Part shown: positions 1 through 64,000 of the stretch, one piece after another
How the letters are laid out: each line of letters begins with the position of its first letter
Position numbering within the stretch: position 1 is the first letter of the stretch
DNA from: Thermoanaerobaculia bacterium
Lineage (GTDB): Bacteria > Acidobacteriota > Thermoanaerobaculia > Gp7-AA8
Length of the DNA stretch: 64,000 nucleotides
Direction of reading: 5' to 3'
Assembly (NCBI GenBank): GCA_035544675.1
Contig: DATKCA010000283.1
Coordinates: 2,097 to 66,096 of the forward strand
Program-made: the position numbers and the translations under genes
The notes under the pieces: generated by a model
Seen by the model: the letters and a program-made list of their open reading frames with translations, nothing else
What the model was told of the DNA's origin: nothing
Database searches by the model: none

Positions 1-207
1 GACCGCATCTTGGCCAGCCGCTTCGGGAAAGCGGCCGCCGACCTCGCTGCGCGCGGCGAATTCGGAAGGATGGTGGCGCTGCGCGGGGAAGACATCGTCT
101 CGGTGTCGATCCGCGACGCGATCTCCAACCCCAAGCTCGTCGACCGTGAAGGGCAGATGGTGAAGGCCGCGCTCAGTCTGGGGATCTCCTTCGGCGATGG
201 ACGGTAG
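1..207 (+). CDS. 6-phosphofructokinase, C-terminal fragment (gene starts upstream of window)
   Basis: Translation of frame from nt 1 gives ...RILASRFGKAAADLAARGEFGRMVALRGEDIVSVSIRDAI..., matching the conserved C-terminal region of PFK-A family (RILASR / RxVxxxxxxxV..DI.DAI). Stop at 205-207. Confidence 0.55.
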   Translation, partial: DRILASRFGKAAADLAARGEFGRMVALRGEDIVSVSIRDAISNPKLVDREGQMVKAALSLGISFGDGR

Positions 208-290
208 CCTTCTTAGTCCTTAGTCCTCCTTAGTCCTTAGTCCTTAGTCCTTGGAGACCTAAGGACTAACGCCTAACGACTAACGCCTAA
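208..290. repeat. 7-bp-periodic tandem/inverted repeat element (TCCTTAG x5 then CTAAGGA/CTAACGC units), REP-like
   Basis: Directly visible: tccttag repeated with 7-nt period, followed by imperfect reverse-complement units (cctaaggactaacgcctaacgactaacgcctaagc). Intergenic between pfk stop and next start. Confidence 0.8.
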
Positions 291-308
291 GCTTACAATG
301 CGCGGCCA

Positions 309-1106
309 ATGGCCGACCTGGTCCAGTACCGCGTTGAAGACGGCGTGGCGATCTTCGAGCTGAACGACCCGCCCGCGAACACCTACACGTACGAGATGAA
401 CAAGGCGCTCGACGCCTGCATCCTCCACGCGCGCATGGACGATGCCGTCCACGTCATCGTGATCCGCGGCGCGGGCGACAAATTCTTCTCCGCGGGCGCG
501 AACATCAGGATGCTCTCGGAGGTCACGCCGGCCTTCAAGTACTACTTCTGCCTCCACGCCAACGAGACGCTGCTGCGTCTGGAGTCGACGGCCAAGCTGG
601 TCATCGCCGCGCTGAACGGCCACACCGTGGGCGGCGGATTCGAGATCGCGATGGCGGCCGACATCCGCATCGCTCTCCAGGGCTCCGGGAAAGTCGGTCT
701 GCCCGAAGTCACGCTCGGAGTGCTCCCCGGGACGGGTGGGACGCAGCGGCTGGCCCGGATGCTCGGCAAGTCGAAGGCCATCGAGGTCATGGCCGAGGGG
801 AGCCTGTTCGACTACGAGAAGGCGCTGGAGCTCGGGCTCATCAATTACCTGTGGCCGGCCGGCGAGGGCGGGAAGAGGTGGTGGGACCGCGTGATCGAGT
901 ACGCCAGGAGCTTCTGCCCGCCGAACAAGGCGGCCATGGCGGTGGGCCGCATCAAGCGCGCCGTGCAGACCGGCTGGGAGATCCCGATCGAGGCCGGCCT
1001 GGCCGTCGAGCGCGAGCTGCAGCAGCAACTTTTTCAGAGCGATGACGCCGCGGAAGGCATCACGTCCTACAATCAGAAACGCAAGCCCGAGTTCACAGGA
1101 AAATGA
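309..1106 (+). CDS. enoyl-CoA hydratase/isomerase (crotonase) family protein
   Basis: 265-aa ORF. Crotonase-fold motifs (IRGAGDKFFSAGANI, ALNGHTVGGGFEIAMAADIRIA). Stop overlaps next start (ATGA). Confidence 0.85.
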   Translation: MADLVQYRVEDGVAIFELNDPPANTYTYEMNKALDACILHARMDDAVHVIVIRGAGDKFFSAGANIRMLSEVTPAFKYYFCLHANETLLRLESTAKLVIAALNGHTVGGGFEIAMAADIRIALQGSGKVGLPEVTLGVLPGTGGTQRLARMLGKSKAIEVMAEGSLFDYEKALELGLINYLWPAGEGGKRWWDRVIEYARSFCPPNKAAMAVGRIKRAVQTGWEIPIEAGLAVERELQQQLFQSDDAAEGITSYNQKRKPEFTGK

Positions 1107-2221
1107 TGCGCTATCGAAACCTTCACGGAACAGACCTTCAGCTCAGCGAGCTTGGCTTCGGCACGTGGACGGTGACCACCGGCTGGTGGGGCACCTACAG
1201 CGATGCCGAAGCTCAGCGGATGATCAGCGCCGCGATCGACCGCGGGATCAACTACATCGACACCGCAGACGCGTACGGCAACGGCCGGGGCGAGACGGTG
1301 CTGGCGGCGCTGCTCCGGGAGAAGAAGGACCTCATCGTCGGGACGAAATTCGGCTACGACTTCTACAACAACCCCGAGCGCCCTCGCGGCCAGCGCGAGC
1401 TGCCGCAGGACATGTCGCCGAAGTTCATCCGCTTCGCGCTCGAGCAGTCTCTTCAGCGCCTCGGCACCGACCACGTGGCCATCTACCAGCCGCACAACCC
1501 GCGCGTCGATGTGCTCATGCAGGACGAACACTGGGAGACCCTGGAGAGCCTTCGCCGCGAAGGGAAGATCCTCTCGTACGGCCCCTCGCTCGGACCGGCC
1601 ATCGGATGGCGGGACGAGGGCATCTACAGCAACGGCGCGCGGCGCGCGCCGTTGACGCAGATGATCTACAACATGCTCGAGCAGGATCCGGGGCGCGAGT
1701 TCATCCTGGCCGCCGATCGCGGCCCCTCCTATGCCGGTGTGGCCGAGGCCTCGGAGGGGGCGACGAACAAGAAGATGTGCGCGCCTTCAGGCGCGTTCGA
1801 CCCCTCGTTCCGGGCCTGGAAGGCGAAGCCGGCCCCGCAGTTCCTCATCCGCGTCACGCATTCCTCCGGCATGCTCGAAGGCAAGTACACGATCGACACG
1901 AAGTTCGACGAGAACGATCACCGCTCCCACCGGCCCCGGGCCTGGCTGGTGGAAGGACTGCAGAAGGTGGAGCGGCTCGAGCCGCTCTGCCGGAGACGCG
2001 GGGTGACCATCGGACAGCTGGCGCTGCTGTGGCTCTACGCCCATCAGAGCATCGTCTCGGCGCTGCCGAACATCTATAACGAGGAACAGATCGAGGAGTT
2101 CGCGTCCGCTTCCGATCACGCGCCGCTCGCCGACGCGGAGATGGAAGAGGTGCACGAGCTCTACACGCGCAACTTCGACATCACCCCATACGTCGAGGAA
2201 CCTGCGGCCGCGCGTGCGTAG
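1103..2221 (+). CDS. aldo/keto reductase
   Basis: 372-aa ORF. N-terminus LGFGTW...IDTADAYGNG is typical of AKR family. Confidence 0.85.
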   Translation: MMRYRNLHGTDLQLSELGFGTWTVTTGWWGTYSDAEAQRMISAAIDRGINYIDTADAYGNGRGETVLAALLREKKDLIVGTKFGYDFYNNPERPRGQRELPQDMSPKFIRFALEQSLQRLGTDHVAIYQPHNPRVDVLMQDEHWETLESLRREGKILSYGPSLGPAIGWRDEGIYSNGARRAPLTQMIYNMLEQDPGREFILAADRGPSYAGVAEASEGATNKKMCAPSGAFDPSFRAWKAKPAPQFLIRVTHSSGMLEGKYTIDTKFDENDHRSHRPRAWLVEGLQKVERLEPLCRRRGVTIGQLALLWLYAHQSIVSALPNIYNEEQIEEFASASDHAPLADAEMEEVHELYTRNFDITPYVEEPAAARA

Positions 2222-3850
2222 CGGCTTCTACATCGCGGCTCTTTCACTCCTCAGCATCACCGTCGCCGCGTTGTCGATCGGGAGCGTCCGGCTCGACAGC
2301 GCGACATCGGACGAGCCGGCCTACATCGCCGCCGGCATGATCAAGCTCACGGCCGGCCGGCTCGACTTCTTCCGCGACCAGCCGCCGCTCATGAACTCCA
2401 TCAGCGCGGCACCGCTCGTCGCCGCCGGCTACGAGATGCCGCCATCTGGCAGATCGGCGGAAACCACTGGGGTATCGGCCAGCGATTTCTCTTCCGCTCC
2501 GGATACGACGGCCACCGAATCCTGATGCTGGCCAGATTGCCGACGGTCGCCCTGTTCCTCGCGCTCTGCTTCGCCGTCTGTTTCTTCGTCGCCCATCACA
2601 CCGGCAGCAGGGCGTGGGGCCTCGGCGCGTTCGCGCTGACCGGCTTCTGCCCGAACCTGATGGCGCACGGCAGGCTGGCCACGGTCGACGTGGCGCTCTC
2701 GCTCTTCTGCTTCCTGGCCGTCGCGCTCTTCGTGGCCATGCTGGAGCGGCCTGCGTACATCCGTGGCGCCGGCGTCGGCGCCGCTTCCGCCGCCGCGGCG
2801 CTCTCGAAGACCTCCGGCAACATCCTCGGGCTCGTCTTTCTACTCCTGCTCGCCGTGGTCCGGCCGAAAGAGAGGAAGTTCTACCTCTGTCTCCTCATGG
2901 CGGTCATCGCCGCCGTGGCGGTGCTGGAGGTCGTCATCCTGGCCGAGGGGGGCGAGGCTTATGTTGCGGCGAACTTTCCGGATCTGCCTCGCGTGGCCGT
3001 TCCGTTCGCCGAGTATCTCGCCAACCTCGCCGCGATCCGCGACTGGTACCGGTGGGGACATGACAAGCCACAGTTCCTTCTGGGGGAGTTCTCCACGCGC
3101 GGCTGGTGGCACTACTATCCGGTCGCCATCGCCCTGAAGACGACCATCCCGGCGCTGCTGCTCGTGGCCGGCTCCTGGCTCGTAGCCTTTGTTTCGTGGA
3201 GACGCAGATCCGGCCCTGCCGAGAGCCAGGAGCCAGGAGGCGGGAGCCGCAATGCCGTCCTGGCCTGCCTGCTCTTCGCGGCGCTGTTCCTCCTGATCGC
3301 GGCGCGCGGCCAGCTGGCTCTGGGGATCCGGTACGTGCTGCCCATTTACCCGTTTCTGTATGCGGCGGCGATGATCCTGTGGAGCGCCGCGCGTGTGGCG
3401 CGGCGTCACGTCGTGTGGATGGTGACCGTGCTGCTGGTCTGGCACGCCGGCGAGAACCTGGCGGCCTACCCGTCCTACATCGGCTACTTCAACGAATTCA
3501 TCGGCTCGCACAGGAATGCGGACCGCTTTCTCATCGACTCGAATCTCGACTGGGGGCAGGACCTGCGAAGGCTCGATGTCTGGTGCCTGGAGAACGGAGT
3601 GACGGAGATTGCGCTGCACTACTTCGGCGGCGCTGACCCGGAATTCGACCTCACCGCGCGCGTGATCGGCGGATATGGCCCGGGCGCCGCGCTGCTGCCG
3701 AAGGGCTTCTTCGCGCTGAGCCGGCACTTCTATCGCGTCAGCTTCAGTCCGCAGGTCTCGCGCGTGACCTACGACGACTACCTCGCCGCATCGAAGGCGC
3801 GCTACGTGACGACGGTGGGCGACTCGATCATGGTGTACCGCATCGAATGA
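2214..3850 (+). pseudogene. glycosyltransferase family 39 (ArnT/PMT-like) paralog, disrupted by a frameshift near nt 2440-2455
   Basis: ORFs 2214..2525 and 2525..3850 together are colinear with the intact downstream paralog 3847..5385. N-terminal parts align in frame 1; from ~2452 the alignment continues in the +1 frame (..IWQIGGNHWGIGQRFLFRSGYD.. vs paralog ..GWRAAPEHWTAGHALLYRSGYD..). Could also be a sequencing error. Confidence 0.55.
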
Positions 3851-5385
3851 GCCCGCGCATCGTGCTCGCCGTCCTGGCCATCGTCGTCGCCGCGCTCGCG
3901 GTTGGGAGTGTCCGGCTGGACAGCGCGACGGCGGACGAAGGCGCGCACATCGTGGCGGGCCTCGTCAAGCTGAAGACCGGGACCATGGACTTCTTCCCGG
4001 AGCAGCCTCCGCTCATGAACTCGTTGAGCGCGCTGCCGCTCGCCCTCGGCGGATACGAGCCTCCGACCGGCTGGCGCGCGGCGCCGGAGCACTGGACCGC
4101 GGGTCATGCTCTGCTCTACCGGAGCGGATACGACGCACGGCGGATGCTGTTTCTCGCGCGACTACCCACGATCGCGCTCTTTCTGGCGCTCTGTTTCCTG
4201 GTGTACTGGTTCGTTGCGCGCGAGAGCGGGAGCCGGTGGTGGGGCGTCTTCGCATTTGCGCTGACAGGCTTCTGCCCGAACCTCCTCGCGCATGGACGGC
4301 TGGCCACGGTCGACATCGGAGCGACGTTCTTCATGTTCGCGGCCACCGTCATGTTCCTCGACGCACTGCGCCGCCAGGATTGGCGGCGCTCCGCTCTGGC
4401 CGGAGTGTTGACCGCCTGCGCCGTCCTCTCGAAGACCTCCGCCCTGCTCCTCGGCCCGTACTTTCTGGTGATCGCGATCGTCTTCGCGATCAGGAGGCGT
4501 CCCGTCATCAGGACGATCGTGATCAGCTCGATCGCGGCGCTGGTGGTCTTCGAGGCCGTCTACCTCATCGAGGCCAGGAGCATCGACCCGCTTCTGCCGT
4601 TCCGCGGGTACTGGAAGAACGTCGAGGCCATCCGTGCCTGGGTCACGACCGGCCACGAACGGCCGCAGTTCCTGCTCGGCGAGTTCTCGACGCGAGGCTG
4701 GCCGCATTACTTCCTCGTGGCCTGGCTGCTCAAGGTTCCCCTCGGCGCACAACTGCTCGTGATCGCCGGCGCGGTGCTGGCGGTACGGCGCCGCAATCCC
4801 ATCGTGATCGCCATGCTGGGTTTCGTCCTGTTCTTCCTGGCCGTCTCCATGACCAGCCACATCAACCTCGGTCTCCGCTACGTGCTGCCCGTGTTCCCGT
4901 TCGCGTTCGCCGGTGCGGTGATCTCCCTCAGCGCGGCGAACAAACGTGCCGTGGCCGCGGTGAGCGGCGTTCTGCTGGCGTGGCACATCGGATCGAGCCT
5001 CCTCACCTATCCGGGCTACATCAGTTACTTCAACGAGCTGATCGGAAGCCATCGCAACGCCGACAGGTTCCTCATCGACTCGAACCTCGACTGGGGGCAG
5101 GACCTGCAGCGCCTGCGTCTGTGGGCCGATGCGAACGGCGTGGACTCCATCCGCATCGACTACTTCGGGGGCGGTGACATCCGCTACGAGCTCGGCGATC
5201 GCGCCCAGTCGTGGCCGGCGCCGCGGCCCGAGCCACTGCCGCGGGGATGGTTCGCGCTGAGCCGCCACATGTACCGCTCCCGGACGACGGAAGCGCCGAT
5301 CGACTACGACAGCTATCTGGCAGGCTCGCGTGCGGAGTACGTCACCACTGTCGGGGGCTCGATCCTCGTCTATCGCGTCGAGTAG
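3847..5385 (+). CDS. glycosyltransferase family 39 protein (ArnT / dolichyl-phosphate-mannose-protein mannosyltransferase-like), polytopic membrane
   Basis: 512 aa, many TM helices. N-terminal DE..H...G......G..DFFPEQPPLMN motif typical of PMT_2/ArnT-like transferases. Tandem duplicate of upstream pseudogene. Confidence 0.75.
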   Translation: MSPRIVLAVLAIVVAALAVGSVRLDSATADEGAHIVAGLVKLKTGTMDFFPEQPPLMNSLSALPLALGGYEPPTGWRAAPEHWTAGHALLYRSGYDARRMLFLARLPTIALFLALCFLVYWFVARESGSRWWGVFAFALTGFCPNLLAHGRLATVDIGATFFMFAATVMFLDALRRQDWRRSALAGVLTACAVLSKTSALLLGPYFLVIAIVFAIRRRPVIRTIVISSIAALVVFEAVYLIEARSIDPLLPFRGYWKNVEAIRAWVTTGHERPQFLLGEFSTRGWPHYFLVAWLLKVPLGAQLLVIAGAVLAVRRRNPIVIAMLGFVLFFLAVSMTSHINLGLRYVLPVFPFAFAGAVISLSAANKRAVAAVSGVLLAWHIGSSLLTYPGYISYFNELIGSHRNADRFLIDSNLDWGQDLQRLRLWADANGVDSIRIDYFGGGDIRYELGDRAQSWPAPRPEPLPRGWFALSRHMYRSRTTEAPIDYDSYLAGSRAEYVTTVGGSILVYRVE

Positions 5386-5396
5386 GATTGCGCGCC

Positions 5397-6845
5397 ATGA
5401 CCATCCAGAACCGTCTGTTCATCAATGGAGACTTCGTCGACGCGAAGAGCGGTGCCACGTTTGCGACGACCAATCCGGCCACCGAGGAGAAGATCGCCGA
5501 CGTGGCCTCGGCCGGGACCGAAGACGTCGACGCGGCCGTGCGCGCCGCGCGCGCGCAGATGGAGCCGGGCTCGGAGTGGCAGAAGATGAAGCCGCGGGAC
5601 CGGGCCAAGGTCATGTGGCGCATTGCCGACATGCTCACGGCGAAGGCCGAGGAGATCGGCCGGATCGAGACGATCGACAACGGCAAGCCGATCTTCGAGT
5701 CGCAGTTCGTCGACACGCCCGCCGCGGCCGAGTGCCTCTACTATTTCGCCGGCTGGTCGGGCAAAGTCACCGGCGAGACGATCCCCGTGCAGGACGGGGC
5801 GTTCACGTACACGCTGCGCGAGCCGGTCGGTGTCGTCGGCACGATCACCCCCTGGAACTTCCCGCTGATGCTGGCGGTGTGGAAGATCGCGCCGGCGCTC
5901 GCGTGCGGCAACGCCGTCGTCTGCAAGCCGGCGTCGAACACGGCTCTGTCGCTCCTGAAGTTCGCCGAGTATGCCAAAGAGTGCGGACTTCCGGCGGGCG
6001 TGCTCAACGTCGTGCCGGGTCGCGGCAGCGTGGTTGGAAATGCCATCGTCGACCACTCCGGAATCGACGCCATCGCGTTCACCGGGTCGGCCGAGGTGGG
6101 GCGCGAGCTGATGGCGCGGGCGTCGAAGACGCTCAAGAAGGTGTCGCTCGAGCTGGGCGGGAAGTCGCCGAACATCGTCCTGGCCGATGCCGACCTGGAG
6201 GCGGCCTCGCGCGGGGCGCTCAACGCCATCTTCTACGGCAAGGGCGAAGTCTGCGCGGCCGGCTCGCGTCTTCTCGTCGAGGAGTCCGTGCACGACGAGC
6301 TCATGGCGAAGATCAGCGATCGCGCCGGCAAGATGGTCGCGGGCGATCCGCTGCATCCCAAGACGCGTCTGGGGGCCATCGTCTCCAAAGAGCAGATGGA
6401 GAGTGTCCTGCGCTACATCGAAGCCGGGAAGAGCGAGGGCGCGAAGCTCGTCACCGGGGGTGAGCGCGCCGACATCGGGACCGGCAAGGGCTACTTCCTG
6501 AAGCCGACGATCTTCGACGACGTCCAGCCGGACATGCGCATCGCGCGCGAGGAGATCTTCGGTCCGGTGCTGGCCACGATCCGGTTCAAGGACGCCGAGG
6601 ACGCGATCGCGAAGGGCAACGCCACGGTGTACGGACTGGCGGCGGCGGTGTGGACGCGCGACATCTCCAAGGCGCATCGCGTGGCGCGCGCGCTCAAGGC
6701 CGGCACGGTCTGGGTGAACACGTACAACCTCTACGACCCGGCTCTGCCGTTCGGCGGCTTCAAGGAGTCGGGCTTCGGCCGCGATCAGGGCCGGGACGCG
6801 CTGGAGAAGTACACGCAGACCAAGAGCGTCTGGGTGAACCTCTGA
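5397..6845 (+). CDS. NAD(P)-dependent aldehyde dehydrogenase
   Basis: Start chosen at internal ATG 5397 (MTIQNRLFINGDFVDAKSG...) 11 nt after upstream stop; the 5211 ORF start would overlap upstream gene. ALDH motifs (ELGGKSP, EEIFGPV, catalytic Cys region GEVCAAGSR). Confidence 0.9.
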   Translation: MTIQNRLFINGDFVDAKSGATFATTNPATEEKIADVASAGTEDVDAAVRAARAQMEPGSEWQKMKPRDRAKVMWRIADMLTAKAEEIGRIETIDNGKPIFESQFVDTPAAAECLYYFAGWSGKVTGETIPVQDGAFTYTLREPVGVVGTITPWNFPLMLAVWKIAPALACGNAVVCKPASNTALSLLKFAEYAKECGLPAGVLNVVPGRGSVVGNAIVDHSGIDAIAFTGSAEVGRELMARASKTLKKVSLELGGKSPNIVLADADLEAASRGALNAIFYGKGEVCAAGSRLLVEESVHDELMAKISDRAGKMVAGDPLHPKTRLGAIVSKEQMESVLRYIEAGKSEGAKLVTGGERADIGTGKGYFLKPTIFDDVQPDMRIAREEIFGPVLATIRFKDAEDAIAKGNATVYGLAAAVWTRDISKAHRVARALKAGTVWVNTYNLYDPALPFGGFKESGFGRDQGRDALEKYTQTKSVWVNL

Positions 6846-6865
6846 CTCCGTGCTTCCTCTGTGTT

Positions 6866-6909
6866 CTCTGTGACTCTGTGGTGATCTCTTGAACCACAGA
6901 GTCACAGAG
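6866..6909. repeat. hairpin palindrome CTCTGTGACTCTGTGGT-N10-ACCACAGAGTCACAGAG between convergent genes (bidirectional terminator / REP)
   Basis: Perfect 17-bp arms read directly. Same arms recur at 18107..18149. Confidence 0.8.
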
Positions 6910-9061
6910 ACCGTACCGGCAACTCCCGGATCGGTTTCCCTACCAGCCGCGTCAACGCGTTGGCCACGGCCGGCGCGAACGGGCACACTACGGGCTCGCC
7001 GAGGCCGTGCGGCCTCTCGTCGGGACTGTCGACGATGTGGGTCTCGATCACCGGCGGGGTCTCGTCGATCATCACGACCGGGAAATCGGAGTAGAGCGAC
7101 TGCTCGATCGAGCCGTTCTTCACCGTCACCTCGCCCTTCATGTTGGACAGCGACCAGATCACGCCGCTCTCCACCTGCTGCGCCACGCCCAGCGGGTTGA
7201 TGGCCACGCCGCAGTCGAGGGCGCAGACCACGCGGTCGACGGTGAACGGCAGCCGGTCCGAACCGGCGTCCTTCTTCAGCCTCACATCCACGACATACGC
7301 GATGTAAGTCTCGGTGTGGAAGACATTGCAGGCGATGCCGCGTGCCGTTCCGGCCGGAAGAGGCCGGCCCCATCCGCTCTTCTGCGCCACCAGCTCGAGG
7401 ACCTTGCGCATCCGCGTCCGGTTGATGACCTCGCCGCCGATCGTGTACGTTTCGTCGCCGCCGAGGAGGTCGTAACGCACCTGGATCGGATCGCGATTCG
7501 TCTGCCGGGCGATCTCGTCGACGAAGCACTCGCGCGCGAACACCGACGGCGGCGAGAAGACCGATCGCCACGGTCCGATGGGCACCGGCGCGTCGACGAT
7601 CGCGTACGACATCTCCGAGTCCTTGGCGAAGTACGGCGAGTCGTACACTCCCCAGGCCCACCCGCGCACGGTCTCGGGATTGACCCGGTCGTCCTGCGTC
7701 GGAACGCGCCGGGCGTTGTGCGGCGTGCTGGCCTTGCGATGCTCCCAGGCCACGACCTTCCCACTCTCGTCGAGGCCGGCGCGCAGGCGGTGGGCCGACG
7801 CGGCCTGGAAGTATCCATGCTTCATGTCGTCCGCGCGCGTCCACACCAGCTGCACCGGCGTAGGCTTCGTGCGCCGCGCAATCTCCACGGCTTCGCGATC
7901 GAAGTCGACACCGAGGCGCCGGCCGAAGCCGCCGCCGAGCAGCATCACGTTGACGGTCACCGCCGCCGGCGGGATTCCCAGGAGCGTTGCAGCGGTGCCC
8001 TGTACCGCGTTGGGCGTCTGGGTGGGTGACCAGATCGTGCAGCCCTGGTCGGTCACCATGGCCGTGCAGTTCACCGGCTCGAGCGCGGCGTGCGCCCCGA
8101 ACGGGTAGAAGTAGCTCGCCTCGATGATTTTCGCGACGTTGTCGAATCCGGCCAGGCCCGCGGCATCTTTCCGGATGGTGAGAGCGGGCTTATCGACCGC
8201 CTTCTCCAGCGCGGCGCGATGATCGGTGCTGTTGAACGCCGCGTGCGGGCTCTCGCTCCACCGGATCGTGAGTGCCTCGCGCCCCTCCATGGCGGCCCAC
8301 GTGTTGTCGGCCACCACGGCGATGCCGGTCGGAATCTCGAACACGTCCCGCACGCCTGCGACCTTCTTCGCTTTCGCCGCGTCGAAGCTCGTCACCTTCC
8401 CGCCCAGTTGCGGCGACCGCGCCACGACGGCGAAGCGCATCCCCGGAACACGCACGTCCATCCCGAATTGCGCCCGTCCTGTGACGATCTCCGCTCCGTC
8501 AGGCCGCCTGTGCGACTTCCCGACGATGCGGTACGCGTCGCGGCTCTTCAGAACCGGCTGTGCGGGCACGGGCTGCTTCGCCGCGTCCGCTGCCAGCTCT
8601 CCGTACGATGCCCGCCTCCCGCTGGCGCGGTGGAGCACGGCGCCTTTCTCGGTCTGCAGGGCCGTCGGATCGACGCCCCACTTCGCCGCTGCGGCGCCGA
8701 CGAGCATGGTGCGGGCTGCCGCGCCGGCCTGGCGCAGCGGATTCCAGAGTCCCATGATGCTGCCGCTGCCGCCCGTGCCGAGGCGTGTGAAGTCCGGACC
8801 GGGACTGGCCTGCGTGACGCGCACGCTCGCGAAGTCGGCGTCCAGCTCTTCGGCCACGATCATCGGCAGTGATGTGCGAACGCCCTGTCCCATCTCGCTC
8901 TTGCCGACCTTGATGTGGACCGATCCGTCTTTCTCGATGGTCAGCCAGGCGTTCGGACTGAACGGCCTGTCGCTCTCCTGCGCGCCGGCGATGCGGATGC
9001 CGAGGACCAGCGCTCCGCTCGCGCTGCCGACGACTTTGAGGAAGTCGCGACGGGTGGTCAT
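6902..9061 (-). CDS. xanthine dehydrogenase-family molybdopterin-binding large subunit (IorB/CoxL-like) with twin-arginine signal
   Basis: Start set at ATG 9061 (MTTRRDFLKVVGSASGALVLG = Tat motif RRxFLK), overlapping upstream stop by ATGA. Mo-hydroxylase large-subunit homology throughout. The longer 850-aa ORF N-terminus is Arg-rich junk. Confidence 0.85.
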   Translation of the reverse strand: MTTRRDFLKVVGSASGALVLGIRIAGAQESDRPFSPNAWLTIEKDGSVHIKVGKSEMGQGVRTSLPMIVAEELDADFASVRVTQASPGPDFTRLGTGGSGSIMGLWNPLRQAGAAARTMLVGAAAAKWGVDPTALQTEKGAVLHRASGRRASYGELAADAAKQPVPAQPVLKSRDAYRIVGKSHRRPDGAEIVTGRAQFGMDVRVPGMRFAVVARSPQLGGKVTSFDAAKAKKVAGVRDVFEIPTGIAVVADNTWAAMEGREALTIRWSESPHAAFNSTDHRAALEKAVDKPALTIRKDAAGLAGFDNVAKIIEASYFYPFGAHAALEPVNCTAMVTDQGCTIWSPTQTPNAVQGTAATLLGIPPAAVTVNVMLLGGGFGRRLGVDFDREAVEIARRTKPTPVQLVWTRADDMKHGYFQAASAHRLRAGLDESGKVVAWEHRKASTPHNARRVPTQDDRVNPETVRGWAWGVYDSPYFAKDSEMSYAIVDAPVPIGPWRSVFSPPSVFARECFVDEIARQTNRDPIQVRYDLLGGDETYTIGGEVINRTRMRKVLELVAQKSGWGRPLPAGTARGIACNVFHTETYIAYVVDVRLKKDAGSDRLPFTVDRVVCALDCGVAINPLGVAQQVESGVIWSLSNMKGEVTVKNGSIEQSLYSDFPVVMIDETPPVIETHIVDSPDERPHGLGEPVVCPFAPAVANALTRLVGKPIRELPVRSL

Positions 9062-9525
9062 CGGCCACCGCCGTTCTTCACGGCCAGCAGCGCCGCTTTC
9101 CGGATCCGTGGATACGAGCCGCACCGGCATACGTGATCGGCGAGTGCGCCGTCGATGTCGGCGGCATTCGCGCCCGGCTTTTTCGTGAGCAGCGCCCGCA
9201 GCTCGAGGATCATCCCCGGCTGGCAGTAACCGCACTGCGCGACGTCCTCGCTCAGCCAGGCCTGCTGGATGGGATGCGTGCCTCCGGCCGAAAGACCTTC
9301 GATCGTCGTGTACTTCCTGCTGGCGGTCTGGCCGAACGTAGTCAGGCAGGACCGCACCGCCACGCCGTTCTCGAGGACGGTGCACGACCCGCAGATTCCT
9401 TCGCCGCATCCGTACTTCGTCCCGGTCAGTCCCAGGAGGTCGCGAAGCACCCACAGCAGCGGCATCGCGTCGTCGGCTTCCACCGTCGTCTTCCGTCCGT
9501 TCACTTCGATCTGTCTTCGCGCCAT
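9058..9525 (-). CDS. (2Fe-2S)-binding small subunit of molybdenum hydroxylase
   Basis: Start at ATG 9525 (MARRQIEVNG...). Two cluster motifs CGEGICGSCTV and CGYCQPG. Translationally coupled to large subunit. Confidence 0.85.
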   Translation of the reverse strand: MARRQIEVNGRKTTVEADDAMPLLWVLRDLLGLTGTKYGCGEGICGSCTVLENGVAVRSCLTTFGQTASRKYTTIEGLSAGGTHPIQQAWLSEDVAQCGYCQPGMILELRALLTKKPGANAADIDGALADHVCRCGSYPRIRKAALLAVKNGGGR

Positions 9526-9595
9526 GTGGCGAAACCTACCGCATTCTTGTGTCACAGGTTGCAAAAAACCGGCAGTCTTGAGCACGATAGGAAGC

Positions 9596-10240
9596 GTGAA
9601 CATCCGTTTCGGCGATCTGATCTTCGACGGCGAGCTGCGGCGCCTCACGCGCGGGGGCCAGGACGTCCATCTCTCCCCGAAGGCGTTTCAGCTGCTGGCA
9701 ACGCTCATCGAGGCGCGGCCGCGGCCGGTCGCGAAGGCAGCTCTCATCGACCTGCTCTGGCCCGATGTCGTCGTGGAAGAGGCGAACGTCCGCAACCTCA
9801 TCGCCGAGATTCGCGAAGCGATCGGTGATCAGGGGAAGGAGGGGAGCGGTCGCGGTTCCGTCATGATCCGCACGATTCCGCGATTCGGCTACGCCTTCGA
9901 GGCGGAGGCCGGCGACTCGGAGGCGGAGGAGGTTCCGCGGCTGATCGGCCTGCATCGCGACTATCCTCTGAGGGGCGAAGAGAATGTGATCGGCCGCGAC
10001 GGCGACTGCGCGGTGACGCTCCCCGACCCGCTCGTCTCCCGCCGCCATGCCCTCGTCCGCCTCACCGCCGGCCAAGCCACCATCGAAGACCTCGGCAGCC
10101 GCAACGGGACGCTCGTCAACGGCGTCAGGATCGCCGCGCGGACCGAGCTCAGCGACGGCGACACGATCGAGGTCGGTCCGGTGCGAATGACGTTCCGGAT
10201 CCTCGACCGGAACCGGGAGACCGAGCCGATGGTCCGTTGA
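9596..10240 (+). CDS. winged-helix (OmpR/CadC-type trans_reg_C) + FHA domain transcriptional regulator
   Basis: GTG start 9596 preceded by GGAAG. N-terminus IRFGDLIFDGELRRLTRGGQDVHLSPKAFQLLATLIE is an OmpR/PhoB-type DNA-binding domain. C-terminus has FHA hallmarks (VIGRDGDC...VSRRHALV...GSRNGTLVNG). Confidence 0.7.
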   Translation: MNIRFGDLIFDGELRRLTRGGQDVHLSPKAFQLLATLIEARPRPVAKAALIDLLWPDVVVEEANVRNLIAEIREAIGDQGKEGSGRGSVMIRTIPRFGYAFEAEAGDSEAEEVPRLIGLHRDYPLRGEENVIGRDGDCAVTLPDPLVSRRHALVRLTAGQATIEDLGSRNGTLVNGVRIAARTELSDGDTIEVGPVRMTFRILDRNRETEPMVR

Positions 10241-10342
10241 TGGCTCGTGGTCAACGTGGAATGGAGCGGCACCCGCGCTCCATGATGTGCACTCGTGCCT
10301 GTTGGCCGGCCATTCTCCGGGGTGCTATAGAATCCGCCGCCT

Positions 10343-11563
10343 ATGCGGAAACCAGCCTTCATCCTGCTCGCTGCTCTCTCCCTCATACTCATGGGCTGCC
10401 CGCCGAAGGGCGAAGTCGGTCAGGCTGCGGGCGGAGGGGACGGCGAGATCCTCGTAGGCGAGTACGGCTCCCTGACCGGCTCGGAGGCTACGTTCGGCCA
10501 GTCCACGCACAACGGGATCATGATGGCGATCGACGAGGTCAACGTCGCCGGCGGCGTCAACGGACGCACGATCAGAGTTCGGACCGAGGATGACCAGTCC
10601 AGGGCGGAGGAGGCGGCCAATGCGGTCTCGAAGCTGATCTCCCAGGACGGCGTCGTGGCCGTGCTTGGTGAGGTGGCGTCGTCGAACTCGCTCGCGGCCG
10701 CTCCGATCTGCCAGTCGAACAAGATCCCGATGATCACGCCGTCCTCGACCAACCCGACTGTGACGGAGAAGGGCGACTACATTTTCCGGATGTGCTTCCT
10801 GGACTCCTATCAGGGCGAGTCGATGGCCGGCTATCTCACCAGGCAGCTGGGGATGAAGACGGCGGCGATTCTCATCGATGTCAAGAGCGATTACTCGACA
10901 GGCCTGGCGAACTTCTTCGAGCGCGCCTTCATCGCCAACGGCGGCCGCATCGTCGGCAAGCAGAGCTACGCGAAGGGCGATAACGACTTCCGCTCGCAGC
11001 TCACCGCGCTGCGGGCCACGAATCCCCAGGTGCTCTTCATCCCCGGCTACTACAACGACATCGGCCAGATCGCCATCCAGGCCCGCGACCTCGGCATGAG
11101 GATGCCGCTGGCCGGCGGCGACGGATGGGAGTCGCCCAAGCTGATCGAGATCGGCGGCAAGGCGCTGGAAGGCTCCTTCTACTCGAACCATTACTTCGCG
11201 GGTGATACCGCGCCGGTCGTACGCGACTTCGTCGAGAAGTACAGGGAGCGTTTCGGACAGACGCCTGACGCGCTGGCAGCGCTCGGGTACGACGCGGCCA
11301 AGGTACTGGCCGACTCGTTGAAACGCGCGGGAAGCACCGATGGCCCGGCCATTCGCGACGCCATCGCATCGACCAAGGGGTTCGAAGGGGTCACCGGGTC
11401 CATCACGCTCGGTCCGGACCGCAATCCGCTCGGGAAGAAGCTGGTCATCGTGGAGATCCGGAACGGCCAGCTGACGCTCAAGGACACGGTCGAGCCGGCT
11501 GGCGCCGCGGCGCCCGCCGCGGCGACGACGACCACTGCGGCTGCAGCGACGAGCGGCTCGTAG
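10343..11563 (+). CDS. livK: branched-chain amino acid ABC transporter substrate-binding lipoprotein (LivK/LivJ family)
   Basis: Lipoprotein signal LILMGC. Type I periplasmic-binding fold homology (Leu/Ile/Val-binding family). Confidence 0.8.
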   Translation: MRKPAFILLAALSLILMGCPPKGEVGQAAGGGDGEILVGEYGSLTGSEATFGQSTHNGIMMAIDEVNVAGGVNGRTIRVRTEDDQSRAEEAANAVSKLISQDGVVAVLGEVASSNSLAAAPICQSNKIPMITPSSTNPTVTEKGDYIFRMCFLDSYQGESMAGYLTRQLGMKTAAILIDVKSDYSTGLANFFERAFIANGGRIVGKQSYAKGDNDFRSQLTALRATNPQVLFIPGYYNDIGQIAIQARDLGMRMPLAGGDGWESPKLIEIGGKALEGSFYSNHYFAGDTAPVVRDFVEKYRERFGQTPDALAALGYDAAKVLADSLKRAGSTDGPAIRDAIASTKGFEGVTGSITLGPDRNPLGKKLVIVEIRNGQLTLKDTVEPAGAAAPAAATTTTAAAATSGS

Positions 11564-11579
11564 GGGGCCGCTCGAATCG

Positions 11580-12491
11580 ATGCAGACGCTCTTACAGAAC
11601 CTGCTCAACGGGATCGCCGCCGGCTCCATCTACGCCCTGATCGCGCTCGGCTACACGATGGTGTACGGCATCCTGAAGCTGATCAATTTCGCCCACGGCG
11701 ACATCTTCATGCTGGGCTCGTTCGCCGGCTACTACGGCGGACGCTATCTGGCCGGCAAAGTGGTGGGCGACTCGGTGGCCAGCGTCGGCAGCGCCGCGCT
11801 GGTCCTGATCCTGTCGATGCTCATCTGCGGTCTGTTCGGCTATCTCAACGAGAGGATCGCGTACAGGCCGTTGCGGAACGCTCCGCGGATCGCGTCGCTG
11901 ATCACGGCCATCGGCGTGTCGTTCTTTCTCGAGTATGGCGGTCAGATGGTGTTCGGCCCCGACCCGAAGTTCTTCCCCACGCTGATCGAGAAACGGATCA
12001 TCAACATCGGGGGCATCACCACCACGAACTACCAGCTCATCGTCCTGATCGTGGCCCTGGCGTTCATGGCCCTGCTGCAGTACGTGGTGTACGGCACCAA
12101 GTTCGGGCGGGCCATGCGGGCCGTGTCGTACAACTACGAGACGGCGTCGCTGATGGGAATCCCCACCGACCGGATCATCTCGATGACGTTCATCATCGGA
12201 TCGATGCTGGCCGGGGTGGCCGGCATCCTCTACGGGCTGTCGTATCCGAAGATCGATCCGCTCATGGGCATCATGCCCGGCCTCAAGGCATTCGTGGCCG
12301 CGGTGCTGGGCGGGATCGGCAACGTGCCTGGCGCGATGGTGGGCGGACTCATCATCGGCGTCGTGGAGGCGTTCGTGGGAGGGAGCCCGTTCTCGAGTTA
12401 TCGCGACGCCATCGCCTTCGTGATCCTGATCGTGATCCTGCTCTTCCGGCCGAGCGGGCTGTTCGGGAAGTATCAGGCCGAGAAAGTCTGA
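11580..12491 (+). CDS. livH: branched-chain amino acid ABC transporter permease
   Basis: 303 aa, polytopic; LivH family. Confidence 0.85.
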   Translation: MQTLLQNLLNGIAAGSIYALIALGYTMVYGILKLINFAHGDIFMLGSFAGYYGGRYLAGKVVGDSVASVGSAALVLILSMLICGLFGYLNERIAYRPLRNAPRIASLITAIGVSFFLEYGGQMVFGPDPKFFPTLIEKRIINIGGITTTNYQLIVLIVALAFMALLQYVVYGTKFGRAMRAVSYNYETASLMGIPTDRIISMTFIIGSMLAGVAGILYGLSYPKIDPLMGIMPGLKAFVAAVLGGIGNVPGAMVGGLIIGVVEAFVGGSPFSSYRDAIAFVILIVILLFRPSGLFGKYQAEKV

Positions 12492-12494
12492 ACA

Positions 12495-13601
12495 TTGATG
12501 AAACGCCTTCCCTGGTGGCTCCGCGACCTGATCTTCCTCTGCGGCCTGATCGTGGTCCTGCTCGGCGCCACCTACGCGCTCAGCTACGCGGAGTCGTATT
12601 ACCCGGCCATGCGGTACTACCACCGCATCCTGGTGATGATGGGGATCAACATCGGGCTGGCCGTGTCGCTGAACATCATCAACGGTCACGCCGGGCAGTT
12701 CTCGCTCGGGCACGCCGGCTTCATGGCCATCGGGGCGTATTTCGCCTCGTTCCTGACGGTGTTCTATTTCGGGCCGTACGTGGACAAGTTCTCCGAAGGG
12801 ACGATGACGCACTGGATCCTGCAGAATGCGCTGCTCGTCGTGGCGGTGATCGCGGCGGGAGGGCTCGCCGCCATCGCGGGGTACATCGTCGGTCTGCCGT
12901 CGCTGCGGCTGCGCGGCGACTACCTGGCCATCGTGACGCTCGGCTTCGGGGAGATCATCCGCGTGCTCATCCTCAACATCGACAAGGTCGGCGCTGCGCG
13001 CGGCCTCTCCGGCATCCCGGAGTGGAGCAACCTGTTCTGGGTGTTCTTCTTTTCCGCGATCACCATCCTCATCTCCGTGCGCCTGGTGAACTCGTCGGTG
13101 GGACGCGCCTTCCTGGCCATTCGCGAAGACGAGATCGCAGCCGAGGCCATGGGGGTGGACACCACGCGGTACAAGGTGAAGGCGTTCATCATCGGCTCGT
13201 GCCTGGCCGGAGTGGCGGGAGGGCTGTTCGCGCACTACACGCCGGCGTACCTGAACCCGACGATGTTCACGTTCATCCGCTCGTTCGAAGTCGTGGCCAT
13301 GGTCGTCCTGGGCGGACTGGGCTCGATCAGCGGGTCGGTCCTGGCGGCGATCATCCTCACGTTCCTGCCGGAAGGGCTGCGGAACGTCAAGGAGTTCATC
13401 CCCGGCGGGCGCGATCCGCGCATGGTGATCTACGCGCTCATGCTGATCATCCTGATGCTCACCCGGCCGCAGGGGCTGCTGGGGCGCCGCGAGCTGTGGG
13501 ACATCCTGGCCCGGCGCAAGGACACGGTCGCCAAAGACCCGCGCGACGATGACGCCGGCGGCGACAAGCTCGATCGCGACTCCGGGCCTCCGGTGACATG
13601 A
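12495..13601 (+). CDS. livM: branched-chain amino acid ABC transporter permease
   Basis: 368 aa, polytopic; LivM family. Stop overlaps livG start. Confidence 0.85.
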   Translation: MMKRLPWWLRDLIFLCGLIVVLLGATYALSYAESYYPAMRYYHRILVMMGINIGLAVSLNIINGHAGQFSLGHAGFMAIGAYFASFLTVFYFGPYVDKFSEGTMTHWILQNALLVVAVIAAGGLAAIAGYIVGLPSLRLRGDYLAIVTLGFGEIIRVLILNIDKVGAARGLSGIPEWSNLFWVFFFSAITILISVRLVNSSVGRAFLAIREDEIAAEAMGVDTTRYKVKAFIIGSCLAGVAGGLFAHYTPAYLNPTMFTFIRSFEVVAMVVLGGLGSISGSVLAAIILTFLPEGLRNVKEFIPGGRDPRMVIYALMLIILMLTRPQGLLGRRELWDILARRKDTVAKDPRDDDAGGDKLDRDSGPPVT

Positions 13602-14388
13602 TGGCTGGCGATCAACCGATTCTCGAGGCCAGCAGCGTCACGATCCGCTTCGGCGGACTGACCGCGGTGTCCGACTTCAACATGGACATCCGTCCGCACG
13701 AGCTGGTCGGCCTCATCGGCCCGAACGGCGCGGGCAAGACCACGATCTTCAACATGCTCACCGGCGTGTACAAGCCCACTGAAGGTGAGATCAAAATCGC
13801 AGGCCAGTCCACCCGCGGCTTCAAGCCCTATCAGATCACCAGCCTCGGCGTGGCCAGGACGTTCCAGAACATCCGGCTGTTCAAGGACCTCTCCGTCCTG
13901 GACAACGTGAGGATCGGCGGCCACATCCACTACAAGTACGCCGGGACCGTGGCCGTTCTGCACACCAACCGGTTTCACGAGGCGGAGAGCGTGGCGGAAG
14001 AAGAGGCCCTTCGCCTGCTCGAGATCTTCGGCCTGCGCAGCCGCGCGCACTACAACGCCAAGAACCTCCCGTACGGCGATCAGCGGCGCCTCGAGATCGC
14101 CCGGGCCCTGGCCGTGCGCCCGAAGCTGCTGCTCCTCGACGAGCCTGCCGCGGGCCTGAACACCGGCGAGACGCTGGAGCTGATGAACAAGATCCACGAG
14201 ATCCGCGACCGCTTCGGCCTGGCCATTCTCCTCATCGAGCACAACATGGAGCTGGTCATGGGGATCTGCGAGCGCATCGTCGTCCTCAGCTTCGGCAAGA
14301 CGATCGCGCAGGGGCCCCCGGATGCGATCCGCAGCGACCCCACCGTCATCGAGGCATACCTCGGCGAGCCGATGGAGGCGGCCGGGCT

Positions 14389-14392
<4 letters not shown>
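13598..14392 (+). CDS. livG: ABC transporter ATP-binding protein (LivG)
   Basis: Walker A GPNGAGKTT, ABC signature, LivG-type insertion. Confidence 0.9.
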
Positions 14393-15099
<707 letters not shown>

Positions 15100-15156
15100 G
15101 CCGGACCCGGAACCCTATTTGCACTGCCCGTTACAGATTCGGCAGAGGAGACTGAT

Positions 15157-17013
15157 ATGCGCTTCTTTCTAAATACTTTTGTGATCATGGGGTTACTCAT
15201 CACGGCATCGCCGGCTGATGCGCAGCAGGTCACGACTCGCGAGCAGTTGGCTCAGGCGCAGCTGAACCTGCTCCTGCAGGCTCAGCAGGTACTGTCGGCT
15301 GCCGAGACAGCCGGGGCGGCCTCGCTGGCGCGCGCGCTCTACGATGACGCTCAGTGGCGTGCGCGGTTCGCACAGGAGAACTGGAACGCGGACAAGCGTG
15401 AAGCCCGCGAGAACGCTCGCCTTCGAGCTTCCGAGGCGCTGTGGGCGGGACGGGCGGCGCTGGCCAGAACGCAGTGGCTCAGCACGAACGCGGCAATCCG
15501 CAATCTGCAGTCGGACATCACGCGGTTCGGCGGCCGTTCGGACCTGGTGGTGGAGGATGAGCCGGCCTCTCTGGAGTTCGTCCGCGGGACCTCGACGCGC
15601 CAGCGCATCGACACGGCGCAGGCGTGGATCGACCGGGCCAAGTCGGCCGGAGCCGAGAGCATGGCCGGGAACGACCTGGCCAGCGCCACGGAGAACCTGC
15701 AGACGGCCCGGACGATCACGCGCGGCAATCGCGAGAGCGAGACGGCCGATCACCTGGCGTATGTCGCCGAGATGATCGGGCGCCGCGGCTACTACCTGGC
15801 CCGGTCGTCAGAAGCGTCCCGCGCTCTTCCGCCAGTTCAGCTCGAGCGCACGCGTCTCGCGCAGGCGGCCAGTGAGGCGGCAGCCGCGACCGAGCGCGCG
15901 CAGCGCGAAGAAGCGCAGCGGCAGGCCACAGCGCTGCAGCAGCAGCTCGCGGCCGAACAGGCCAACCGGCAGGCGCAGTCGGGCGAGCTGGATCGCCTCC
16001 GCCAGCAGGTCGAGGAGAACCGGCTGATGATGGATACGCGCGTCCTGCAGGACCGCGTCGCGCGTGAGGAAGCCGAACGGCGGCTCGACGAGGCCATCAT
16101 GCGGTACCAGGCCGCGCTGACGAACGCGAGCACCGTCGAGGCGGAGAACCTCCGCCGGCAGGTCGAGGACCAGCAGATCGCCCTTCGCGCCATCCAGGAG
16201 CGCGAGCGCCTCAACGAGCAGAACCTGTCGGCCGAGATCGAGCGGCTGCGCATGGAGCTGCAGACCGTTCAGAACCGGGGCACCGCGAATGCTCAGGCGC
16301 TGGCCGAGCGACAGACCGAGCTGCAGCGGCGCGAAGAGGAGTTCCAGCGCCTCCGCCGCGAACGTGAAGCCGATCTCGCCGCGCGCATGCAGGTGGAGCA
16401 GCAGCAGCAGGCCGCCATCACCGAAGCGCAGCGCCGCCGCCAGGAGGCGGAGATGCAGGCGCAGCAGCTGCGCATGCAGGTCGAGGCCGTCCAGCAGCAG
16501 CAGCAGCAGACGCAAGCCGAGCTGGAGAGAGCGCGCCAGACGGCGCAGACCACACAGGCTGAGCTCGAGCGCGCCCGCACCGAACTGGCCGTGCGCGAGG
16601 CCGAGACGCGGCGCCTCCGCCTGCAGCAGGAGCTGGCCCGCCTGGCCACGACACGCACCGACCAGCGCGGCCTCATCGTCACGCTGCCGGGCATCTTCTT
16701 CGACTCCGGGAAGAGCCAGCTCACGCCCGGCGCGCGCAACACGCTGACCCGGATCGCTGACCAGCTGAAGCCCGACGCCTCGGTGCGCATCGCCGTGGAA
16801 GGCCACACCGACAGCGTCGGATCGGATGCCATGAATCAGGAGTTGTCGGAGAAACGGGCGGCCGCCGTCCGGGACTTTCTCCTCGCCGCCGGCATCCCGG
16901 CCGATCGTCTCAGCGCCAGCGGCCGCGGCGAAGCAGTCCCGGTCGCGTCCAACAACACCGCCTCCGGCCGCCAGCAGAACCGGCGGGTGGAGCTGATCAT
17001 TACGAACATGTAA
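15157..17013 (+). CDS. OmpA-family protein with N-terminal DUF4398-like region and ~400-aa Q/E/R-rich coiled coil
   Basis: Signal peptide. Long heptad-like QQ/EE/RR repeats. C-terminal OmpA_C (peptidoglycan-binding) domain ...GHTDSVGSDAMNQELSEKRAAAV...NRRVELII. RBS GAGGAG upstream. Confidence 0.75.
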   Translation: MRFFLNTFVIMGLLITASPADAQQVTTREQLAQAQLNLLLQAQQVLSAAETAGAASLARALYDDAQWRARFAQENWNADKREARENARLRASEALWAGRAALARTQWLSTNAAIRNLQSDITRFGGRSDLVVEDEPASLEFVRGTSTRQRIDTAQAWIDRAKSAGAESMAGNDLASATENLQTARTITRGNRESETADHLAYVAEMIGRRGYYLARSSEASRALPPVQLERTRLAQAASEAAAATERAQREEAQRQATALQQQLAAEQANRQAQSGELDRLRQQVEENRLMMDTRVLQDRVAREEAERRLDEAIMRYQAALTNASTVEAENLRRQVEDQQIALRAIQERERLNEQNLSAEIERLRMELQTVQNRGTANAQALAERQTELQRREEEFQRLRREREADLAARMQVEQQQQAAITEAQRRRQEAEMQAQQLRMQVEAVQQQQQQTQAELERARQTAQTTQAELERARTELAVREAETRRLRLQQELARLATTRTDQRGLIVTLPGIFFDSGKSQLTPGARNTLTRIADQLKPDASVRIAVEGHTDSVGSDAMNQELSEKRAAAVRDFLLAAGIPADRLSASGRGEAVPVASNNTASGRQQNRRVELIITNM

Positions 17014-17110
17014 CCCATCAGGGGGCCTCGGGCCTCAGGAAGCCGCCGCTCATCCAGCGATCGGTTCTCCCGAGGCCCGAGGCCCGAGGCCTAAGGCCCG
17101 AGGCCTAACC
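17014..17110. repeat. REP-like hairpin of GGCCTCG/CCCGAGG heptamer units
   Basis: ggggcctcgggcctcagg ... cccgaggcccgaggcccgaggcctaaggcccgaggcc directly after OmpA stop. Confidence 0.75.
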
Positions 17111-17150
17111 TTTCCCCCTCCCTTCCGTCTATTAGCGCAACGGAGGGTTC

Positions 17151-18026
17151 ATGCGACGACTTTTCATCCTTTCTCTACTGGCGCTGATCGTGGCGGCACC
17201 GGCCTACTCCTGGGGGCGGCACGGTGGCGGCGTGTCGATCTCGATCGACGACGGCGACGTGACCGATTGTGGCGATCTGCGCATCCGGTTCGGCGGCGAG
17301 CGCGCCCACGTCCTCACCGAAGAGGTTTCGGTTGCCGGCGTCCGCTCGCTGCGCGTCCGCAGCGCGCGACAGGGCGGGATCCGCGTGACGGGCTGGTCCG
17401 GCAGCAGCTACTCGGTCCAGGCCTGCAAGGCGGTTGCTGACGGCGTGAATCCGGCCGACATCCGCGTCACGTTCTCCGGCAGCGAGCTTTCGGCCACCGG
17501 ACCGGACGGCGGAGATTGGGTCGTCTATTTCCTGGTGCGCGCCCCGCGCGGGGCGACACTCGACCTCGACTCGACGAACGGGCCGGTCTCTCTCGACTCG
17601 GTCGACGGGACGGTCACCGCGCGCGTGACGAACGGTCCGCTGTCGCTCCGAAACACCTCGGGCCGCGTCGACGCCTCGTCCACGAACGGTCCGATCAGCA
17701 TCGCCGGTGGCGGTGGGGAAGTGAAGGCCCAGGCCACCAACGGTCCGCTGTCGGTGAAGCTGGAGGGCTCCGGGTGGAACGGCACGCTCGACGCGTCGAC
17801 GAAGAACGGTCCGGTGTCGCTCAAGCTCCCGCGCGGGTATCGCTCGGGCGTGGTCCTGGAGTCTCGCGGCCGCGGTCCCATCACCTGCCGCGCCGATGAC
17901 TGCCGCCTCAACTCGCTCTTCGACGGCGAAGACGATGAGCCGCGACGAATCCAGCTCGGTTCCGGTCCCCAGAACATTCACCTGTCGACCGTCAACGGTC
18001 CAGTCAGCGTGAAGAACGCCGAGTAG
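17151..18026 (+). CDS. secreted DUF4097 (putative adhesin beta-helix) protein
   Basis: Signal peptide. Repeated TNGP(V/L/I)S(L/V) units typical of DUF4097/DUF4098. RBS GGAGGG. Confidence 0.7.
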   Translation: MRRLFILSLLALIVAAPAYSWGRHGGGVSISIDDGDVTDCGDLRIRFGGERAHVLTEEVSVAGVRSLRVRSARQGGIRVTGWSGSSYSVQACKAVADGVNPADIRVTFSGSELSATGPDGGDWVVYFLVRAPRGATLDLDSTNGPVSLDSVDGTVTARVTNGPLSLRNTSGRVDASSTNGPISIAGGGGEVKAQATNGPLSVKLEGSGWNGTLDASTKNGPVSLKLPRGYRSGVVLESRGRGPITCRADDCRLNSLFDGEDDEPRRIQLGSGPQNIHLSTVNGPVSVKNAE

Positions 18027-18250
18027 ATCGGCCTTGGGGTTAGCCGTCAGGCCTTAGGGGAGCCGGTCTCCTAAGGCCTGAGGAACCTCTGCGTAAGCTC
18101 TGCGTCCTCTGTGACTCTGTGGTTTGACGTCAACCACAGAGTCACAGAGATCACAAAGTTGCGCAGAGGCTCCCTAAGGCCTAAGGACTAAGGACCAAGG
18201 CCTAAGGACTAAGGCCGTCTAACGCCGAGCGTCTAACGCCTGAAGTCACC
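18027..18250. repeat. composite REP cluster: CCTAAGG heptamer arrays flanking a nested perfect palindrome
   Basis: ggccttagg..cctaaggcctgagg | ctctgcgtaagctctgcgt | CTCTGTGACTCTGTGGTTTGACGTCAACCACAGAGTCACAGAG | gcgcagagg | cctaaggcctaaggactaaggaccaaggcctaaggactaagg | cgtctaacgccgagcgtctaacgcc. Confidence 0.85.
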
Positions 18251-18265
18251 CTTTACAATGACGCG

Positions 18266-19594
18266 GTGTCCGTTCCGGCCCAGCTCGGCACCCGGAGGCT
18301 CGTCACAGTTCTCGGCGTCACCTTCGGCGTAGCCGTCTCGGTCGGCAACACCGTCGGGGCTGGAATTCTGCGGGCGCCGGGCGAAATCGCGGCGTATCTT
18401 CCGGAGTTCTGGCCCTTTCTGGCCATCTGGCTGGCCGGCGGGATCTATGCGCTGCTCGGCGCGAACGCGCTCTCCGAGCTGGCCACGCTCGTCCCGCGGT
18501 CGGGGGGCCAATACGTCTTCGTGCGGCGCGGCCTCGGCGACTACGCCGGCTTCGTGGTCGGCTGGAGCGACTGGATCTCCACCTGCGGGACTACGGCCCT
18601 GGTCGGCCTGGTGCTCGGTGAGTACCTGGTCGGACTCGTTCCCGAGCTGCGCGCGTACGAGTTCGTGGCCCTGGTCATCGTGATCATGCTCACGACCGTG
18701 CAGTGGGCGGGGGTGCGGTGGGGTGGCGCGGCGCAGAACGTCACGACGGTTCTCAAAGGCGTCGCGCTTCTCTTCTTCGTGGGAGCCTGTTTCTACTTCG
18801 GAACACGCAATCCGGCCGCGGCCGCGCTTCAGGTGGACCGGGAGACCACGATGCTGCTGGCCGTCATCCTCTCGATGCAGGCGGTGATCTACACCTACGA
18901 CGGATGGACGGCGCCGATCTACTTTTCGGAAGAGATCAAGGACCCGGGCCGGAACATCCCGCGGGCGATGTTCAGCGGCCTGGCCGTCGTCATCGTCGTG
19001 TATCTGCTCGTCAACATCGGCTTCGCACGGGTGGTGCCGCTGCCGACTCTGGCCGGTGAGAAGCTCGCCGCCGCGGCGGTCGCGCAGCACATGTTCGGGA
19101 TCAACGGCGACACGGTTCTGCGGCTCGTGGCGGTGTTGATCCTGTTCAGCGCGGTGAATGCGAACGTGCTGATGGCGCCGCGCGTCGTCTACGCGATGAG
19201 CAACGACCGTCTGTTCTGGCACGGGGCGTCGGAGGTGAACCGGGGCGGTACACCGGACATCGCGCTGCTGCTCAGCAGCATTCTGGCCGGCGCGTTCATC
19301 GTGACGGGAACGTTCCAGACCGTCATCGGAAAGCTGGCCTTTTTCTTCGTCGCCAACTACACGCTCTCGTTCATCACGCTGTTCGTGCTGCGCCGCCGCG
19401 AGCCCGCCGTCCAGCGTCCGTACCGCGCCTGGGGACATCCGCTGACCACCGGGCTGGCCCTGGTCTCGTCGATCGCGTTTCTCATCGGATCCGCGCTCTC
19501 CGACACGGCCAACACGCTCTGGGCGGTGGTCATCCTCTTTCTGAGCTACCCCGTCTATCTGTTGATCTCCCGGCGCGGTAGAGTGCCATCGTGA
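18266..19594 (+). CDS. APC-family amino acid/polyamine permease
   Basis: GTG start. 12-TM APC-superfamily pattern (GAGIL...; conserved GWTAPIYFSEE region). Confidence 0.85.
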   Translation: MSVPAQLGTRRLVTVLGVTFGVAVSVGNTVGAGILRAPGEIAAYLPEFWPFLAIWLAGGIYALLGANALSELATLVPRSGGQYVFVRRGLGDYAGFVVGWSDWISTCGTTALVGLVLGEYLVGLVPELRAYEFVALVIVIMLTTVQWAGVRWGGAAQNVTTVLKGVALLFFVGACFYFGTRNPAAAALQVDRETTMLLAVILSMQAVIYTYDGWTAPIYFSEEIKDPGRNIPRAMFSGLAVVIVVYLLVNIGFARVVPLPTLAGEKLAAAAVAQHMFGINGDTVLRLVAVLILFSAVNANVLMAPRVVYAMSNDRLFWHGASEVNRGGTPDIALLLSSILAGAFIVTGTFQTVIGKLAFFFVANYTLSFITLFVLRRREPAVQRPYRAWGHPLTTGLALVSSIAFLIGSALSDTANTLWAVVILFLSYPVYLLISRRGRVPS

Positions 19595-20664
19595 CCTGGT
19601 CCTTCGATCCGCGGCTGGCGCGAGCCTCCACGATTCCCTCCGGCTACTACACCGATCCGGACGTGCTCCGCCTGGAGAAGCGGAACATCTTCGAGAAGAC
19701 GTGGCAGCTCGTCGGGAGCGCCGAGCAGGTATCCGAGCCCGGCCGCTACTTCACAGCAGTGATCGGCGATGAGCCCGTGCTGATCACGCGGAGCGGCGAC
19801 GGCGCGATTCAGGCGATGTCGAACGTCTGCCGTCACCGCGCCGGTCCCGTGGCCAGGGGGGAGGGAAAGCGCAGCTCGATCCAGTGCCGCTACCACGGCT
19901 GGACGTACTCCCTCGACGGCCATCTGCTCGGCACTCCGGAGATGGACGGCATCGAGTGTTTCGATCGCTCGGAGATCGCCCTGCCGCGATTCCGCGCCGA
20001 GGAGTGGAACGGGCTCCTCTTCGTGACCCTCGACCCCGGCGCCCCCTCACTCCTGGAGTGCTTCGGCGGTCTCGCGGACGACATGCCGAAGAACGACTTC
20101 AGCGGCTTCCGCCTCGCCGCGCGCAAGGAGTGGGAGCTCGCGTGCAACTGGAAGGTGTACGTCGACAACTACCTCGAGGGCTATCACATCCCGATCGTGC
20201 ATCCCGGTCTGTTTCGCGAGCTCGACTATCCGAATTACCGCACCGAGACGAAGGGAAGCCATTCCATTCAGTTCGCGCCGGCGAAGGAAGGGCGCATCAG
20301 GCTCGTGGAGGGGCGAGAGAGCGAGGTCCGCTACTTCTGGCTTTACCCCAACCTGATGTTGAACGTCTATCCGGACAACTTCTCCACGAACCTGATCGTG
20401 CCGCTGGATCACGCGCGGACCCGGACCGTGTTCGAGTGGTACTTCCGGGACCCCGAATCGAAGCGCGTGAAGGACGAGCTTGCCGAGACCGTGGCGTTCA
20501 GCGATGAGATTCAGCTGGAGGACATCGAGATCTGCCAGGACGTGCAGCGCGGCCTGCAGTCGTCGACCTACGAGAGCGGGCGCTATTCGCCGGTGCGTGA
20601 GAACGGCGTCCATCACTTTCACGGGCTGTACGCCGCTTCGATGGAGCTCCGGCGGGAGGAATGA
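19591..20664 (+). CDS. Rieske [2Fe-2S] non-haem iron oxygenase alpha subunit (choline monooxygenase / GbcA-like)
   Basis: Rieske motif CRHRAGPV...CRYHGW. Mononuclear-iron motif NYLEGYHIPIVHP. Start overlaps permease stop. Confidence 0.85.
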   Translation: MTWSFDPRLARASTIPSGYYTDPDVLRLEKRNIFEKTWQLVGSAEQVSEPGRYFTAVIGDEPVLITRSGDGAIQAMSNVCRHRAGPVARGEGKRSSIQCRYHGWTYSLDGHLLGTPEMDGIECFDRSEIALPRFRAEEWNGLLFVTLDPGAPSLLECFGGLADDMPKNDFSGFRLAARKEWELACNWKVYVDNYLEGYHIPIVHPGLFRELDYPNYRTETKGSHSIQFAPAKEGRIRLVEGRESEVRYFWLYPNLMLNVYPDNFSTNLIVPLDHARTRTVFEWYFRDPESKRVKDELAETVAFSDEIQLEDIEICQDVQRGLQSSTYESGRYSPVRENGVHHFHGLYAASMELRREE

Positions 20665-22466
20665 TCTCGTCCATGATCACCCTCGAGATCCTGGGATCGG
20701 TCGCGCTGCTGCTCGTCGCGGTGTACATCGTGGTGCGGCAGGTGGCATCGGTGCGCGCCGAGCGCGCCCTTCGCGAGACGAACCAGTTCGCCGCCGAGAT
20801 CATCGAGAACGCCGGCGAGGGGATCGTCGTCTACGACCGTGAGCTGCGCTACCTGCTCTGGAACCGCTTCATGGAAGACCTCACCGGCCTGCCCGCCGAC
20901 CAGGTGGTGGGAAAGAAGGCGCCGGAGATCTTTCCGCACATCCGCGAGCAGCACGTCGACGAGCTGCTGTATCGGGCCATGGAAGGGGAGACCGTTTCCT
21001 CGCCCGACATCCATTACTTCGTGCCCGGGACAGAGAGGCGGGGCTGGATATCGGCCGTCTACCGGCCGCACTACGACGCAAACGGCCACATCGCCGGGGC
21101 CATCGGTCTGATCCGCGACATCACCGAGCGAAAGACCGCCGAGCAGCAGATCGAGTTTCAGGCGTACCACGACTCGCTGACCGCACTGGCCAACCGCCGG
21201 CTCTTCCAGGAGCATCTGACGCTGGCGCTGGCGCTGGCGCAGCGGCGGAGCCGTCTGATCGCCGTGCTGTTTCTCGACCTCGATCACTTCAAGGTGGTGA
21301 ACGACTCGCTCGGCCACTCCGTCGGTGACGAGCTGCTCAAGATCGTGGGAGCGCGGCTCAAGTCCGCCGTGCGCGAAGGCGACACCGTGGCGCGAGTGGG
21401 CGGCGACGAGTTCACGATCGTGCTGCAGGACCTCCAGCACAAGGACGACGCGGTGATCGTCGCCGAGAAGGTCCTGCGCACCATCGCCGAGCCGGTCGAC
21501 GTGTCGGGGCACCGGCTCTACGTCACCACCAGCATCGGCATCACCACGTTTCCCGACGACGGCGACGACGCCGAGACGCTGATCAAGAACGCCGACAACG
21601 CCATGTATCGCGCCAAGGCCGAGGGGCGGAACACGTTTCATATGTCGACGCAGGAGCTCAACCGCTCCATGCAGGAGCGGATGACGATCGAGAGCGGCCT
21701 GCATCAGGCCATGGAGCGCAACGAGTTCGAGCTCTACTATCAGCCGCAGATCGACGTTCGCTCCATGAGAGTGGTGGGGATGGAGGCTTTGCTGCGCTGG
21801 CGTCATCCCCAGCGCGGGATCGTCGCGCCGGCGGACTTCATCGGCGTGGCCGAGGATCGCGGTTTCATCGTGCTGATCGGTGACTGGGTGCTGCGGACGG
21901 CCTGCAAGCACACCCGCTCCATCACGGCCGGCACGCCGGATCGCGACTTCCGCGTTGCTGTGAACATCTCCGCACGACAGTTCCGCGACCAGACGCTGGT
22001 GCAGCGGGTCGAGTCCGCCCTGCGTGAGTCGGGCCTCGAGCCGGGACGGCTGGAGCTGGAGATCACCGAGAGCGTGGCCATGGAAAATGTCGAGCTGACT
22101 CTCTCCGTGCTGACGCAGTTGCGGCGGCTGGGCATCCGCATCGGCCTCGACGACTTCGGCACCGGTCATTCCTCGCTCAGCTATCTCAAACGGTTTCCGC
22201 TCGACTCGCTGAAGATCGACCGCACCTTCGTCGACGACCTGCCCGACCGCTTCGAGGATGCCGCCATCGTGCGCGCCGTCATCCAGCTCGCCCAGGGGCT
22301 GAACCTGCGCGTCGTCGCGGAAGGCGTGGAGCGGCCCGAGCAGCTCGCCTTCCTCCGCGAGAACGACTGCCAGGAAGTGCAGGGCTACTACTTCGGCCAG
22401 CCGCTCCAGGCCGCGGAGTTCGAGAGACTCTTCGCGCTCGACGAAGCGGTGGCTGTGTCTCCCTGA
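20661..22466 (+). CDS. PAS-GGDEF-EAL signalling protein (c-di-GMP cyclase/phosphodiesterase)
   Basis: TM/PAS N-terminus. GGDEF motif (RVGGDEF). EAL motif (GMEALLRW...), DDFGTG. Confidence 0.9.
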   Translation: MISSMITLEILGSVALLLVAVYIVVRQVASVRAERALRETNQFAAEIIENAGEGIVVYDRELRYLLWNRFMEDLTGLPADQVVGKKAPEIFPHIREQHVDELLYRAMEGETVSSPDIHYFVPGTERRGWISAVYRPHYDANGHIAGAIGLIRDITERKTAEQQIEFQAYHDSLTALANRRLFQEHLTLALALAQRRSRLIAVLFLDLDHFKVVNDSLGHSVGDELLKIVGARLKSAVREGDTVARVGGDEFTIVLQDLQHKDDAVIVAEKVLRTIAEPVDVSGHRLYVTTSIGITTFPDDGDDAETLIKNADNAMYRAKAEGRNTFHMSTQELNRSMQERMTIESGLHQAMERNEFELYYQPQIDVRSMRVVGMEALLRWRHPQRGIVAPADFIGVAEDRGFIVLIGDWVLRTACKHTRSITAGTPDRDFRVAVNISARQFRDQTLVQRVESALRESGLEPGRLELEITESVAMENVELTLSVLTQLRRLGIRIGLDDFGTGHSSLSYLKRFPLDSLKIDRTFVDDLPDRFEDAAIVRAVIQLAQGLNLRVVAEGVERPEQLAFLRENDCQEVQGYYFGQPLQAAEFERLFALDEAVAVSP

Positions 22467-22651
22467 AGCCCCTTCAGCCTCGCAGAAGCTCGTGGTCGTC
22501 GGGACGGGGAGGAGGGATCACGTTTGCCGGCGCCGGAGAGGTGGCGCGAGAGCAGCAGGACCGGCTGCGCCGGCGCCGATGACGTCGTACTTCAACGGGA
22601 GAACGTCGTGCCGATCACGTGCCCCAAGCGGCGCCGCGATCTTCGGATGTC

Positions 22652-22879
22652 TTACTCGCCCACGATCTCGCGCCACGGAAGCTTGCGAACCAGAGTCACC
22701 TTCTCGTCGATCTCCACCTGCGTCGCTTTCTCGCCGAGGACACGTCGCAGGTACTCGACTTCGGTCGAGACGAGCTTGTTGTGTTTCGGGAGAAGGCGGA
22801 TGGCAGCGCTCTGGAGGTTGCGTTCCGAAACGGAAATGAGTTTGGGGGTTCTCTTGACCTTCTCACTCATGACGTTCAT
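22652..22879 (-). CDS. small hypothetical protein (75 aa) in low-GC islet
   Basis: ORF MNVMSEKVKRTPKLISVSERNL... Local GC clearly lower (~55%) than surroundings. No recognisable family; no obvious SD. Confidence 0.35.
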   Translation of the reverse strand: MNVMSEKVKRTPKLISVSERNLQSAAIRLLPKHNKLVSTEVEYLRRVLGEKATQVEIDEKVTLVRKLPWREIVGE

Positions 22880-22928
22880 GAAAAGGGCAACCGCCAGATT
22901 TGCCGAAACAATCCTGCGGATCAGGCCA

Positions 22929-23102
22929 TTACCGTTTTCGAGTGTTGGTGATCACACGGCTCTGTACGGCGGTGCGGAACGAGAACGCCTCCTGCACGAA
23001 CGACCGGCGCTCGGATGTGCATTCGCAGAGCGCGCAGCGGAGCCCTTCCACGTGCGCTGCGCGGGTGTGAGAACAGAGGTCGCACTTCGAGCCGGGCATG
23101 CT
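22929..23102 (-). CDS. putative 58-aa zinc-ribbon protein (CxxC...CxxC)
   Basis: Translated by hand from minus strand: MSMPGSKCDLCSHTRAAHVEGLRCALCECTSERRSFVQEAFSFRTAVQSRVITNTRKR. Below the ORF-track length cutoff. Immediately upstream of the 75-aa ORF on the same strand. Confidence 0.25.
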   Translation of the reverse strand, partial: SMPGSKCDLCSHTRAAHVEGLRCALCECTSERRSFVQEAFSFRTAVQSRVITNTRKR

Positions 23103-23217
23103 CATGGATGGTTATTTGATCAAGAGTGATGCCATAGCGGATGAGATTCTCGTCCGCGTAGAATCCGAGCCCGAAATGGAGCGTGGCGGAGCCGATTCGC
23201 TCCGCCCCGTAGAGACG

Positions 23218-23862
23218 ATGACTGAGCTCTTCGACGCCATCCGCAGCGGCGATGCCGCCGCCGTCCACTCTCTGCTCGACTCGGATCCGGGGCTTCTGGC
23301 GGGCAGGCAGAACAACGTCTCGGCGGTGATGTGGGCGATCTACAACGGCCGGAAGGAGATCGCGCGGCTGCTCGTCCAGCGCGGCGCGGACGTCTCCTTT
23401 CACGAGGCCTGCGCCCTCGGCGATGCCGAGAGAGTGGCGGCAATGCTCGAGGCCGACGCGAGCCTGCTGGACGCGAAGTCGCCGGACGGCTTTCCCGGGG
23501 TGGGCCTGGCGATCTTCTTCGGCCATCCTGGTATCGCCAGGCTCCTCATCGAGCGCGGTGCCGATGTCGCCATGCCTGCAGACAACGCCCAGCGCGTTGC
23601 GCCGGTCCACGCGGCTGCGGCTGCATGCGATCGGGAGACGATGCTTCTCCTTCTCGAGCGGGGCGCCGATCCGAATGCGCGGCAGCAGATGGACTACACG
23701 GCGCTGCACGGCGCGGCGAGCCGCGGCGACGTGGAGATGGCGAAGATGCTGATCGATCGCGGCGCGGACCGGGCGGCGCGCGGCAGCGACGGCAAGACGG
23801 TGGCCGAGGTCGCCGTCGAGCATGGACATCCGGAGTTCGCGGCGTGGCTCTCGGCCAACTAG
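23218..23862 (+). CDS. ankyrin-repeat protein
   Basis: Start at internal ATG 23218 (MTELFDAIRSGD...) to avoid overlap with opposite-strand small ORF. Five ANK repeats (..G.T.LH.AA..G....LL..GAD.N..). Confidence 0.7.
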   Translation: MTELFDAIRSGDAAAVHSLLDSDPGLLAGRQNNVSAVMWAIYNGRKEIARLLVQRGADVSFHEACALGDAERVAAMLEADASLLDAKSPDGFPGVGLAIFFGHPGIARLLIERGADVAMPADNAQRVAPVHAAAAACDRETMLLLLERGADPNARQQMDYTALHGAASRGDVEMAKMLIDRGADRAARGSDGKTVAEVAVEHGHPEFAAWLSAN

Positions 23863-23883
23863 TGAGTGAGAGGAGCGGGGGCG

Positions 23884-24990
23884 CTACGCGGTCACGCCCG
23901 TCGGGTCGAGCCGTGCGTCGGGAAACGAGCCGCGTCCGAAGAAGACGTGCTCGGCGATGGCGCGGAACGGCTGCAGGCGCAGCATCGAGCATCCCAGCTC
24001 GATGATTGCCGGGCTCCGGATCGTGGCGATGGCGCGCCGCATCCACCGGCGGGCGATGAATCGCGCGCCGAACCTGGCGCCGGTGTATTGCGCGAGCACG
24101 CGGGCGTCGCCGGAATCGAGGTAGGCGGCGATCACCTCCGCCGCGAAGGTCGAGAGGCGAATCGCTGCGTCCAGACCTCCGGCCGTGAGTGGTGAGACGG
24201 CGCCGGCTGCATCACCCGCGAGGAGTCCCCTCTGGTTTGCGATCCGGCCCAGGATTCCGTTGACCGGGATCAGCCCGCCGCGGCGCTCGATGGTCCGGGC
24301 GTTGGCAAAGGGGAGCGATTGCCGGAACGTGCGCAGCGCCTGGGCCGGGTCGAATCGCTCGCGATATCCGGCCAGTCCGACATGCGCCTCGCTGCCGTCA
24401 TCGACGACCCATGCGATGTATCCGGGTGCGAGCCGGGGGTGGAGATAGCAGTGAAGCGCCGGCTCGCCTCCGGCGGACTCGACCACGTCCTCCAGCCCGA
24501 CGAGAAACTCGCTGTTGCGGTCGAGCGAGAGGCAGCGGGCGACGGCCGAGCGCGCCCCGTCGGCGCCGGCGAGGTATCGCACGGCGCAGGTCTGTTCACG
24601 GCGGTTGCGCCGGAGGGTCAGTGCTGATCCGTCGAATGCCACGAACTCGGCGGATGGCATCCAGGTCACGCCGGCGCGGGAGCACTGCTCCAGAAGGTAG
24701 AGATAGAGCCAGCTCATGCGGCCGACGCGGAACTCGTCCTGCCCGGCCACGAGATGGAAGGGGCGGCGGGAGGGGGAGTAGAGGGTGACGTGGCGGATGG
24801 GCGCGCCGAGCTGCTCGCCGGGCAGCGGGAAGTCCTCCCACGTTTTGCGAACGAAGATGCCGGTGGTGTGCACGCCGTCGGCGACGGAGGCCTTGCGGTC
24901 GGCGAGGAGGACGCGGAGGCCGCGAGAGGCGAGGAGGCGGGAGAGGTGGAGGCCGGCCAGGCCGGCGCCGATGACGGCGACGTCGTACAT
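23884..24990 (-). CDS. FAD-dependent oxidoreductase (geranylgeranyl reductase / FixC-like family)
   Basis: Start ATG 24990: MYDVAVIGAGLAGLHLSRLLASRG (dinucleotide-binding GxGxxG), GADGARS motif. The 722-aa ORF extension upstream is antisense to fabF and rejected. Confidence 0.8.
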   Translation of the reverse strand: MYDVAVIGAGLAGLHLSRLLASRGLRVLLADRKASVADGVHTTGIFVRKTWEDFPLPGEQLGAPIRHVTLYSPSRRPFHLVAGQDEFRVGRMSWLYLYLLEQCSRAGVTWMPSAEFVAFDGSALTLRRNRREQTCAVRYLAGADGARSAVARCLSLDRNSEFLVGLEDVVESAGGEPALHCYLHPRLAPGYIAWVVDDGSEAHVGLAGYRERFDPAQALRTFRQSLPFANARTIERRGGLIPVNGILGRIANQRGLLAGDAAGAVSPLTAGGLDAAIRLSTFAAEVIAAYLDSGDARVLAQYTGARFGARFIARRWMRRAIATIRSPAIIELGCSMLRLQPFRAIAEHVFFGRGSFPDARLDPTGVTA

Positions 24991-24994
24991 GCGA

Positions 24995-25017
24995 AGTACT
25001 TTATAGCATAAAGTACG
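24995..25017. promoter_or_regulatory. AT-rich perfect palindrome GTACTTTAT-AGC-ATAAAGTAC, 5-27 nt upstream of the oxidoreductase start codon
   Basis: Read directly. 9-bp arms, AT-rich in a 68% GC genome, contains TATAAA on the transcribed strand. Typical of a dimeric repressor operator overlapping a -10 box. Confidence 0.5.
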
Positions 25018-25091
25018 CCGGTGGGCATGGGCGGTGTCTACGGGTTCTGTTACGAGAGTCAAAAGCCGGGCTCGGGCTCGGGCACGGGGAC

Positions 25092-26327
25092 TTACGCCGG
25101 CTGCGAGAAGATCAGGGTTGCGTTGGTCCCGCCGAAGCCGAACGAATTCGACAAAACGTGCTCGACCTTCTGTTCGCGAGCCTGGTTCGGGATGTAGTCG
25201 AGATCGCACTCCGGGTCGGGGAACTCGTAGTTGATCGTCGGCGGCAGGATGCCCGTCTTCAGGGCCATCGCCGCGATCGCCGATTCGAGCCCGCCGGCCG
25301 CGCCCAGGAGGTGCCCGGTCATCGACTTGGTGGAGCTGACGGCGAGCTTGTAAGCATGCTCGCCGAACACGCTCTTGATGGCGTTTGACTCGGTCTTGTC
25401 GCCCAGGGGCGTGGAGGTGCCGTGCGCGTTGATGTAGCCGATCTGATCCTTGTTCAGCTTCGAGTCGTGCAGCGCGCGCAGCATGGCCCTGGCCATGCCG
25501 TTCTCGTCCGGCGAGGTGATGTGATGCGCGTCGCTGGACATACCGTAGCCGGTCAGCTCGCAGTAGACGCGCGCGCCGCGCTTCAAGGCATGCTCGCGCT
25601 CCTCGAGGATCAGGACCCCCGACCCCTCTCCCATCACGAACCCGTCGCGCTCCAGATCCCACGGCCGCGATGCGTGTTTCGGGTCGTCGTTGCGCGTCGA
25701 CATGGCGCGCATGGCCGAGAAGCCCCCGATGGCCAGCGGCGTGATCACCGCCTCGCTGCCGCCGGCGAACATGATCTCCGCCTCGTCGCGCTGGATGATC
25801 TTGAACGCGTCGCCGATGGCGTGCGCTCCTGTGGCGCAGGCCGTGGCCGGCGCGGACGTGGGGCCCTTGCAGCCGAAGCGGATGGAGATCTGTCCCGATG
25901 CCAGGTTCACGATGAGGCCGGGGATGAAGAACGGCGAGATCCGGCTCGGGCCGCGCTCGAGCATCTTCGTGTGCATCTCTTCGATCAGAGGCAGCCCGCC
26001 GATGCCCGACCCGATGATGACGCCCATCCGCTCGCCGTCGACCTTGGGGCAATCGAGTGCGGCGTCATCGACGGCCATCTGCGCGGCGGCGATGGCGTAG
26101 TGGATGAAGCTGTCCGACTTCTTGATGTCCTTCTTCTCGATCCACTTCTCGGGCTGGAACCCGCGGACCTCGCCGGCGATCTGGCAGGCGAAGTCCTTCG
26201 GGTCGAACTTCGTGATGCGGTCGATGCTGCTCCGGCCCTCCACCAGCCCCTGCCACGTGGCATCGTTGCCGATGCCGAGGGGGGAGATCATGCCGATGCC
26301 TGTAACGACGACGCGACGCTTGCTCAA
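25092..26327 (-). CDS. fabF: beta-ketoacyl-ACP synthase II
   Basis: 411 aa. Motifs throughout (active-site Cys region ATACATGAHAIGDA; His-His: NAHGTSTPLGD, SMTGHLLGAAG). Confidence 0.95.
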   Translation of the reverse strand: MSKRRVVVTGIGMISPLGIGNDATWQGLVEGRSSIDRITKFDPKDFACQIAGEVRGFQPEKWIEKKDIKKSDSFIHYAIAAAQMAVDDAALDCPKVDGERMGVIIGSGIGGLPLIEEMHTKMLERGPSRISPFFIPGLIVNLASGQISIRFGCKGPTSAPATACATGAHAIGDAFKIIQRDEAEIMFAGGSEAVITPLAIGGFSAMRAMSTRNDDPKHASRPWDLERDGFVMGEGSGVLILEEREHALKRGARVYCELTGYGMSSDAHHITSPDENGMARAMLRALHDSKLNKDQIGYINAHGTSTPLGDKTESNAIKSVFGEHAYKLAVSSTKSMTGHLLGAAGGLESAIAAMALKTGILPPTINYEFPDPECDLDYIPNQAREQKVEHVLSNSFGFGGTNATLIFSQPA

Positions 26328-26448
26328 GTCGCTATCTCCAGAAAAAACGAATGGCCAGCTCAGTGGCCAACCTGACTACACGGGCCTTTGCTTCTTTCAT
26401 TCCCGTGCTGGTGACGACTGACTGACCTGGGGGAGGGAGGGTGTGTTC

Positions 26449-26688
26449 TTACTGTGCCTTGGCCCGCTTGTCGATGTATTCGACGGCGTCTTTCACTTTG
26501 CGGATCTTCTCGGCCTCGTCATCGGAGATCTCGACGCCGAACTCTTCCTCGAACGCCATGATCAACTCGACGGTATCGAGCGAGTCAGCACCCAGGTCTT
26601 CGACGAACGAAGCGTCGGGCGTGACTTCCTCCGCGTCGACGCCGAGCTGCTCGACGATGATGGACTTGACCCTTTCCTCTACCGACAT
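26449..26688 (-). CDS. acpP: acyl carrier protein
   Basis: 79 aa. Phosphopantetheine site [11 protein letters not shown]. Confidence 0.95.
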
Positions 26689-26797
26689 CGGAATGTCCTC
26701 CTCTTCATGGGGCGCGAAACGCAGAAGCCTTTTAGCACAAACGAGGCCGATTCCAGAAAGCGTGGCGGCCCGGCAAATCGATATATTCTCGGCCCCG

Positions 26798-27100
26798 GTG
26801 CCGAAGAAGATTTTCTCCTACGAAGAAGCGGCCGCTCTCCTGCCGGCGGTCCTGACCATGACCGCCGAAGCGGTCGCCGTCGTCGACGATCTGACCGAAG
26901 ACACTCCTCCCGAGCAGTACGAGAAGGTCGTCCAGAAGTGGGCCACCGATGTCATGACTCTCGGCATCGAGGTCAAGGGGCTGTGGCTCGTCGACTTCGA
27001 CAACGGCAGCGGCTACTACTGCTGGAAGCATCCCGAGCCCTCGCTTCAGTACTTCCACGGATACGACGAGGGATTCCAGGGACGGGTGAAGCTGCAGTGA
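26798..27100 (+). CDS. DUF2203-family small protein
   Basis: C-terminal [20 protein letters not shown] resembles DUF2203 signature. Start uncertain: GTG 26798 chosen. The 26441 ORF start would run through the acpP promoter/coding region on the other strand. Confidence 0.5.
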
Positions 27101-27879
27101 CGCCGGTCAGGGCGATCGGCTTCGATCTCTGGGAAACGCTGATCACCGACACCCCCGACATGTCGAAGGCGCAGCAGCGCCTGCGGCTGGTGAGGATGGA
27201 GGAGATCCTCGTCCGGCACGGCCACGGCGCTCTGGCCGGCCGGCTCGAGCACGCCCATCGCGAGGTCTGGCATCGCTGCCACGATCTGTACTGGTCGCGG
27301 GACGAGGACATCCCCTGCCGCCGCCAGATCGAGCACCTGCTCGAAGAGCTCGGGCTCGATCCGCGATCGCTGAGTGAGAGCGCGCTGTCGGCGCTCGAAG
27401 ACGCCTACGCCACGGCGGCGGTCGAGATCCCCCCCGCCGTCGTGGACGGGGCCGCCGGCGCCCTGGCCGCGCTGAAGGATCGCGGGCTGGGGATCGGCCT
27501 GGTCAGCAATACCGGCCGCACGCCCGGCTCCGCGCTGCGGGAGATTCTCGCGCAGGCCGGCCTCGCGCAATTCATCGACGTGATGGTCTTCTCCAACGAG
27601 CACGGCGTCTGCAAGCCGCAGACTTCCATCTTCGACGAGCTTCGCCGCGGCCTCGGCACCTCCTTCAGCGAGATGCTCTTCGTGGGCGACAACACCTACG
27701 TCGACGTCTACGGAGCGCAGCGCGCCGGCATGAGAGCGATCCACTTCGACCCTCCCGTGCGGGGCACCGCAGTCGCTCCGCACGTGGAGGCGGGGGAGGA
27801 GGTCGTACCGTTTGCGCGGGTCACGAGATTGAGGGACGTCGTTGCGCTCGTCGATGAGAGGATGAAGGATGAAGGATGA
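27097..27879 (+). CDS. HAD-superfamily hydrolase
   Basis: GTG start overlapping upstream stop (GTGA). Motif I IGFDLWETL (DxD-type variant FDLW), motif III/IV K...VGDN..D. The last codons are encoded by the 27861..27900 repeat. Confidence 0.7.
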   Translation: MTPVRAIGFDLWETLITDTPDMSKAQQRLRLVRMEEILVRHGHGALAGRLEHAHREVWHRCHDLYWSRDEDIPCRRQIEHLLEELGLDPRSLSESALSALEDAYATAAVEIPPAVVDGAAGALAALKDRGLGIGLVSNTGRTPGSALREILAQAGLAQFIDVMVFSNEHGVCKPQTSIFDELRRGLGTSFSEMLFVGDNTYVDVYGAQRAGMRAIHFDPPVRGTAVAPHVEAGEEVVPFARVTRLRDVVALVDERMKDEG

Positions 27880-27900
27880 GGGATCCTTCATCCTTCATCC
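27861..27900. repeat. hairpin GATGAAGGATGAAGGATGAGG / CCTTCATCCTTCATCC (heptamer GATGAAG units)
   Basis: Perfect inverted arrangement read directly. Overlaps HAD gene 3' end and stops 4 nt before the next start. Confidence 0.8.
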
Positions 27901-27903
27901 TGT

Positions 27904-28755
27904 ATGGACAAGGAGTTCTTCTCTCTCGCCACCCGGCACTTCACGATCGAGGGCCGGTCTCGCGCCGGTCATGAGACCTGGTTCCGCATCCGCGAGCTCG
28001 GCGCGGCGCTCGACATCGGCCGCTGTCCCGATGCGATCATCAGCATGCCTCGCGTCTTCATCACCCACGCCCATCTCGACCACGCTCTGGGCATCCCTTT
28101 CTACGCCGGGCAGCGGCACCTGCAGCGCATCGCCGGCGGCTCGGTCTATGTACCCTCCGAGACCGCGGACGATTTCCGCGAGCTGATGCGCCTTCACGAG
28201 AAGCTCGAAGGGACCGGCTACGGGATCGAGATCGTCGGCGCCGAGCCTGGTCAGACCTTCCGCCTGGGCCGCACGCACGTGGTCCGGGCCCATCGCGCAA
28301 CGCATCGCGTGCCGGCGCGCGCATACGAGTTTCTGGAGGTCCGCCGCCATCTGAAGAGCGAGTTTGCCGATCTGGACGGCCCCCGCCTGGCCGCGCTGCG
28401 CCGGGCCGGAACGGAGGTGGCCGGGGAGGCGCTCCACCCGCTCCTGTTTTATACCGGGGACTCGGATCGCGGCATCCTCGAGGAGAACGAGAGGCTGTTC
28501 CTCGCGGAGGTGCTCATGATCGAGTGCTCGTTCGTCGAGGACGGCCACCAGGAACGGGCCGCCCGTTACCGGCACATCCACTTCGACGACATCGCCGCCT
28601 TCGCCGAAGCATTCGAGAACCAGCTCATCGTGCTGACGCACTTCAGCCGCCGATATTCCCGCCAGACGATTCGCGATACCATCCGGCGCCGCTGCCCGCA
28701 GCGGCTGCGCGACCGCATCCGACTGGCGCTGCCGCAACCCTTCACGCTTCTGTAG
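27904..28755 (+). CDS. MBL-fold metallo-hydrolase (RNase Z / ElaC-like short form)
   Basis: HxHxDH motif (ITHAHLDHALG) and downstream His/Asp ligands. Confidence 0.8.
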   Translation: MDKEFFSLATRHFTIEGRSRAGHETWFRIRELGAALDIGRCPDAIISMPRVFITHAHLDHALGIPFYAGQRHLQRIAGGSVYVPSETADDFRELMRLHEKLEGTGYGIEIVGAEPGQTFRLGRTHVVRAHRATHRVPARAYEFLEVRRHLKSEFADLDGPRLAALRRAGTEVAGEALHPLLFYTGDSDRGILEENERLFLAEVLMIECSFVEDGHQERAARYRHIHFDDIAAFAEAFENQLIVLTHFSRRYSRQTIRDTIRRRCPQRLRDRIRLALPQPFTLL

Positions 28756-28798
28756 CACCGGAATTGCACGTTGGTCGCGTGAGAAAGGGCAATCTCTA

Positions 28799-30328
28799 TT
28801 GATGCAGGTGTCCCCGGCCAGACGATTCGTAGTTCTCCTCCTACTCCTCCTCTTCCTCCCTGTGGCGGCCGATGCGCAGGCGAAAAAGAAGAAGAAGACG
28901 CCCGCGAAGAAGCCCGCGCGCAAGTCCGCCCCTGCGCCCAAGCCGGAGACCGCGACCGGGAACACGCTCCAGGAGCGGCTTGCCTCTCTGGTGAACGGCC
29001 GGACCGCGTCCAGCTCCGAGGCGAGCATCCAGATCGTGGAGGTGGACTCGGGCCGGGTGGTCGCCCAGCGCAATCCCAACATGGCCGTCACGCCGGCGTC
29101 GAACATGAAGCTCTTCACGACCGGCGCCGCGGCGGATCTGCTCCGGCCGGACTTCGAGGTGAAGACGACCGTGTTCGTGCGCGGCGAGGTCGACGCGTCC
29201 GGGACTCTCGGCGGCGACGTGAAGATCGTGGGCCGCGGCGATCCGACCATCAGCGGCCGCTTTCACGACGGCCAGTCCACGGCCGTCATCCAGGAATGGG
29301 CCACCGATCTGAAGCGCGCCGGCATCAAGACCATCGCCGGAAACCTCGTGTTCGAATACGGCTACTTCGATACCGAATACGTGCATCCCACCTGGCCGGC
29401 CGATCAGCTCGTGAACTGGTACGAGGCGCCGGTGGCGGCGTTCTCGATGCAGGAGGGCTGTGTTCAGGTCCGCGTGCTCCCCGGCAAGGCCGGACAGCCG
29501 TGCGTGGTGCAGTTCGAGCCGCCCACGGCGTACGTGACCGCCGCGAACACGTGCGTCACCGGAAGGGGCCTGCCGTTCATCACGCGCCACATGAACTCGA
29601 ACACGATCATCGTGCGAGGGGGCGTGCCGGTGCGCTCCGGCGCGACCGAGGTGTTCGTGACGGTGGAGAATCCGAATCACTACTTTGCGGCGGTGACCAA
29701 CGAGACGTTTGCGCGGGCCGGCCTGGAGATCAAAGGCCATATCGTGATCACGCCGCGTGACGACCGGCCCGGCTGGAAAGCCGTCTCCGAACATCGCACG
29801 CCGCTGAACATCCTCATCTACGTCGTCAACAAGAGGAGCCAGAACCACTACGCCGAGCAGGTTCTCAAGATCCTCGGCGCCGAGATCGGGAAGGACGGCA
29901 GCTGGCAGGGCGGCGGTCTGGTCGTGACGGAGTGGCTGACCTCGAAGGTCGGCGTGCCCGCATCGGAGTTTTCGATGGCCGACGGCTCCGGGATGTCGCG
30001 CGACAATCGCGCGTCCGCGAGCTCCTTCATCATGCTCCTGCGCTACATGTGGAAGAGCAAGTGGCGCGAGGACTTCGTCAGCTCCATGCCTTACACGGGC
30101 GATCCCGACTCGAAGTTCGGAAACCGGCTCAAGACGCCCCCTTACGCCCGGCAGGTCTACGCCAAGACCGGCTACATCGCCGGAGTGGTCGGTCTGTCGG
30201 GATACGTCCACTCGAGCAGCGGCAAGGTGTACGCGTTCTCCTTCCTGTTCAACCGCTACCGCGTCGGCGTGTACGCCGTCTACCGGCTGCAGGACGAGAT
30301 GCTGAAAGAGATCATCGACAAAGGGTGA
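28799..30328 (+). CDS. dacB: D-alanyl-D-alanine carboxypeptidase/endopeptidase, peptidase S13 (PBP4/DacB family)
   Basis: Signal peptide + Lys/Pro-rich linker. SxxK active site (ASNMKL). S13 domain homology along length. Confidence 0.8.
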   Translation: MMQVSPARRFVVLLLLLLFLPVAADAQAKKKKKTPAKKPARKSAPAPKPETATGNTLQERLASLVNGRTASSSEASIQIVEVDSGRVVAQRNPNMAVTPASNMKLFTTGAAADLLRPDFEVKTTVFVRGEVDASGTLGGDVKIVGRGDPTISGRFHDGQSTAVIQEWATDLKRAGIKTIAGNLVFEYGYFDTEYVHPTWPADQLVNWYEAPVAAFSMQEGCVQVRVLPGKAGQPCVVQFEPPTAYVTAANTCVTGRGLPFITRHMNSNTIIVRGGVPVRSGATEVFVTVENPNHYFAAVTNETFARAGLEIKGHIVITPRDDRPGWKAVSEHRTPLNILIYVVNKRSQNHYAEQVLKILGAEIGKDGSWQGGGLVVTEWLTSKVGVPASEFSMADGSGMSRDNRASASSFIMLLRYMWKSKWREDFVSSMPYTGDPDSKFGNRLKTPPYARQVYAKTGYIAGVVGLSGYVHSSSGKVYAFSFLFNRYRVGVYAVYRLQDEMLKEIIDKG

Positions 30329-30335
30329 GGTGGCA

Positions 30336-30369
30336 TGGGGGCCTCGGGCCTCAGGCCTCGGGCCTCGGG
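30336..30369. repeat. tandem GGCCTCG heptamer repeat (x4.5)
   Basis: gggggcctcgggcctcaggcctcgggcctcggg immediately after dacB stop. Confidence 0.8.
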
Positions 30370-30439
30370 AGGACGCGATGCAACTCCCTCGCGGCACCTC
30401 TCCCTCCGGATTGCTCGGCTGCACCGTGAACGAGGGGGC

Positions 30440-30700
30440 TCAGCGCCCGACGAGCTTGCCACTCGACGGCGAGACCTGCAGCGTGTACACACCGCTCGTG
30501 CTCCGCACGGTCGCCACCGCCTGATAGCCGGGGAACTTCAGGATTGCGCCGATCACTTCCGCGCCCTCTTTCTTCACGAAGAGCCGGACCACGTCGTCCA
30601 CGCTCTCGGCGTCGAAGGCGTGATAGGCGACCAGATTCGGGTCGCGTACGGGCTTGCCGTCGTCGTCGGTGAGATGCCTCTGCTCGATGGTGAACCGCAT
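30440..30700 (-). CDS. small hypothetical protein (86 aa)
   Basis: [59 protein letters not shown]... Start at ATG 30700 (the longer ORF extension is antisense to guaB). No family recognised. Confidence 0.45.
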
Positions 30701-30767
30701 CGCCTGGCGGTGGGCGTGCAATTCCGATGCATGAACCTCTGTTTTATACTGATCTGCGAGGCCGCGT

Positions 30768-32333
30768 ATGAGCGATGAACGAACCCTTCGAGACGAGATT
30801 CCGGTGATCGGCCGCATCGACCTGCGCGAGATCGAGCGGGCCGAGCCTCTCCCCTCGGAACGCTTCGCCGAGGCCATCGCCCTCGGCCTGACGTTCGACG
30901 ACGTGCTGCTCAAGCCGGCCCGGTCCGAGATGCATCCCAACTTCGTCGACATCTCCACCCGCCTCACCCGCGACATCCGCCTCAACATCCCCATCCTCTC
31001 CGCCGCCATGGACACGGTGACCGAGGCGCGGCTGGCCATCGCCATGGCCCAGCATGGCGGACTGGGCGTCATCCACAAGAACATGCCTATCGACCGGCAG
31101 GCCGAGGAGGTCGACAAGGTCAAGCGCTCGGAAGCGGGCATGATCGTCGACCCGGTCACCATGCGTCCCTGGCAGAGCATCTCCGAGGCGATGCATGTGA
31201 TGGAGAAGTACAAGATCTCCGGCGTGCCGGTGACCGACGCCAACGGGAAGCTCGTCGGCATCCTCACCAACCGCGATCTCCGCTTCGAGACCCGGTTCGA
31301 CCTTCCGATCTCCGAGCGCATGACCAAAGAGGACCTGGTGACCGTGCCGGTGGGCACGACGCTCGAGCAGGCGCGCGAAGTGCTGCATCAGCACCGCATC
31401 GAGAAGCTGCTCGTCGTCGACGGCAACGGCGACCTCAAGGGCCTCATCACCGTCAAGGACATCCAGAAAGCGCGCCGCTATCCGCTGGCCGCGAAAGACC
31501 CTCTCGGCCGTCTCCGCTGCGGCGCGGCGATCGGGGTGGGGAAAGAGGGCCTCGACCGCGCCCGCGCCCTCATCGACGCGAAGGTGGACGTGGTGGTCAT
31601 CGACTCCGCGCACGCGCATTCCACGGGCGTCATGGAAGTCATCCGCCAGTTCAAAAAGCTCTTCCCCGACACGCCGCTCATCGCCGGCAACGTCGCCACG
31701 TACGAAGGTGCCCAGGAGCTGATCGAGCTCGGCGTCGACGCGATCAAGGTCGGCATCGGTCCCGGCTCCATCTGCACCACACGCGTGATCGCCGGCGCCG
31801 GCGTTCCGCAGATCACCGCGGTCCTGGAGTGTGCGCGAGCGGCAGAGAAGTACGACATCCCGGTCATCAGCGACGGCGGCATCAAGTACTCGGGCGACGT
31901 CACCAAGGCGCTCGCTGCAGGTGCGCATTCGGTCATGATCGGCTCGCTGTTCGCGGGGACCGATGAGGCGCCGGGCGAGACGATCCTGTACCAGGGGCGG
32001 ACGTTCAAGGCGTACCGCGGTATGGGATCCATCGCGGCAATGCAGTCGGGATCGAAGGACCGCTACTTCCAGGAGGACGCCGACGCGTCGAAGCTCGTGC
32101 CCGAGGGGATCGAGGGGAAGGTCCCGTACAAGGGTTCGCTTTCGGCGATGATCCCCCAGCTGATCGGAGGGCTCCGTTCCGGCATGGGGCTGACCGGCTC
32201 GACGACGATCGACGATCTGCGGACCAAGTCGCAGTTCGTGCGGATCACGGCTGCAGGGCTCCGGGAGTCGCATGCGCACGACGTGGTGGTCACGAAGGAA
32301 GCGCCGAACTACCGGATCGAGTCGACCGACTGA
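30768..32333 (+). CDS. guaB: IMP dehydrogenase
   Basis: 521 aa. LTFDDVLL, catalytic loop [11 protein letters not shown], tandem CBS pair. ~30-aa N-terminal extension, so the true start may be downstream. Confidence 0.93.
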
Positions 32334-32483
32334 GTTTCCACGAATTCACACGGCCGCGCTTGACATATATGCTATGGCGCCATACTGTGCCATCGCATGC
32401 GCTCAGGACTTATTTGCGTCCCGTCCCTCATCATCGCTGAGCGCCCCAGAACTCAACCGATCGCTTTCCTCAGGAGGATCCAC

Positions 32484-33788
32484 TTGCGTTTGCTCGTTTC
32501 CCTTCTCACGCTTCTCGTCTCTTCGTCACTCTTCGCCCAGGCCAGAGTCTCCTTCACGCCGGCGGCTCCCACCGACGCGCAGCCGATCTCCATTCGCGTC
32601 AGCGACGTCAACCCGACCACGGCTGTGCCCGGCTGTCCCCAGGTGACGGTCATCGGATCGCGGATCCATGTGATCACCACGTGCGGGGGCGGCGTAGGGG
32701 GGGCAGTGCCGACGCCGTTCTCGTTCGAGGTGTCGGCCGGTCCGCTTCCGGCTGGGCGGTACGAGGTGTTCTATCCGAGCCAGCTGAACGCCCCCCCCGT
32801 CGCGCTGACCTCCATCACGGTCCGGGAGGCCGCTCCGGCGTTCCGGGTCATCCCCGATGTTGCGTCCGGGGACGGCGTGGAGGAGGTCCGCATCGTCGGA
32901 GTGAACGTCGGAACCGGCGCGCCGGTGGTCCGATTCGGGGACTCGATGGGCACGGTGACGAGCATCGTCTCGGCAAACGAGATCGTCGCGCGCCTGCCGC
33001 CGCGGGGGCCGGGAATCGTCGATGTGACGGTGAACAGCGGCGCCGCGACATCCACGTCACGGGCGGCGTTCCAGTTCTTCGATCGGAGCGGCGAGCGCGA
33101 TCCCGCGTTCTTCGAGCCAGTCATGTTCCCCGTCATTTTCAACGGTGCCGGACCGTTCGGCGCCCAGTGGGACACGGAGGTGACGCTCCACAACGCGAAC
33201 GACTACTTCGTCACGGCGCCGGGAAACATCTTCACGACGTTCTGCTTCCCCGGCTGCGACCCGCGGCCGGCTCCGCGGAGCAGCATCATCGTGCTCGGTC
33301 AGCATCGTCCGGACGGCCGGATCGAGTATTTCCCGCGGCAGGCCATGCCGCGGCTGAACTTCAACATCAACGTCCGTGATCTCTCCCGCGGCGACCTGAA
33401 CCTGGGGAGCGAGGTCCCGGTGCTCCGGGAAGACGACCTCTACGATCGCGCCTTCGCCATCTCCAACATTCCGGTGGACCGCCGCTACCGCATCTCCCTG
33501 CGTGTGTACGACACCGCCGGACCGAGCTCGGTCCGGCTGCGCATCCACAAGGTGAATACCGAGACGCCTTTCGTCGACGAGGTGGTGCAGCTCTCGCCGA
33601 ACCTCGATAGCGGCGCGGCCACGTTCATGATCGGCGATCTCGTCGGCGTCCATCCGCAGCTGGCCGGCCGCGGGCCGCTCCGCATCGACATCGCCCCGCT
33701 CGCGGAGCCGACCTCGCGCTCGCTGTGGGGCATGGTCTCGATCACGAACAACGAGACCAATCAGGTGACGATCGTTTCACCGCATTGA
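32484..33788 (+). CDS. secreted IPT/TIG-domain protein
   Basis: TTG start 6 nt after AGGAGG. Signal peptide LRLLVSLLTLLVSSSLFAQA. IPT/TIG-like segment EVRIVGVNVGTGAPVVRFGDSMGTVTSIVSANEIVARLPP. Confidence 0.6.
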   Translation: MRLLVSLLTLLVSSSLFAQARVSFTPAAPTDAQPISIRVSDVNPTTAVPGCPQVTVIGSRIHVITTCGGGVGGAVPTPFSFEVSAGPLPAGRYEVFYPSQLNAPPVALTSITVREAAPAFRVIPDVASGDGVEEVRIVGVNVGTGAPVVRFGDSMGTVTSIVSANEIVARLPPRGPGIVDVTVNSGAATSTSRAAFQFFDRSGERDPAFFEPVMFPVIFNGAGPFGAQWDTEVTLHNANDYFVTAPGNIFTTFCFPGCDPRPAPRSSIIVLGQHRPDGRIEYFPRQAMPRLNFNINVRDLSRGDLNLGSEVPVLREDDLYDRAFAISNIPVDRRYRISLRVYDTAGPSSVRLRIHKVNTETPFVDEVVQLSPNLDSGAATFMIGDLVGVHPQLAGRGPLRIDIAPLAEPTSRSLWGMVSITNNETNQVTIVSPH

Positions 33789-33792
33789 CCTC

Positions 33793-33866
33793 GCGCGGGG
33801 CTCCGGGCTCGGGGCCAGCGGCTCGGGGGAACGACTGGTCGCCCTGAGCCCTGAGCCCGGAGCCCG
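33793..33866. repeat. REP-like hairpin (GGGCTCC/GGGCTCG vs GAGCCCT/GAGCCCG units)
   Basis: gcggggctccgggctcggggcc...gccctgagccctgagcccggagcccg: long imperfect inverted repeat. Confidence 0.75.
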
Positions 33867-33881
33867 ATTACACTGCGCCGC

Positions 33882-34292
33882 GTGAACTATCCCGAGATCG
33901 ATGACCTCCCCGACTTTCCGGTCGAGGCCGGCTTCGCGGTCGAGCTCCGCGAAGCCGTCGACGGCGGGCTTCACGTTCACTTCGTCCGCTCGGCCGGCGG
34001 GGAGGAGCTGGCGCGCTTCCCGGCGTGGGATCACGCGGACCGTGACCTGCGCCACTTCACGCCGTACGACGTGCCGATCGGGAGCATCGACGAGCCCTAC
34101 GGCGACTCCGACGAGGCGTGGCGCATCCAGATCTTCGAACATGGAGGCTTCGTCTATGTGCTGCAGGGCGACGAGCCTCATGCCGAGGAGTTCGAGATGT
34201 TCTTCAGGGTGCCGCGGGATCAGTACCTGCAGGCGTGGGCGTTCGTGATCGACGCGTACAACCCGATCACGCCGCTCGACGACGCGAGCTGA
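33882..34292 (+). CDS. hypothetical protein (136 aa), translationally coupled to downstream RNA methyltransferase
   Basis: GTG start. Stop overlaps next ATG (TGATG). No family recognised. Confidence 0.45.
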   Translation: MNYPEIDDLPDFPVEAGFAVELREAVDGGLHVHFVRSAGGEELARFPAWDHADRDLRHFTPYDVPIGSIDEPYGDSDEAWRIQIFEHGGFVYVLQGDEPHAEEFEMFFRVPRDQYLQAWAFVIDAYNPITPLDDAS

Positions 34293-35020
34293 TGGCCAGG
34301 CTGCGCGTGGTTCTCGTCGAGCCGCAGGAGGCCGGGAACGTCGGCGCTGCGGCGCGGGTGATGAAGAACTTCGGGTTCGAGGAGCTGTACGTGGCCGGGT
34401 CGCATCCGGAGCTCTTCCCCGTGGCCGGCTGGTGGGCGAGCGGCGCGGACGACCTTCTGCAGAGGATCGTGTTCACCCCCACTCTGCACGAGGCCATCGC
34501 CGACGCGCATCTCACGATTGCCACCACGTCCTCGCGCGGCCGGACCAGGCCCGCCGGTCTCACGCCGTCCGAGGTGGGGCGGGAGCTGGCCACCCTGGCC
34601 GGCGGGGAGACGCTGGCGCTCGTCTTCGGCCGCGAAGACAGCGGGCTGACCCGCGAAGAGCTGATGCTCTGTGGGCGCACCGCGTCCATTCCAACCAGCG
34701 AGTCGTTTCCCACGATGAACCTCGCGCAGTCGGTCGGCGTGTTCGCCTGGGAGCTGTCATCGGTGGAGCGCCGGGAAGCAGAGCGCGACCTCGCTCCGGC
34801 GGCGCACGTCGAACGGCTGCACGAGAGACTGGAGTCGCTGCTGCTGGAGGCGGGATTTCTCCACCCCGACAATCCCGACCGCATCTACGACGACGTCCGG
34901 GCCATGCTGGGCCGCGCCCGGCTGGATGCGCGCGAGGTCACGATCCTCCTCGGGATCATTCGGCAATTGGAGTGGTGGGGCGGGGGGAAGTCGAGTGGTT
35001 CTTCTGAAGGCAGTCGCTGA
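34292..35020 (+). CDS. SpoU/TrmH-family RNA 2'-O-methyltransferase (TrmJ-like)
   Basis: RVVLVEPQEAGNVGAAARVMKNFGF, ALVFGREDSGLT, SIPT...S.NLAQSVGV motifs of SPOUT class. Confidence 0.78.
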   Translation: MARLRVVLVEPQEAGNVGAAARVMKNFGFEELYVAGSHPELFPVAGWWASGADDLLQRIVFTPTLHEAIADAHLTIATTSSRGRTRPAGLTPSEVGRELATLAGGETLALVFGREDSGLTREELMLCGRTASIPTSESFPTMNLAQSVGVFAWELSSVERREAERDLAPAAHVERLHERLESLLLEAGFLHPDNPDRIYDDVRAMLGRARLDAREVTILLGIIRQLEWWGGGKSSGSSEGSR

Positions 35021-35390
35021 TGATCTCGATGAAGGTGTCCAGGTCGAACGGCTTGAGGATGGAGTTGCACACCGCGGCCTGCGGGATCTTCTCCACGCCC
35101 CGCTTGCCGGCGGCGGTGAACACGACCATGTGCGGGCGATCCGCGGGAAACGTCTCCGCGATCCTGTCGATGAACTCGTAGCCGTTGAGGCGCGGCATCA
35201 TGAGGTCGAGGAGGATCAGGTCGAAGGTGCCGTTCTGACGCACCCGTTCCAGACCGGCCGCGCCATCCTCGGCGAGCTCGACGTCGAACTTCATTCGCTT
35301 GAGCACGGCCTGCAGAAGCACGCGAATGGCCAGATCGTCGTCGATGACGAGGATGCGCCGCCCTTTGCCGTCAATCTTCGTTCCGGGCAT
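34956..35390 (-). CDS. single-domain response regulator (CheY-like receiver)
   Basis: Start ATG 35390 (MPGTKIDGKGRRILVIDDD). Phospho-acceptor LILLDLMMP, conserved T and K (FTAAGK). 3' end overlaps trmJ-like gene convergently by 65 nt. Confidence 0.72.
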   Translation of the reverse strand: MPGTKIDGKGRRILVIDDDLAIRVLLQAVLKRMKFDVELAEDGAAGLERVRQNGTFDLILLDLMMPRLNGYEFIDRIAETFPADRPHMVVFTAAGKRGVEKIPQAAVCNSILKPFDLDTFIEIISDCLQKNHSTSPRPTTPIAE

Positions 35391-35456
35391 ATTGAGACCG
35401 TGACCGACCTGCAGGAGGCGAAAATCGTGCCGGGCTGAAGCACTCGTCTCCTGCCG

Positions 35457-35990
35457 ATGCCAGATTACGAAATTGGAGTGCAACAGGCAATGGGCACTTT
35501 GCAGACTGAATTCGGCTTCCGGCCGTGGGTCCGGCGGGCCGGTCTGTCCATCGTGCTCGTTGCGGCGGCCGTAAGCATTCTGGTCGTGCTGTTGGTGGCC
35601 ATCCGTCCCTCCGCGGGCTTCGGGTGGGCGCGCGAGCCGTTCGTCTGGGCGTACATCGGCGTGCTGTGGATCGGCGGGCTGAAGGTGTTCGCCGGCTCAT
35701 TCGGCCCGATCGCGACGTTCGGGCAGTGGGGAATCGTTCTGCGGCCGATCCATCAGCTGCGGCGGACGACCATCCGCTGGACCGACGTTCTGGGGACCGA
35801 GCAGATGACCGGCGGCGACCGGTTGATCGTCTATCACGCCACCTCGCGGGGCATGCGGTTCGTCGCTCTCAATCTCAATCTGGTGAAGGGACGGCGCGAC
35901 TTCCTGCAACTGCTCGACGAGCGGCTTCGCGGAATGGGGTTCGTGGAACGCGTGGTCGAGCGATCGCGGTATCTTTCCAGGCCGGCATGA
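35457..35990 (+). CDS. hypothetical membrane protein, bacterial PH-like (YdbS/bPH_2-like) topology
   Basis: Two TM helices then a ~100-aa soluble domain. Weak. Confidence 0.45.
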   Translation: MPDYEIGVQQAMGTLQTEFGFRPWVRRAGLSIVLVAAAVSILVVLLVAIRPSAGFGWAREPFVWAYIGVLWIGGLKVFAGSFGPIATFGQWGIVLRPIHQLRRTTIRWTDVLGTEQMTGGDRLIVYHATSRGMRFVALNLNLVKGRRDFLQLLDERLRGMGFVERVVERSRYLSRPA

Positions 35991-37972
35991 GCGCGAAGAA
36001 GGAGATCGAGAGACTCCGCGCGGAGCTGGAACGGCACAATCGGCTCTACTACGAGGGCAGGCCGGAGATCAGCGACCACGAATTCGACCTGCGCCTGCGC
36101 CGCCTGCAGGAGCTGGAGGGTCGGCATCCCGAGCTTCATGATCCGAACTCGCCGACGGCGCGCGTCGGCGGAGTGCTGATCGACGAGTGGAGGACGGTGA
36201 TCCACGATCCACCGATGCTCTCGATCGAGAACGCGTATTCGCTCGACGAACTGCGCGAGTGGGACGCCCGCGTGCGCCGTGGCCTGGGCGTGGACGCAGT
36301 CGAATACGAGGCCGAGCTGAAAATCGACGGCGTTTCGATCGCCCTGCTCTACGAGGATGGCGTCCTCAAGCGCGGCGCCACTCGCGGCGACGGGGTGCGC
36401 GGCGACGACGTCACGCCGAACGTCCGCACGGTCCGCAATCTCCCTCTCAAGCTCTCCGGATCGAAGGTCAAACGGCTGGAGGTACGCGGCGAGCTCTTCA
36501 TCTCCAAGCGGGATTTCGCGAGGCTGAATGAGGAGATGGAGGAAGCGGGAGAAGAGGCGCTCGCCAATCCGCGCAACGCCGCCGCCGGATCGCTGCGGCA
36601 GAAAGACCCGCGGCTCGTCGCCCAGCGCAGGCTCAGCGGCTACGTCTATCACCTCGTCGCCGCGGACGATCGGCGCATCGCCTCGCAGACCGCGGCCTAC
36701 GAGCTGCTGGAGAAACTCGGCCTGCCGGCCAATCCGCAGCGAGCGCTCTGTCCGAGTCTGGCCGACGTCGAGGCGTTCATCGCGAAGTGGCACGAGGAAC
36801 GGCATTCGCTCGACTTCGAGATCGACGGCATCGTGGTCAAGGTGAATCGCCGCGAGGAGCAGCTCGAGCTCGGCGCGACGTCGAAGGCGCCGCGGTGGGT
36901 GATCGCCTTCAAGTATCCGCCCGAGGCGGCCAGGACGGTGGTGCGCGCGATCAACATGTATGTCGGACGAACCGGGACGGTCACACCGGTGGCCGAGTTC
37001 GACCCGGTGCGCCTGGGCGGGACCAGGGTCGTCAACGCCTCGCTCCACAACTTCGACGAGCTGGCGCGGAAGGACGTCCGCATCGGCGACGCGATCGTCG
37101 TCGAGAAGGGCGGCGACATCATCCCCAAGGTCGTCGAAGTTCTCACCGCCGCGCGGCCTCGCGGCGCGAGAGCGATCAAACCTCCCGTTTCCTGCCCGGT
37201 CTGCGGCCAGCCGCTGCACCGCTTCGAGGGTGAGGTGGCCGTGCGCTGCATCAACCAGGGGTGTCCGGCCATCGTGCGACAGTCGATTACCCACTTCGGC
37301 AGCCGGAAGGCCATGGACATCGAGGGTCTCGGCGACCAGACCGTCGCCGCGCTGCTGGAGGCTTCACTGCTGTCCGACTACGCGTCGGTCTACGAGCTGA
37401 CCGGGGAGCGGGTGGCGGCGCTCGATCGCAAAGGTGAGAAGTCGGCCCGCAAGCTCATCGAGCAGATCGAGAAGTCCAAGACCAACGAGCTGTGGCGGCT
37501 GATCTTCGCGCTGGGCATCCGCTTCGTCGGCGAGCGCGCCGCGAAGATTCTCGCCGAGCATTTCCGCTCCATCGACGGACTGATGAACGCCACGACCGAG
37601 GAGCTGGTCGGAATCCGCGAGATCGGGCCGAAGGTCGCCGAGTCGATCACGTTTTACTTCTCCGTACCGGCCAACCGCGAGCGCGTGGAGAAGATGAAGC
37701 GCCTCGGTCTCTCGCCGGCGCACGTCGCCACCGCCACCGGCGACCGGCTCGCAGGGAAGAGTGTCGTCGTCACGGGGACGCTCTCGCGTTTCTCTCGCGA
37801 CGAGATTCACCGGCTGATCGAGCGGGAGGGTGGGAAACCGTCGGGATCGGTCTCCTCGAAGACGGCCTACCTCGTCGCCGGCGAGGCGGCCGGGTCGAAG
37901 CTGGAAAAGGCCAGGTCCCTGGGCGTCCCTGTGTTGTCGGAAGACGAGCTCGTCGCCATGCTCGAGGCCTGA
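35987..37972 (+). CDS. ligA: NAD-dependent DNA ligase
   Basis: ATG 35987 overlapping upstream stop (ATGA). Adenylation KxDG (ELKIDGVS), Zn finger CPVCGQPL...C, HhH and C-terminal BRCT. Confidence 0.95.
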   Translation: MSAKKEIERLRAELERHNRLYYEGRPEISDHEFDLRLRRLQELEGRHPELHDPNSPTARVGGVLIDEWRTVIHDPPMLSIENAYSLDELREWDARVRRGLGVDAVEYEAELKIDGVSIALLYEDGVLKRGATRGDGVRGDDVTPNVRTVRNLPLKLSGSKVKRLEVRGELFISKRDFARLNEEMEEAGEEALANPRNAAAGSLRQKDPRLVAQRRLSGYVYHLVAADDRRIASQTAAYELLEKLGLPANPQRALCPSLADVEAFIAKWHEERHSLDFEIDGIVVKVNRREEQLELGATSKAPRWVIAFKYPPEAARTVVRAINMYVGRTGTVTPVAEFDPVRLGGTRVVNASLHNFDELARKDVRIGDAIVVEKGGDIIPKVVEVLTAARPRGARAIKPPVSCPVCGQPLHRFEGEVAVRCINQGCPAIVRQSITHFGSRKAMDIEGLGDQTVAALLEASLLSDYASVYELTGERVAALDRKGEKSARKLIEQIEKSKTNELWRLIFALGIRFVGERAAKILAEHFRSIDGLMNATTEELVGIREIGPKVAESITFYFSVPANRERVEKMKRLGLSPAHVATATGDRLAGKSVVVTGTLSRFSRDEIHRLIEREGGKPSGSVSSKTAYLVAGEAAGSKLEKARSLGVPVLSEDELVAMLEA

Positions 37973-37974
37973 GT

Positions 37975-38006
37975 GCGTCCCCCCGAGGCCCGAGGCCCGA
38001 GGCCCC
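37975..38006. repeat. CCGAGGC heptamer tandem repeat between convergent ligA and surA-like genes
   Basis: ccccgaggcccgaggcccgaggcccc read directly. Confidence 0.75.
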
Positions 38007-38007
38007 G

Positions 38008-38640
38008 TTACCGCCAGGCGTAGACGTCCACGTTCGCACGTTGCCGGAGCTGGTCCGTCCAGCGCGCAATGTCGTCCTGCAGCTTTGTCGAGCGCATCAG
38101 CGTCCGGATCTCCTCGCGGACCTGGCCGAGAGGCGGGACGGAGAGACCGCGCTGGCGACGCTGCCGTGTCCATGGGCCGGCGTAATACGCCTCGATCTCC
38201 TCGTTCGGGATGAAGATCAGCGGCGCAAACCGCTCCTGGATGTACGCCTCGACCTGGAGCTGCCGCTTGATCAGGGCGCGCAGCTCGTCCAGAGCGAGCT
38301 CGGCGCGGGTGAGTGCCGCGTCGAACTCCTCGGCCGAGGCGAAGCGACCCTGAATCTCGGTGAGGCGCGCCTCGATCGAGTCGCGGGGGATGTCCTGCGC
38401 GCCGAACCGCTCCACGTCGCGGAACCGCAGGAGCTGGGCGATGAGGAGGTCGAGGACGTCGCGTCGATGATCGTCCTCATCCGCGCTGCTCCGCGGGAAG
38501 AAGCGCAGCTCGACCATCTGCGACACCTCGGACACGGTCAATACCTGCCGGTCGATGATGGCCGCGATGCGATCGACCGTCACGCCAGAGCTCGCCTGGG
38601 CGAGCAGCAGCGAGAGCATTCCGAGGAACAGCTTTCTCAT
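38008..38640 (-). CDS. SurA N-terminal-domain periplasmic chaperone-like protein
   Basis: Start ATG 38640 (MRKLFLGMLSLLLAQASSG signal). SurA_N-like helical region, no parvulin domain. Confidence 0.6.
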   Translation of the reverse strand: MRKLFLGMLSLLLAQASSGVTVDRIAAIIDRQVLTVSEVSQMVELRFFPRSSADEDDHRRDVLDLLIAQLLRFRDVERFGAQDIPRDSIEARLTEIQGRFASAEEFDAALTRAELALDELRALIKRQLQVEAYIQERFAPLIFIPNEEIEAYYAGPWTRQRRQRGLSVPPLGQVREEIRTLMRSTKLQDDIARWTDQLRQRANVDVYAWR

Positions 38641-38654
38641 TGAAATCGTTAACC

Positions 38655-38683
38655 TTGACACTCTCGAGTGCAATTTCTACTCT
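38655..38683 (+). promoter_or_regulatory. sigma70-type promoter TTGACA-N17-TACTCT for hrcA operon, with embedded palindrome TTGACACTC-TC-GAGTGCAA
   Basis: Read directly. Exact 17-nt spacer, 42 nt upstream of hrcA ATG. Confidence 0.55.
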
Positions 38684-38687
38684 GGAC

Positions 38688-38714
38688 TTGGCGCTCCCGC
38701 CGCCAGACTGCTAA
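38688..38714 (+). promoter_or_regulatory. degenerate CIRCE-like element TTGGCGCTC-N9-GACTGCTAA in hrcA 5'UTR
   Basis: Consensus TTAGCACTC-N9-GAGTGCTAA. Halves match 7/9 and 8/9 with exact 9-nt spacer, positioned between -10 and start codon as in canonical HrcA-regulated operons. Confidence 0.45.
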
Positions 38715-38725
38715 CGACTGACCGA

Positions 38726-39799
38726 ATGGTTCGAAAACTGGAGCTTCACGACGATGGTCTCGACAATCGCGCTCGCGAGGTGCTGCGAGAGATCATCCTG
38801 CAGCATATCGCGAGCGGCGAGGCGATCAGCTCGCGCTCGCTGGCCAGGTGTGGCCGTTTTCACCTCTCGCCGGCCAGTCTGCGCAACGTCATGGCCGACC
38901 TCGAGGATCTCGGATACCTCCAGCAGCCGCACACCTCGGCAGGACGGGTGCCCACCGACCGCGGCTACCGCTTCTTCATCGACTATCTGATGAAGGAGCG
39001 CTTCCTCACGATGGAGGAGCGGAGCGCCATCGATGAGCAGGTCAGCCACGCCAGCCAGATCGAGGACGTGATGCAGCTGGCCTCGCGCCTGCTGTCGAAG
39101 ATGAGCGACCAGGTCGGCCTGGTCTTCATGCCCACGCTGCTCCAGTTCGCCATCCGCAGCATCGACTTCGTCCTGGTCACCGAGACGAAGATCATGTGCA
39201 TCATCGTCGGCTCGAACGGCGTGGTGGTGAACAAGCTCATCGACACGCGGATGCCGTTCACGCGGGACGAGCTCGAGAAGATCAGCCGCTTCATCACCTT
39301 GGAGTTCAGCGGGATGACGCTGGATGCGATCCGCCGGCGGCTGATCCGCCTGACGGAAGACGAGCGCGCCCAGCATGATGCGATGCTGCAGAAGACGATT
39401 TCCCTCGGCATCGAGGCCGTCAACGACGTCGTGCCCGTGGAGCACGAGCTGTACGTGGAGGGCGCGGAGTCGATCCTGACCAAGCCGGAGTTCGCCGACG
39501 CCAGCTCGCTCCGCAAGACGTTCCTTGCGCTGCAGGAGAAAGAGAAGCTGATTCACGTCCTCGAGCGGTTTCTCGAGGAGGACGGGCTGCAGATCCTCAT
39601 CGGCTCGGAGAGCGACTTCACGCAGGTGCACAACTTCAGCATCGTGGCCCGCCGTTATGGAACCGCCTCTGCACCACTGGGCATGGTCGGTATCATCGGG
39701 CCGATGCGCATGGAGTACGCGCGCATGGCACCGCTCGTCGATTATCTCGGCCGCGCGCTCAGTCGCAAGATCGAGGAGGAACAGGAGTACAAGAACTGA
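38726..39799 (+). CDS. hrcA: heat-inducible transcription repressor HrcA
   Basis: Start ATG 38726 (MVRKLELHDDGLDNRAREVLREIILQHIASGEAISSRSLA: HrcA N-terminal wHTH). The upstream 38555 start would overlap the divergent gene. Confidence 0.9.
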   Translation: MVRKLELHDDGLDNRAREVLREIILQHIASGEAISSRSLARCGRFHLSPASLRNVMADLEDLGYLQQPHTSAGRVPTDRGYRFFIDYLMKERFLTMEERSAIDEQVSHASQIEDVMQLASRLLSKMSDQVGLVFMPTLLQFAIRSIDFVLVTETKIMCIIVGSNGVVVNKLIDTRMPFTRDELEKISRFITLEFSGMTLDAIRRRLIRLTEDERAQHDAMLQKTISLGIEAVNDVVPVEHELYVEGAESILTKPEFADASSLRKTFLALQEKEKLIHVLERFLEEDGLQILIGSESDFTQVHNFSIVARRYGTASAPLGMVGIIGPMRMEYARMAPLVDYLGRALSRKIEEEQEYKN

Positions 39800-40419
39800 T
39801 GGCAGACCAAAAGAGCACGCCGAACCCGGACGACGACAGCTACGTGATCGAAGACACGGGCGACACCGTCGAGGAGATCGAGCACGAAATGGAGATGGCC
39901 GCGCAGGAGGCCGACGATACGCTGAGCCGGAGCCCCGTCGCGGAGGAGACTGCCGCGCCGCCGGGAACACCCCAGGAGCCGGACCAGTGGAAGAACCGCT
40001 ACGTCCGCACGCTGGCGGACTTCGAGAACTTCCGCAAGCGGACCGAGCGCGAGAAAACCGACTTCTTCCGTTACGCGCTGGCCGGGACGATGAAGGATCT
40101 CCTTCCCATTCTCGACAACTTCGACCGGGCCCTCGATCACGCCGAGGAGGGTGACGACTTCCACAAGGGCGTGCTGATGATCTACAAGCAGCTCTGGGAT
40201 GTCCTGCAGCGTTCCGGCCTCCGCCCGATCGAGGAGTCGGGGGTTCCCTTCGATCCGAACGTCCATGAGGCGGTCGTCCGGGAGGAGGATCCTTCGGTAC
40301 CGAGCCATACCGTCACCGCGGTGATGCAGAAGGGCTACTTCATCCACGACCGCGTGCTGCGGCCAGCCCTGGTGAAGGTGGCCGTGGGCGGTCCGGAACG
40401 GCGCGATGATGTACAGTAA
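39799..40419 (+). CDS. grpE: nucleotide exchange factor GrpE
   Basis: GrpE signature ...YVRTLADFENFRKRTEREK..., C-terminal GYF.HDRVLRPALVKVA. Confidence 0.9.
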   Translation: MADQKSTPNPDDDSYVIEDTGDTVEEIEHEMEMAAQEADDTLSRSPVAEETAAPPGTPQEPDQWKNRYVRTLADFENFRKRTEREKTDFFRYALAGTMKDLLPILDNFDRALDHAEEGDDFHKGVLMIYKQLWDVLQRSGLRPIEESGVPFDPNVHEAVVREEDPSVPSHTVTAVMQKGYFIHDRVLRPALVKVAVGGPERRDDVQ

Positions 40420-40456
40420 CGGAACAAACAGAACGCCCAGCTGTTAGCCAAGCCCA

Positions 40457-42292
40457 ATGCCGAAAATCCTCGGAATCGATCTCGGCACGACGAATTCGTG
40501 CGTGGCCGTCGTCGACGTGACGACGCCGCAGGTCATCCCCAACCGGGAGGGCAGCCGCACGACTCCGTCCGTGGTCGGCTTCACCGAAGACGGCGAGCGT
40601 CTGGTCGGCCAGATCGCCAAGCGCCAGGCCATCACGAACCCGTTCAATACCGTCTTCGCGATCAAGCGGCTCATCGGGCGGAAGTTCGATTCAGACGAGG
40701 TCGCCCACGCCAAGAAGATCCTGCCGTACCAGATCGTCCCGGCCACCAACGGCGACGTCAAGGTAAAGATCCGCGACCGCGATTATTCGCCGGAAGAGGT
40801 CTCCGCGTTCGTGCTGATGGAGATCAAGTCCTTTGCCGAGGAGTTCCTGGGCGAGGAGATCACCGAGGCGATCATCACGGTGCCGGCCTACTTCAGCGAC
40901 TCGCAGCGCCAGGCCACGCGTGACGCGGGCAAGATCGCAGGTCTGGAAGTGCTGCGCATCATCAACGAGCCGACCGCCGCCGCGCTGGCGTACGGGCTGG
41001 ACAACCGCCAGAACCAGATCATCGCCGTGTACGACCTGGGGGGCGGCACGTTCGACATCTCCATCCTCAAGCTGGAGGAGGGCCTCTTCGAAGTGCTCTC
41101 CACCTCCGGCGACACGTACCTGGGCGGCGAAGACTTCGACAAGCGGATCATGGATTGGCTGATCGAAGGGTTCAAGCGCGACACCGGCATCGACCTCACC
41201 GAAGACCGGATGGCGTTGCAGCGCCTCAAGGAGGCGTCGGAGCGGGCCAAGTGCGAGCTGTCCATCACCGCCGAGAGCCGCATCACGCTCCCGTTCATCT
41301 CCGCCGACGCCTCGGGACCGAAGCATCTGAACAACGTCCTGACCCGTCACGACTTCGAGCGGATGGTCGCTGACCTGATCCAGAAGACGATCGACCCGGT
41401 CAACGACGCTCTCAAGCAGGCCGGGCTGAAGCCCGGACAGGTCGACGAGGTGGTGCTGGTAGGCGGACAGACCCGCATGCCCAAGGTCATCGAGGCCGTG
41501 CAGGCCGTGTTCGGCAAGGAGCCGAACCGCAACATCAACCCGGACGAGGTGGTGGCGGTGGGCGCGGCGATCCAGGGCGGCATTCTGCGCGGCGACATCA
41601 AGGACATGGTCCTGCTCGACATCACGCCTCTGTCGCTCGGCATCGAGACGCACGGCGGCCTCTTCACCAAGCTGATCGAGCGCAACGCCACGATTCCCAC
41701 CAAGAACTCGCTGATCTTCACCACGGTCGCCGACAACCAGAGCAAGGTGCAGGTTCACGTGCTGCAGGGTGAACGCGAGTTCGCACGCGAGAACAACTCC
41801 CTCGGCAAGTTCGACATGGTCGGCATCCCCCCCGCCCCGCGCGGCGTGCCCCAGATCGAGGTCACCTTCGCGCTCGATTCCAACGGCATCGTCAACGTCA
41901 CTGCGCGCGATCAGGCCACCGGGCAGTCGCAGGGCGTGCAGATCAACCCGGCCGGCGGCCTCAGCAAAGACGAGATCGATCGCATCATCAACGAGGCCAC
42001 CGAGCATTCCCGCACGGACGCGGCACGCCGCGACATCCGGGTCGTGCAGAACAAGCTCGAGGGCATGATCTACACCAACGAGAAAGTCTTTCGCGAGTTC
42101 GGCAAGCTTCTCAGCGAGGCCGACCGCGACAGAGTCGGCAGCGCGATCGCGCGCGCCAAGGAGCTGGTCAACTCCGAGGAGAAGCAGGTGCTCAGCGACG
42201 CAATCTTCAATCTGCAGAACGCGTCCCGCATCCTGACCAGCGTCATGCTTTACAACCCCGTGAAGATGGGCGCGCCGACCGATCCCTCCTAG
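40457..42292 (+). CDS. dnaK: molecular chaperone DnaK (Hsp70)
   Basis: [32 protein letters not shown] Hsp70 signatures. Confidence 0.97.
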
Positions 42293-42314
42293 TGGCCTGT
42301 AACGGAGAAAGTCC

Positions 42315-43430
42315 ATGGCCACAGTCGAAAAGCGCGATTACTACGAAGTACTCGGTGTGGAACGGGGCTCGAGCCTCGACGACATCAAGAAGGCTTACCG
42401 CAAGCTCGCAGTCAGGTTCCACCCTGACAAGAACCCCAACGATCCCACCGCCGAGGAGAGATTCAAGGAGGCCGCCGAGGCGTACGGCGTCCTCTCCGAC
42501 GAGGAGAAGCGCTCACGATACGACCGGTTCGGCCACTCCGGCCTCGGCGGCATGGGCGGATTCGATCCCAACCAGTTCGCCGACTTCGGCGACATCCTCG
42601 GCGACCTGTTCGGCTTCGGAGACTTCTTTGGAGCGGGACGCCGCCGCTCCAATCGTCCGGCCCGTGGGAATGACCTGCGCTACGACCTCGAGCTCGCGTT
42701 CGAGGACGCCGCTTTCGGCAGGGAAGTGACGCTCGACGTCCCGCGCGTCATCACGTGCGTTGCGTGCGACGGCTCGGGCGCCAAACCGGGGACGCAGCCG
42801 GTGACGTGCGGCGGGTGCGCGGGGCGCGGCCAGATCCGCTTCTCACAAGGCTTCTTCGCGGTGGCGCGCACGTGCCCGCAGTGCGGCGGAGCGGGGAAGG
42901 TCATCAAGGATCCCTGCGCGGCCTGCTCCGGCGCCGGACGCGTCCGCGAGGAGAAGAAGATCTCCGTCAAGATCCCCGCCGGCGTCGACGACGGGTCGAG
43001 ACTGCGAGTCGCCGGCGAAGGGGAGTCGGGCTACAACGGCGGGCCGGCCGGCGACCTGTACGTGTTCATCACGGTCGGGGAGCATCCGAAGTTCACTCGT
43101 CGCGACTACGACATTCATTCCGAGCAGAGCCTGAGCGTCACCCAGGCCACGCTCGGAGCGGACGTGAAGACCTCCACGATCGACGGAGAAGAGACGCTGA
43201 AGATTCCCGCAGGCACCCAACCCAACCAGGTGTTCCGCCTGCGCGGGAAAGGGGTGCAGTTCCTCGACGGCAGCGGACGCGGCGATCACTACGTGCACGT
43301 GACCGTGCGAGTGCCGCCCTCGTTGTCGGACCAGCAGCGCAGCCTCTACGAGGAGCTGGCCAGGCTCGACGGCGAGAATCCGCCGGAGCGTGGAGTGCTG
43401 GACAAGGTCAAGGACTTCTTCACCACCTAG
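42315..43430 (+). CDS. dnaJ: molecular chaperone DnaJ
   Basis: J-domain with HPD (RFHPDKNP), G/F region, four CxxCxGxG zinc-finger repeats. Confidence 0.95.
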
Positions 43431-43437
43431 CGTGTGG

Positions 43438-43473
43438 CAGGCCTCGGGCCTCGGGCCCCAGGCCCGAGGCCCC
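43438..43473. terminator. GC-rich hairpin (GGCCTCGGGCCTCGGGCC-CCA-GGCCCGAGGCCCC) between convergent dnaJ and TPR genes; REP-type bidirectional terminator candidate
   Basis: Perfect-ish 13-bp stem read directly. No U-tract. Confidence 0.55.
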
Positions 43474-43479
43474 ATTCGA

Positions 43480-44307
43480 TTACTTCTTGCTCGTGGTCGT
43501 GGCCGAGAGTTGCCGCTCTGCCTCGCGCTGAAGGGAGAGGTACTCGCTCATTTCCGGCGCGTTGCGCGGCAGCTCGTTCACGCGCTGCGAGATCTCGAGT
43601 GCATTCTTGGCGCATTCCCAGTTCTGCAGCCGCATGTGCGACCGGGCAATGTGGAAGTACGGGTAGTAGTCGATCAGCCACATCCCGTACATGCGGGCCT
43701 GCTTCTGCGGGTTGGGGCGGGTGGCCACGGCGTCGATGAAATGCGTCAGTGCCCGCGGATAGTCGCCCTTGCGCTCCAGCTGCAGGCCGAGCTCGTAGTT
43801 CGCGTACCACGGCGCATTCCGAAGATTCGTATCGGCCGGCAGGTCGCACCGCGACAGCACGTCGTTCCGAAGCAGGTTGAACTCCGCCTCGGTCAGCACG
43901 GGCGGCTTGTCCGAATACGTGGCGAAGGCCGGACGGCCGTAGCGCGCATTCGCGTCCCCCCGCAGCAGGAGCTGGTAGGCGACCAGCAGCGGCCGGCCGA
44001 CCTCGCTCCTGGCCGCGACTCCGGACGTCTCCGCGAGAGCGAGCTGCTGGCGCGCCTTTTCGATGTTCCCGCTCATCTGATGGGCGATCGCCAGGTAGAG
44101 ATGCGGGAGGTAATCGGTGTACTGCTGAGGACGCGCCGGGACCTGCACCCCCTCGCGCGGCCGTTCCGCCAACGCGCTCTGGAGATGTGGAATCGCCGCC
44201 GCGGCCTGCCCTTCCTGAATCAGGCGGACCCCGCGCTCGTAGTGGTCATACCAGGCTCCCTGAGTCGATGCTGCCGACAGCACTACGGCCAGAAAGATTG
44301 CGTGCAT
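43480..44307 (-). CDS. secreted tetratricopeptide-repeat protein
   Basis: Signal peptide, several TPR-like helical repeats. Confidence 0.65.
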   Translation of the reverse strand: MHAIFLAVVLSAASTQGAWYDHYERGVRLIQEGQAAAAIPHLQSALAERPREGVQVPARPQQYTDYLPHLYLAIAHQMSGNIEKARQQLALAETSGVAARSEVGRPLLVAYQLLLRGDANARYGRPAFATYSDKPPVLTEAEFNLLRNDVLSRCDLPADTNLRNAPWYANYELGLQLERKGDYPRALTHFIDAVATRPNPQKQARMYGMWLIDYYPYFHIARSHMRLQNWECAKNALEISQRVNELPRNAPEMSEYLSLQREAERQLSATTTSKK

Positions 44308-44439
44308 GTGCTCTCCTTAGTTCGTGAACGATGGATTCTACCGCTGGCAAAGTTGGTCGCCGCTCAGGGATCCGCTGTGATCCCCATCAATTCGGGAGAG
44401 CATCGGTAGGATCGAGGTTCCCTAGGGGCCCCTGACATC

Positions 44440-45288
44440 ATGATCGACTACCTCCTCGAGATCTCCTTCGACGCCGGGGACGCCGCGCTGGAAGAAGAGA
44501 TTCTGACGCGCCTTTTTCTCACCGGCAGCAGCGGCAGCGCGGCCGTCGAGGCCGCCGGCAGGGCCACGATCAGCGCCTGGTTCGGCTCGGTCGCGGAGCG
44601 GGACGCTGCCGCGGAAGATCTCCGCGATCTCGACGTGGCGGTCACCGCGAGAGAGGGGCAGCGCGCCGACTGGCTCGATCTGTATCAGCAGTCGCTGCAG
44701 CCGATCCTGATCGGCGAGCGGTTCATCGTCGCTCCCGACGGGGCGCTCATCGCCGGCGACCGGACGCGCCTGCCCATCGTCGTGCCGCAGGAACAGGCCT
44801 TCGGCACGGGGTCGCACGAGACGACGGCGCTCTGCATCGAGATGCTGGAGAAGGTCGATCCCGCCGGCGCGCGAGGGCTGGACGTCGGAGCAGGGAGTGG
44901 CATCCTGGCCATGGCCATGATCCGCCTCGGCGCGACGAAGGTCGTGGCGTTCGACAACGACGCCGATGCCTACGGCGCGCTCCGCGACAATCGTTTTCGG
45001 AACGGCATCGGGGAAGAGGCCCTGGCGCTGTTCATCGGGGGAGTGGAGTCGCTGCGCGGCGGAGCGTTCGACGTCATCACGATGAACATCATCCCCGAGG
45101 TGATCTTGCCGCTTCTGCGCAGCGTGGCAGCTCGCCTGGGCGAGAAGGGAACACTCGTTCTCAGCGGAATTCTGACGTCACGCCGCGACGAGGTCGTGGA
45201 AGCCGCCTCGAGGCACGATCTAGAATTATTTCGCGACGATGAGAAGGGCCAGTGGTGGTGCGGCGCGTTCGTGCCGCGGAGAAAATGA
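44440..45288 (+). CDS. prmA: ribosomal protein L11 methyltransferase
   Basis: FGTGSHETT, LDVGAGSGILAMA, VAFDND motifs of PrmA. Confidence 0.8.
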   Translation: MIDYLLEISFDAGDAALEEEILTRLFLTGSSGSAAVEAAGRATISAWFGSVAERDAAAEDLRDLDVAVTAREGQRADWLDLYQQSLQPILIGERFIVAPDGALIAGDRTRLPIVVPQEQAFGTGSHETTALCIEMLEKVDPAGARGLDVGAGSGILAMAMIRLGATKVVAFDNDADAYGALRDNRFRNGIGEEALALFIGGVESLRGGAFDVITMNIIPEVILPLLRSVAARLGEKGTLVLSGILTSRRDEVVEAASRHDLELFRDDEKGQWWCGAFVPRRK

Positions 45289-45330
45289 CTTGCAAAACCA
45301 TCATAAATGTACTGAACTATCGCGCACAGC

Positions 45331-46488
45331 ATGCAGGTCGTCCTCCAAGGGAACCTCACGAAATTCCCGCTCTCGCAGTTGCTCACGCTGTTGAGTGAGC
45401 ATTCGCACAGCGGCACGCTCGACATCGAGTCTGGTGCGAGCCGTGCGCGCGTTTTCATCGACGGCGGAAAGGTGATCTTCGCCGAGTCGAGCGATGGCAC
45501 GGCGGGCAATGCCGGTGAGGCTGTCGTCCGCACGTTCGAGTGGCCGGACGCGCAGTTCACGTTCCTTGACGGCATGTCGCTCCCGGACAAGGCCACGCGC
45601 GTGACGCTCGACGTGGAGTCGATCGTCGCGGAGGCGGCCAAGCGCGCCGAGGGAGGGTATGCCGACTACGCGATGTTCCGGGTGATCGACAATCCCGCCG
45701 CGCAGGAGAAGATCACGATCGCGCCGGAGGAATTCACGCTGCTCTTCAAGATCGGCATGGGAAAGACGTTCGGCGACCTGGTGAGCGAGCCGGGCGCGAC
45801 CCGCCGCGCCACCGGCGCGAAGCTGAAGATTCTCGAGAAAGCCGGTCTCGTGCTGCGCGTCGACCAGGCTGCACCGAGCATGATACCCGGCGCGTCGCAG
45901 AACACCGCCGAGACCCCGCGGCCGAAGGGCCGTGAAGAGCGGCGTCCACGCGCCCAAGCGCCCGCCGAGGGAGTCGAGAAAACGGTCTTCGCCCCGAAAG
46001 TGGATATGGCGGACGCGACGCAGTTCACACCGCCTCCCCCTCCCCCTCGCCAGCCCACTGACGAGATCCCGGCTCCCCTGGCCACCGAGAAGACGCAGGC
46101 CGGCGAGGTTCCCGTGCCGCCCGTGGCATCCGCGCCTCCCCCTCCGATCCTCGGCGACCCGAAGAACCTGTTCGGATCGCTCACGCCCGACAGCGGCGAT
46201 ACCTGGCCGCTGGTCGACAACGAGTACACGATCGGCCGCGACGACACGAACAGCATCCCCGTGCCCGACGGCAGCATCTCGTCGAAACACGCCCGTCTCC
46301 TCAGGAATGAACAGGGCTTCTGGGTCGAAGACCTCGGAAGCCGCAACGGGACCTTCGTCAACGGCGAGAAGGTGACGGACAAGCGACTTCTGTCGAACGG
46401 CGACCTGGTCCGCTTCGGCAAAGTGATCATGACCTTCCATATGGCGCAGGACAGCAGCTCGGACCAGACCGTCGTCGAGTCGAAATAG
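45331..46488 (+). CDS. DUF4388 (PATAN) domain + C-terminal FHA domain protein
   Basis: N-terminus GNLTKFPLSQLLTLLSEHSHSGTL is the DUF4388 hallmark. Pro-rich linker. FHA motifs (TIGRDD..SSKHARL..GSRNGTFVNG). Confidence 0.75.
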   Translation: MQVVLQGNLTKFPLSQLLTLLSEHSHSGTLDIESGASRARVFIDGGKVIFAESSDGTAGNAGEAVVRTFEWPDAQFTFLDGMSLPDKATRVTLDVESIVAEAAKRAEGGYADYAMFRVIDNPAAQEKITIAPEEFTLLFKIGMGKTFGDLVSEPGATRRATGAKLKILEKAGLVLRVDQAAPSMIPGASQNTAETPRPKGREERRPRAQAPAEGVEKTVFAPKVDMADATQFTPPPPPPRQPTDEIPAPLATEKTQAGEVPVPPVASAPPPPILGDPKNLFGSLTPDSGDTWPLVDNEYTIGRDDTNSIPVPDGSISSKHARLLRNEQGFWVEDLGSRNGTFVNGEKVTDKRLLSNGDLVRFGKVIMTFHMAQDSSSDQTVVESK

Positions 46489-46511
46489 CGGCCAAACGTT
46501 CAAAAAAGACA

Positions 46512-48890
46512 ATGAAATTTGATCTAGTGATTGTCGGGTCCGGCCCGGCCGGTCTCGCCGCCGCGTCTCACGCTCACACCAACGGGATGAAGTACGTGCT
46601 GCTCGAGCGCGTCGATCACCTGTCGGACACGATCTATCAATATCAGGCTCGCAAGTACGTCATGGCCGAGCCGATGATGATCCCGGCGCGCGGCGACGTC
46701 CCGTTCGAGGCGGGATCGCGCGAGTCCATCCTCGAAGCCTGGGACAGGCACGCCGCGGACCGCCAGGTGAACATCGAGCTGAAGGCCGAGGTGAACTCGG
46801 TCGAGAAGACCGCGGACGGATTCGTCGTCGCCACGAAGGCCGGCAACAAGTACGAGACCGCGGCCGTGGTACTGGGGATGGGTACGCAGGGGAACCCGAG
46901 AAAACTCGGCGTGACCGGCGAGGATTTGCCTAACATCCGCTACCGCCTGAACGACGCGAAGGAACACCAGGAGCAGGACATCCTCGTGGTCGGCGCGGGC
47001 GACTCCGCGCTGGAGATCGCGGCCGCCCTCTCGGATGAGAACCGAGTCGGCCTGGTCGTGCGCGGCGCGGAGATCACGCGCGCGAACGAGGTGCTGACGC
47101 GCGACGCGCTGTCGCGGCAGGCCAGCGGCCGCATGACCATCTACTTCAACACGACGGTGAAGGAAGTCGGCGAGGGCTACGTCGATCTCAACGTGCGCGG
47201 GGACACCACGCGCATCCCCAATGAGCTGATCTTCCTCAAGCTGGGCGCCGACGCGCCGCGCAAGTTCCTCGAGAAAATCGGGATCAAGTACAGCGGACCG
47301 GGTGCCGACGCCCGGGCCATGCTGAGCCCGGTGCACGAGACGACCGTGCCGAAGCTGTTCCTCATCGGCGCGGCGAGCGGCCGCGACCTCATCAAGCTCG
47401 GCATGAACCAGGGCTATGAAGTCGTCGAGCACCTGATGGGCCGCGAGGTCGAGCCGGCCGACGAAGCAGTGCTCAGGGAGCGGCTGCCGTTCTGGGAAGG
47501 CACGGTCCGCGAGCGCATCGCCGCGATTCGGTCCCGCGCGCCGCTGCTCGCCGCCGCGGACGAACAGCAGCTCCGCGACACGTTCCTGTCCGCTCGCGTT
47601 CGCGAGTACAAGAACGGCGAGATCATCATCCGTCAGAACGACTACACCAACGACTTCCTCATCGTGGCCTCGGGGCGCGTCGAGCTCTATCGCCGGCCCG
47701 AAAAAACAAACGCCGACGTGAAAGTCGCCGAGATCACCGCCGGCAACTTCTTCGGCGAGATGAGCCTCATCTCCGGACGCCGCCGTACGGCCACGGCCAA
47801 GGCCATGGGGAACACGCGCGTGATCGAGATCCCGCGCAAGGCCATGCTGCGTCTTCTGGCGTCCTCGCCGAAGGCGAAAGCGCTCATGGACCAGGCCTTC
47901 CTGCTCCGCGCGTTCGGCGGCTACCTCTTCCCCGGCATCGCCGAGGGGGCGCTCGGCGAGCTGGTCGAGAAGGCCGTCGTCGAGAACATCGGCAAAGACG
48001 CGGTGGTGTTCAAGGAAGGCGATGCAGCGGAAGCGTTCTACCTGATCCGCAGCGGCATGATGAAGATCGCCAAGCAGTCGGGCGACAAGGAAGTCGTGCT
48101 CTCGTACCTGGTGGCCGGCAACTTCTTCGGCGAGGCCGCGCTCTTCTCCGATGCCGAGCGCACCGCTACCGTCAGCGCGATCTTCCCGGCCGAGCTGGTG
48201 AAGCTCTCCAAGAAAGACTTCGACAACTTCCTGGGCATCCGTCCCGAGCTGCGCGAGCTCCCGCTGCGCAAGCTCGAGGAGCGCCGCATCGCCGGCCTCA
48301 TCGCCGAGGCCACGCCGGGATCCGGCAACATCCTCTCCGACCTCATCCGCGAGGAAGTGGTCATGGGAACGCAGACCCTGGTCATCGACGAGCACCGCTG
48401 CGTGCGATGCGGGAACTGCGTCCGCTCCTGCGAGGGCGTGCACGACGACGGTCAGGCCCGCATCTCCCTCACCGGCATCAAGTTCTACAACCTCCTGGCG
48501 CCGAACTCGTGCTGGCAGTGCGAGAACCCGATGTGCATGCTGGACTGCCCGCCCGACGCCATCTCCCGCGATCCGCGCGGCGAGGTCTACATCAAGAGCA
48601 ACTGCATCGGCTGCGGCAACTGCGAGCGCAACTGCCCCTACGGCAACATCTTCATGGTCCACAAAGAGCCGAAGAAGTCGATCACCGGCTGGATCAAATC
48701 GATCTTCGGAAAAGGCAAGCACGAGGACGCGATCGAGCAGACCTTCGCCGTCAAGTGCGATCTCTGCCGTGGTATCTCCGGCGGCCCCGCATGTGTCCGC
48801 GGCTGTCCGACCGGAGCGGCAATCCGACTGACACCGGAGCAGTATCGGGAGACCCTGGAAGAGCTGGTCATTTCGCGAGGGGAGAGGTAG
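46512..48890 (+). CDS. fusion protein: thioredoxin-reductase-type FNR-like flavoprotein + 2x cyclic-nucleotide-binding domains + 4x [4Fe-4S] ferredoxin motifs
   Basis: Two Rossmann GxGxxG (VIVGSGPAGLAAA; LVVGAGDSALEIAAAL) without the TrxR CxxC. Two CAP_ED signatures (FFGEMSL..RRTATAKA; FFGEAAL..ERTATVSA). Four CxxCxxCxxxCP-like motifs (CVRCGNCVRSCE, CWQCENPMCMLDCP, CIGCGNCERNCP, CDLC...CVRGCP). Confidence 0.8.
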   Translation: MKFDLVIVGSGPAGLAAASHAHTNGMKYVLLERVDHLSDTIYQYQARKYVMAEPMMIPARGDVPFEAGSRESILEAWDRHAADRQVNIELKAEVNSVEKTADGFVVATKAGNKYETAAVVLGMGTQGNPRKLGVTGEDLPNIRYRLNDAKEHQEQDILVVGAGDSALEIAAALSDENRVGLVVRGAEITRANEVLTRDALSRQASGRMTIYFNTTVKEVGEGYVDLNVRGDTTRIPNELIFLKLGADAPRKFLEKIGIKYSGPGADARAMLSPVHETTVPKLFLIGAASGRDLIKLGMNQGYEVVEHLMGREVEPADEAVLRERLPFWEGTVRERIAAIRSRAPLLAAADEQQLRDTFLSARVREYKNGEIIIRQNDYTNDFLIVASGRVELYRRPEKTNADVKVAEITAGNFFGEMSLISGRRRTATAKAMGNTRVIEIPRKAMLRLLASSPKAKALMDQAFLLRAFGGYLFPGIAEGALGELVEKAVVENIGKDAVVFKEGDAAEAFYLIRSGMMKIAKQSGDKEVVLSYLVAGNFFGEAALFSDAERTATVSAIFPAELVKLSKKDFDNFLGIRPELRELPLRKLEERRIAGLIAEATPGSGNILSDLIREEVVMGTQTLVIDEHRCVRCGNCVRSCEGVHDDGQARISLTGIKFYNLLAPNSCWQCENPMCMLDCPPDAISRDPRGEVYIKSNCIGCGNCERNCPYGNIFMVHKEPKKSITGWIKSIFGKGKHEDAIEQTFAVKCDLCRGISGGPACVRGCPTGAAIRLTPEQYRETLEELVISRGER

Positions 48891-48918
48891 GAGAAGGGCG
48901 CCCCGAGCCCAAAGAACG

Positions 48919-49749
48919 ATGGCAGTCCCACGATCCGGACCCACTTGGCGTCGCATTTTCGCCGTGCTGCTTTTTGCCGTGGCGGTCTCGTACGCGTACT
49001 ACGCGCGCGATGAGTTTCCGCACGGCGGGACGAAGATCGGTCTGACCCTCGGCATCATCGGGCTGCTGCTCATTCTCCTGCTCGCGTACTTCGGGATCCG
49101 GAAGCGCTCCTACCGCTCCACCTTCGGCACGCTCGAACAGTGGATGCAGTCCCACATCTACCTCGGCATCCTCGTGTTCGTGATCCTGCTGCTGCACACC
49201 GGCGGAAGGTTCAACGACCAGATCGCCGTGACGACGTTCATCCTCGTCGGAGCGGTGGTCCTCTCCGGGATTCTGGGAGCGATCCTCTATGTGACGGTCC
49301 CCCGGATGCTGACCGAGGTGGAGAGCAACCTCACCATCGAGGAGATCTCGGACAACGCCAACCAGCTGGCGCGGCAGATGGCGCGCACCGCCTCCGGCAA
49401 GTCGGCTCCGTTCCAGCGCATCTACGATGAGCTGATCTACGAGACGCGCCCGGGGTGGCTGGCCGGCTGGCGCCTGGTCATCTACAGCGCTCGAAAGAAG
49501 GGGCAGACCTCGTCGGACTGGGCGAATCTGCTGCGGCTCGTGCCGAAAGAGGAGCAGGACGAGCTCCGGTCCCTTCTGGTGACCTCGCGTCAGCGGAAGG
49601 AGCTGCTGCTTCGCCTGATGTATCAGCAGCGCTACAAGAACATCCTCGAGGCGTGGCTCTACATCCATGTTCCGTTCACGATCGCGTTGCTCGTCTTCTC
49701 GGCTCTGCACGTCGCGGCCGTTTTCTATTACGGGAGCGTGAGGTGGTGA
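48919..49749 (+). CDS. integral membrane protein, putative dihaem cytochrome b (ferric-reductase-like, two H-x13-H pairs)
   Basis: 5 predicted TM helices. TM3 SHIYLGILVFVILLLH and TM5 IHVPFTIALLVFSALH each carry two His spaced exactly 13 residues apart, as in bis-His haem b ligation of FRD/NOX/MsrQ-type proteins. Confidence 0.5.
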   Translation: MAVPRSGPTWRRIFAVLLFAVAVSYAYYARDEFPHGGTKIGLTLGIIGLLLILLLAYFGIRKRSYRSTFGTLEQWMQSHIYLGILVFVILLLHTGGRFNDQIAVTTFILVGAVVLSGILGAILYVTVPRMLTEVESNLTIEEISDNANQLARQMARTASGKSAPFQRIYDELIYETRPGWLAGWRLVIYSARKKGQTSSDWANLLRLVPKEEQDELRSLLVTSRQRKELLLRLMYQQRYKNILEAWLYIHVPFTIALLVFSALHVAAVFYYGSVRW

Positions 49750-49753
49750 GCGC

Positions 49754-52087
49754 ATGAGTTACGTCATCCAGCTCGTCCAGGGCCGGGCCCTCAAGCTCAC
49801 GCAGGTTCGTGCTGACGTGCTCCGCATCGGACGCGGAACCAATGCCGACGTCCGCTCGGACAATCCTGCCGTCGCGTTCGAGCACGCCATCATCGAGAAG
49901 GATTCCGGCGGGTACTACACGATCATCGACAAGGGCAGCATCACCGGCACCTACGTCAACCGCAAGCCCGTGGAGCAGCAGCGCCTCGGCAAGGGCGACG
50001 TCATCGAGGTCGGTGACCTGCGCATCGAAGTTCAGGTTGCGGACACCACCAAGCCGCTCTTTCTCCGCCAGCTCTCTTCGCGCCGGCAGGCCGCGGCGCC
50101 CGGATATGCAGACGTTGGCGAGGACACCGGTTCCGGGTATCAGGCTGAAGCAGGAACCGGCACGATCGCAGCCGAGAAGGTCGACTACGTCGATGCCTAC
50201 GCGCTGCGGCGTCCCTGGCTGCACAAGTCGACCGTCGCATCGATCCTCCTGATCATCGCCCTGGGCGTGGTCGGCGAGGTCACGCAGGAGGACAAGCAGA
50301 GCGTGTTCATGCCCGGCGGCGTCTCGTCGGCGCACTCGCGCGCCCGCGACGCCCAGGGCAATAGCATCGCCGAGCGATGCGCCGCCTGTCACACTCCGTG
50401 GAAGAGCATCACCGACGACAAGTGCGCACAGTGCCACGCCATGGCGCCGCATGCCACGCACGAGCTGAAGGCGCCGGCATGCTTCACCTGCCACTCCGAG
50501 CATCGCGGGCTGGCCAGGCTGGCGGCCATTCCCGACGTGCGCTGCAACGAGTGCCACAAGGACCTCAGCAAGCACGTCAAGACGAGCCCGGACGAGCTGG
50601 CCAAGCTGCGTTTCGCGGATGGCCGTTACAGCTTCGCGGAGATCCAGAAGATCAACGCATTCGGCGACGTGCATCCCGAGTTCGTCTTCCCGGCCGATAC
50701 GAACACGCTCAAGTTCAACCACAAGCTGCACCTCGCCCCGAACGGCGTCTTCAACGCCACGGGGCGGCGCGAAGTCCTGGCCTGTAACGACTGCCATAAC
50801 CTGGTGGACGTCCGCGGCAAGGTCGATCCGGTCCAGCTCCAGTTCGATACTCACTGCCAGCGTTGCCACAAACTGACGTTCGACCCGCGCTTCCCGCGGG
50901 CCGAGGCGCCGCACGGTGGCGATCCGGGGCTGGTGTACGGATTCGTTCTGGCCACGTACGCGGGGAACACCGAGCTGGCGGGCAAGTCCGCCGTCGAGGT
51001 GCGGCGCCTCTTGTCCCAGCGGCAGGTGGTGGCACCCGATCAGCGCGCGCTGCTCAATGCCGAGCAGGTCATCAAGACCAAATGCGACAAGTGCCATGAC
51101 CTGGAACGGCGCGGCCCCAACAATCAGCTTGCCGCCGTGCCGCCGAAGATCCCCACCACGTGGTTCGCCGCCTCCGACTTCGAGCACGGCGCCCACAAGC
51201 AGATCAGCTGCGAGCAGTGCCACGACAAGGTCCGCCAGAGCGTCCCCACCAGCGACGTGCACATGCCGACGCGCGAGGACTGCACGGAATGCCACGGGAC
51301 GAAGGCCGCGCCCGGTGTCAAGCAGACATCGAGTGCATGCGTGGCCTGTCACGACTATCATTTGCGGACTGATCAGACCAAACCGATAGTATTGGCAGCG
51401 GGACTCGCGGGCACGGCAGGGCCGGCGGGCGCACTGCTCGATCCCGCCAGCGGAGGGCGAATGCTTCAGACCATTCTCATCGCAGCAATCATTGTCCTGC
51501 TCTTCGTGGTCTTCATCCCGCTCGGCGCCGCGCTTTATCAGCGTCTGAAACCGTCGCGCACGGCCACTCCGCGAGGAGCCGCTCCGGCCAAGGGACCCAC
51601 GGTGAAGGTACCGCCGATGTCCGCTCCGCCCATGCAGGCCCCTTCGGCTCCGGCCGAGCCGCCGCAGCGCGCATCCGCTCCCCGTCCGCCGGCCGAGGCC
51701 GCGCCCACACAGATGCTCAATCTCGACGCCATCAAGCCTCCGGCCTCGGGCCCCGTAGCGGGCGGTGCGACGGAGATGCTGCAGTGGTACGGAATGCTCC
51801 GATGCACTTCCGGCCCGCTGGACGGGCAGAATTTCATCATCGAGGAGGACGGCTTCTACATCGGCCGCGATTCGACGATGTCGAAAGTCGTGATCAACGA
51901 CGGGCGCGTGTCGAAGAGGCACGTGAAGATCCAGCCGCGAAACGGGAAGGTGTTCGCCATCGATGAAGGATCGACGAACGGCACGTTCCTCACCGCGGGC
52001 GGGCAGCGCATCACCGAACACCAGCTCAAGCGCGGGGACACTCTGATTCTGGCCGACAACGCTGCCACATTCGTGTATCAGATCTGA
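49754..52087 (+). CDS. inner-membrane protein: N-terminal FHA - TM - periplasmic decahaem cytochrome c domain (10x CxxCH) - TM - Pro-rich linker - C-terminal FHA
   Basis: FHA1 in aa 1-95 (IGRGTNADV..FEHAII..ITGTYVN). TM helices at aa 161-176 and 570-596 with positive-inside flanks. CxxCH at aa 209, 224, 243, 264, 344, 368, 444, 486, 510 and 529. FHA2 in aa 676-777 (YIGRD..SKRHVKI..GSTNGTFL). Confidence 0.8.
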   Translation: MSYVIQLVQGRALKLTQVRADVLRIGRGTNADVRSDNPAVAFEHAIIEKDSGGYYTIIDKGSITGTYVNRKPVEQQRLGKGDVIEVGDLRIEVQVADTTKPLFLRQLSSRRQAAAPGYADVGEDTGSGYQAEAGTGTIAAEKVDYVDAYALRRPWLHKSTVASILLIIALGVVGEVTQEDKQSVFMPGGVSSAHSRARDAQGNSIAERCAACHTPWKSITDDKCAQCHAMAPHATHELKAPACFTCHSEHRGLARLAAIPDVRCNECHKDLSKHVKTSPDELAKLRFADGRYSFAEIQKINAFGDVHPEFVFPADTNTLKFNHKLHLAPNGVFNATGRREVLACNDCHNLVDVRGKVDPVQLQFDTHCQRCHKLTFDPRFPRAEAPHGGDPGLVYGFVLATYAGNTELAGKSAVEVRRLLSQRQVVAPDQRALLNAEQVIKTKCDKCHDLERRGPNNQLAAVPPKIPTTWFAASDFEHGAHKQISCEQCHDKVRQSVPTSDVHMPTREDCTECHGTKAAPGVKQTSSACVACHDYHLRTDQTKPIVLAAGLAGTAGPAGALLDPASGGRMLQTILIAAIIVLLFVVFIPLGAALYQRLKPSRTATPRGAAPAKGPTVKVPPMSAPPMQAPSAPAEPPQRASAPRPPAEAAPTQMLNLDAIKPPASGPVAGGATEMLQWYGMLRCTSGPLDGQNFIIEEDGFYIGRDSTMSKVVINDGRVSKRHVKIQPRNGKVFAIDEGSTNGTFLTAGGQRITEHQLKRGDTLILADNAATFVYQI

Positions 52088-52096
52088 GGGATATCG

Positions 52097-53806
52097 ATGC
52101 GTGCATTCTTGACTACTTCTGCGGCGATCCTTCTTGCCTCCCTGGCCGGCGCTCAGGTGCCGAACCCCGAACCGGAATCGTGCAGCGCGCCCCTGAGCGC
52201 GGTGGCCCGCTGTTCGGAGGCCGAGGGTGGAGGAGAGGAGTTCGACTCGCTCAACCCGGCCGAGATCGACGCCATCGTGAAGGCCGCGGCGAGCGCAACC
52301 AACCGCACCGACCTCACCATCGCCGTGGTCGACCGGGCCGGCCGTCCGCTGGCTCTCTTCCGCCAGCCCAACGCCGATCCCGAGAACGACGACAAGGCCG
52401 TGGGCGTGGCCAGGACCACGGCGTTCTTCAGCCACAACCAGGCCCCGCTGTCCTCGCGCACCGTCCGGTTCATCAGCGCGATCCATTTTCCCACCGGGGT
52501 CACCAACACCAACAGCGCGGCGCTGTATGGCATCGACAACACCAACCGCGGCTGCGACTTCAACGTCGTGTTCAACGAAGGCAAGTGCACGCCCCGCGCG
52601 CGCAGCCTCAACGGACGCCCCTGCAATGCCTTCGACACGAGCGGGTGCGGACAGGGAATCGTCACCGGCAAGATCTTCCCGGGTGACGAGATCCAGCAGT
52701 CGGTGAACGCGGGCGGCATCCCGCTGTTCCGCATCCTGAATCTGACCGAGGCCGACCAGGGTCGCGTCTCCGAAGGAAAGATGATCGGCGGCATCGGCGT
52801 CGTCGGCATCTCCGAGGATCCCAGAGAGGAAGATCCGCAGATCACCGAATACGCCGCGGCGACGGGGGCGTTCGGCGCTCTCAACGCCGGCGTCGGGGCC
52901 ATCGTCCCCGTGCCCCAGTTTCCCCTGCCGAAGCCGGGTAACGTCTTCATCGACGGCATCCGCCTCCCCTTCCTCGGCCGCGACATCACGCTGCGGTTCA
53001 ACGAGGACGGTCTGCCGACTGGCGTGCTGCTGGCGGGGATCCAGGCTGGCACCGATGCCGGCGAATACGCGATCGCGCCGCGCAACGGCGGATGCGCCGC
53101 GAACGGCTACCTGGTCGGGCCTCTGGCCGGCTCGAGACTGACGGCCGCTGAAGTCGACGCGATCGTTCGCCGCGCCGACTCCGCCGCCAAGAGAACCCGC
53201 GCGGCGATCCGCCTCCCGCTCAATCGCTACGCGCGGATGGCCATCGCGGTGGCCGACCTGGACGGGACGCTCCTGGCCGTCTACCGGATGCCGGATGCGA
53301 CGATCTTCTCCACCGACGTATCTGTGGCCAAGGCGCGCAACGTCGTCCACTTCAGCACTTCGACCGATCTGGCGGGCGTGCCGGCGGGAACCGCGGTCAC
53401 CAACCGATCCATCGCGTTCGGCAGCCACCCCTTCTTCCCGCCGGGCATCGACGGGCGCAACTTCAAGCCCCGCCCCGGTCCCTTCTTCGAGTCGATCTTC
53501 GTGCGCGATCTCAACAATCCCTGCTCCCAGGGACTGCAGCCGGCCAACGCCAATCAGAGCGGCATCGTCTTCTTCGCCGGCTCGACGCCGCTGTTCCGCG
53601 GCAACGAGATGATCGGCGGCCTGGGAGTATCCGGCGACGGCATCGAGCAGGACGACTACGTGACGTTCCTCGGCGCGGGAGAGTTCCTGCCGCCCCGGGA
53701 GCGGTGGGCGGACCGCATCATCATTGATAAGGTCCGGCTGCCGCAGTACAAGTTCCCAAGACAACCGGAAGGCGTCACAGAATGTGGAGGTGGACCGTGC
53801 GACTGA
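52097..53806 (+). CDS. secreted protein with two GlcG/HbpS-like (DUF336, haem-/cofactor-binding) domains
   Basis: Signal peptide. Two segments resembling the DUF336 core (IDAIVKAAASAT..DLTIAVVDRAGRPLALFR..AVGVARTTAFF and VDAIVRRADSAAKRT..RMAIAVADLDGTLLAVYRM..SVAKARNVVHF). Confidence 0.6.
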   Translation: MRAFLTTSAAILLASLAGAQVPNPEPESCSAPLSAVARCSEAEGGGEEFDSLNPAEIDAIVKAAASATNRTDLTIAVVDRAGRPLALFRQPNADPENDDKAVGVARTTAFFSHNQAPLSSRTVRFISAIHFPTGVTNTNSAALYGIDNTNRGCDFNVVFNEGKCTPRARSLNGRPCNAFDTSGCGQGIVTGKIFPGDEIQQSVNAGGIPLFRILNLTEADQGRVSEGKMIGGIGVVGISEDPREEDPQITEYAAATGAFGALNAGVGAIVPVPQFPLPKPGNVFIDGIRLPFLGRDITLRFNEDGLPTGVLLAGIQAGTDAGEYAIAPRNGGCAANGYLVGPLAGSRLTAAEVDAIVRRADSAAKRTRAAIRLPLNRYARMAIAVADLDGTLLAVYRMPDATIFSTDVSVAKARNVVHFSTSTDLAGVPAGTAVTNRSIAFGSHPFFPPGIDGRNFKPRPGPFFESIFVRDLNNPCSQGLQPANANQSGIVFFAGSTPLFRGNEMIGGLGVSGDGIEQDDYVTFLGAGEFLPPRERWADRIIIDKVRLPQYKFPRQPEGVTECGGGPCD

Positions 53807-55797
53807 GAGTCTCCCTCGTCGCCCTCCTCCTCCTTCTCACAGCCCTCACCATCAGCGCCCAGGTCACGATCAATCGTGACCGCGCCGTCTTCACCGGCGA
53901 AGTCCCCTTCACGCTCTGGGGCACCGCTCCGCCGAACTCGGTCGTGACGATCACGGTCGACTCTCCGGGCCTGCAGCCGGTGACGACGGCGGCGGGTCCG
54001 GACGGCTCGTGGAGCGTGCTCTGGACGCAGCCGCTGCGGACCGGCGTGTACGGGATTACCGTGACGGCGGGCGGCGCGACGTCGACGCAGGACCTGCGCG
54101 TGCAACTGGAAGGCAACGTGGCCCGGCAGCCCCAGATCGTCGAAGAGCCGCGTTTCGCCATCCCGCGCGTTTACGACATGGATGAGAACACGGAGCTGAC
54201 GGACCGGTGGCGGATCGTGCCGCCTCCGTACGAGCTCGACGAGCCGCCGCGGGGGCGGAAGATCGGCGACCGTGGCGCGACGCTCGATCCGTACAACAAG
54301 AACCTGCTCAAAGGCGATTACCCCATCCGCGGCAAGGACACGTTCCTCGTGCTGACGGGAATCTCCGACACCACCATCGAGTCGCGGTCTCTGCCGACGC
54401 CTTCCGGTCCCAGCGCCGCCCGGGTGGACAGCTTCACGTTCTTCGGCGACAACGATCAGGGCATGGTGATCCAGAACCTGATCCTCACGGCCGATCTCTA
54501 TCAGGGGCTGACCACGTTCCAGCCGGTACGGCAGCGCTTCAGAGTCACGGCAATCGGGAACTATACCCACCTGAACGTCGCCGAGAACTCGGTGGTGAAG
54601 CCGGACGTGCGGCGTGGCACCGAGCGAAACGACGGCCGCCTTTCGGTGCAGGAGTTCTTCTACGAGCGCAAGCTCGCCGACCTCAGCCCTTACTTCGACT
54701 TCGTGTCGGTCCGGGCCGGCTCGCAGCAGTTCTCCAGCGACTTCCGCGGCTTCGTCTTCTCGGACACGAACCTGGGCGTGCGCCTCTTCGGCAACTACGG
54801 CTCGAACCGCTATCAGTACAACCTGGCCGCCTTCGAGCGGCTGGAGAAGGACACGAACAGCGGCCTGAATCGAAACTTCGTTTTCCGCGAACAGCAGGTG
54901 GGCGTGGCCAACGTCTACATCCAGGACTTCATCCGGAAGGGGTACACGCAGAGCTTCTCGATCACTCATCAGCGGGACCGGCCGGGCGAAAAGCTGCACT
55001 TCGATCGCAACGGGATCCTGGTACGTCCCGCTCCGATCGGCTCGTTCACCCCGCACGACATCGACGCGACGTACGTCGGCCAGGCCGGGTTCGGACACTT
55101 CGGCCGGCTGAATGTGGATCACGCGCTGTACTACGTGTTTGGCAAAGACAGCCACAATCCGATCGCCGGGCCCGATCCGGAGCTGCGGCGAGGCGACGAG
55201 ATCGACATCAGCGCGGGGATGGCGGCGGTCGAGCTGTCGTACGACCGCGACTGGCTCCGGCCGCGCTTCGCGTTGTTCTACGCGTCCGGCGACAGCAAGC
55301 CGCGCGACCGTACGGGCACCGGCTTCGACTCGATCTTCGACGGTCCCGCCTTTGCCGGCGGCGGCTTCAGCTTCTTCAACCGCCTGGGCATCCGTCTGTC
55401 GCAGACCGGCGTCGCGCTCGTGGATCGCGGCAGCCTCATCACCTCGCTGCGCAGCAGCAAGGACGAGGGGCAGTCGAACTTCGTCAACCCGGGCGTGCAG
55501 CTCGTCAGCCTGGGGCTGGACATCGAGGTCACGCTGCGGCTCAAGGCCATCCTGACCGCGAACTACATCAGGATGGACAGCACGGCTGCGGTCGAGGAGC
55601 TTCTGTTCCAGGGGGACATCGACAACGAGCTGGGCGCTGATCTGAGCGTCGGCCTGCGGTACCGGCCGTTCTTCACTCAGCAGTGGATCGTGGTGGGCGG
55701 CATCGCCGGATTCATTCCGGGACGGGGCTTCAAAGACATTTACGAGAGCGACAACCCGCTCTATCACGTGTTCTCCAACATCATTTTGCAGTTCTGA
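53782..55797 (+). CDS. putative outer-membrane beta-barrel protein (~670 aa) with N-terminal Ig-like domain
   Basis: Signal peptide (LVALLLLLTALTISA-QV). Alternating beta-strand pattern over ~500 aa. C-terminal ...NIILQF (terminal Phe, OMP sorting signature). Size comparable to MtrB/PioB-class porins. Confidence 0.5.
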   Translation: MWRWTVRLRVSLVALLLLLTALTISAQVTINRDRAVFTGEVPFTLWGTAPPNSVVTITVDSPGLQPVTTAAGPDGSWSVLWTQPLRTGVYGITVTAGGATSTQDLRVQLEGNVARQPQIVEEPRFAIPRVYDMDENTELTDRWRIVPPPYELDEPPRGRKIGDRGATLDPYNKNLLKGDYPIRGKDTFLVLTGISDTTIESRSLPTPSGPSAARVDSFTFFGDNDQGMVIQNLILTADLYQGLTTFQPVRQRFRVTAIGNYTHLNVAENSVVKPDVRRGTERNDGRLSVQEFFYERKLADLSPYFDFVSVRAGSQQFSSDFRGFVFSDTNLGVRLFGNYGSNRYQYNLAAFERLEKDTNSGLNRNFVFREQQVGVANVYIQDFIRKGYTQSFSITHQRDRPGEKLHFDRNGILVRPAPIGSFTPHDIDATYVGQAGFGHFGRLNVDHALYYVFGKDSHNPIAGPDPELRRGDEIDISAGMAAVELSYDRDWLRPRFALFYASGDSKPRDRTGTGFDSIFDGPAFAGGGFSFFNRLGIRLSQTGVALVDRGSLITSLRSSKDEGQSNFVNPGVQLVSLGLDIEVTLRLKAILTANYIRMDSTAAVEELLFQGDIDNELGADLSVGLRYRPFFTQQWIVVGGIAGFIPGRGFKDIYESDNPLYHVFSNIILQF

Positions 55798-55811
55798 GGG
55801 ACGAGGCTTAG

Positions 55812-58800
55812 ATGAAGAAGACGTTCTTCGTAGTGCTCATTGCGGCGGCGGTTGCGGCGACGTTGTTTGCCGCCACTCAGCAGGGTGAGCCCGTCCGCGC
55901 GCCTCAGACCTCGCCGCTCATGGGCCAAACCCAGGCCCAGGCGGACGAGAAGAGCAGCGGCTGTCTTTCGTGTCATGAAGGCATCGAGCCGATGCACGCA
56001 TCCGCGGCGGTGAAGCTCGGATGCACGGACTGCCACGGCGGGAACGCGGGGGTCATGGCCAGTCGCATCGACGACGAGGACGCCAAGAACCGCGCCCACA
56101 TCCTGCCCCGGAACAAGGAGATCTGGAAGACGTCCAGGAATCCCGTGGGAACGTACACGGCCCTGCTGAAGGAGTCTGCCGAGTTCGTGAAGTTCATGAA
56201 CCCGGGCGATCTGCGCGTGTCGAAGGAAACGTGCGGCGATTGCCATCCGCAGCAGGTGGCGGCCGTGCCGCGAAGCACGATGTCCACCGCCGCCGTCTTC
56301 TGGGCGGCCGTCTCCTATGCGAACGGCCTGATCAGCAAGAAGCCCGGCCTGCTCGGCGAGAGTTACAACCGGGAAGGGAATCCACAGATCCTCCGCCCGG
56401 CCGTGCCGCCCACGCCCGAACAGATTGCCAAAGGCGCGCTGCCGCTCGTCGTCCCTCTGCCTCGTTGGGAGATCTTCCAGCCAGGGGAGTACTTCCGCGC
56501 GTTCGAGCGAGGCGGTCTCCTGAACAACACCATTCCGCCGGAAGTCGGCAATCCGAATCCGCTGCTGGGCGACGAAGCAGGGAAGCCGGACATCCGCGTC
56601 AGCAACCGCGGCCGCGGCACGGGAAGCCGTGTCTCGCCGGGCCTGATCAACCTGCAGAAGACCCGTCTCAACGATCCGCACCTCTCATTCCTCGGGACCA
56701 ATGAGCATCCCGGCGACTATCGCTCCAGCGGCTGCACGGCATGCCACGTGGTGTACGCGAACGACCGTGATCCGCTTCACTCCGGACAGTGGGCGAAGTA
56801 CGGGCACGTCGGCCTGTCGCAGACCGGCGACAAGACGATCCCGAAAGACGAGAAGGGTCATCCCATCAAGCATCAGTTCACGCGCGCCGTGCCGACGTCT
56901 CAGTGCATGAGCTGTCACATGCACCAGCCGAACTCGTTCGTGAACACGTACCTCGGCTACCTGATGTGGGACTACGAGAGCGACGGCGAGCTGATGTGGC
57001 CGAAGGAGCAGAAGTACCCGACTCCCGACGAGCGCCGGAAGAGCCTCGATCACAACCCGGAGGGCGCCGCGGTCCGCGGACTCTGGACGGACATCGACTT
57101 CCTGGAGCGCGTCAGCAGCCTGAACCCGCAGGCCAAGAACACGCAGTTCGCCGACTACCACGGCCACGGCTGGAACTTCATGGCCGTGTTCAAGCGCGAC
57201 AAGAAGGGCAACTTCCTCGACGCCAACGACACGATCGTGTCGAAGGACGACCCCGAGAAGTTCAAGAAGGCCGTGCACCTGCGTGACATCCATCTCGAGC
57301 GCGGCATGCACTGCTCCGACTGCCACTTCTCGCGGGACGAGCACGGCGACGGCCAGTTGTACAGCGAGTACGGAACGAACATCGAGATCGAGTGCCAGGA
57401 CTGCCACGGGCGGCTCGATCGCAACACCAACCTGCGGACCTCCGGGCCGCTCGCGCCGCCGGGAGGAACGGACCTCCGTCTGGGGACCACGCCGTTCGGC
57501 CAGCGTCGCTTCATCTGGTCCAACGGGATCCTCTATCAGCGCTCGATGGTGAACCCGGGCATGGAGTGGGTGGTGCGCCAGGTCAGGGACACCGTCACGC
57601 GGGGTCACCAGCACTACAACGACAAGTCGCATTACGCGAAGACGGTGCAGCGCGGCGGCGCCGGGTGGGGCAACACCAGCAACGTCGCTCACAGCGAAGA
57701 CAAGATCACGTGTTACGCCTGCCACTCCTCGTGGATGACGTCGTGCTTCGGCTGCCATCTCCCGCAGGAGCAGAATGCCAGGTCGAACGCCCTGCACTAC
57801 GAAGGGACGGAGACGCGCAACTACGCCTCTTACAACCCCCAGGTTCTCCGCACGGATGTGTTCATGCTCGGCGTGAACAGCCCGCTCAAGGGAGCCAAGA
57901 TCGCTCCGGTGCGCTCATCGAGCGCCCTGACGCTCAGCTCGATCAACCCGAACCGGCAGCGCATCTACATCCAGCAGGCTCCGATCTCCGCGCCGGGCTA
58001 CAGCAGCCAGGCCTTCAACCCGCACGTTCCCCATACGGTGCGCAGCAAGGAGACGCAGGCCTGCAGCTCGTGCCACATCAGCGAGGCGAACGACAACAAT
58101 GCCTGGCTGGCCCAGACATATCTGCAGGGAACGAACTTCGTCAACTTCGTCGGCCGGTTCGCCTGGGTGGCCACGGGTGACGACGGGTTCGAAGCGATTG
58201 CGGTGACGGAGTGGGAGGAGCCGCAGGCGGTCATCGGGTCGTATCTGCACAAGCTGGCCTATCCCGACTGGTACGCGAACCATCAGAAGCGCAAGAAGGA
58301 GCTGGCCGAGGGATATCACCATCATGGCCACGCCAAGATGGTGCAGTTGCGGGGCGAGTATCTGTATGCCGCGAACGGCGACAGAGGCTTCGAGGCCTAC
58401 GACGTCGCCAACGTCGACAACAAGGACTTCTCCGAGCGCATGATCTCGGCGCCGTCGTCGCCGATCGGGCAGCGCACGTTCATCAAGTCGAAGTACGCCG
58501 CGGCGTTCTCGCTGCCGACGAACATGCCCATCGACCCGACGCGCGAGACGACATCGATCCCCGAGAACCAGGAACAGCCGTGGCATCCGCTGTACCGCTA
58601 TGCGTACATCGCCGACAAGTATGAGGGTCTCATCCTCGTCGACGTCACGACGCTGACCGACGGCGATCCTCTGAACAACTTCTTCACGCGCGCGCTGACG
58701 TGGAATCCGGAAGACCGGCTGCACGGCGCGCAGTCGATTCACGTGGCCGGGCGGTGGGTGTACATCGGCACGGAGAAGGGGCTGGCCATCGTCGACGTCG

Positions 58801-59543
58801 ATCAGCCCCTGGCTCCGAAGCTCGTGGCCTACATGCCCGAGATCAAGAAGGCCACCGGCATCGCGGTGCAGTTCCGGTATGCCTTCGTGACCGACGGCCA
58901 GGCCATTCACACAATCAACGTCACCGATCCGACACGGCCGCGTCTGACCGCGTCCCTCCCTCTGGAGGAAGCGCGCAATGTCTACGTGGCCCGGACCTAC
59001 GCATATGTGGCGGGTGGGAAACAGGGTGTGATCATCGTGGACATCGAGCGCCCGGAGGCGCCGAAGATCGATCAGATCTACAACGCCGACGGCGAGCTGC
59101 ACGACGTGTACGACGTCAAGGTGGCCTCTACGAATGCCAGCACGTATGCATACGTCGCCGACGGTGAGCACGGCATCAAAGTCCTGCAGCTCTCCTCACC
59201 GGAGTGGGGCCCGAACTACGCCGGCTTCAGTCCGCGGCCGATGCCGCAGCTGATCGCCAAGCGGCATACGCACGGCAAGGCCGTGTCCATCTCCAAGGGA
59301 ATGGACCGCGACCGCGCCGTCGATGAGAGCGGCAACCAGGTCTCGATCTTCAACCGCATCGGGTCACGGCCGATGACGACCCCGGAACTGCAGCGGCTGT
59401 ACATGCGCGACGGCCGCATCTACACGGTCAGCGATAGACCTTCCACGCGACCACAGGGAAGCACGACGGTCACTGAGAACCCTGCGACCAAGCCGCAGGT
59501 ACCAGTGGTCCAGAAACCTGCCACGAAGCCGGTGACGAGGTGA
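55812..59543 (+). CDS. secreted decahaem c-type cytochrome fused to LVIVD-repeat beta-propeller region
   Basis: Signal peptide. Ten CxxCH (CLSCH, CTDCH, CGDCH, CTACH, CMSCH, CSDCH, CQDCH, CYACH, CFGCH, CSSCH) in first ~780 aa. C-terminal 450 aa with LVIVD-like repeats (GLILVDV, GLAIVDVDQP, YAFVTDGQAIHTINV, YAYVAGGKQGVIIVDI, YAYVADGEHGIKVLQL). Confidence 0.8.
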   Translation: MKKTFFVVLIAAAVAATLFAATQQGEPVRAPQTSPLMGQTQAQADEKSSGCLSCHEGIEPMHASAAVKLGCTDCHGGNAGVMASRIDDEDAKNRAHILPRNKEIWKTSRNPVGTYTALLKESAEFVKFMNPGDLRVSKETCGDCHPQQVAAVPRSTMSTAAVFWAAVSYANGLISKKPGLLGESYNREGNPQILRPAVPPTPEQIAKGALPLVVPLPRWEIFQPGEYFRAFERGGLLNNTIPPEVGNPNPLLGDEAGKPDIRVSNRGRGTGSRVSPGLINLQKTRLNDPHLSFLGTNEHPGDYRSSGCTACHVVYANDRDPLHSGQWAKYGHVGLSQTGDKTIPKDEKGHPIKHQFTRAVPTSQCMSCHMHQPNSFVNTYLGYLMWDYESDGELMWPKEQKYPTPDERRKSLDHNPEGAAVRGLWTDIDFLERVSSLNPQAKNTQFADYHGHGWNFMAVFKRDKKGNFLDANDTIVSKDDPEKFKKAVHLRDIHLERGMHCSDCHFSRDEHGDGQLYSEYGTNIEIECQDCHGRLDRNTNLRTSGPLAPPGGTDLRLGTTPFGQRRFIWSNGILYQRSMVNPGMEWVVRQVRDTVTRGHQHYNDKSHYAKTVQRGGAGWGNTSNVAHSEDKITCYACHSSWMTSCFGCHLPQEQNARSNALHYEGTETRNYASYNPQVLRTDVFMLGVNSPLKGAKIAPVRSSSALTLSSINPNRQRIYIQQAPISAPGYSSQAFNPHVPHTVRSKETQACSSCHISEANDNNAWLAQTYLQGTNFVNFVGRFAWVATGDDGFEAIAVTEWEEPQAVIGSYLHKLAYPDWYANHQKRKKELAEGYHHHGHAKMVQLRGEYLYAANGDRGFEAYDVANVDNKDFSERMISAPSSPIGQRTFIKSKYAAAFSLPTNMPIDPTRETTSIPENQEQPWHPLYRYAYIADKYEGLILVDVTTLTDGDPLNNFFTRALTWNPEDRLHGAQSIHVAGRWVYIGTEKGLAIVDVDQPLAPKLVAYMPEIKKATGIAVQFRYAFVTDGQAIHTINVTDPTRPRLTASLPLEEARNVYVARTYAYVAGGKQGVIIVDIERPEAPKIDQIYNADGELHDVYDVKVASTNASTYAYVADGEHGIKVLQLSSPEWGPNYAGFSPRPMPQLIAKRHTHGKAVSISKGMDRDRAVDESGNQVSIFNRIGSRPMTTPELQRLYMRDGRIYTVSDRPSTRPQGSTTVTENPATKPQVPVVQKPATKPVTR

Positions 59544-60871
59544 TAGCGATGAAGAGACTCATTCCGGGTGCGGTCGTAGCTCTCCTGTTGATAGCTTCCG
59601 TGGCCGCTCAGCAGCCAGCCACCACTCCTCCGCCCGCGCCCACCGCCACTCCACCGGCAGGAACGGTCGGCAAGTACGTCGGCGTGGCCTCGTGTGTGAA
59701 CTCCGGCTGCCACGGCAGCACCGAGCCGCTCAACCAGACTCGGGCGCTTCAGAACGAGTACTACACGTGGTTGAACAACGACCGTCACGCGCAGGCGTAC
59801 AACGTCCTGTTCAACAACGTTTCGGCGCGCATCGCCAAGAACATGCGTCTTCGCAGAAGGGCGTATGAAGAGAAGATGTGCCTGGACTGCCATACCACCA
59901 ACGTTGCTGCCAGCCAGGTCGTCGGCAACATCGACCCCGAGGACGGCGTGCAGTGCGAGGCCTGTCACGGGCCGGCCAGCGGCTGGCGCGACGAGCACAC
60001 CCAGCTCGGATGGACGCACGCAGACTCGGTCCGGCGCGGTCTGAACGATCTCCGCGACGTCTCCCGCCGCGGCGAGCAGTGCCTCACCTGCCACCTCGGT
60101 AATGCCAGCAAGGAAGTCGACCACGACCTCATCGCGGCCGGGCATCCCATCCTGGCCTTCGAGCTCGACAACTACACCGAGTCGATGCCGCCGCATTGGA
60201 CCGCGGGCCGCGAGTCCCACGGACTCCGGGCCTGGGCCGTCGGACAGGTCGTGAAGTTCCGTGACTCCCTCGACAACGTGGCTCGACACGCCCGCGGCGA
60301 CAAGTGGCCGGAGTTCGCGGACATGAGCTGTTACAACTGCCATCACGGGCTGAAGGCCAGCACGTGGAGGCAGGAGCGCGGCTGGCCGGATCGTCCCGGC
60401 CTCCCGGCCTGGAGCCCGCAGCACTGGGCGGCCCTGCGCATCCTGATCGCGAGGATCTCGCCGCAGGTGCGCAACGAGCTGGACCCGGTCGTCCGCGACC
60501 TCTCCATCGCCGTGGCGCGGATGAACAACCGTGATGCCATCGTGACCAGCGCTCAGCGGGCCCGCCGCCTCGTCGAGCCGCTCGTGGCCAGGGCCGAGGC
60601 CATCTCCTGGAATGACGCCGACGTGCGCACGATGATGCGCGCCATCGCCGACGACCGCGAGTTCATCCTGGCCTCCGACGTTCACGCCGCCGAGCAGGCC
60701 GCGCTGTCCCTGCAGAGCCTTTCCACGACGCTGACCCGCCGCGACCGCAGGCTGCTGCGCTCGACCATGACCCGCGCCATCGACGCGCTCTTCGAAGAGC
60801 TGGAAAGCCGCGACGACTACGACCCGGCCAGGTTCGCGCAGAAGCTGCAGGCCGTCAGAGCAACGCTGTAA
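59540..60871 (+). CDS. secreted pentahaem c-type cytochrome (4x CxxCH + 1x CX4CH)
   Basis: Signal peptide + Pro/Thr linker. CVNSGCH (CX4CH), CLDCH, CEACH, CLTCH, CYNCH. Start overlaps upstream stop. Confidence 0.72.
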   Translation: MIAMKRLIPGAVVALLLIASVAAQQPATTPPPAPTATPPAGTVGKYVGVASCVNSGCHGSTEPLNQTRALQNEYYTWLNNDRHAQAYNVLFNNVSARIAKNMRLRRRAYEEKMCLDCHTTNVAASQVVGNIDPEDGVQCEACHGPASGWRDEHTQLGWTHADSVRRGLNDLRDVSRRGEQCLTCHLGNASKEVDHDLIAAGHPILAFELDNYTESMPPHWTAGRESHGLRAWAVGQVVKFRDSLDNVARHARGDKWPEFADMSCYNCHHGLKASTWRQERGWPDRPGLPAWSPQHWAALRILIARISPQVRNELDPVVRDLSIAVARMNNRDAIVTSAQRARRLVEPLVARAEAISWNDADVRTMMRAIADDREFILASDVHAAEQAALSLQSLSTTLTRRDRRLLRSTMTRAIDALFEELESRDDYDPARFAQKLQAVRATL

Positions 60872-60911
60872 GCCTTCCTCTTTGGAGCGCCGCCGAGTCG
60901 GCGGCGCTCCA

Positions 60912-61766
60912 CTACCTGGCGCGGTACAGCTTCATGACCCAATCCGGCACATCGGGTTGCGCGGGCGGCTTCTTCCCATCGTCGAGGGCCCAGCGATGCA
61001 GCCACGACAGGCCGCGGCGCCCCACGTACGCGTCGTTGCGCCGGTAGGCCGGGTCCTCGAGAGCTTCGTCGATGCTGACGAACCTGTAGCCGCGACGCCG
61101 GGCCATCGCTGCCAGTGAATCGAGCGCGTCGGCGTTGAGCCGGTTGTCATGCAGCAGCAGGATCTGCGGCAGCTCGTACCCGAGGGTGTCGCGCGACAGC
61201 TGCTCGTAGAAGGCGAAGATCGACTCCATGTAGCGGAGGTAGTCGGCGCGGATCCGCACGGCCAGTGCCTCATCCGCGCCCGCGTAGACGGCGGCGTAGA
61301 TGTACTCGTCGTTGTCGATCGTCACGACGGCATTCGTGTAACCGCGCTCTGTCAGAAACCGCTCGAACGCGCGTTTCTTCGCCAGCTCGGTGCCACTGCG
61401 CAGGAACGGAAAGCGGAAGTAGCGCGGCTTCGCCGGCAGCGCCTTCTCCAGCGCGATGACGTCCTCTTGAAACTGTTCCAGAGGCACCACGTTGAAGTCT
61501 CGGTGCGAGGCAGTGTGGTTTCCGAGCTCGATGCCTGCATCGGTCCAGATACGGTAGAGAGCGGAGCAGCGTGTCCCCACCGCCAGGCCGAGGGCGGGAA
61601 TGCGGTTCCTTTTGATGGCGGCCACCAGGTCGCGGTTCGTGGCCGCGGAGCAGCCGTGCGGAACGTCGTCGAAGGTGAAGGCGACGGCGCGCTTTGATGG
61701 AGCGTTGTCCGCCGCCAGGAATGGCGGCGCTCCACTGAGCAGCGCGGCCAGGAGGATCGCGATCAC
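60912..61766 (-). CDS. polysaccharide deacetylase (NodB-homology, CE4) family protein
   Basis: GTG start 61766 overlapping gltA stop (GTGA). NodB motifs TFDD and GNHTASH. Signal peptide. Confidence 0.7.
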   Translation of the reverse strand: MIAILLAALLSGAPPFLAADNAPSKRAVAFTFDDVPHGCSAATNRDLVAAIKRNRIPALGLAVGTRCSALYRIWTDAGIELGNHTASHRDFNVVPLEQFQEDVIALEKALPAKPRYFRFPFLRSGTELAKKRAFERFLTERGYTNAVVTIDNDEYIYAAVYAGADEALAVRIRADYLRYMESIFAFYEQLSRDTLGYELPQILLLHDNRLNADALDSLAAMARRRGYRFVSIDEALEDPAYRRNDAYVGRRGLSWLHRWALDDGKKPPAQPDVPDWVMKLYRAR

Positions 61767-63055
61767 GAGCGCTTCTTGATGTCGGTGTACTGGCGCCGGA
61801 CGGCCCCGGTGTAGATCTGGCGCGGGCGCGCGATCTTCTGGTCGGCGTCCTCGAGCATCTCCTGCCACTGCGCCAGCCACCCCGAGACGCGCGGGATGGC
61901 GAAGAGCACGGTGAACATCTCCATCGGGATCCGCATGGCCTGGTAGATGAGACCGGAGTAGAAGTCGACGTTGGGATACAGCTTCCGTTTCGCGAAGTAG
62001 TCGTCTTCCAGAGCGATGCGCTCGAGCTCCAGGGCGATGTCCAGGAGGGGATTGCGGCCGGTGACGTCGAAGACCTCGTCAGCGACCTTCTTGATGATCG
62101 TGGCGCGCGGGTCGTAGTTCTTGTAGACCCGGTGACCGAAGCCCATGAGCCTCACGCCATCGCCGGCTTTCACCTTCTTGATGAAGTCGGGCACGTTCTT
62201 CACGGACCCGATCTCATCGAGCATGTGAATGACTGCTTCGTTGGCGCCGCCGTGCAGCGGGCCGTAAAGCGCGGCGGCGGCCGCGGCCACGGCCGAATAG
62301 GGATCGACGTGCGAGCTGCCCACGGCCCGCATCGCGTTCGTCGAGCAGTTCTGCTCGTGATCGGCGTGGAGGATGAACAGCACATCCAGCGCACGCTCCA
62401 GCGCCGGGCTCGGCTCGTACTTGTGCTCCGTCATCCGGAACATCATGTTCAGAAAGTTGCCCGGGTAGCTGAGGTCGTTGTCGGGATACGCGTACGGCAT
62501 CCCGATGCGATGGCGGTAGTTGAAGGCCGCGATGGTGATCACCTTGGCGATGAGCCGGATGACCTGCTTCTGGCGCCCTTCCACGTTGAAGATGTCGGAT
62601 GACTCCGGATAGAACGTTCCCAGCGCGCTGATCGTCGAGATCAGGCGTCCCATGGGATGGGCGTTGTAGCGGAAGGCGTCCAGGAGGCTCTTCAGCTTCT
62701 CGTTCAGGATCGTGTGGTGCGTGATCTCGTGCGTCCAGGAGTCGAGCTCGGTCCTGCCGGGAAGCTCGCCGTACATCAGCAGATAGGAGGTTTCGAGGTA
62801 CGTGCTCTTCTCGGCGAGCTGCTCGATGGGATAGCCGCGGTACTCCAGGATGCCCTTGTCGCCGTCGATGAATGTGATGGCGCTGCGGCAGGCGGCCGTG
62901 TTCATGAACGCCGGGTCGTACGTCATCAGGCCGAAGTCGTCCGCGTCGACCTTGATCTTCCGCAGATCGATGGCCTTGACGGTGCCCTCGCTGATCGGCA
63001 GCTCGTAGGTCTTCCCCGTTCGGTTGTCGGTGATGGTGAGCGTATCGCTGGCCAA
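61763..63055 (-). CDS. gltA: citrate synthase
   Basis: TTG start 63055 with GGAGG 7 nt upstream. The 549-aa ORF upstream extension is Arg/Gly-rich junk. Signature GFGHRVYKNYDPRA, catalytic His/Asp regions. Confidence 0.9.
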   Translation of the reverse strand: MASDTLTITDNRTGKTYELPISEGTVKAIDLRKIKVDADDFGLMTYDPAFMNTAACRSAITFIDGDKGILEYRGYPIEQLAEKSTYLETSYLLMYGELPGRTELDSWTHEITHHTILNEKLKSLLDAFRYNAHPMGRLISTISALGTFYPESSDIFNVEGRQKQVIRLIAKVITIAAFNYRHRIGMPYAYPDNDLSYPGNFLNMMFRMTEHKYEPSPALERALDVLFILHADHEQNCSTNAMRAVGSSHVDPYSAVAAAAAALYGPLHGGANEAVIHMLDEIGSVKNVPDFIKKVKAGDGVRLMGFGHRVYKNYDPRATIIKKVADEVFDVTGRNPLLDIALELERIALEDDYFAKRKLYPNVDFYSGLIYQAMRIPMEMFTVLFAIPRVSGWLAQWQEMLEDADQKIARPRQIYTGAVRRQYTDIKKRS

Positions 63056-63084
63056 GTGGCTACCTCCGCGGGCGCGTAAATCTA

Positions 63085-63789
63085 TCAGATGTCGCCATGG
63101 CGTGCAGCGATGATGGCCGTCGCTGCGATGGCCGCGGTCTCGGCGCGAAGGCGTCGCGGGCCGAGTCGCTGGAACACGCAGCCGCTGCGGCGCGCCAGCG
63201 CGATCTCCTCTTCGCTCCAGCCCCCTTCCGGACCGACCAGCAGCGTCACTTCCGTGAGCGCGGCCGGTGCCGGATCCGCTGCGGCATCGGCATCGAAGAC
63301 GATCCTGGTCATGCCGGCCTTGACCGCCTCCCCGAACGTCGTGGCCGGCTCCACAGGCGGAACGACCGCCCGGCCGCACTGCTTGGCCGCCTCGAACACG
63401 ATCTTCTCCCATCGCCCGGCTCTGCCGCGGTAACGCTCCGGACGGATCTCCACTCGATCGGTGATGAGAGGGATGATGGAGCGCACTCCCAGCTCGGTCG
63501 CCTTCTGCAGGACCAGCTCGAACTTCTCCAGCTGGATGATTGCCACGGCCAGGTGCACGGCGATGCGCGCCTCCCGCGACGGCAGCTCCTGCTCCACCAT
63601 GACCGTGACGTGGTCGCGTCCAACCAGGCGCACCTTGCCCGATGCCAGGGCGCCACGCCCGTCGAACAGCTCGACCTCTTCCCCTTCCCGCACCCGTGCC
63701 ACGCGAACGGCATGGTGGAACTCCTCGCCGCCCACGACGACCTCCGTCGCCGGCAGGATGGGACCCGTCACGAAGATGCGGTGCCGCAC
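63085..63789 (-). CDS. rsmE: 16S rRNA (uracil1498-N3)-methyltransferase
   Basis: RsmE family (PUA-like N-terminus, SPOUT C-terminus GPEGGWSEEE). Confidence 0.82.
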   Translation of the reverse strand: MRHRIFVTGPILPATEVVVGGEEFHHAVRVARVREGEEVELFDGRGALASGKVRLVGRDHVTVMVEQELPSREARIAVHLAVAIIQLEKFELVLQKATELGVRSIIPLITDRVEIRPERYRGRAGRWEKIVFEAAKQCGRAVVPPVEPATTFGEAVKAGMTRIVFDADAAADPAPAALTEVTLLVGPEGGWSEEEIALARRSGCVFQRLGPRRLRAETAAIAATAIIAARHGDI

Positions 63790-63793
63790 GCCT

Positions 63794-64000
63794 TATGCCT
63801 CCGCCACGATGTCGGCGCGGCGCGGCGCGAGCAGCTTCTCGCCGCGGATGGCCGGGACCAGGAGCAGGCCGGGAACGCCGAGCACCAGCGTCAGCCAGAA
63901 GTAGCCCGTGTAGCCCATGCCCTCGGCGAGGAGGCCGCTCACGGAGCCGATGCCGAAACGCGTGAACGCGAACGCGGCGCTGAGCAGCGCGTAATGCGTG
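63794..64000 (-). CDS. C-terminal end of an MFS-type transporter (AmpG-like), gene continues beyond window
   Basis: Hand translation of minus strand: ...YALLSAAFAFTRFGIGSVSGLLAEGMGYTGYFWLTLVLGVPGLLLVPAIRGEKLLAPRRADIVAEA*. Hydrophobic TM helices. Confidence 0.45.

Follow-up and report, generated by a model that had tools for sequence, protein, structure and literature searches.

The window analysed here is a stretch of 64,000 nt from the Thermoanaerobaculia bacterium assembly GCA_035544675.1 (contig DATKCA010000283.1), and all coordinates refer to it. Eight genes on the plus strand, g1 to g8 (Table 1), form one operon-like run at 45331-60871. The intergenic gaps from g2 to g8 range from -25 to +28 nt; g7 starts 14 bp past the end of g6, and the start of g8 overlaps the stop codon of g7 by 4 nt. 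A scan of 44000-62000 for promoters and terminators gave nothing above the shuffled expectation. The GC3 values of g6, g7 and g8 (0.87-0.89), together with thousands of homologues for each at 60-77% identity, identify these three as genuine genes. CXXCH motifs occur 10, 10 and 4 times in the three cytochromes of the run, whereas the amino-acid composition of each protein predicts 0.01-0.02. No lipobox is present in the secreted proteins of the window (g5, g7 and g8 were checked).

Table 1. Genes of the operon-like run and features within the proteins that they encode
Feature	Position in window	Strand	Residues	Description
g1	45331..46488	+		385 aa, DUF4388/PatA_N and FHA regulatory protein (Pfam FHA 2e-21, DUF4388 1.9e-15)
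g2	46512..48890	+		792 aa, FAD/NAD(P)H oxidoreductase domain, two cNMP-binding domains, C-terminal poly-[4Fe-4S] ferredoxin domain
g3	48919..49749	+		5-TM inner-membrane protein with two WX3HX13H motifs
g4	49754..52087	+		777 aa, FHA-TM-10 CXXCH-TM-FHA, inner-membrane-anchored decahaem
g5	52097..53806	+		569 aa, secreted, two HbpS-like/DUF336 domains
g6	53782..55797	+		671 aa, signal peptide, Ig-like domain, predicted 18-strand outer-membrane barrel
g6 Ig-like domain	53866-54102		29-107	
g6 linker			~139-186	conserved, unmodelled
g6 barrel	54340-55794		187-671	18 strands
g6 insert	55285-55494		502-571	conserved, 70 aa, between strands 13 and 14
g7	55812..59543	+		1243 aa, Sec-exported decahaem fused to LVIVD beta-propeller
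g7 haem sites	55962-58076		51-755	
g7 beta-propeller	58155-59297		~782-1162	LVIVD, ~7 blades
g8	59540..60871	+		443 aa, pentahaem c554-like cytochrome
g8 CX4CH site	59693-59713		52-58	CVNSGCH
g8 CXXCH sites			114, 139, 181, 264	four sites

The cytoplasmic end of the run is represented by g2, which lacks a TM helix. It matches Pfam Pyr_redox_3 over the full profile (7e-38), cNMP_binding in two stretches (1e-42) and both Fer4_7 and Fer4_11, the last (PF13247, 4.5e-6) at the C-terminus; the gene lies 4.9 kb upstream of g7 and directly upstream of g3. The paired motifs of g3 are W75-H79-H93 and W246-H250-H264, with SGILG at 116, and at least two HX13H motifs are present in 34 of 35 homologues. There is a weak match to Pfam Ferric_reduct, and g3 is a putative dihaem-b carrier of the ferric-reductase (NOX/FRE) type.

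The first-pass annotation had taken the decahaem upstream of the barrel to be periplasmic and had placed the barrel gene directly after it; neither point was borne out. The ten CXXCH motifs of g4 (residues 209-533, a spacing of ~32 residues per haem) lie between TM helices at 156-174 and 574-592, with a cytoplasmic FHA domain at each end, and the protein is not free in the periplasm. The gene immediately upstream of the barrel is g5, a double HbpS-like/DUF336 protein (PF03928, 4.4e-26, two stretches) that has no haem motif; of the solved structures, EfgA and the PduO C-domain are closest to it. Orthologues of g5 with a lipobox were seen only in loci of the Nitrospirota type (L021, L033 and L047).

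As described from the first reading, which gave ~670 aa, a signal peptide and a terminal ILQF, g6 has a hydrophobic N-terminus and ends in NIILQF, with a terminal Phe. Structure prediction agrees with the proposal of a transmembrane beta-barrel: the model, of moderate confidence (pLDDT 72.5), is a closed antiparallel fold of 18 strands and belongs to the substrate-channel class. A soluble beta-sandwich was considered for the protein and rejected, the sandwich being limited to residues 29-107. The 18 strands come from only ~485 residues, the first 107 residues of the protein being signal peptide and Ig-like domain, and the earlier placing of g6 in the size class of 26-28-strand barrels does not stand. 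No Pfam or NCBIfam family matches the barrel part, and searches of PDB sequences with single sequences and with family profiles matched the Ig-like domain alone. The protein has no haem motif. Its loops, outward-facing by topology, are strongly conserved, the 70-aa insert included, and the conserved positions are rich in acidic residues. Exposed loops are not usually so conserved, and a lumen with the loops folded into it would fit; the two most conserved non-strand segments (139-186 and 502-571) are absent from the model, and an occupied lumen is therefore something that we infer.

The ten CXXCH motifs ascribed to g7 are all present, and 20 of its 20 Cys residues lie in them. Its C-terminal LVIVD propeller was likewise recovered, both by Pfam (E 1.1e-19) and in the AF2 model, where ~27 strands are built with pLDDT ~90; a Pro/Thr/Lys tail that follows is not conserved. 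Only the propeller of this model is usable, the cytochrome part falling below pLDDT 50. Foldseek with the model returned generic propellers only, surface lipoproteins among them, and PDB sequence searches (single sequence and family profile) gave no match to the cytochrome part. Among 26 sequences from several phyla all ten haem sites are near-invariant, which answers the call for a check of motif conservation in orthologues, as are 261 positions distributed over both the cytochrome part and the propeller. The signal is of the Sec type only; among 57 homologues a single lipobox-like match was found, positioned before the hydrophobic segment. Because of this signal, the ~76 residues per haem and the near-invariant positions in both parts, g7 appears, as judged from sequence, to be enzyme-like rather than wire-like. 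The propeller showed no candidate for a catalytic metal site.

The haem motifs of g8 also conform to the first description, with the unusual CX4CH preceding four CXXCH sites. They account for 10 of 10 Cys residues, and the C-terminal half of the protein is haem-free. The possibility that the CX4CH is a sequencing artefact was raised and is ruled out: all 120 of the close homologues compared retain the motif, it recurs in other phyla, and in loci L028, L031 and L072 the orthologues have an ordinary CXXCH at the aligned position. This alignment also indicates a real haem site. At domain level only, g8 belongs to cytochrome c554: Pfam Cytochrome_C554 is matched at 2.8e-12 (47.8 bits against a cut-off of 20.8), the PDB match to Nitrosomonas c554 (1bvb) is weak (3.5e-6), and the NCBIfam c554 equivalog scores 23.9 against a cut-off of 400.

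The barrel family of g6 comprises 1504 clusters at 50% identity and is found at more than 590 genome loci. In 61 of the 64 related loci long enough to tell, from MAGs labelled Acidobacteriota, Planctomycetota, Nitrospirota and Omnitrophota, g7 follows g6 directly on the same strand, at a median gap of 12 bp; the linkage of barrel and decahaem proposed from a single locus is thus tight and specific across phyla. In the 38 loci with at least 8 kb on both sides, g7 is present in 38, g5 in 34, g3 and g4 in 25-27, g2 in 25 and g1 in 13, and a Nitrospira MAG carries the full set. Two extra nonahaem cytochromes of ~300 aa, with MtrA-like haem density, occur in 21 related loci, including the Pyrinomonadaceae loci examined. 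In the one annotated Pyrinomonadaceae locus (L043) g2 lacks the FAD/NAD(P)H domain, and tblastn matches to g2 in many other loci from outside the Thermoanaerobaculia cover the cNMP/Fer4 part only, so the electron source is not uniform. Genes g6-g8 make up the outer end of a putative electron-transport operon of eight genes, which recurs in several bacterial phyla.

The first-pass annotation had called the arrangement Mtr-like. The pairing of barrel and decahaem is real, and, as in MtrCAB, MtoAB and PioAB, an outer-membrane barrel gene adjoins decahaem genes in an operon that could span the cell envelope; the relationship to Mtr was not sustained. The barrels of those systems have 26 strands against 18 in g6, and no protein of the window matches the MtrB_PioB, MtrA/DmsE or MtrC families above cut-off. 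For TIGR03508 (MtrA/DmsE) g4 scores 23.7 bits and g8 23.2 bits against a cut-off of 192, and the Mtrc-MtrF_II-IV domain reaches 21 bits in g8, below the cut-off of 30. MtrA/DmsE is a periplasmic decahaem of ~330 aa, whereas g4 is anchored by its two TM helices; MtrA has ~33 residues per haem, less than half the spacing in the propeller-bearing g7. There is no counterpart of the surface lipoprotein decahaems of the MtrC/OmcA type, g7 and g8 lacking a lipobox, and in place of the CymA/quinol input of MtrCAB, electrons would enter through an Fe-S flavoprotein and a dihaem-b protein of the NOX/FRE type.

The broader label of porin-cytochrome cluster is appropriate in that published surveys would class such a cluster under it. 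Of the operational criteria of Otero et al. (2018), a periplasmic multihaem (g7 and g8, both with signal peptides) and an outer-membrane barrel (g6) are present, while the lipobox of a further criterion is lacking in the window's g5, g7 and g8. He et al. (2017; PMC5566968) described the inner-membrane protein (IMP) of PCC3 and PCC4 as having 5 TM segments, SGXXG on TM4 and WX3HX13H on TM3 and TM5, and g3 carries this full motif set. As in PCC4 subgroup II, an Fe-S gene (pfam13247) lies upstream of the IMP gene, here g2 before g3; PCC4 also combines a porin with periplasmic cytochromes of 5 and 10 haems, and has Planctomycetes among its carriers. The PCC4 cytochromes have 4, 5 and 10 haems, whereas those found here have 10 (membrane-anchored), 10 (with the propeller) and 5, with no tetrahaem. 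A later paper reported co-occurrence of petB/petC-type bc1 components with PCC4; there are no bc1 genes here.

Two recent genomic descriptions come close to parts of the operon. In a study of MAGs from the Sterkfontein karst (PMC13264449; FEMS Microbiol Ecol 2026), which is purely genomic, clusters of a large decahaem, a ~20-strand porin and often a ferredoxin-NADP reductase, with carriers including Acidobacteriota and Planctomycetota, were grouped as putative porin-cytochrome systems, group 1. By description only, g7 (3.7 kb, 10 haems) beside the 18-strand g6, with the FAD/NAD(P)H domain of g2, resembles this group, although its decahaem genes are of 4-5 kb and the account has no propeller, DUF336 protein, FHA domains or barrel fold class. 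A cluster of Ferrigenium straubiae, called novel and of unknown function (bioRxiv 10.64898/2026.01.22.701106), encodes a [4Fe-4S] protein, a 5-TM protein and an FHA-nonahaem, the same three-gene inner-membrane module as g2-g3-g4. Its cytochrome carries a single FHA domain and a single TM helix where g4 has two of each, and a barrel and decahaem-propeller are not described there.

Likenesses to other outer-membrane systems concern g6 and g7. Geobacter ExtB, from the genetically validated conduit cluster extABCD, is also a predicted barrel of 18 strands. In its cytochrome part g7 shows weak similarity to ExtM, a cytochrome of 12 haems, over three collinear stretches; the score of 92 bits is far below the equivalog cut-off of 800 (NCBIfam NF040943). 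The Geobacter Ext clusters (ExtABCD; ExtHIJKLMNOPQS) differ in including lipoprotein cytochromes and a Rieske/cytochrome b pair, and the propeller fusion seen in g7 is not in the published descriptions examined; nor was the g6-g7 protein pair found in literature searched on LVIVD/multihaem/porin combinations. In fold, g6 shares the closed 18-strand channel of AlgE and OprD/Occ. Identity to these is 9-13%, with no match to Pfam Alginate_exp or OprD, nor to a PDB entry when the family profile was used as query, and g6 has in addition the N-terminal Ig-like domain, the conserved linker and the conserved insert.

The reading that we favour, at somewhat short of an even chance, is that the eight genes encode a cytoplasm-fed electron-export chain ending at a g7 docked on the barrel, with the substrate reaching it through the g6 channel. 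The cytoplasmic flavo-Fe-S protein g2, probably gated by its two cNMP-binding domains, would feed electrons to the dihaem-b protein g3, which would hand them across the inner membrane to the anchored decahaem g4, where the FHA domains suggest phospho-regulation. The pentahaem g8 would act as periplasmic relay, and g7 may be the terminal oxidoreductase, an obligate pair with g6, remaining in the periplasm at the mouth of the barrel. The channel would then be a port giving an external substrate, small or chelated, access to the haems of g7, with Fe(III)/Mn chelates or some other small oxidant as candidates. The proposed working logic is that of a split Cyc2, a small barrel with a docked cytochrome at its periplasmic mouth, rather than that of the insulated Mtr-type wire through a wide barrel. 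Cyc2 itself, which acts in Fe(II) oxidation, joins barrel and cytochrome in one chain and has a single haem; in the present case the parts are split over two genes, the haems number 10 and the flow is probably outward. Gene order, domains, barrel fold class, haem sites and cross-phylum linkage form the established part of this proposal; the physical contact of g6 with g7, the location of g7, outward flow and the substrate are what we infer. The non-uniform input at g2 counts against the proposal, as does the quinone link that He et al. (PMC5566968) proposed for this kind of membrane protein.

A trans-outer-membrane wire of the Mtr/Pio type, in which g6 sheathes a haem-bearing stretch of g7 or a small dense cytochrome and the propeller or terminal haems contact minerals, humics or partner cells at the surface, is unlikely. 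The operon provides an unbroken multihaem series from inner to outer membrane, the small nonahaems added in the 21 related loci have the haem density of MtrA, and the literature files such clusters as PCCs. LVIVD propellers are typical of cell-surface proteins, which fits an extracellular g7 and counts against a periplasmic one. The 18 predicted strands of ExtB, in a validated conduit, favour such a wire and weigh against the docked arrangement.

Equally improbable in our view is that g6 serves as an AlgE/OprD-type channel for diffusion of a specific substrate and makes no stable contact with g7, which would be a free periplasmic multihaem enzyme with its active or binding site in the propeller; the ligand of g5 would then be a small molecule or a tetrapyrrole. 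This reading is favoured by the fold class of g6 and by the enzyme-like conservation, low haem density and Sec-only signal of g7; the solved DUF336 relatives, by PDB molecule names and Pfam family name, bind small molecules or haem. That g6 and g7 are almost always adjacent, and at so short a gap, points to co-translation and assembly into a complex more than to mere membership of one pathway; the conserved linker and the Ig-like domain of g6, on the periplasmic side, resemble docking elements, and the propeller offered no candidate metal site.

It is also conceivable, if rather doubtful, that the operon is a quinone-independent, NOX-like export machine, passing electrons from NAD(P)H or ferredoxin through the Fe-S flavoprotein, dihaem-b protein and multihaems to a channel-docked cytochrome-propeller enzyme, under cNMP and FHA/phospho-threonine switching. 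Pyrinomonadaceae, Nitrospira and Planctomycetota are generally regarded as aerobic soil and freshwater bacteria, and because carriers include such lineages the role would not be respiration; it could lie in acquiring iron or manganese by reduction, or in controlled reduction or ROS chemistry outside the cell. If true, this would be a bacterial counterpart of the eukaryotic FRE/STEAP/NOX systems, extended over two membranes.

That g6 is a two-partner-like export or anchoring pore, moving the propeller or the whole of g7 to the surface, is very improbable: it has no POTRA domain and no match to the Omp85/TpsB family, it matches AlgE/Occ clearly better than FhaC, and we know of no precedent for a folded cytochrome, already loaded with haem, being exported through a pore of 18 strands. 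Incidental adjacency of an ordinary porin to cytochrome genes, to which the absence of a haem motif and of an annotated family from the barrel might point, is almost certainly wrong, being contradicted by the pair kept in nearly all of the 64 loci, from several phyla, and by g7 in every long-flank locus.

The system is common, as the size of the barrel family shows, and its carriers include Acidobacteriota, Planctomycetota and Nitrospirota. These phyla are abundant in soil and water, and to our knowledge their extracellular redox chemistry is essentially unstudied. Similar clusters are already known, as genomic descriptions, from the 2017 and 2026 papers, and each step of the proposed path now has concrete, testable components. 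If g6 and g7 work as a pair, they would add to Mtr/Pio and the Geobacter Omb/Ext systems a third, non-homologous design by which electrons reach or cross the outer membrane. The input module could draw on NAD(P)H or Fe-S carriers instead of the quinone pool, and such an input, together with regulation by its cNMP and FHA domains, would make for a novel mode of control over electron export.

The eight genes at 45331–60871 of the window lie on a single strand, and intergenic distances within g2–g8 span -25 to +28 nt.

Genes of the cluster and neighbouring ORFs (positions in the window)
Gene	Position	Strand	Product and features
Two ORFs	40457–43430		Resemble dnaK and dnaJ (N-terminal sequence reading only); short way upstream of operon
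g1	from 45331	+	DUF4388 + FHA
g2	46512–48890	+	792 aa; FAD/NAD(P)H domain (Pyr_redox_3, full profile), two cNMP-binding domains, poly-[4Fe-4S] ferredoxin domain
g3	between g2 and g4	+	5-TM; W75x3Hx13H, S116GILG, W246x3Hx13H
g4	49754–52087	+	FHA-TM-decahaem-TM-FHA; TM helices 156–174 and 574–592
g5	directly 5' of g6	+	569 aa; secreted, double HbpS-like/DUF336; nearest solved relatives EfgA and PduO C-domain
g6	53782–55797	+	671-aa barrel protein; hydrophobic N-terminus, end NIILQF, no Cys
g7	55812–59543	+	1243-aa decahaem-LVIVD propeller; ten CXXCH
g8	59540–60871	+	443-aa pentahaem; CVNSGCH at residue 52, CXXCH at 114, 139, 181 and 264
One ORF	61763–63412	-	Resembles citrate synthase (sequence reading only); downstream of operon

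The three consecutive ORFs g6, g7 and g8, found where the first-pass annotation had placed them, are real genes, as indicated by a GC3 of 0.87–0.89 (window GC 65%) and very many homologues of each at 60–77% identity; the 100% matches are to a Thermoanaerobaculia (Acidobacteriota) MAG. The first in-frame ATG of g6 overlaps the 3' end of g5 by 25 nt (53782–53806) and the public annotation begins five codons downstream (666 aa), so the exact start position could differ by a few codons. The haem motifs far exceed the 0.01–0.02 CXXCH per protein expected from composition, and every Cys in g7 and g8 lies within one. Pfam matches confirm the LVIVD repeats of g7 (E 1.1e-19) and identify a Cytochrome_C554 domain in g8 (E 2.8e-12).

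Immediately 5' of the barrel gene, a periplasmic decahaem had been described. That position is occupied by g5, and the decahaem, g4, is anchored in the inner membrane by a helix pair bracketing the haem domain, with FHA at both cytoplasmic ends (a double-FHA form). In g2, the union of oxidoreductase, cyclic-nucleotide-binding and ferredoxin domains in one protein suggests cNMP gating of electron input. The motif set of g3 reads as the dihaem-b signature of ferric-reductase/NOX-type domains.

An AlphaFold2 model of g6 (50-sequence alignment; pLDDT 72.5, pTM 0.64) predicts a real beta-barrel rather than a soluble sandwich, in the substrate-channel fold class. A signal helix, an Ig-like sandwich (residues 29–107) and an unmodelled linker precede 18 long antiparallel strands (residues 187–670), with a low-confidence 70-residue insert between strands 13 and 14. 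Nearly 190 residues are not in the barrel, which places g6 outside the 26–28-strand size class of MtrB/PioB to which it had been assigned. For the barrel part, Pfam and NCBIfam gave no family match, and the PDB gave no relative by sequence even when a family profile was used. The C-terminal Phe is invariant. Loops facing outward by topology, including the insert, rank with the most conserved parts, and conserved positions are acid-rich (17 Asp and 5 Glu vs 10 Arg and 3 Lys); loops folded into the lumen would fit this better than exposed ones. Two of the most conserved stretches, residues 139–186 (54196–54339) and 502–571 (55285–55494), read DRWRIxPPPYELDE... and FAGGGFSFFNRLGIRL...; both lack His, Met and Cys, and AlphaFold was unable to place them (pLDDT <50). 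These stretches may serve as a plug, as a constriction or for docking of a partner.

The g6 family comprises 1504 clusters at 50% identity (E<=1e-3), or 394 at E<=1e-30. A barrel-alignment genome scan recovered >590 loci. The best 80 of these carry the MAG labels Thermoanaerobaculia, Holophagae, Blastocatellia/Pyrinomonadaceae, Bryobacteraceae, Terriglobia, Planctomycetota, Nitrospira/Nitrospirae, Omnitrophota and 'delta proteobacterium', and the barrel core (residues ~139–671) retains 45–50% identity between phyla. Of 64 loci whose sequence extends 1.5 kb or more past the barrel, 61 have a g7 homologue 3' of g6 on the same strand (median gap 12 bp); the two form an obligate gene pair. Among the 38 loci flanked on each side by 8 kb or more, g5 is present in 34, g4 in 27, g2 and g3 in 25 each and g8 in 18; the complete set occurs in a Nitrospira MAG. 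In addition, 21 related loci, including the Pyrinomonadaceae loci examined, contain a pair of nonahaem c7/c3-type cytochromes (~300 aa), and 17 encode an extra 266-aa protein. In one Pfam-annotated Pyrinomonadaceae locus (L043; 304–2910, 4306–7486) the g2 homologue has no FAD domain and is apparently fused to the 5-TM protein; adjoining its DUF336 gene are two ~300-aa nonahaem c7/c3-type cytochromes, a tetrahaem and a 247-aa non-haem protein. A clear lipobox (e.g. LAASCGSEGG) occurs in g5 orthologues of Nitrospirota-type loci (L033:7612–9384, L047, L021) and is absent from the window copy, so membrane attachment seems lineage-dependent.

The CX4CH of g8 is kept, with four CXXCH, in 120/120 homologues among the matches listed (62–77% identity), mostly as C-x-[NS]-[SA]-G-C-H. 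It occurs also in MAGs labelled Nitrospira, Phycisphaerales, Planctomycetaceae and Terriglobia, and aligns with an ordinary CXXCH in three more distant orthologues. This conservation, its persistence across phyla, the alignment and the lack of free Cys rule out a sequencing artefact and mark it as a genuine fifth haem site carrying a two-residue insertion. Class III cytochromes c3 have CX4CH sites too, which makes the motif uncommon rather than new. All complete g7 orthologues have ten haem sites, one being CX4CH or CX3CH in some (L024, L027, L029, L035 and others; many Blastocatellia, Planctomycetota and Terriglobia orthologues). In L001 (11907–15454 of a 1.88-Mb contig) the g7 gene is broken into four ORFs (356, 255, 99 and 471 aa), probably by assembly frameshifts rather than as a real pseudogene.

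The operon encodes a contiguous set of redox proteins placed in the cytoplasm, inner membrane, periplasm and outer membrane. Electron flow would most likely be outward, since the FAD/NAD(P)H and Fe-S protein adjoins a dihaem-b protein of the NOX type and electrons moving outward follow the membrane potential; gating of this flow is suggested by the cNMP and FHA domains. For g6 and g7 we tentatively prefer, at slightly less than even confidence, a model in which g7, probably the terminal oxidoreductase, is kept on the periplasmic side docked onto g6; the barrel would then be the port through which a small or chelated substrate gains access from outside, in a split, Cyc2-like logic. The model is suggested by a Sec signal only (a lipobox-like match in 1/57 full-length homologues, placed before the hydrophobic segment), ~76 residues per haem, enzyme-like conservation (261 near-invariant positions across 26 cross-phylum sequences, spread evenly over cytochrome and propeller) and the character of the g6 loops. 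A true trans-barrel, Mtr-like wire is unlikely but stays a serious rival, because LVIVD propellers are typical surface modules, Foldseek matches include surface lipoproteins, and Geobacter ExtB, with 18 predicted strands, belongs to a genetically validated conduit cluster. It is similarly doubtful that g7 is a free periplasmic enzyme and g6 an independent channel, the two genes being an obligate pair. An export pore is improbable, and adjacency by chance scarcely credible.

'Porin-cytochrome' therefore holds in the broad sense; 'Mtr-like' does not, as Pfam, NCBIfam and structural tests for the Mtr families were all negative. Motif for motif, g3 corresponds to the inner-membrane protein (IMP) of the hypothetical PCC3/PCC4 clusters of He et al. 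(2017; PMC5566968), and in PCC4 subgroup II an Fe-S gene lies upstream of the IMP gene, as g2 precedes g3. The PCC4 cytochrome set differs, and the bc1-type components reported alongside PCC4 in a later paper are absent here. A purely genomic karst MAG survey (PMC13264449, 2026) described a putative PCC group with a large decahaem beside a ~20-strand porin, often near a ferredoxin-NADP reductase gene, which the present cluster fits by description only. A 2026 Ferrigenium preprint (bioRxiv 10.64898/2026.01.22.701106) called a [4Fe-4S]/5-TM/FHA-multihaem module novel, of unknown function, and the FHA-multihaem combination previously unreported. The 12-haem ExtM of Geobacter shows weak collinear similarity to the cytochrome part of g7 (92 bits vs a cut-off of 800). 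The decahaem-propeller fusion, barrel fold class, DUF336 partner and cross-phylum pairing were not described in the literature searched. The cluster is a widespread, uncharacterised porin-cytochrome variant with an unusual input and regulatory module, and merits experimental follow-up. It does not amount to a categorically new type of system, and MAG surveys had already glimpsed it.
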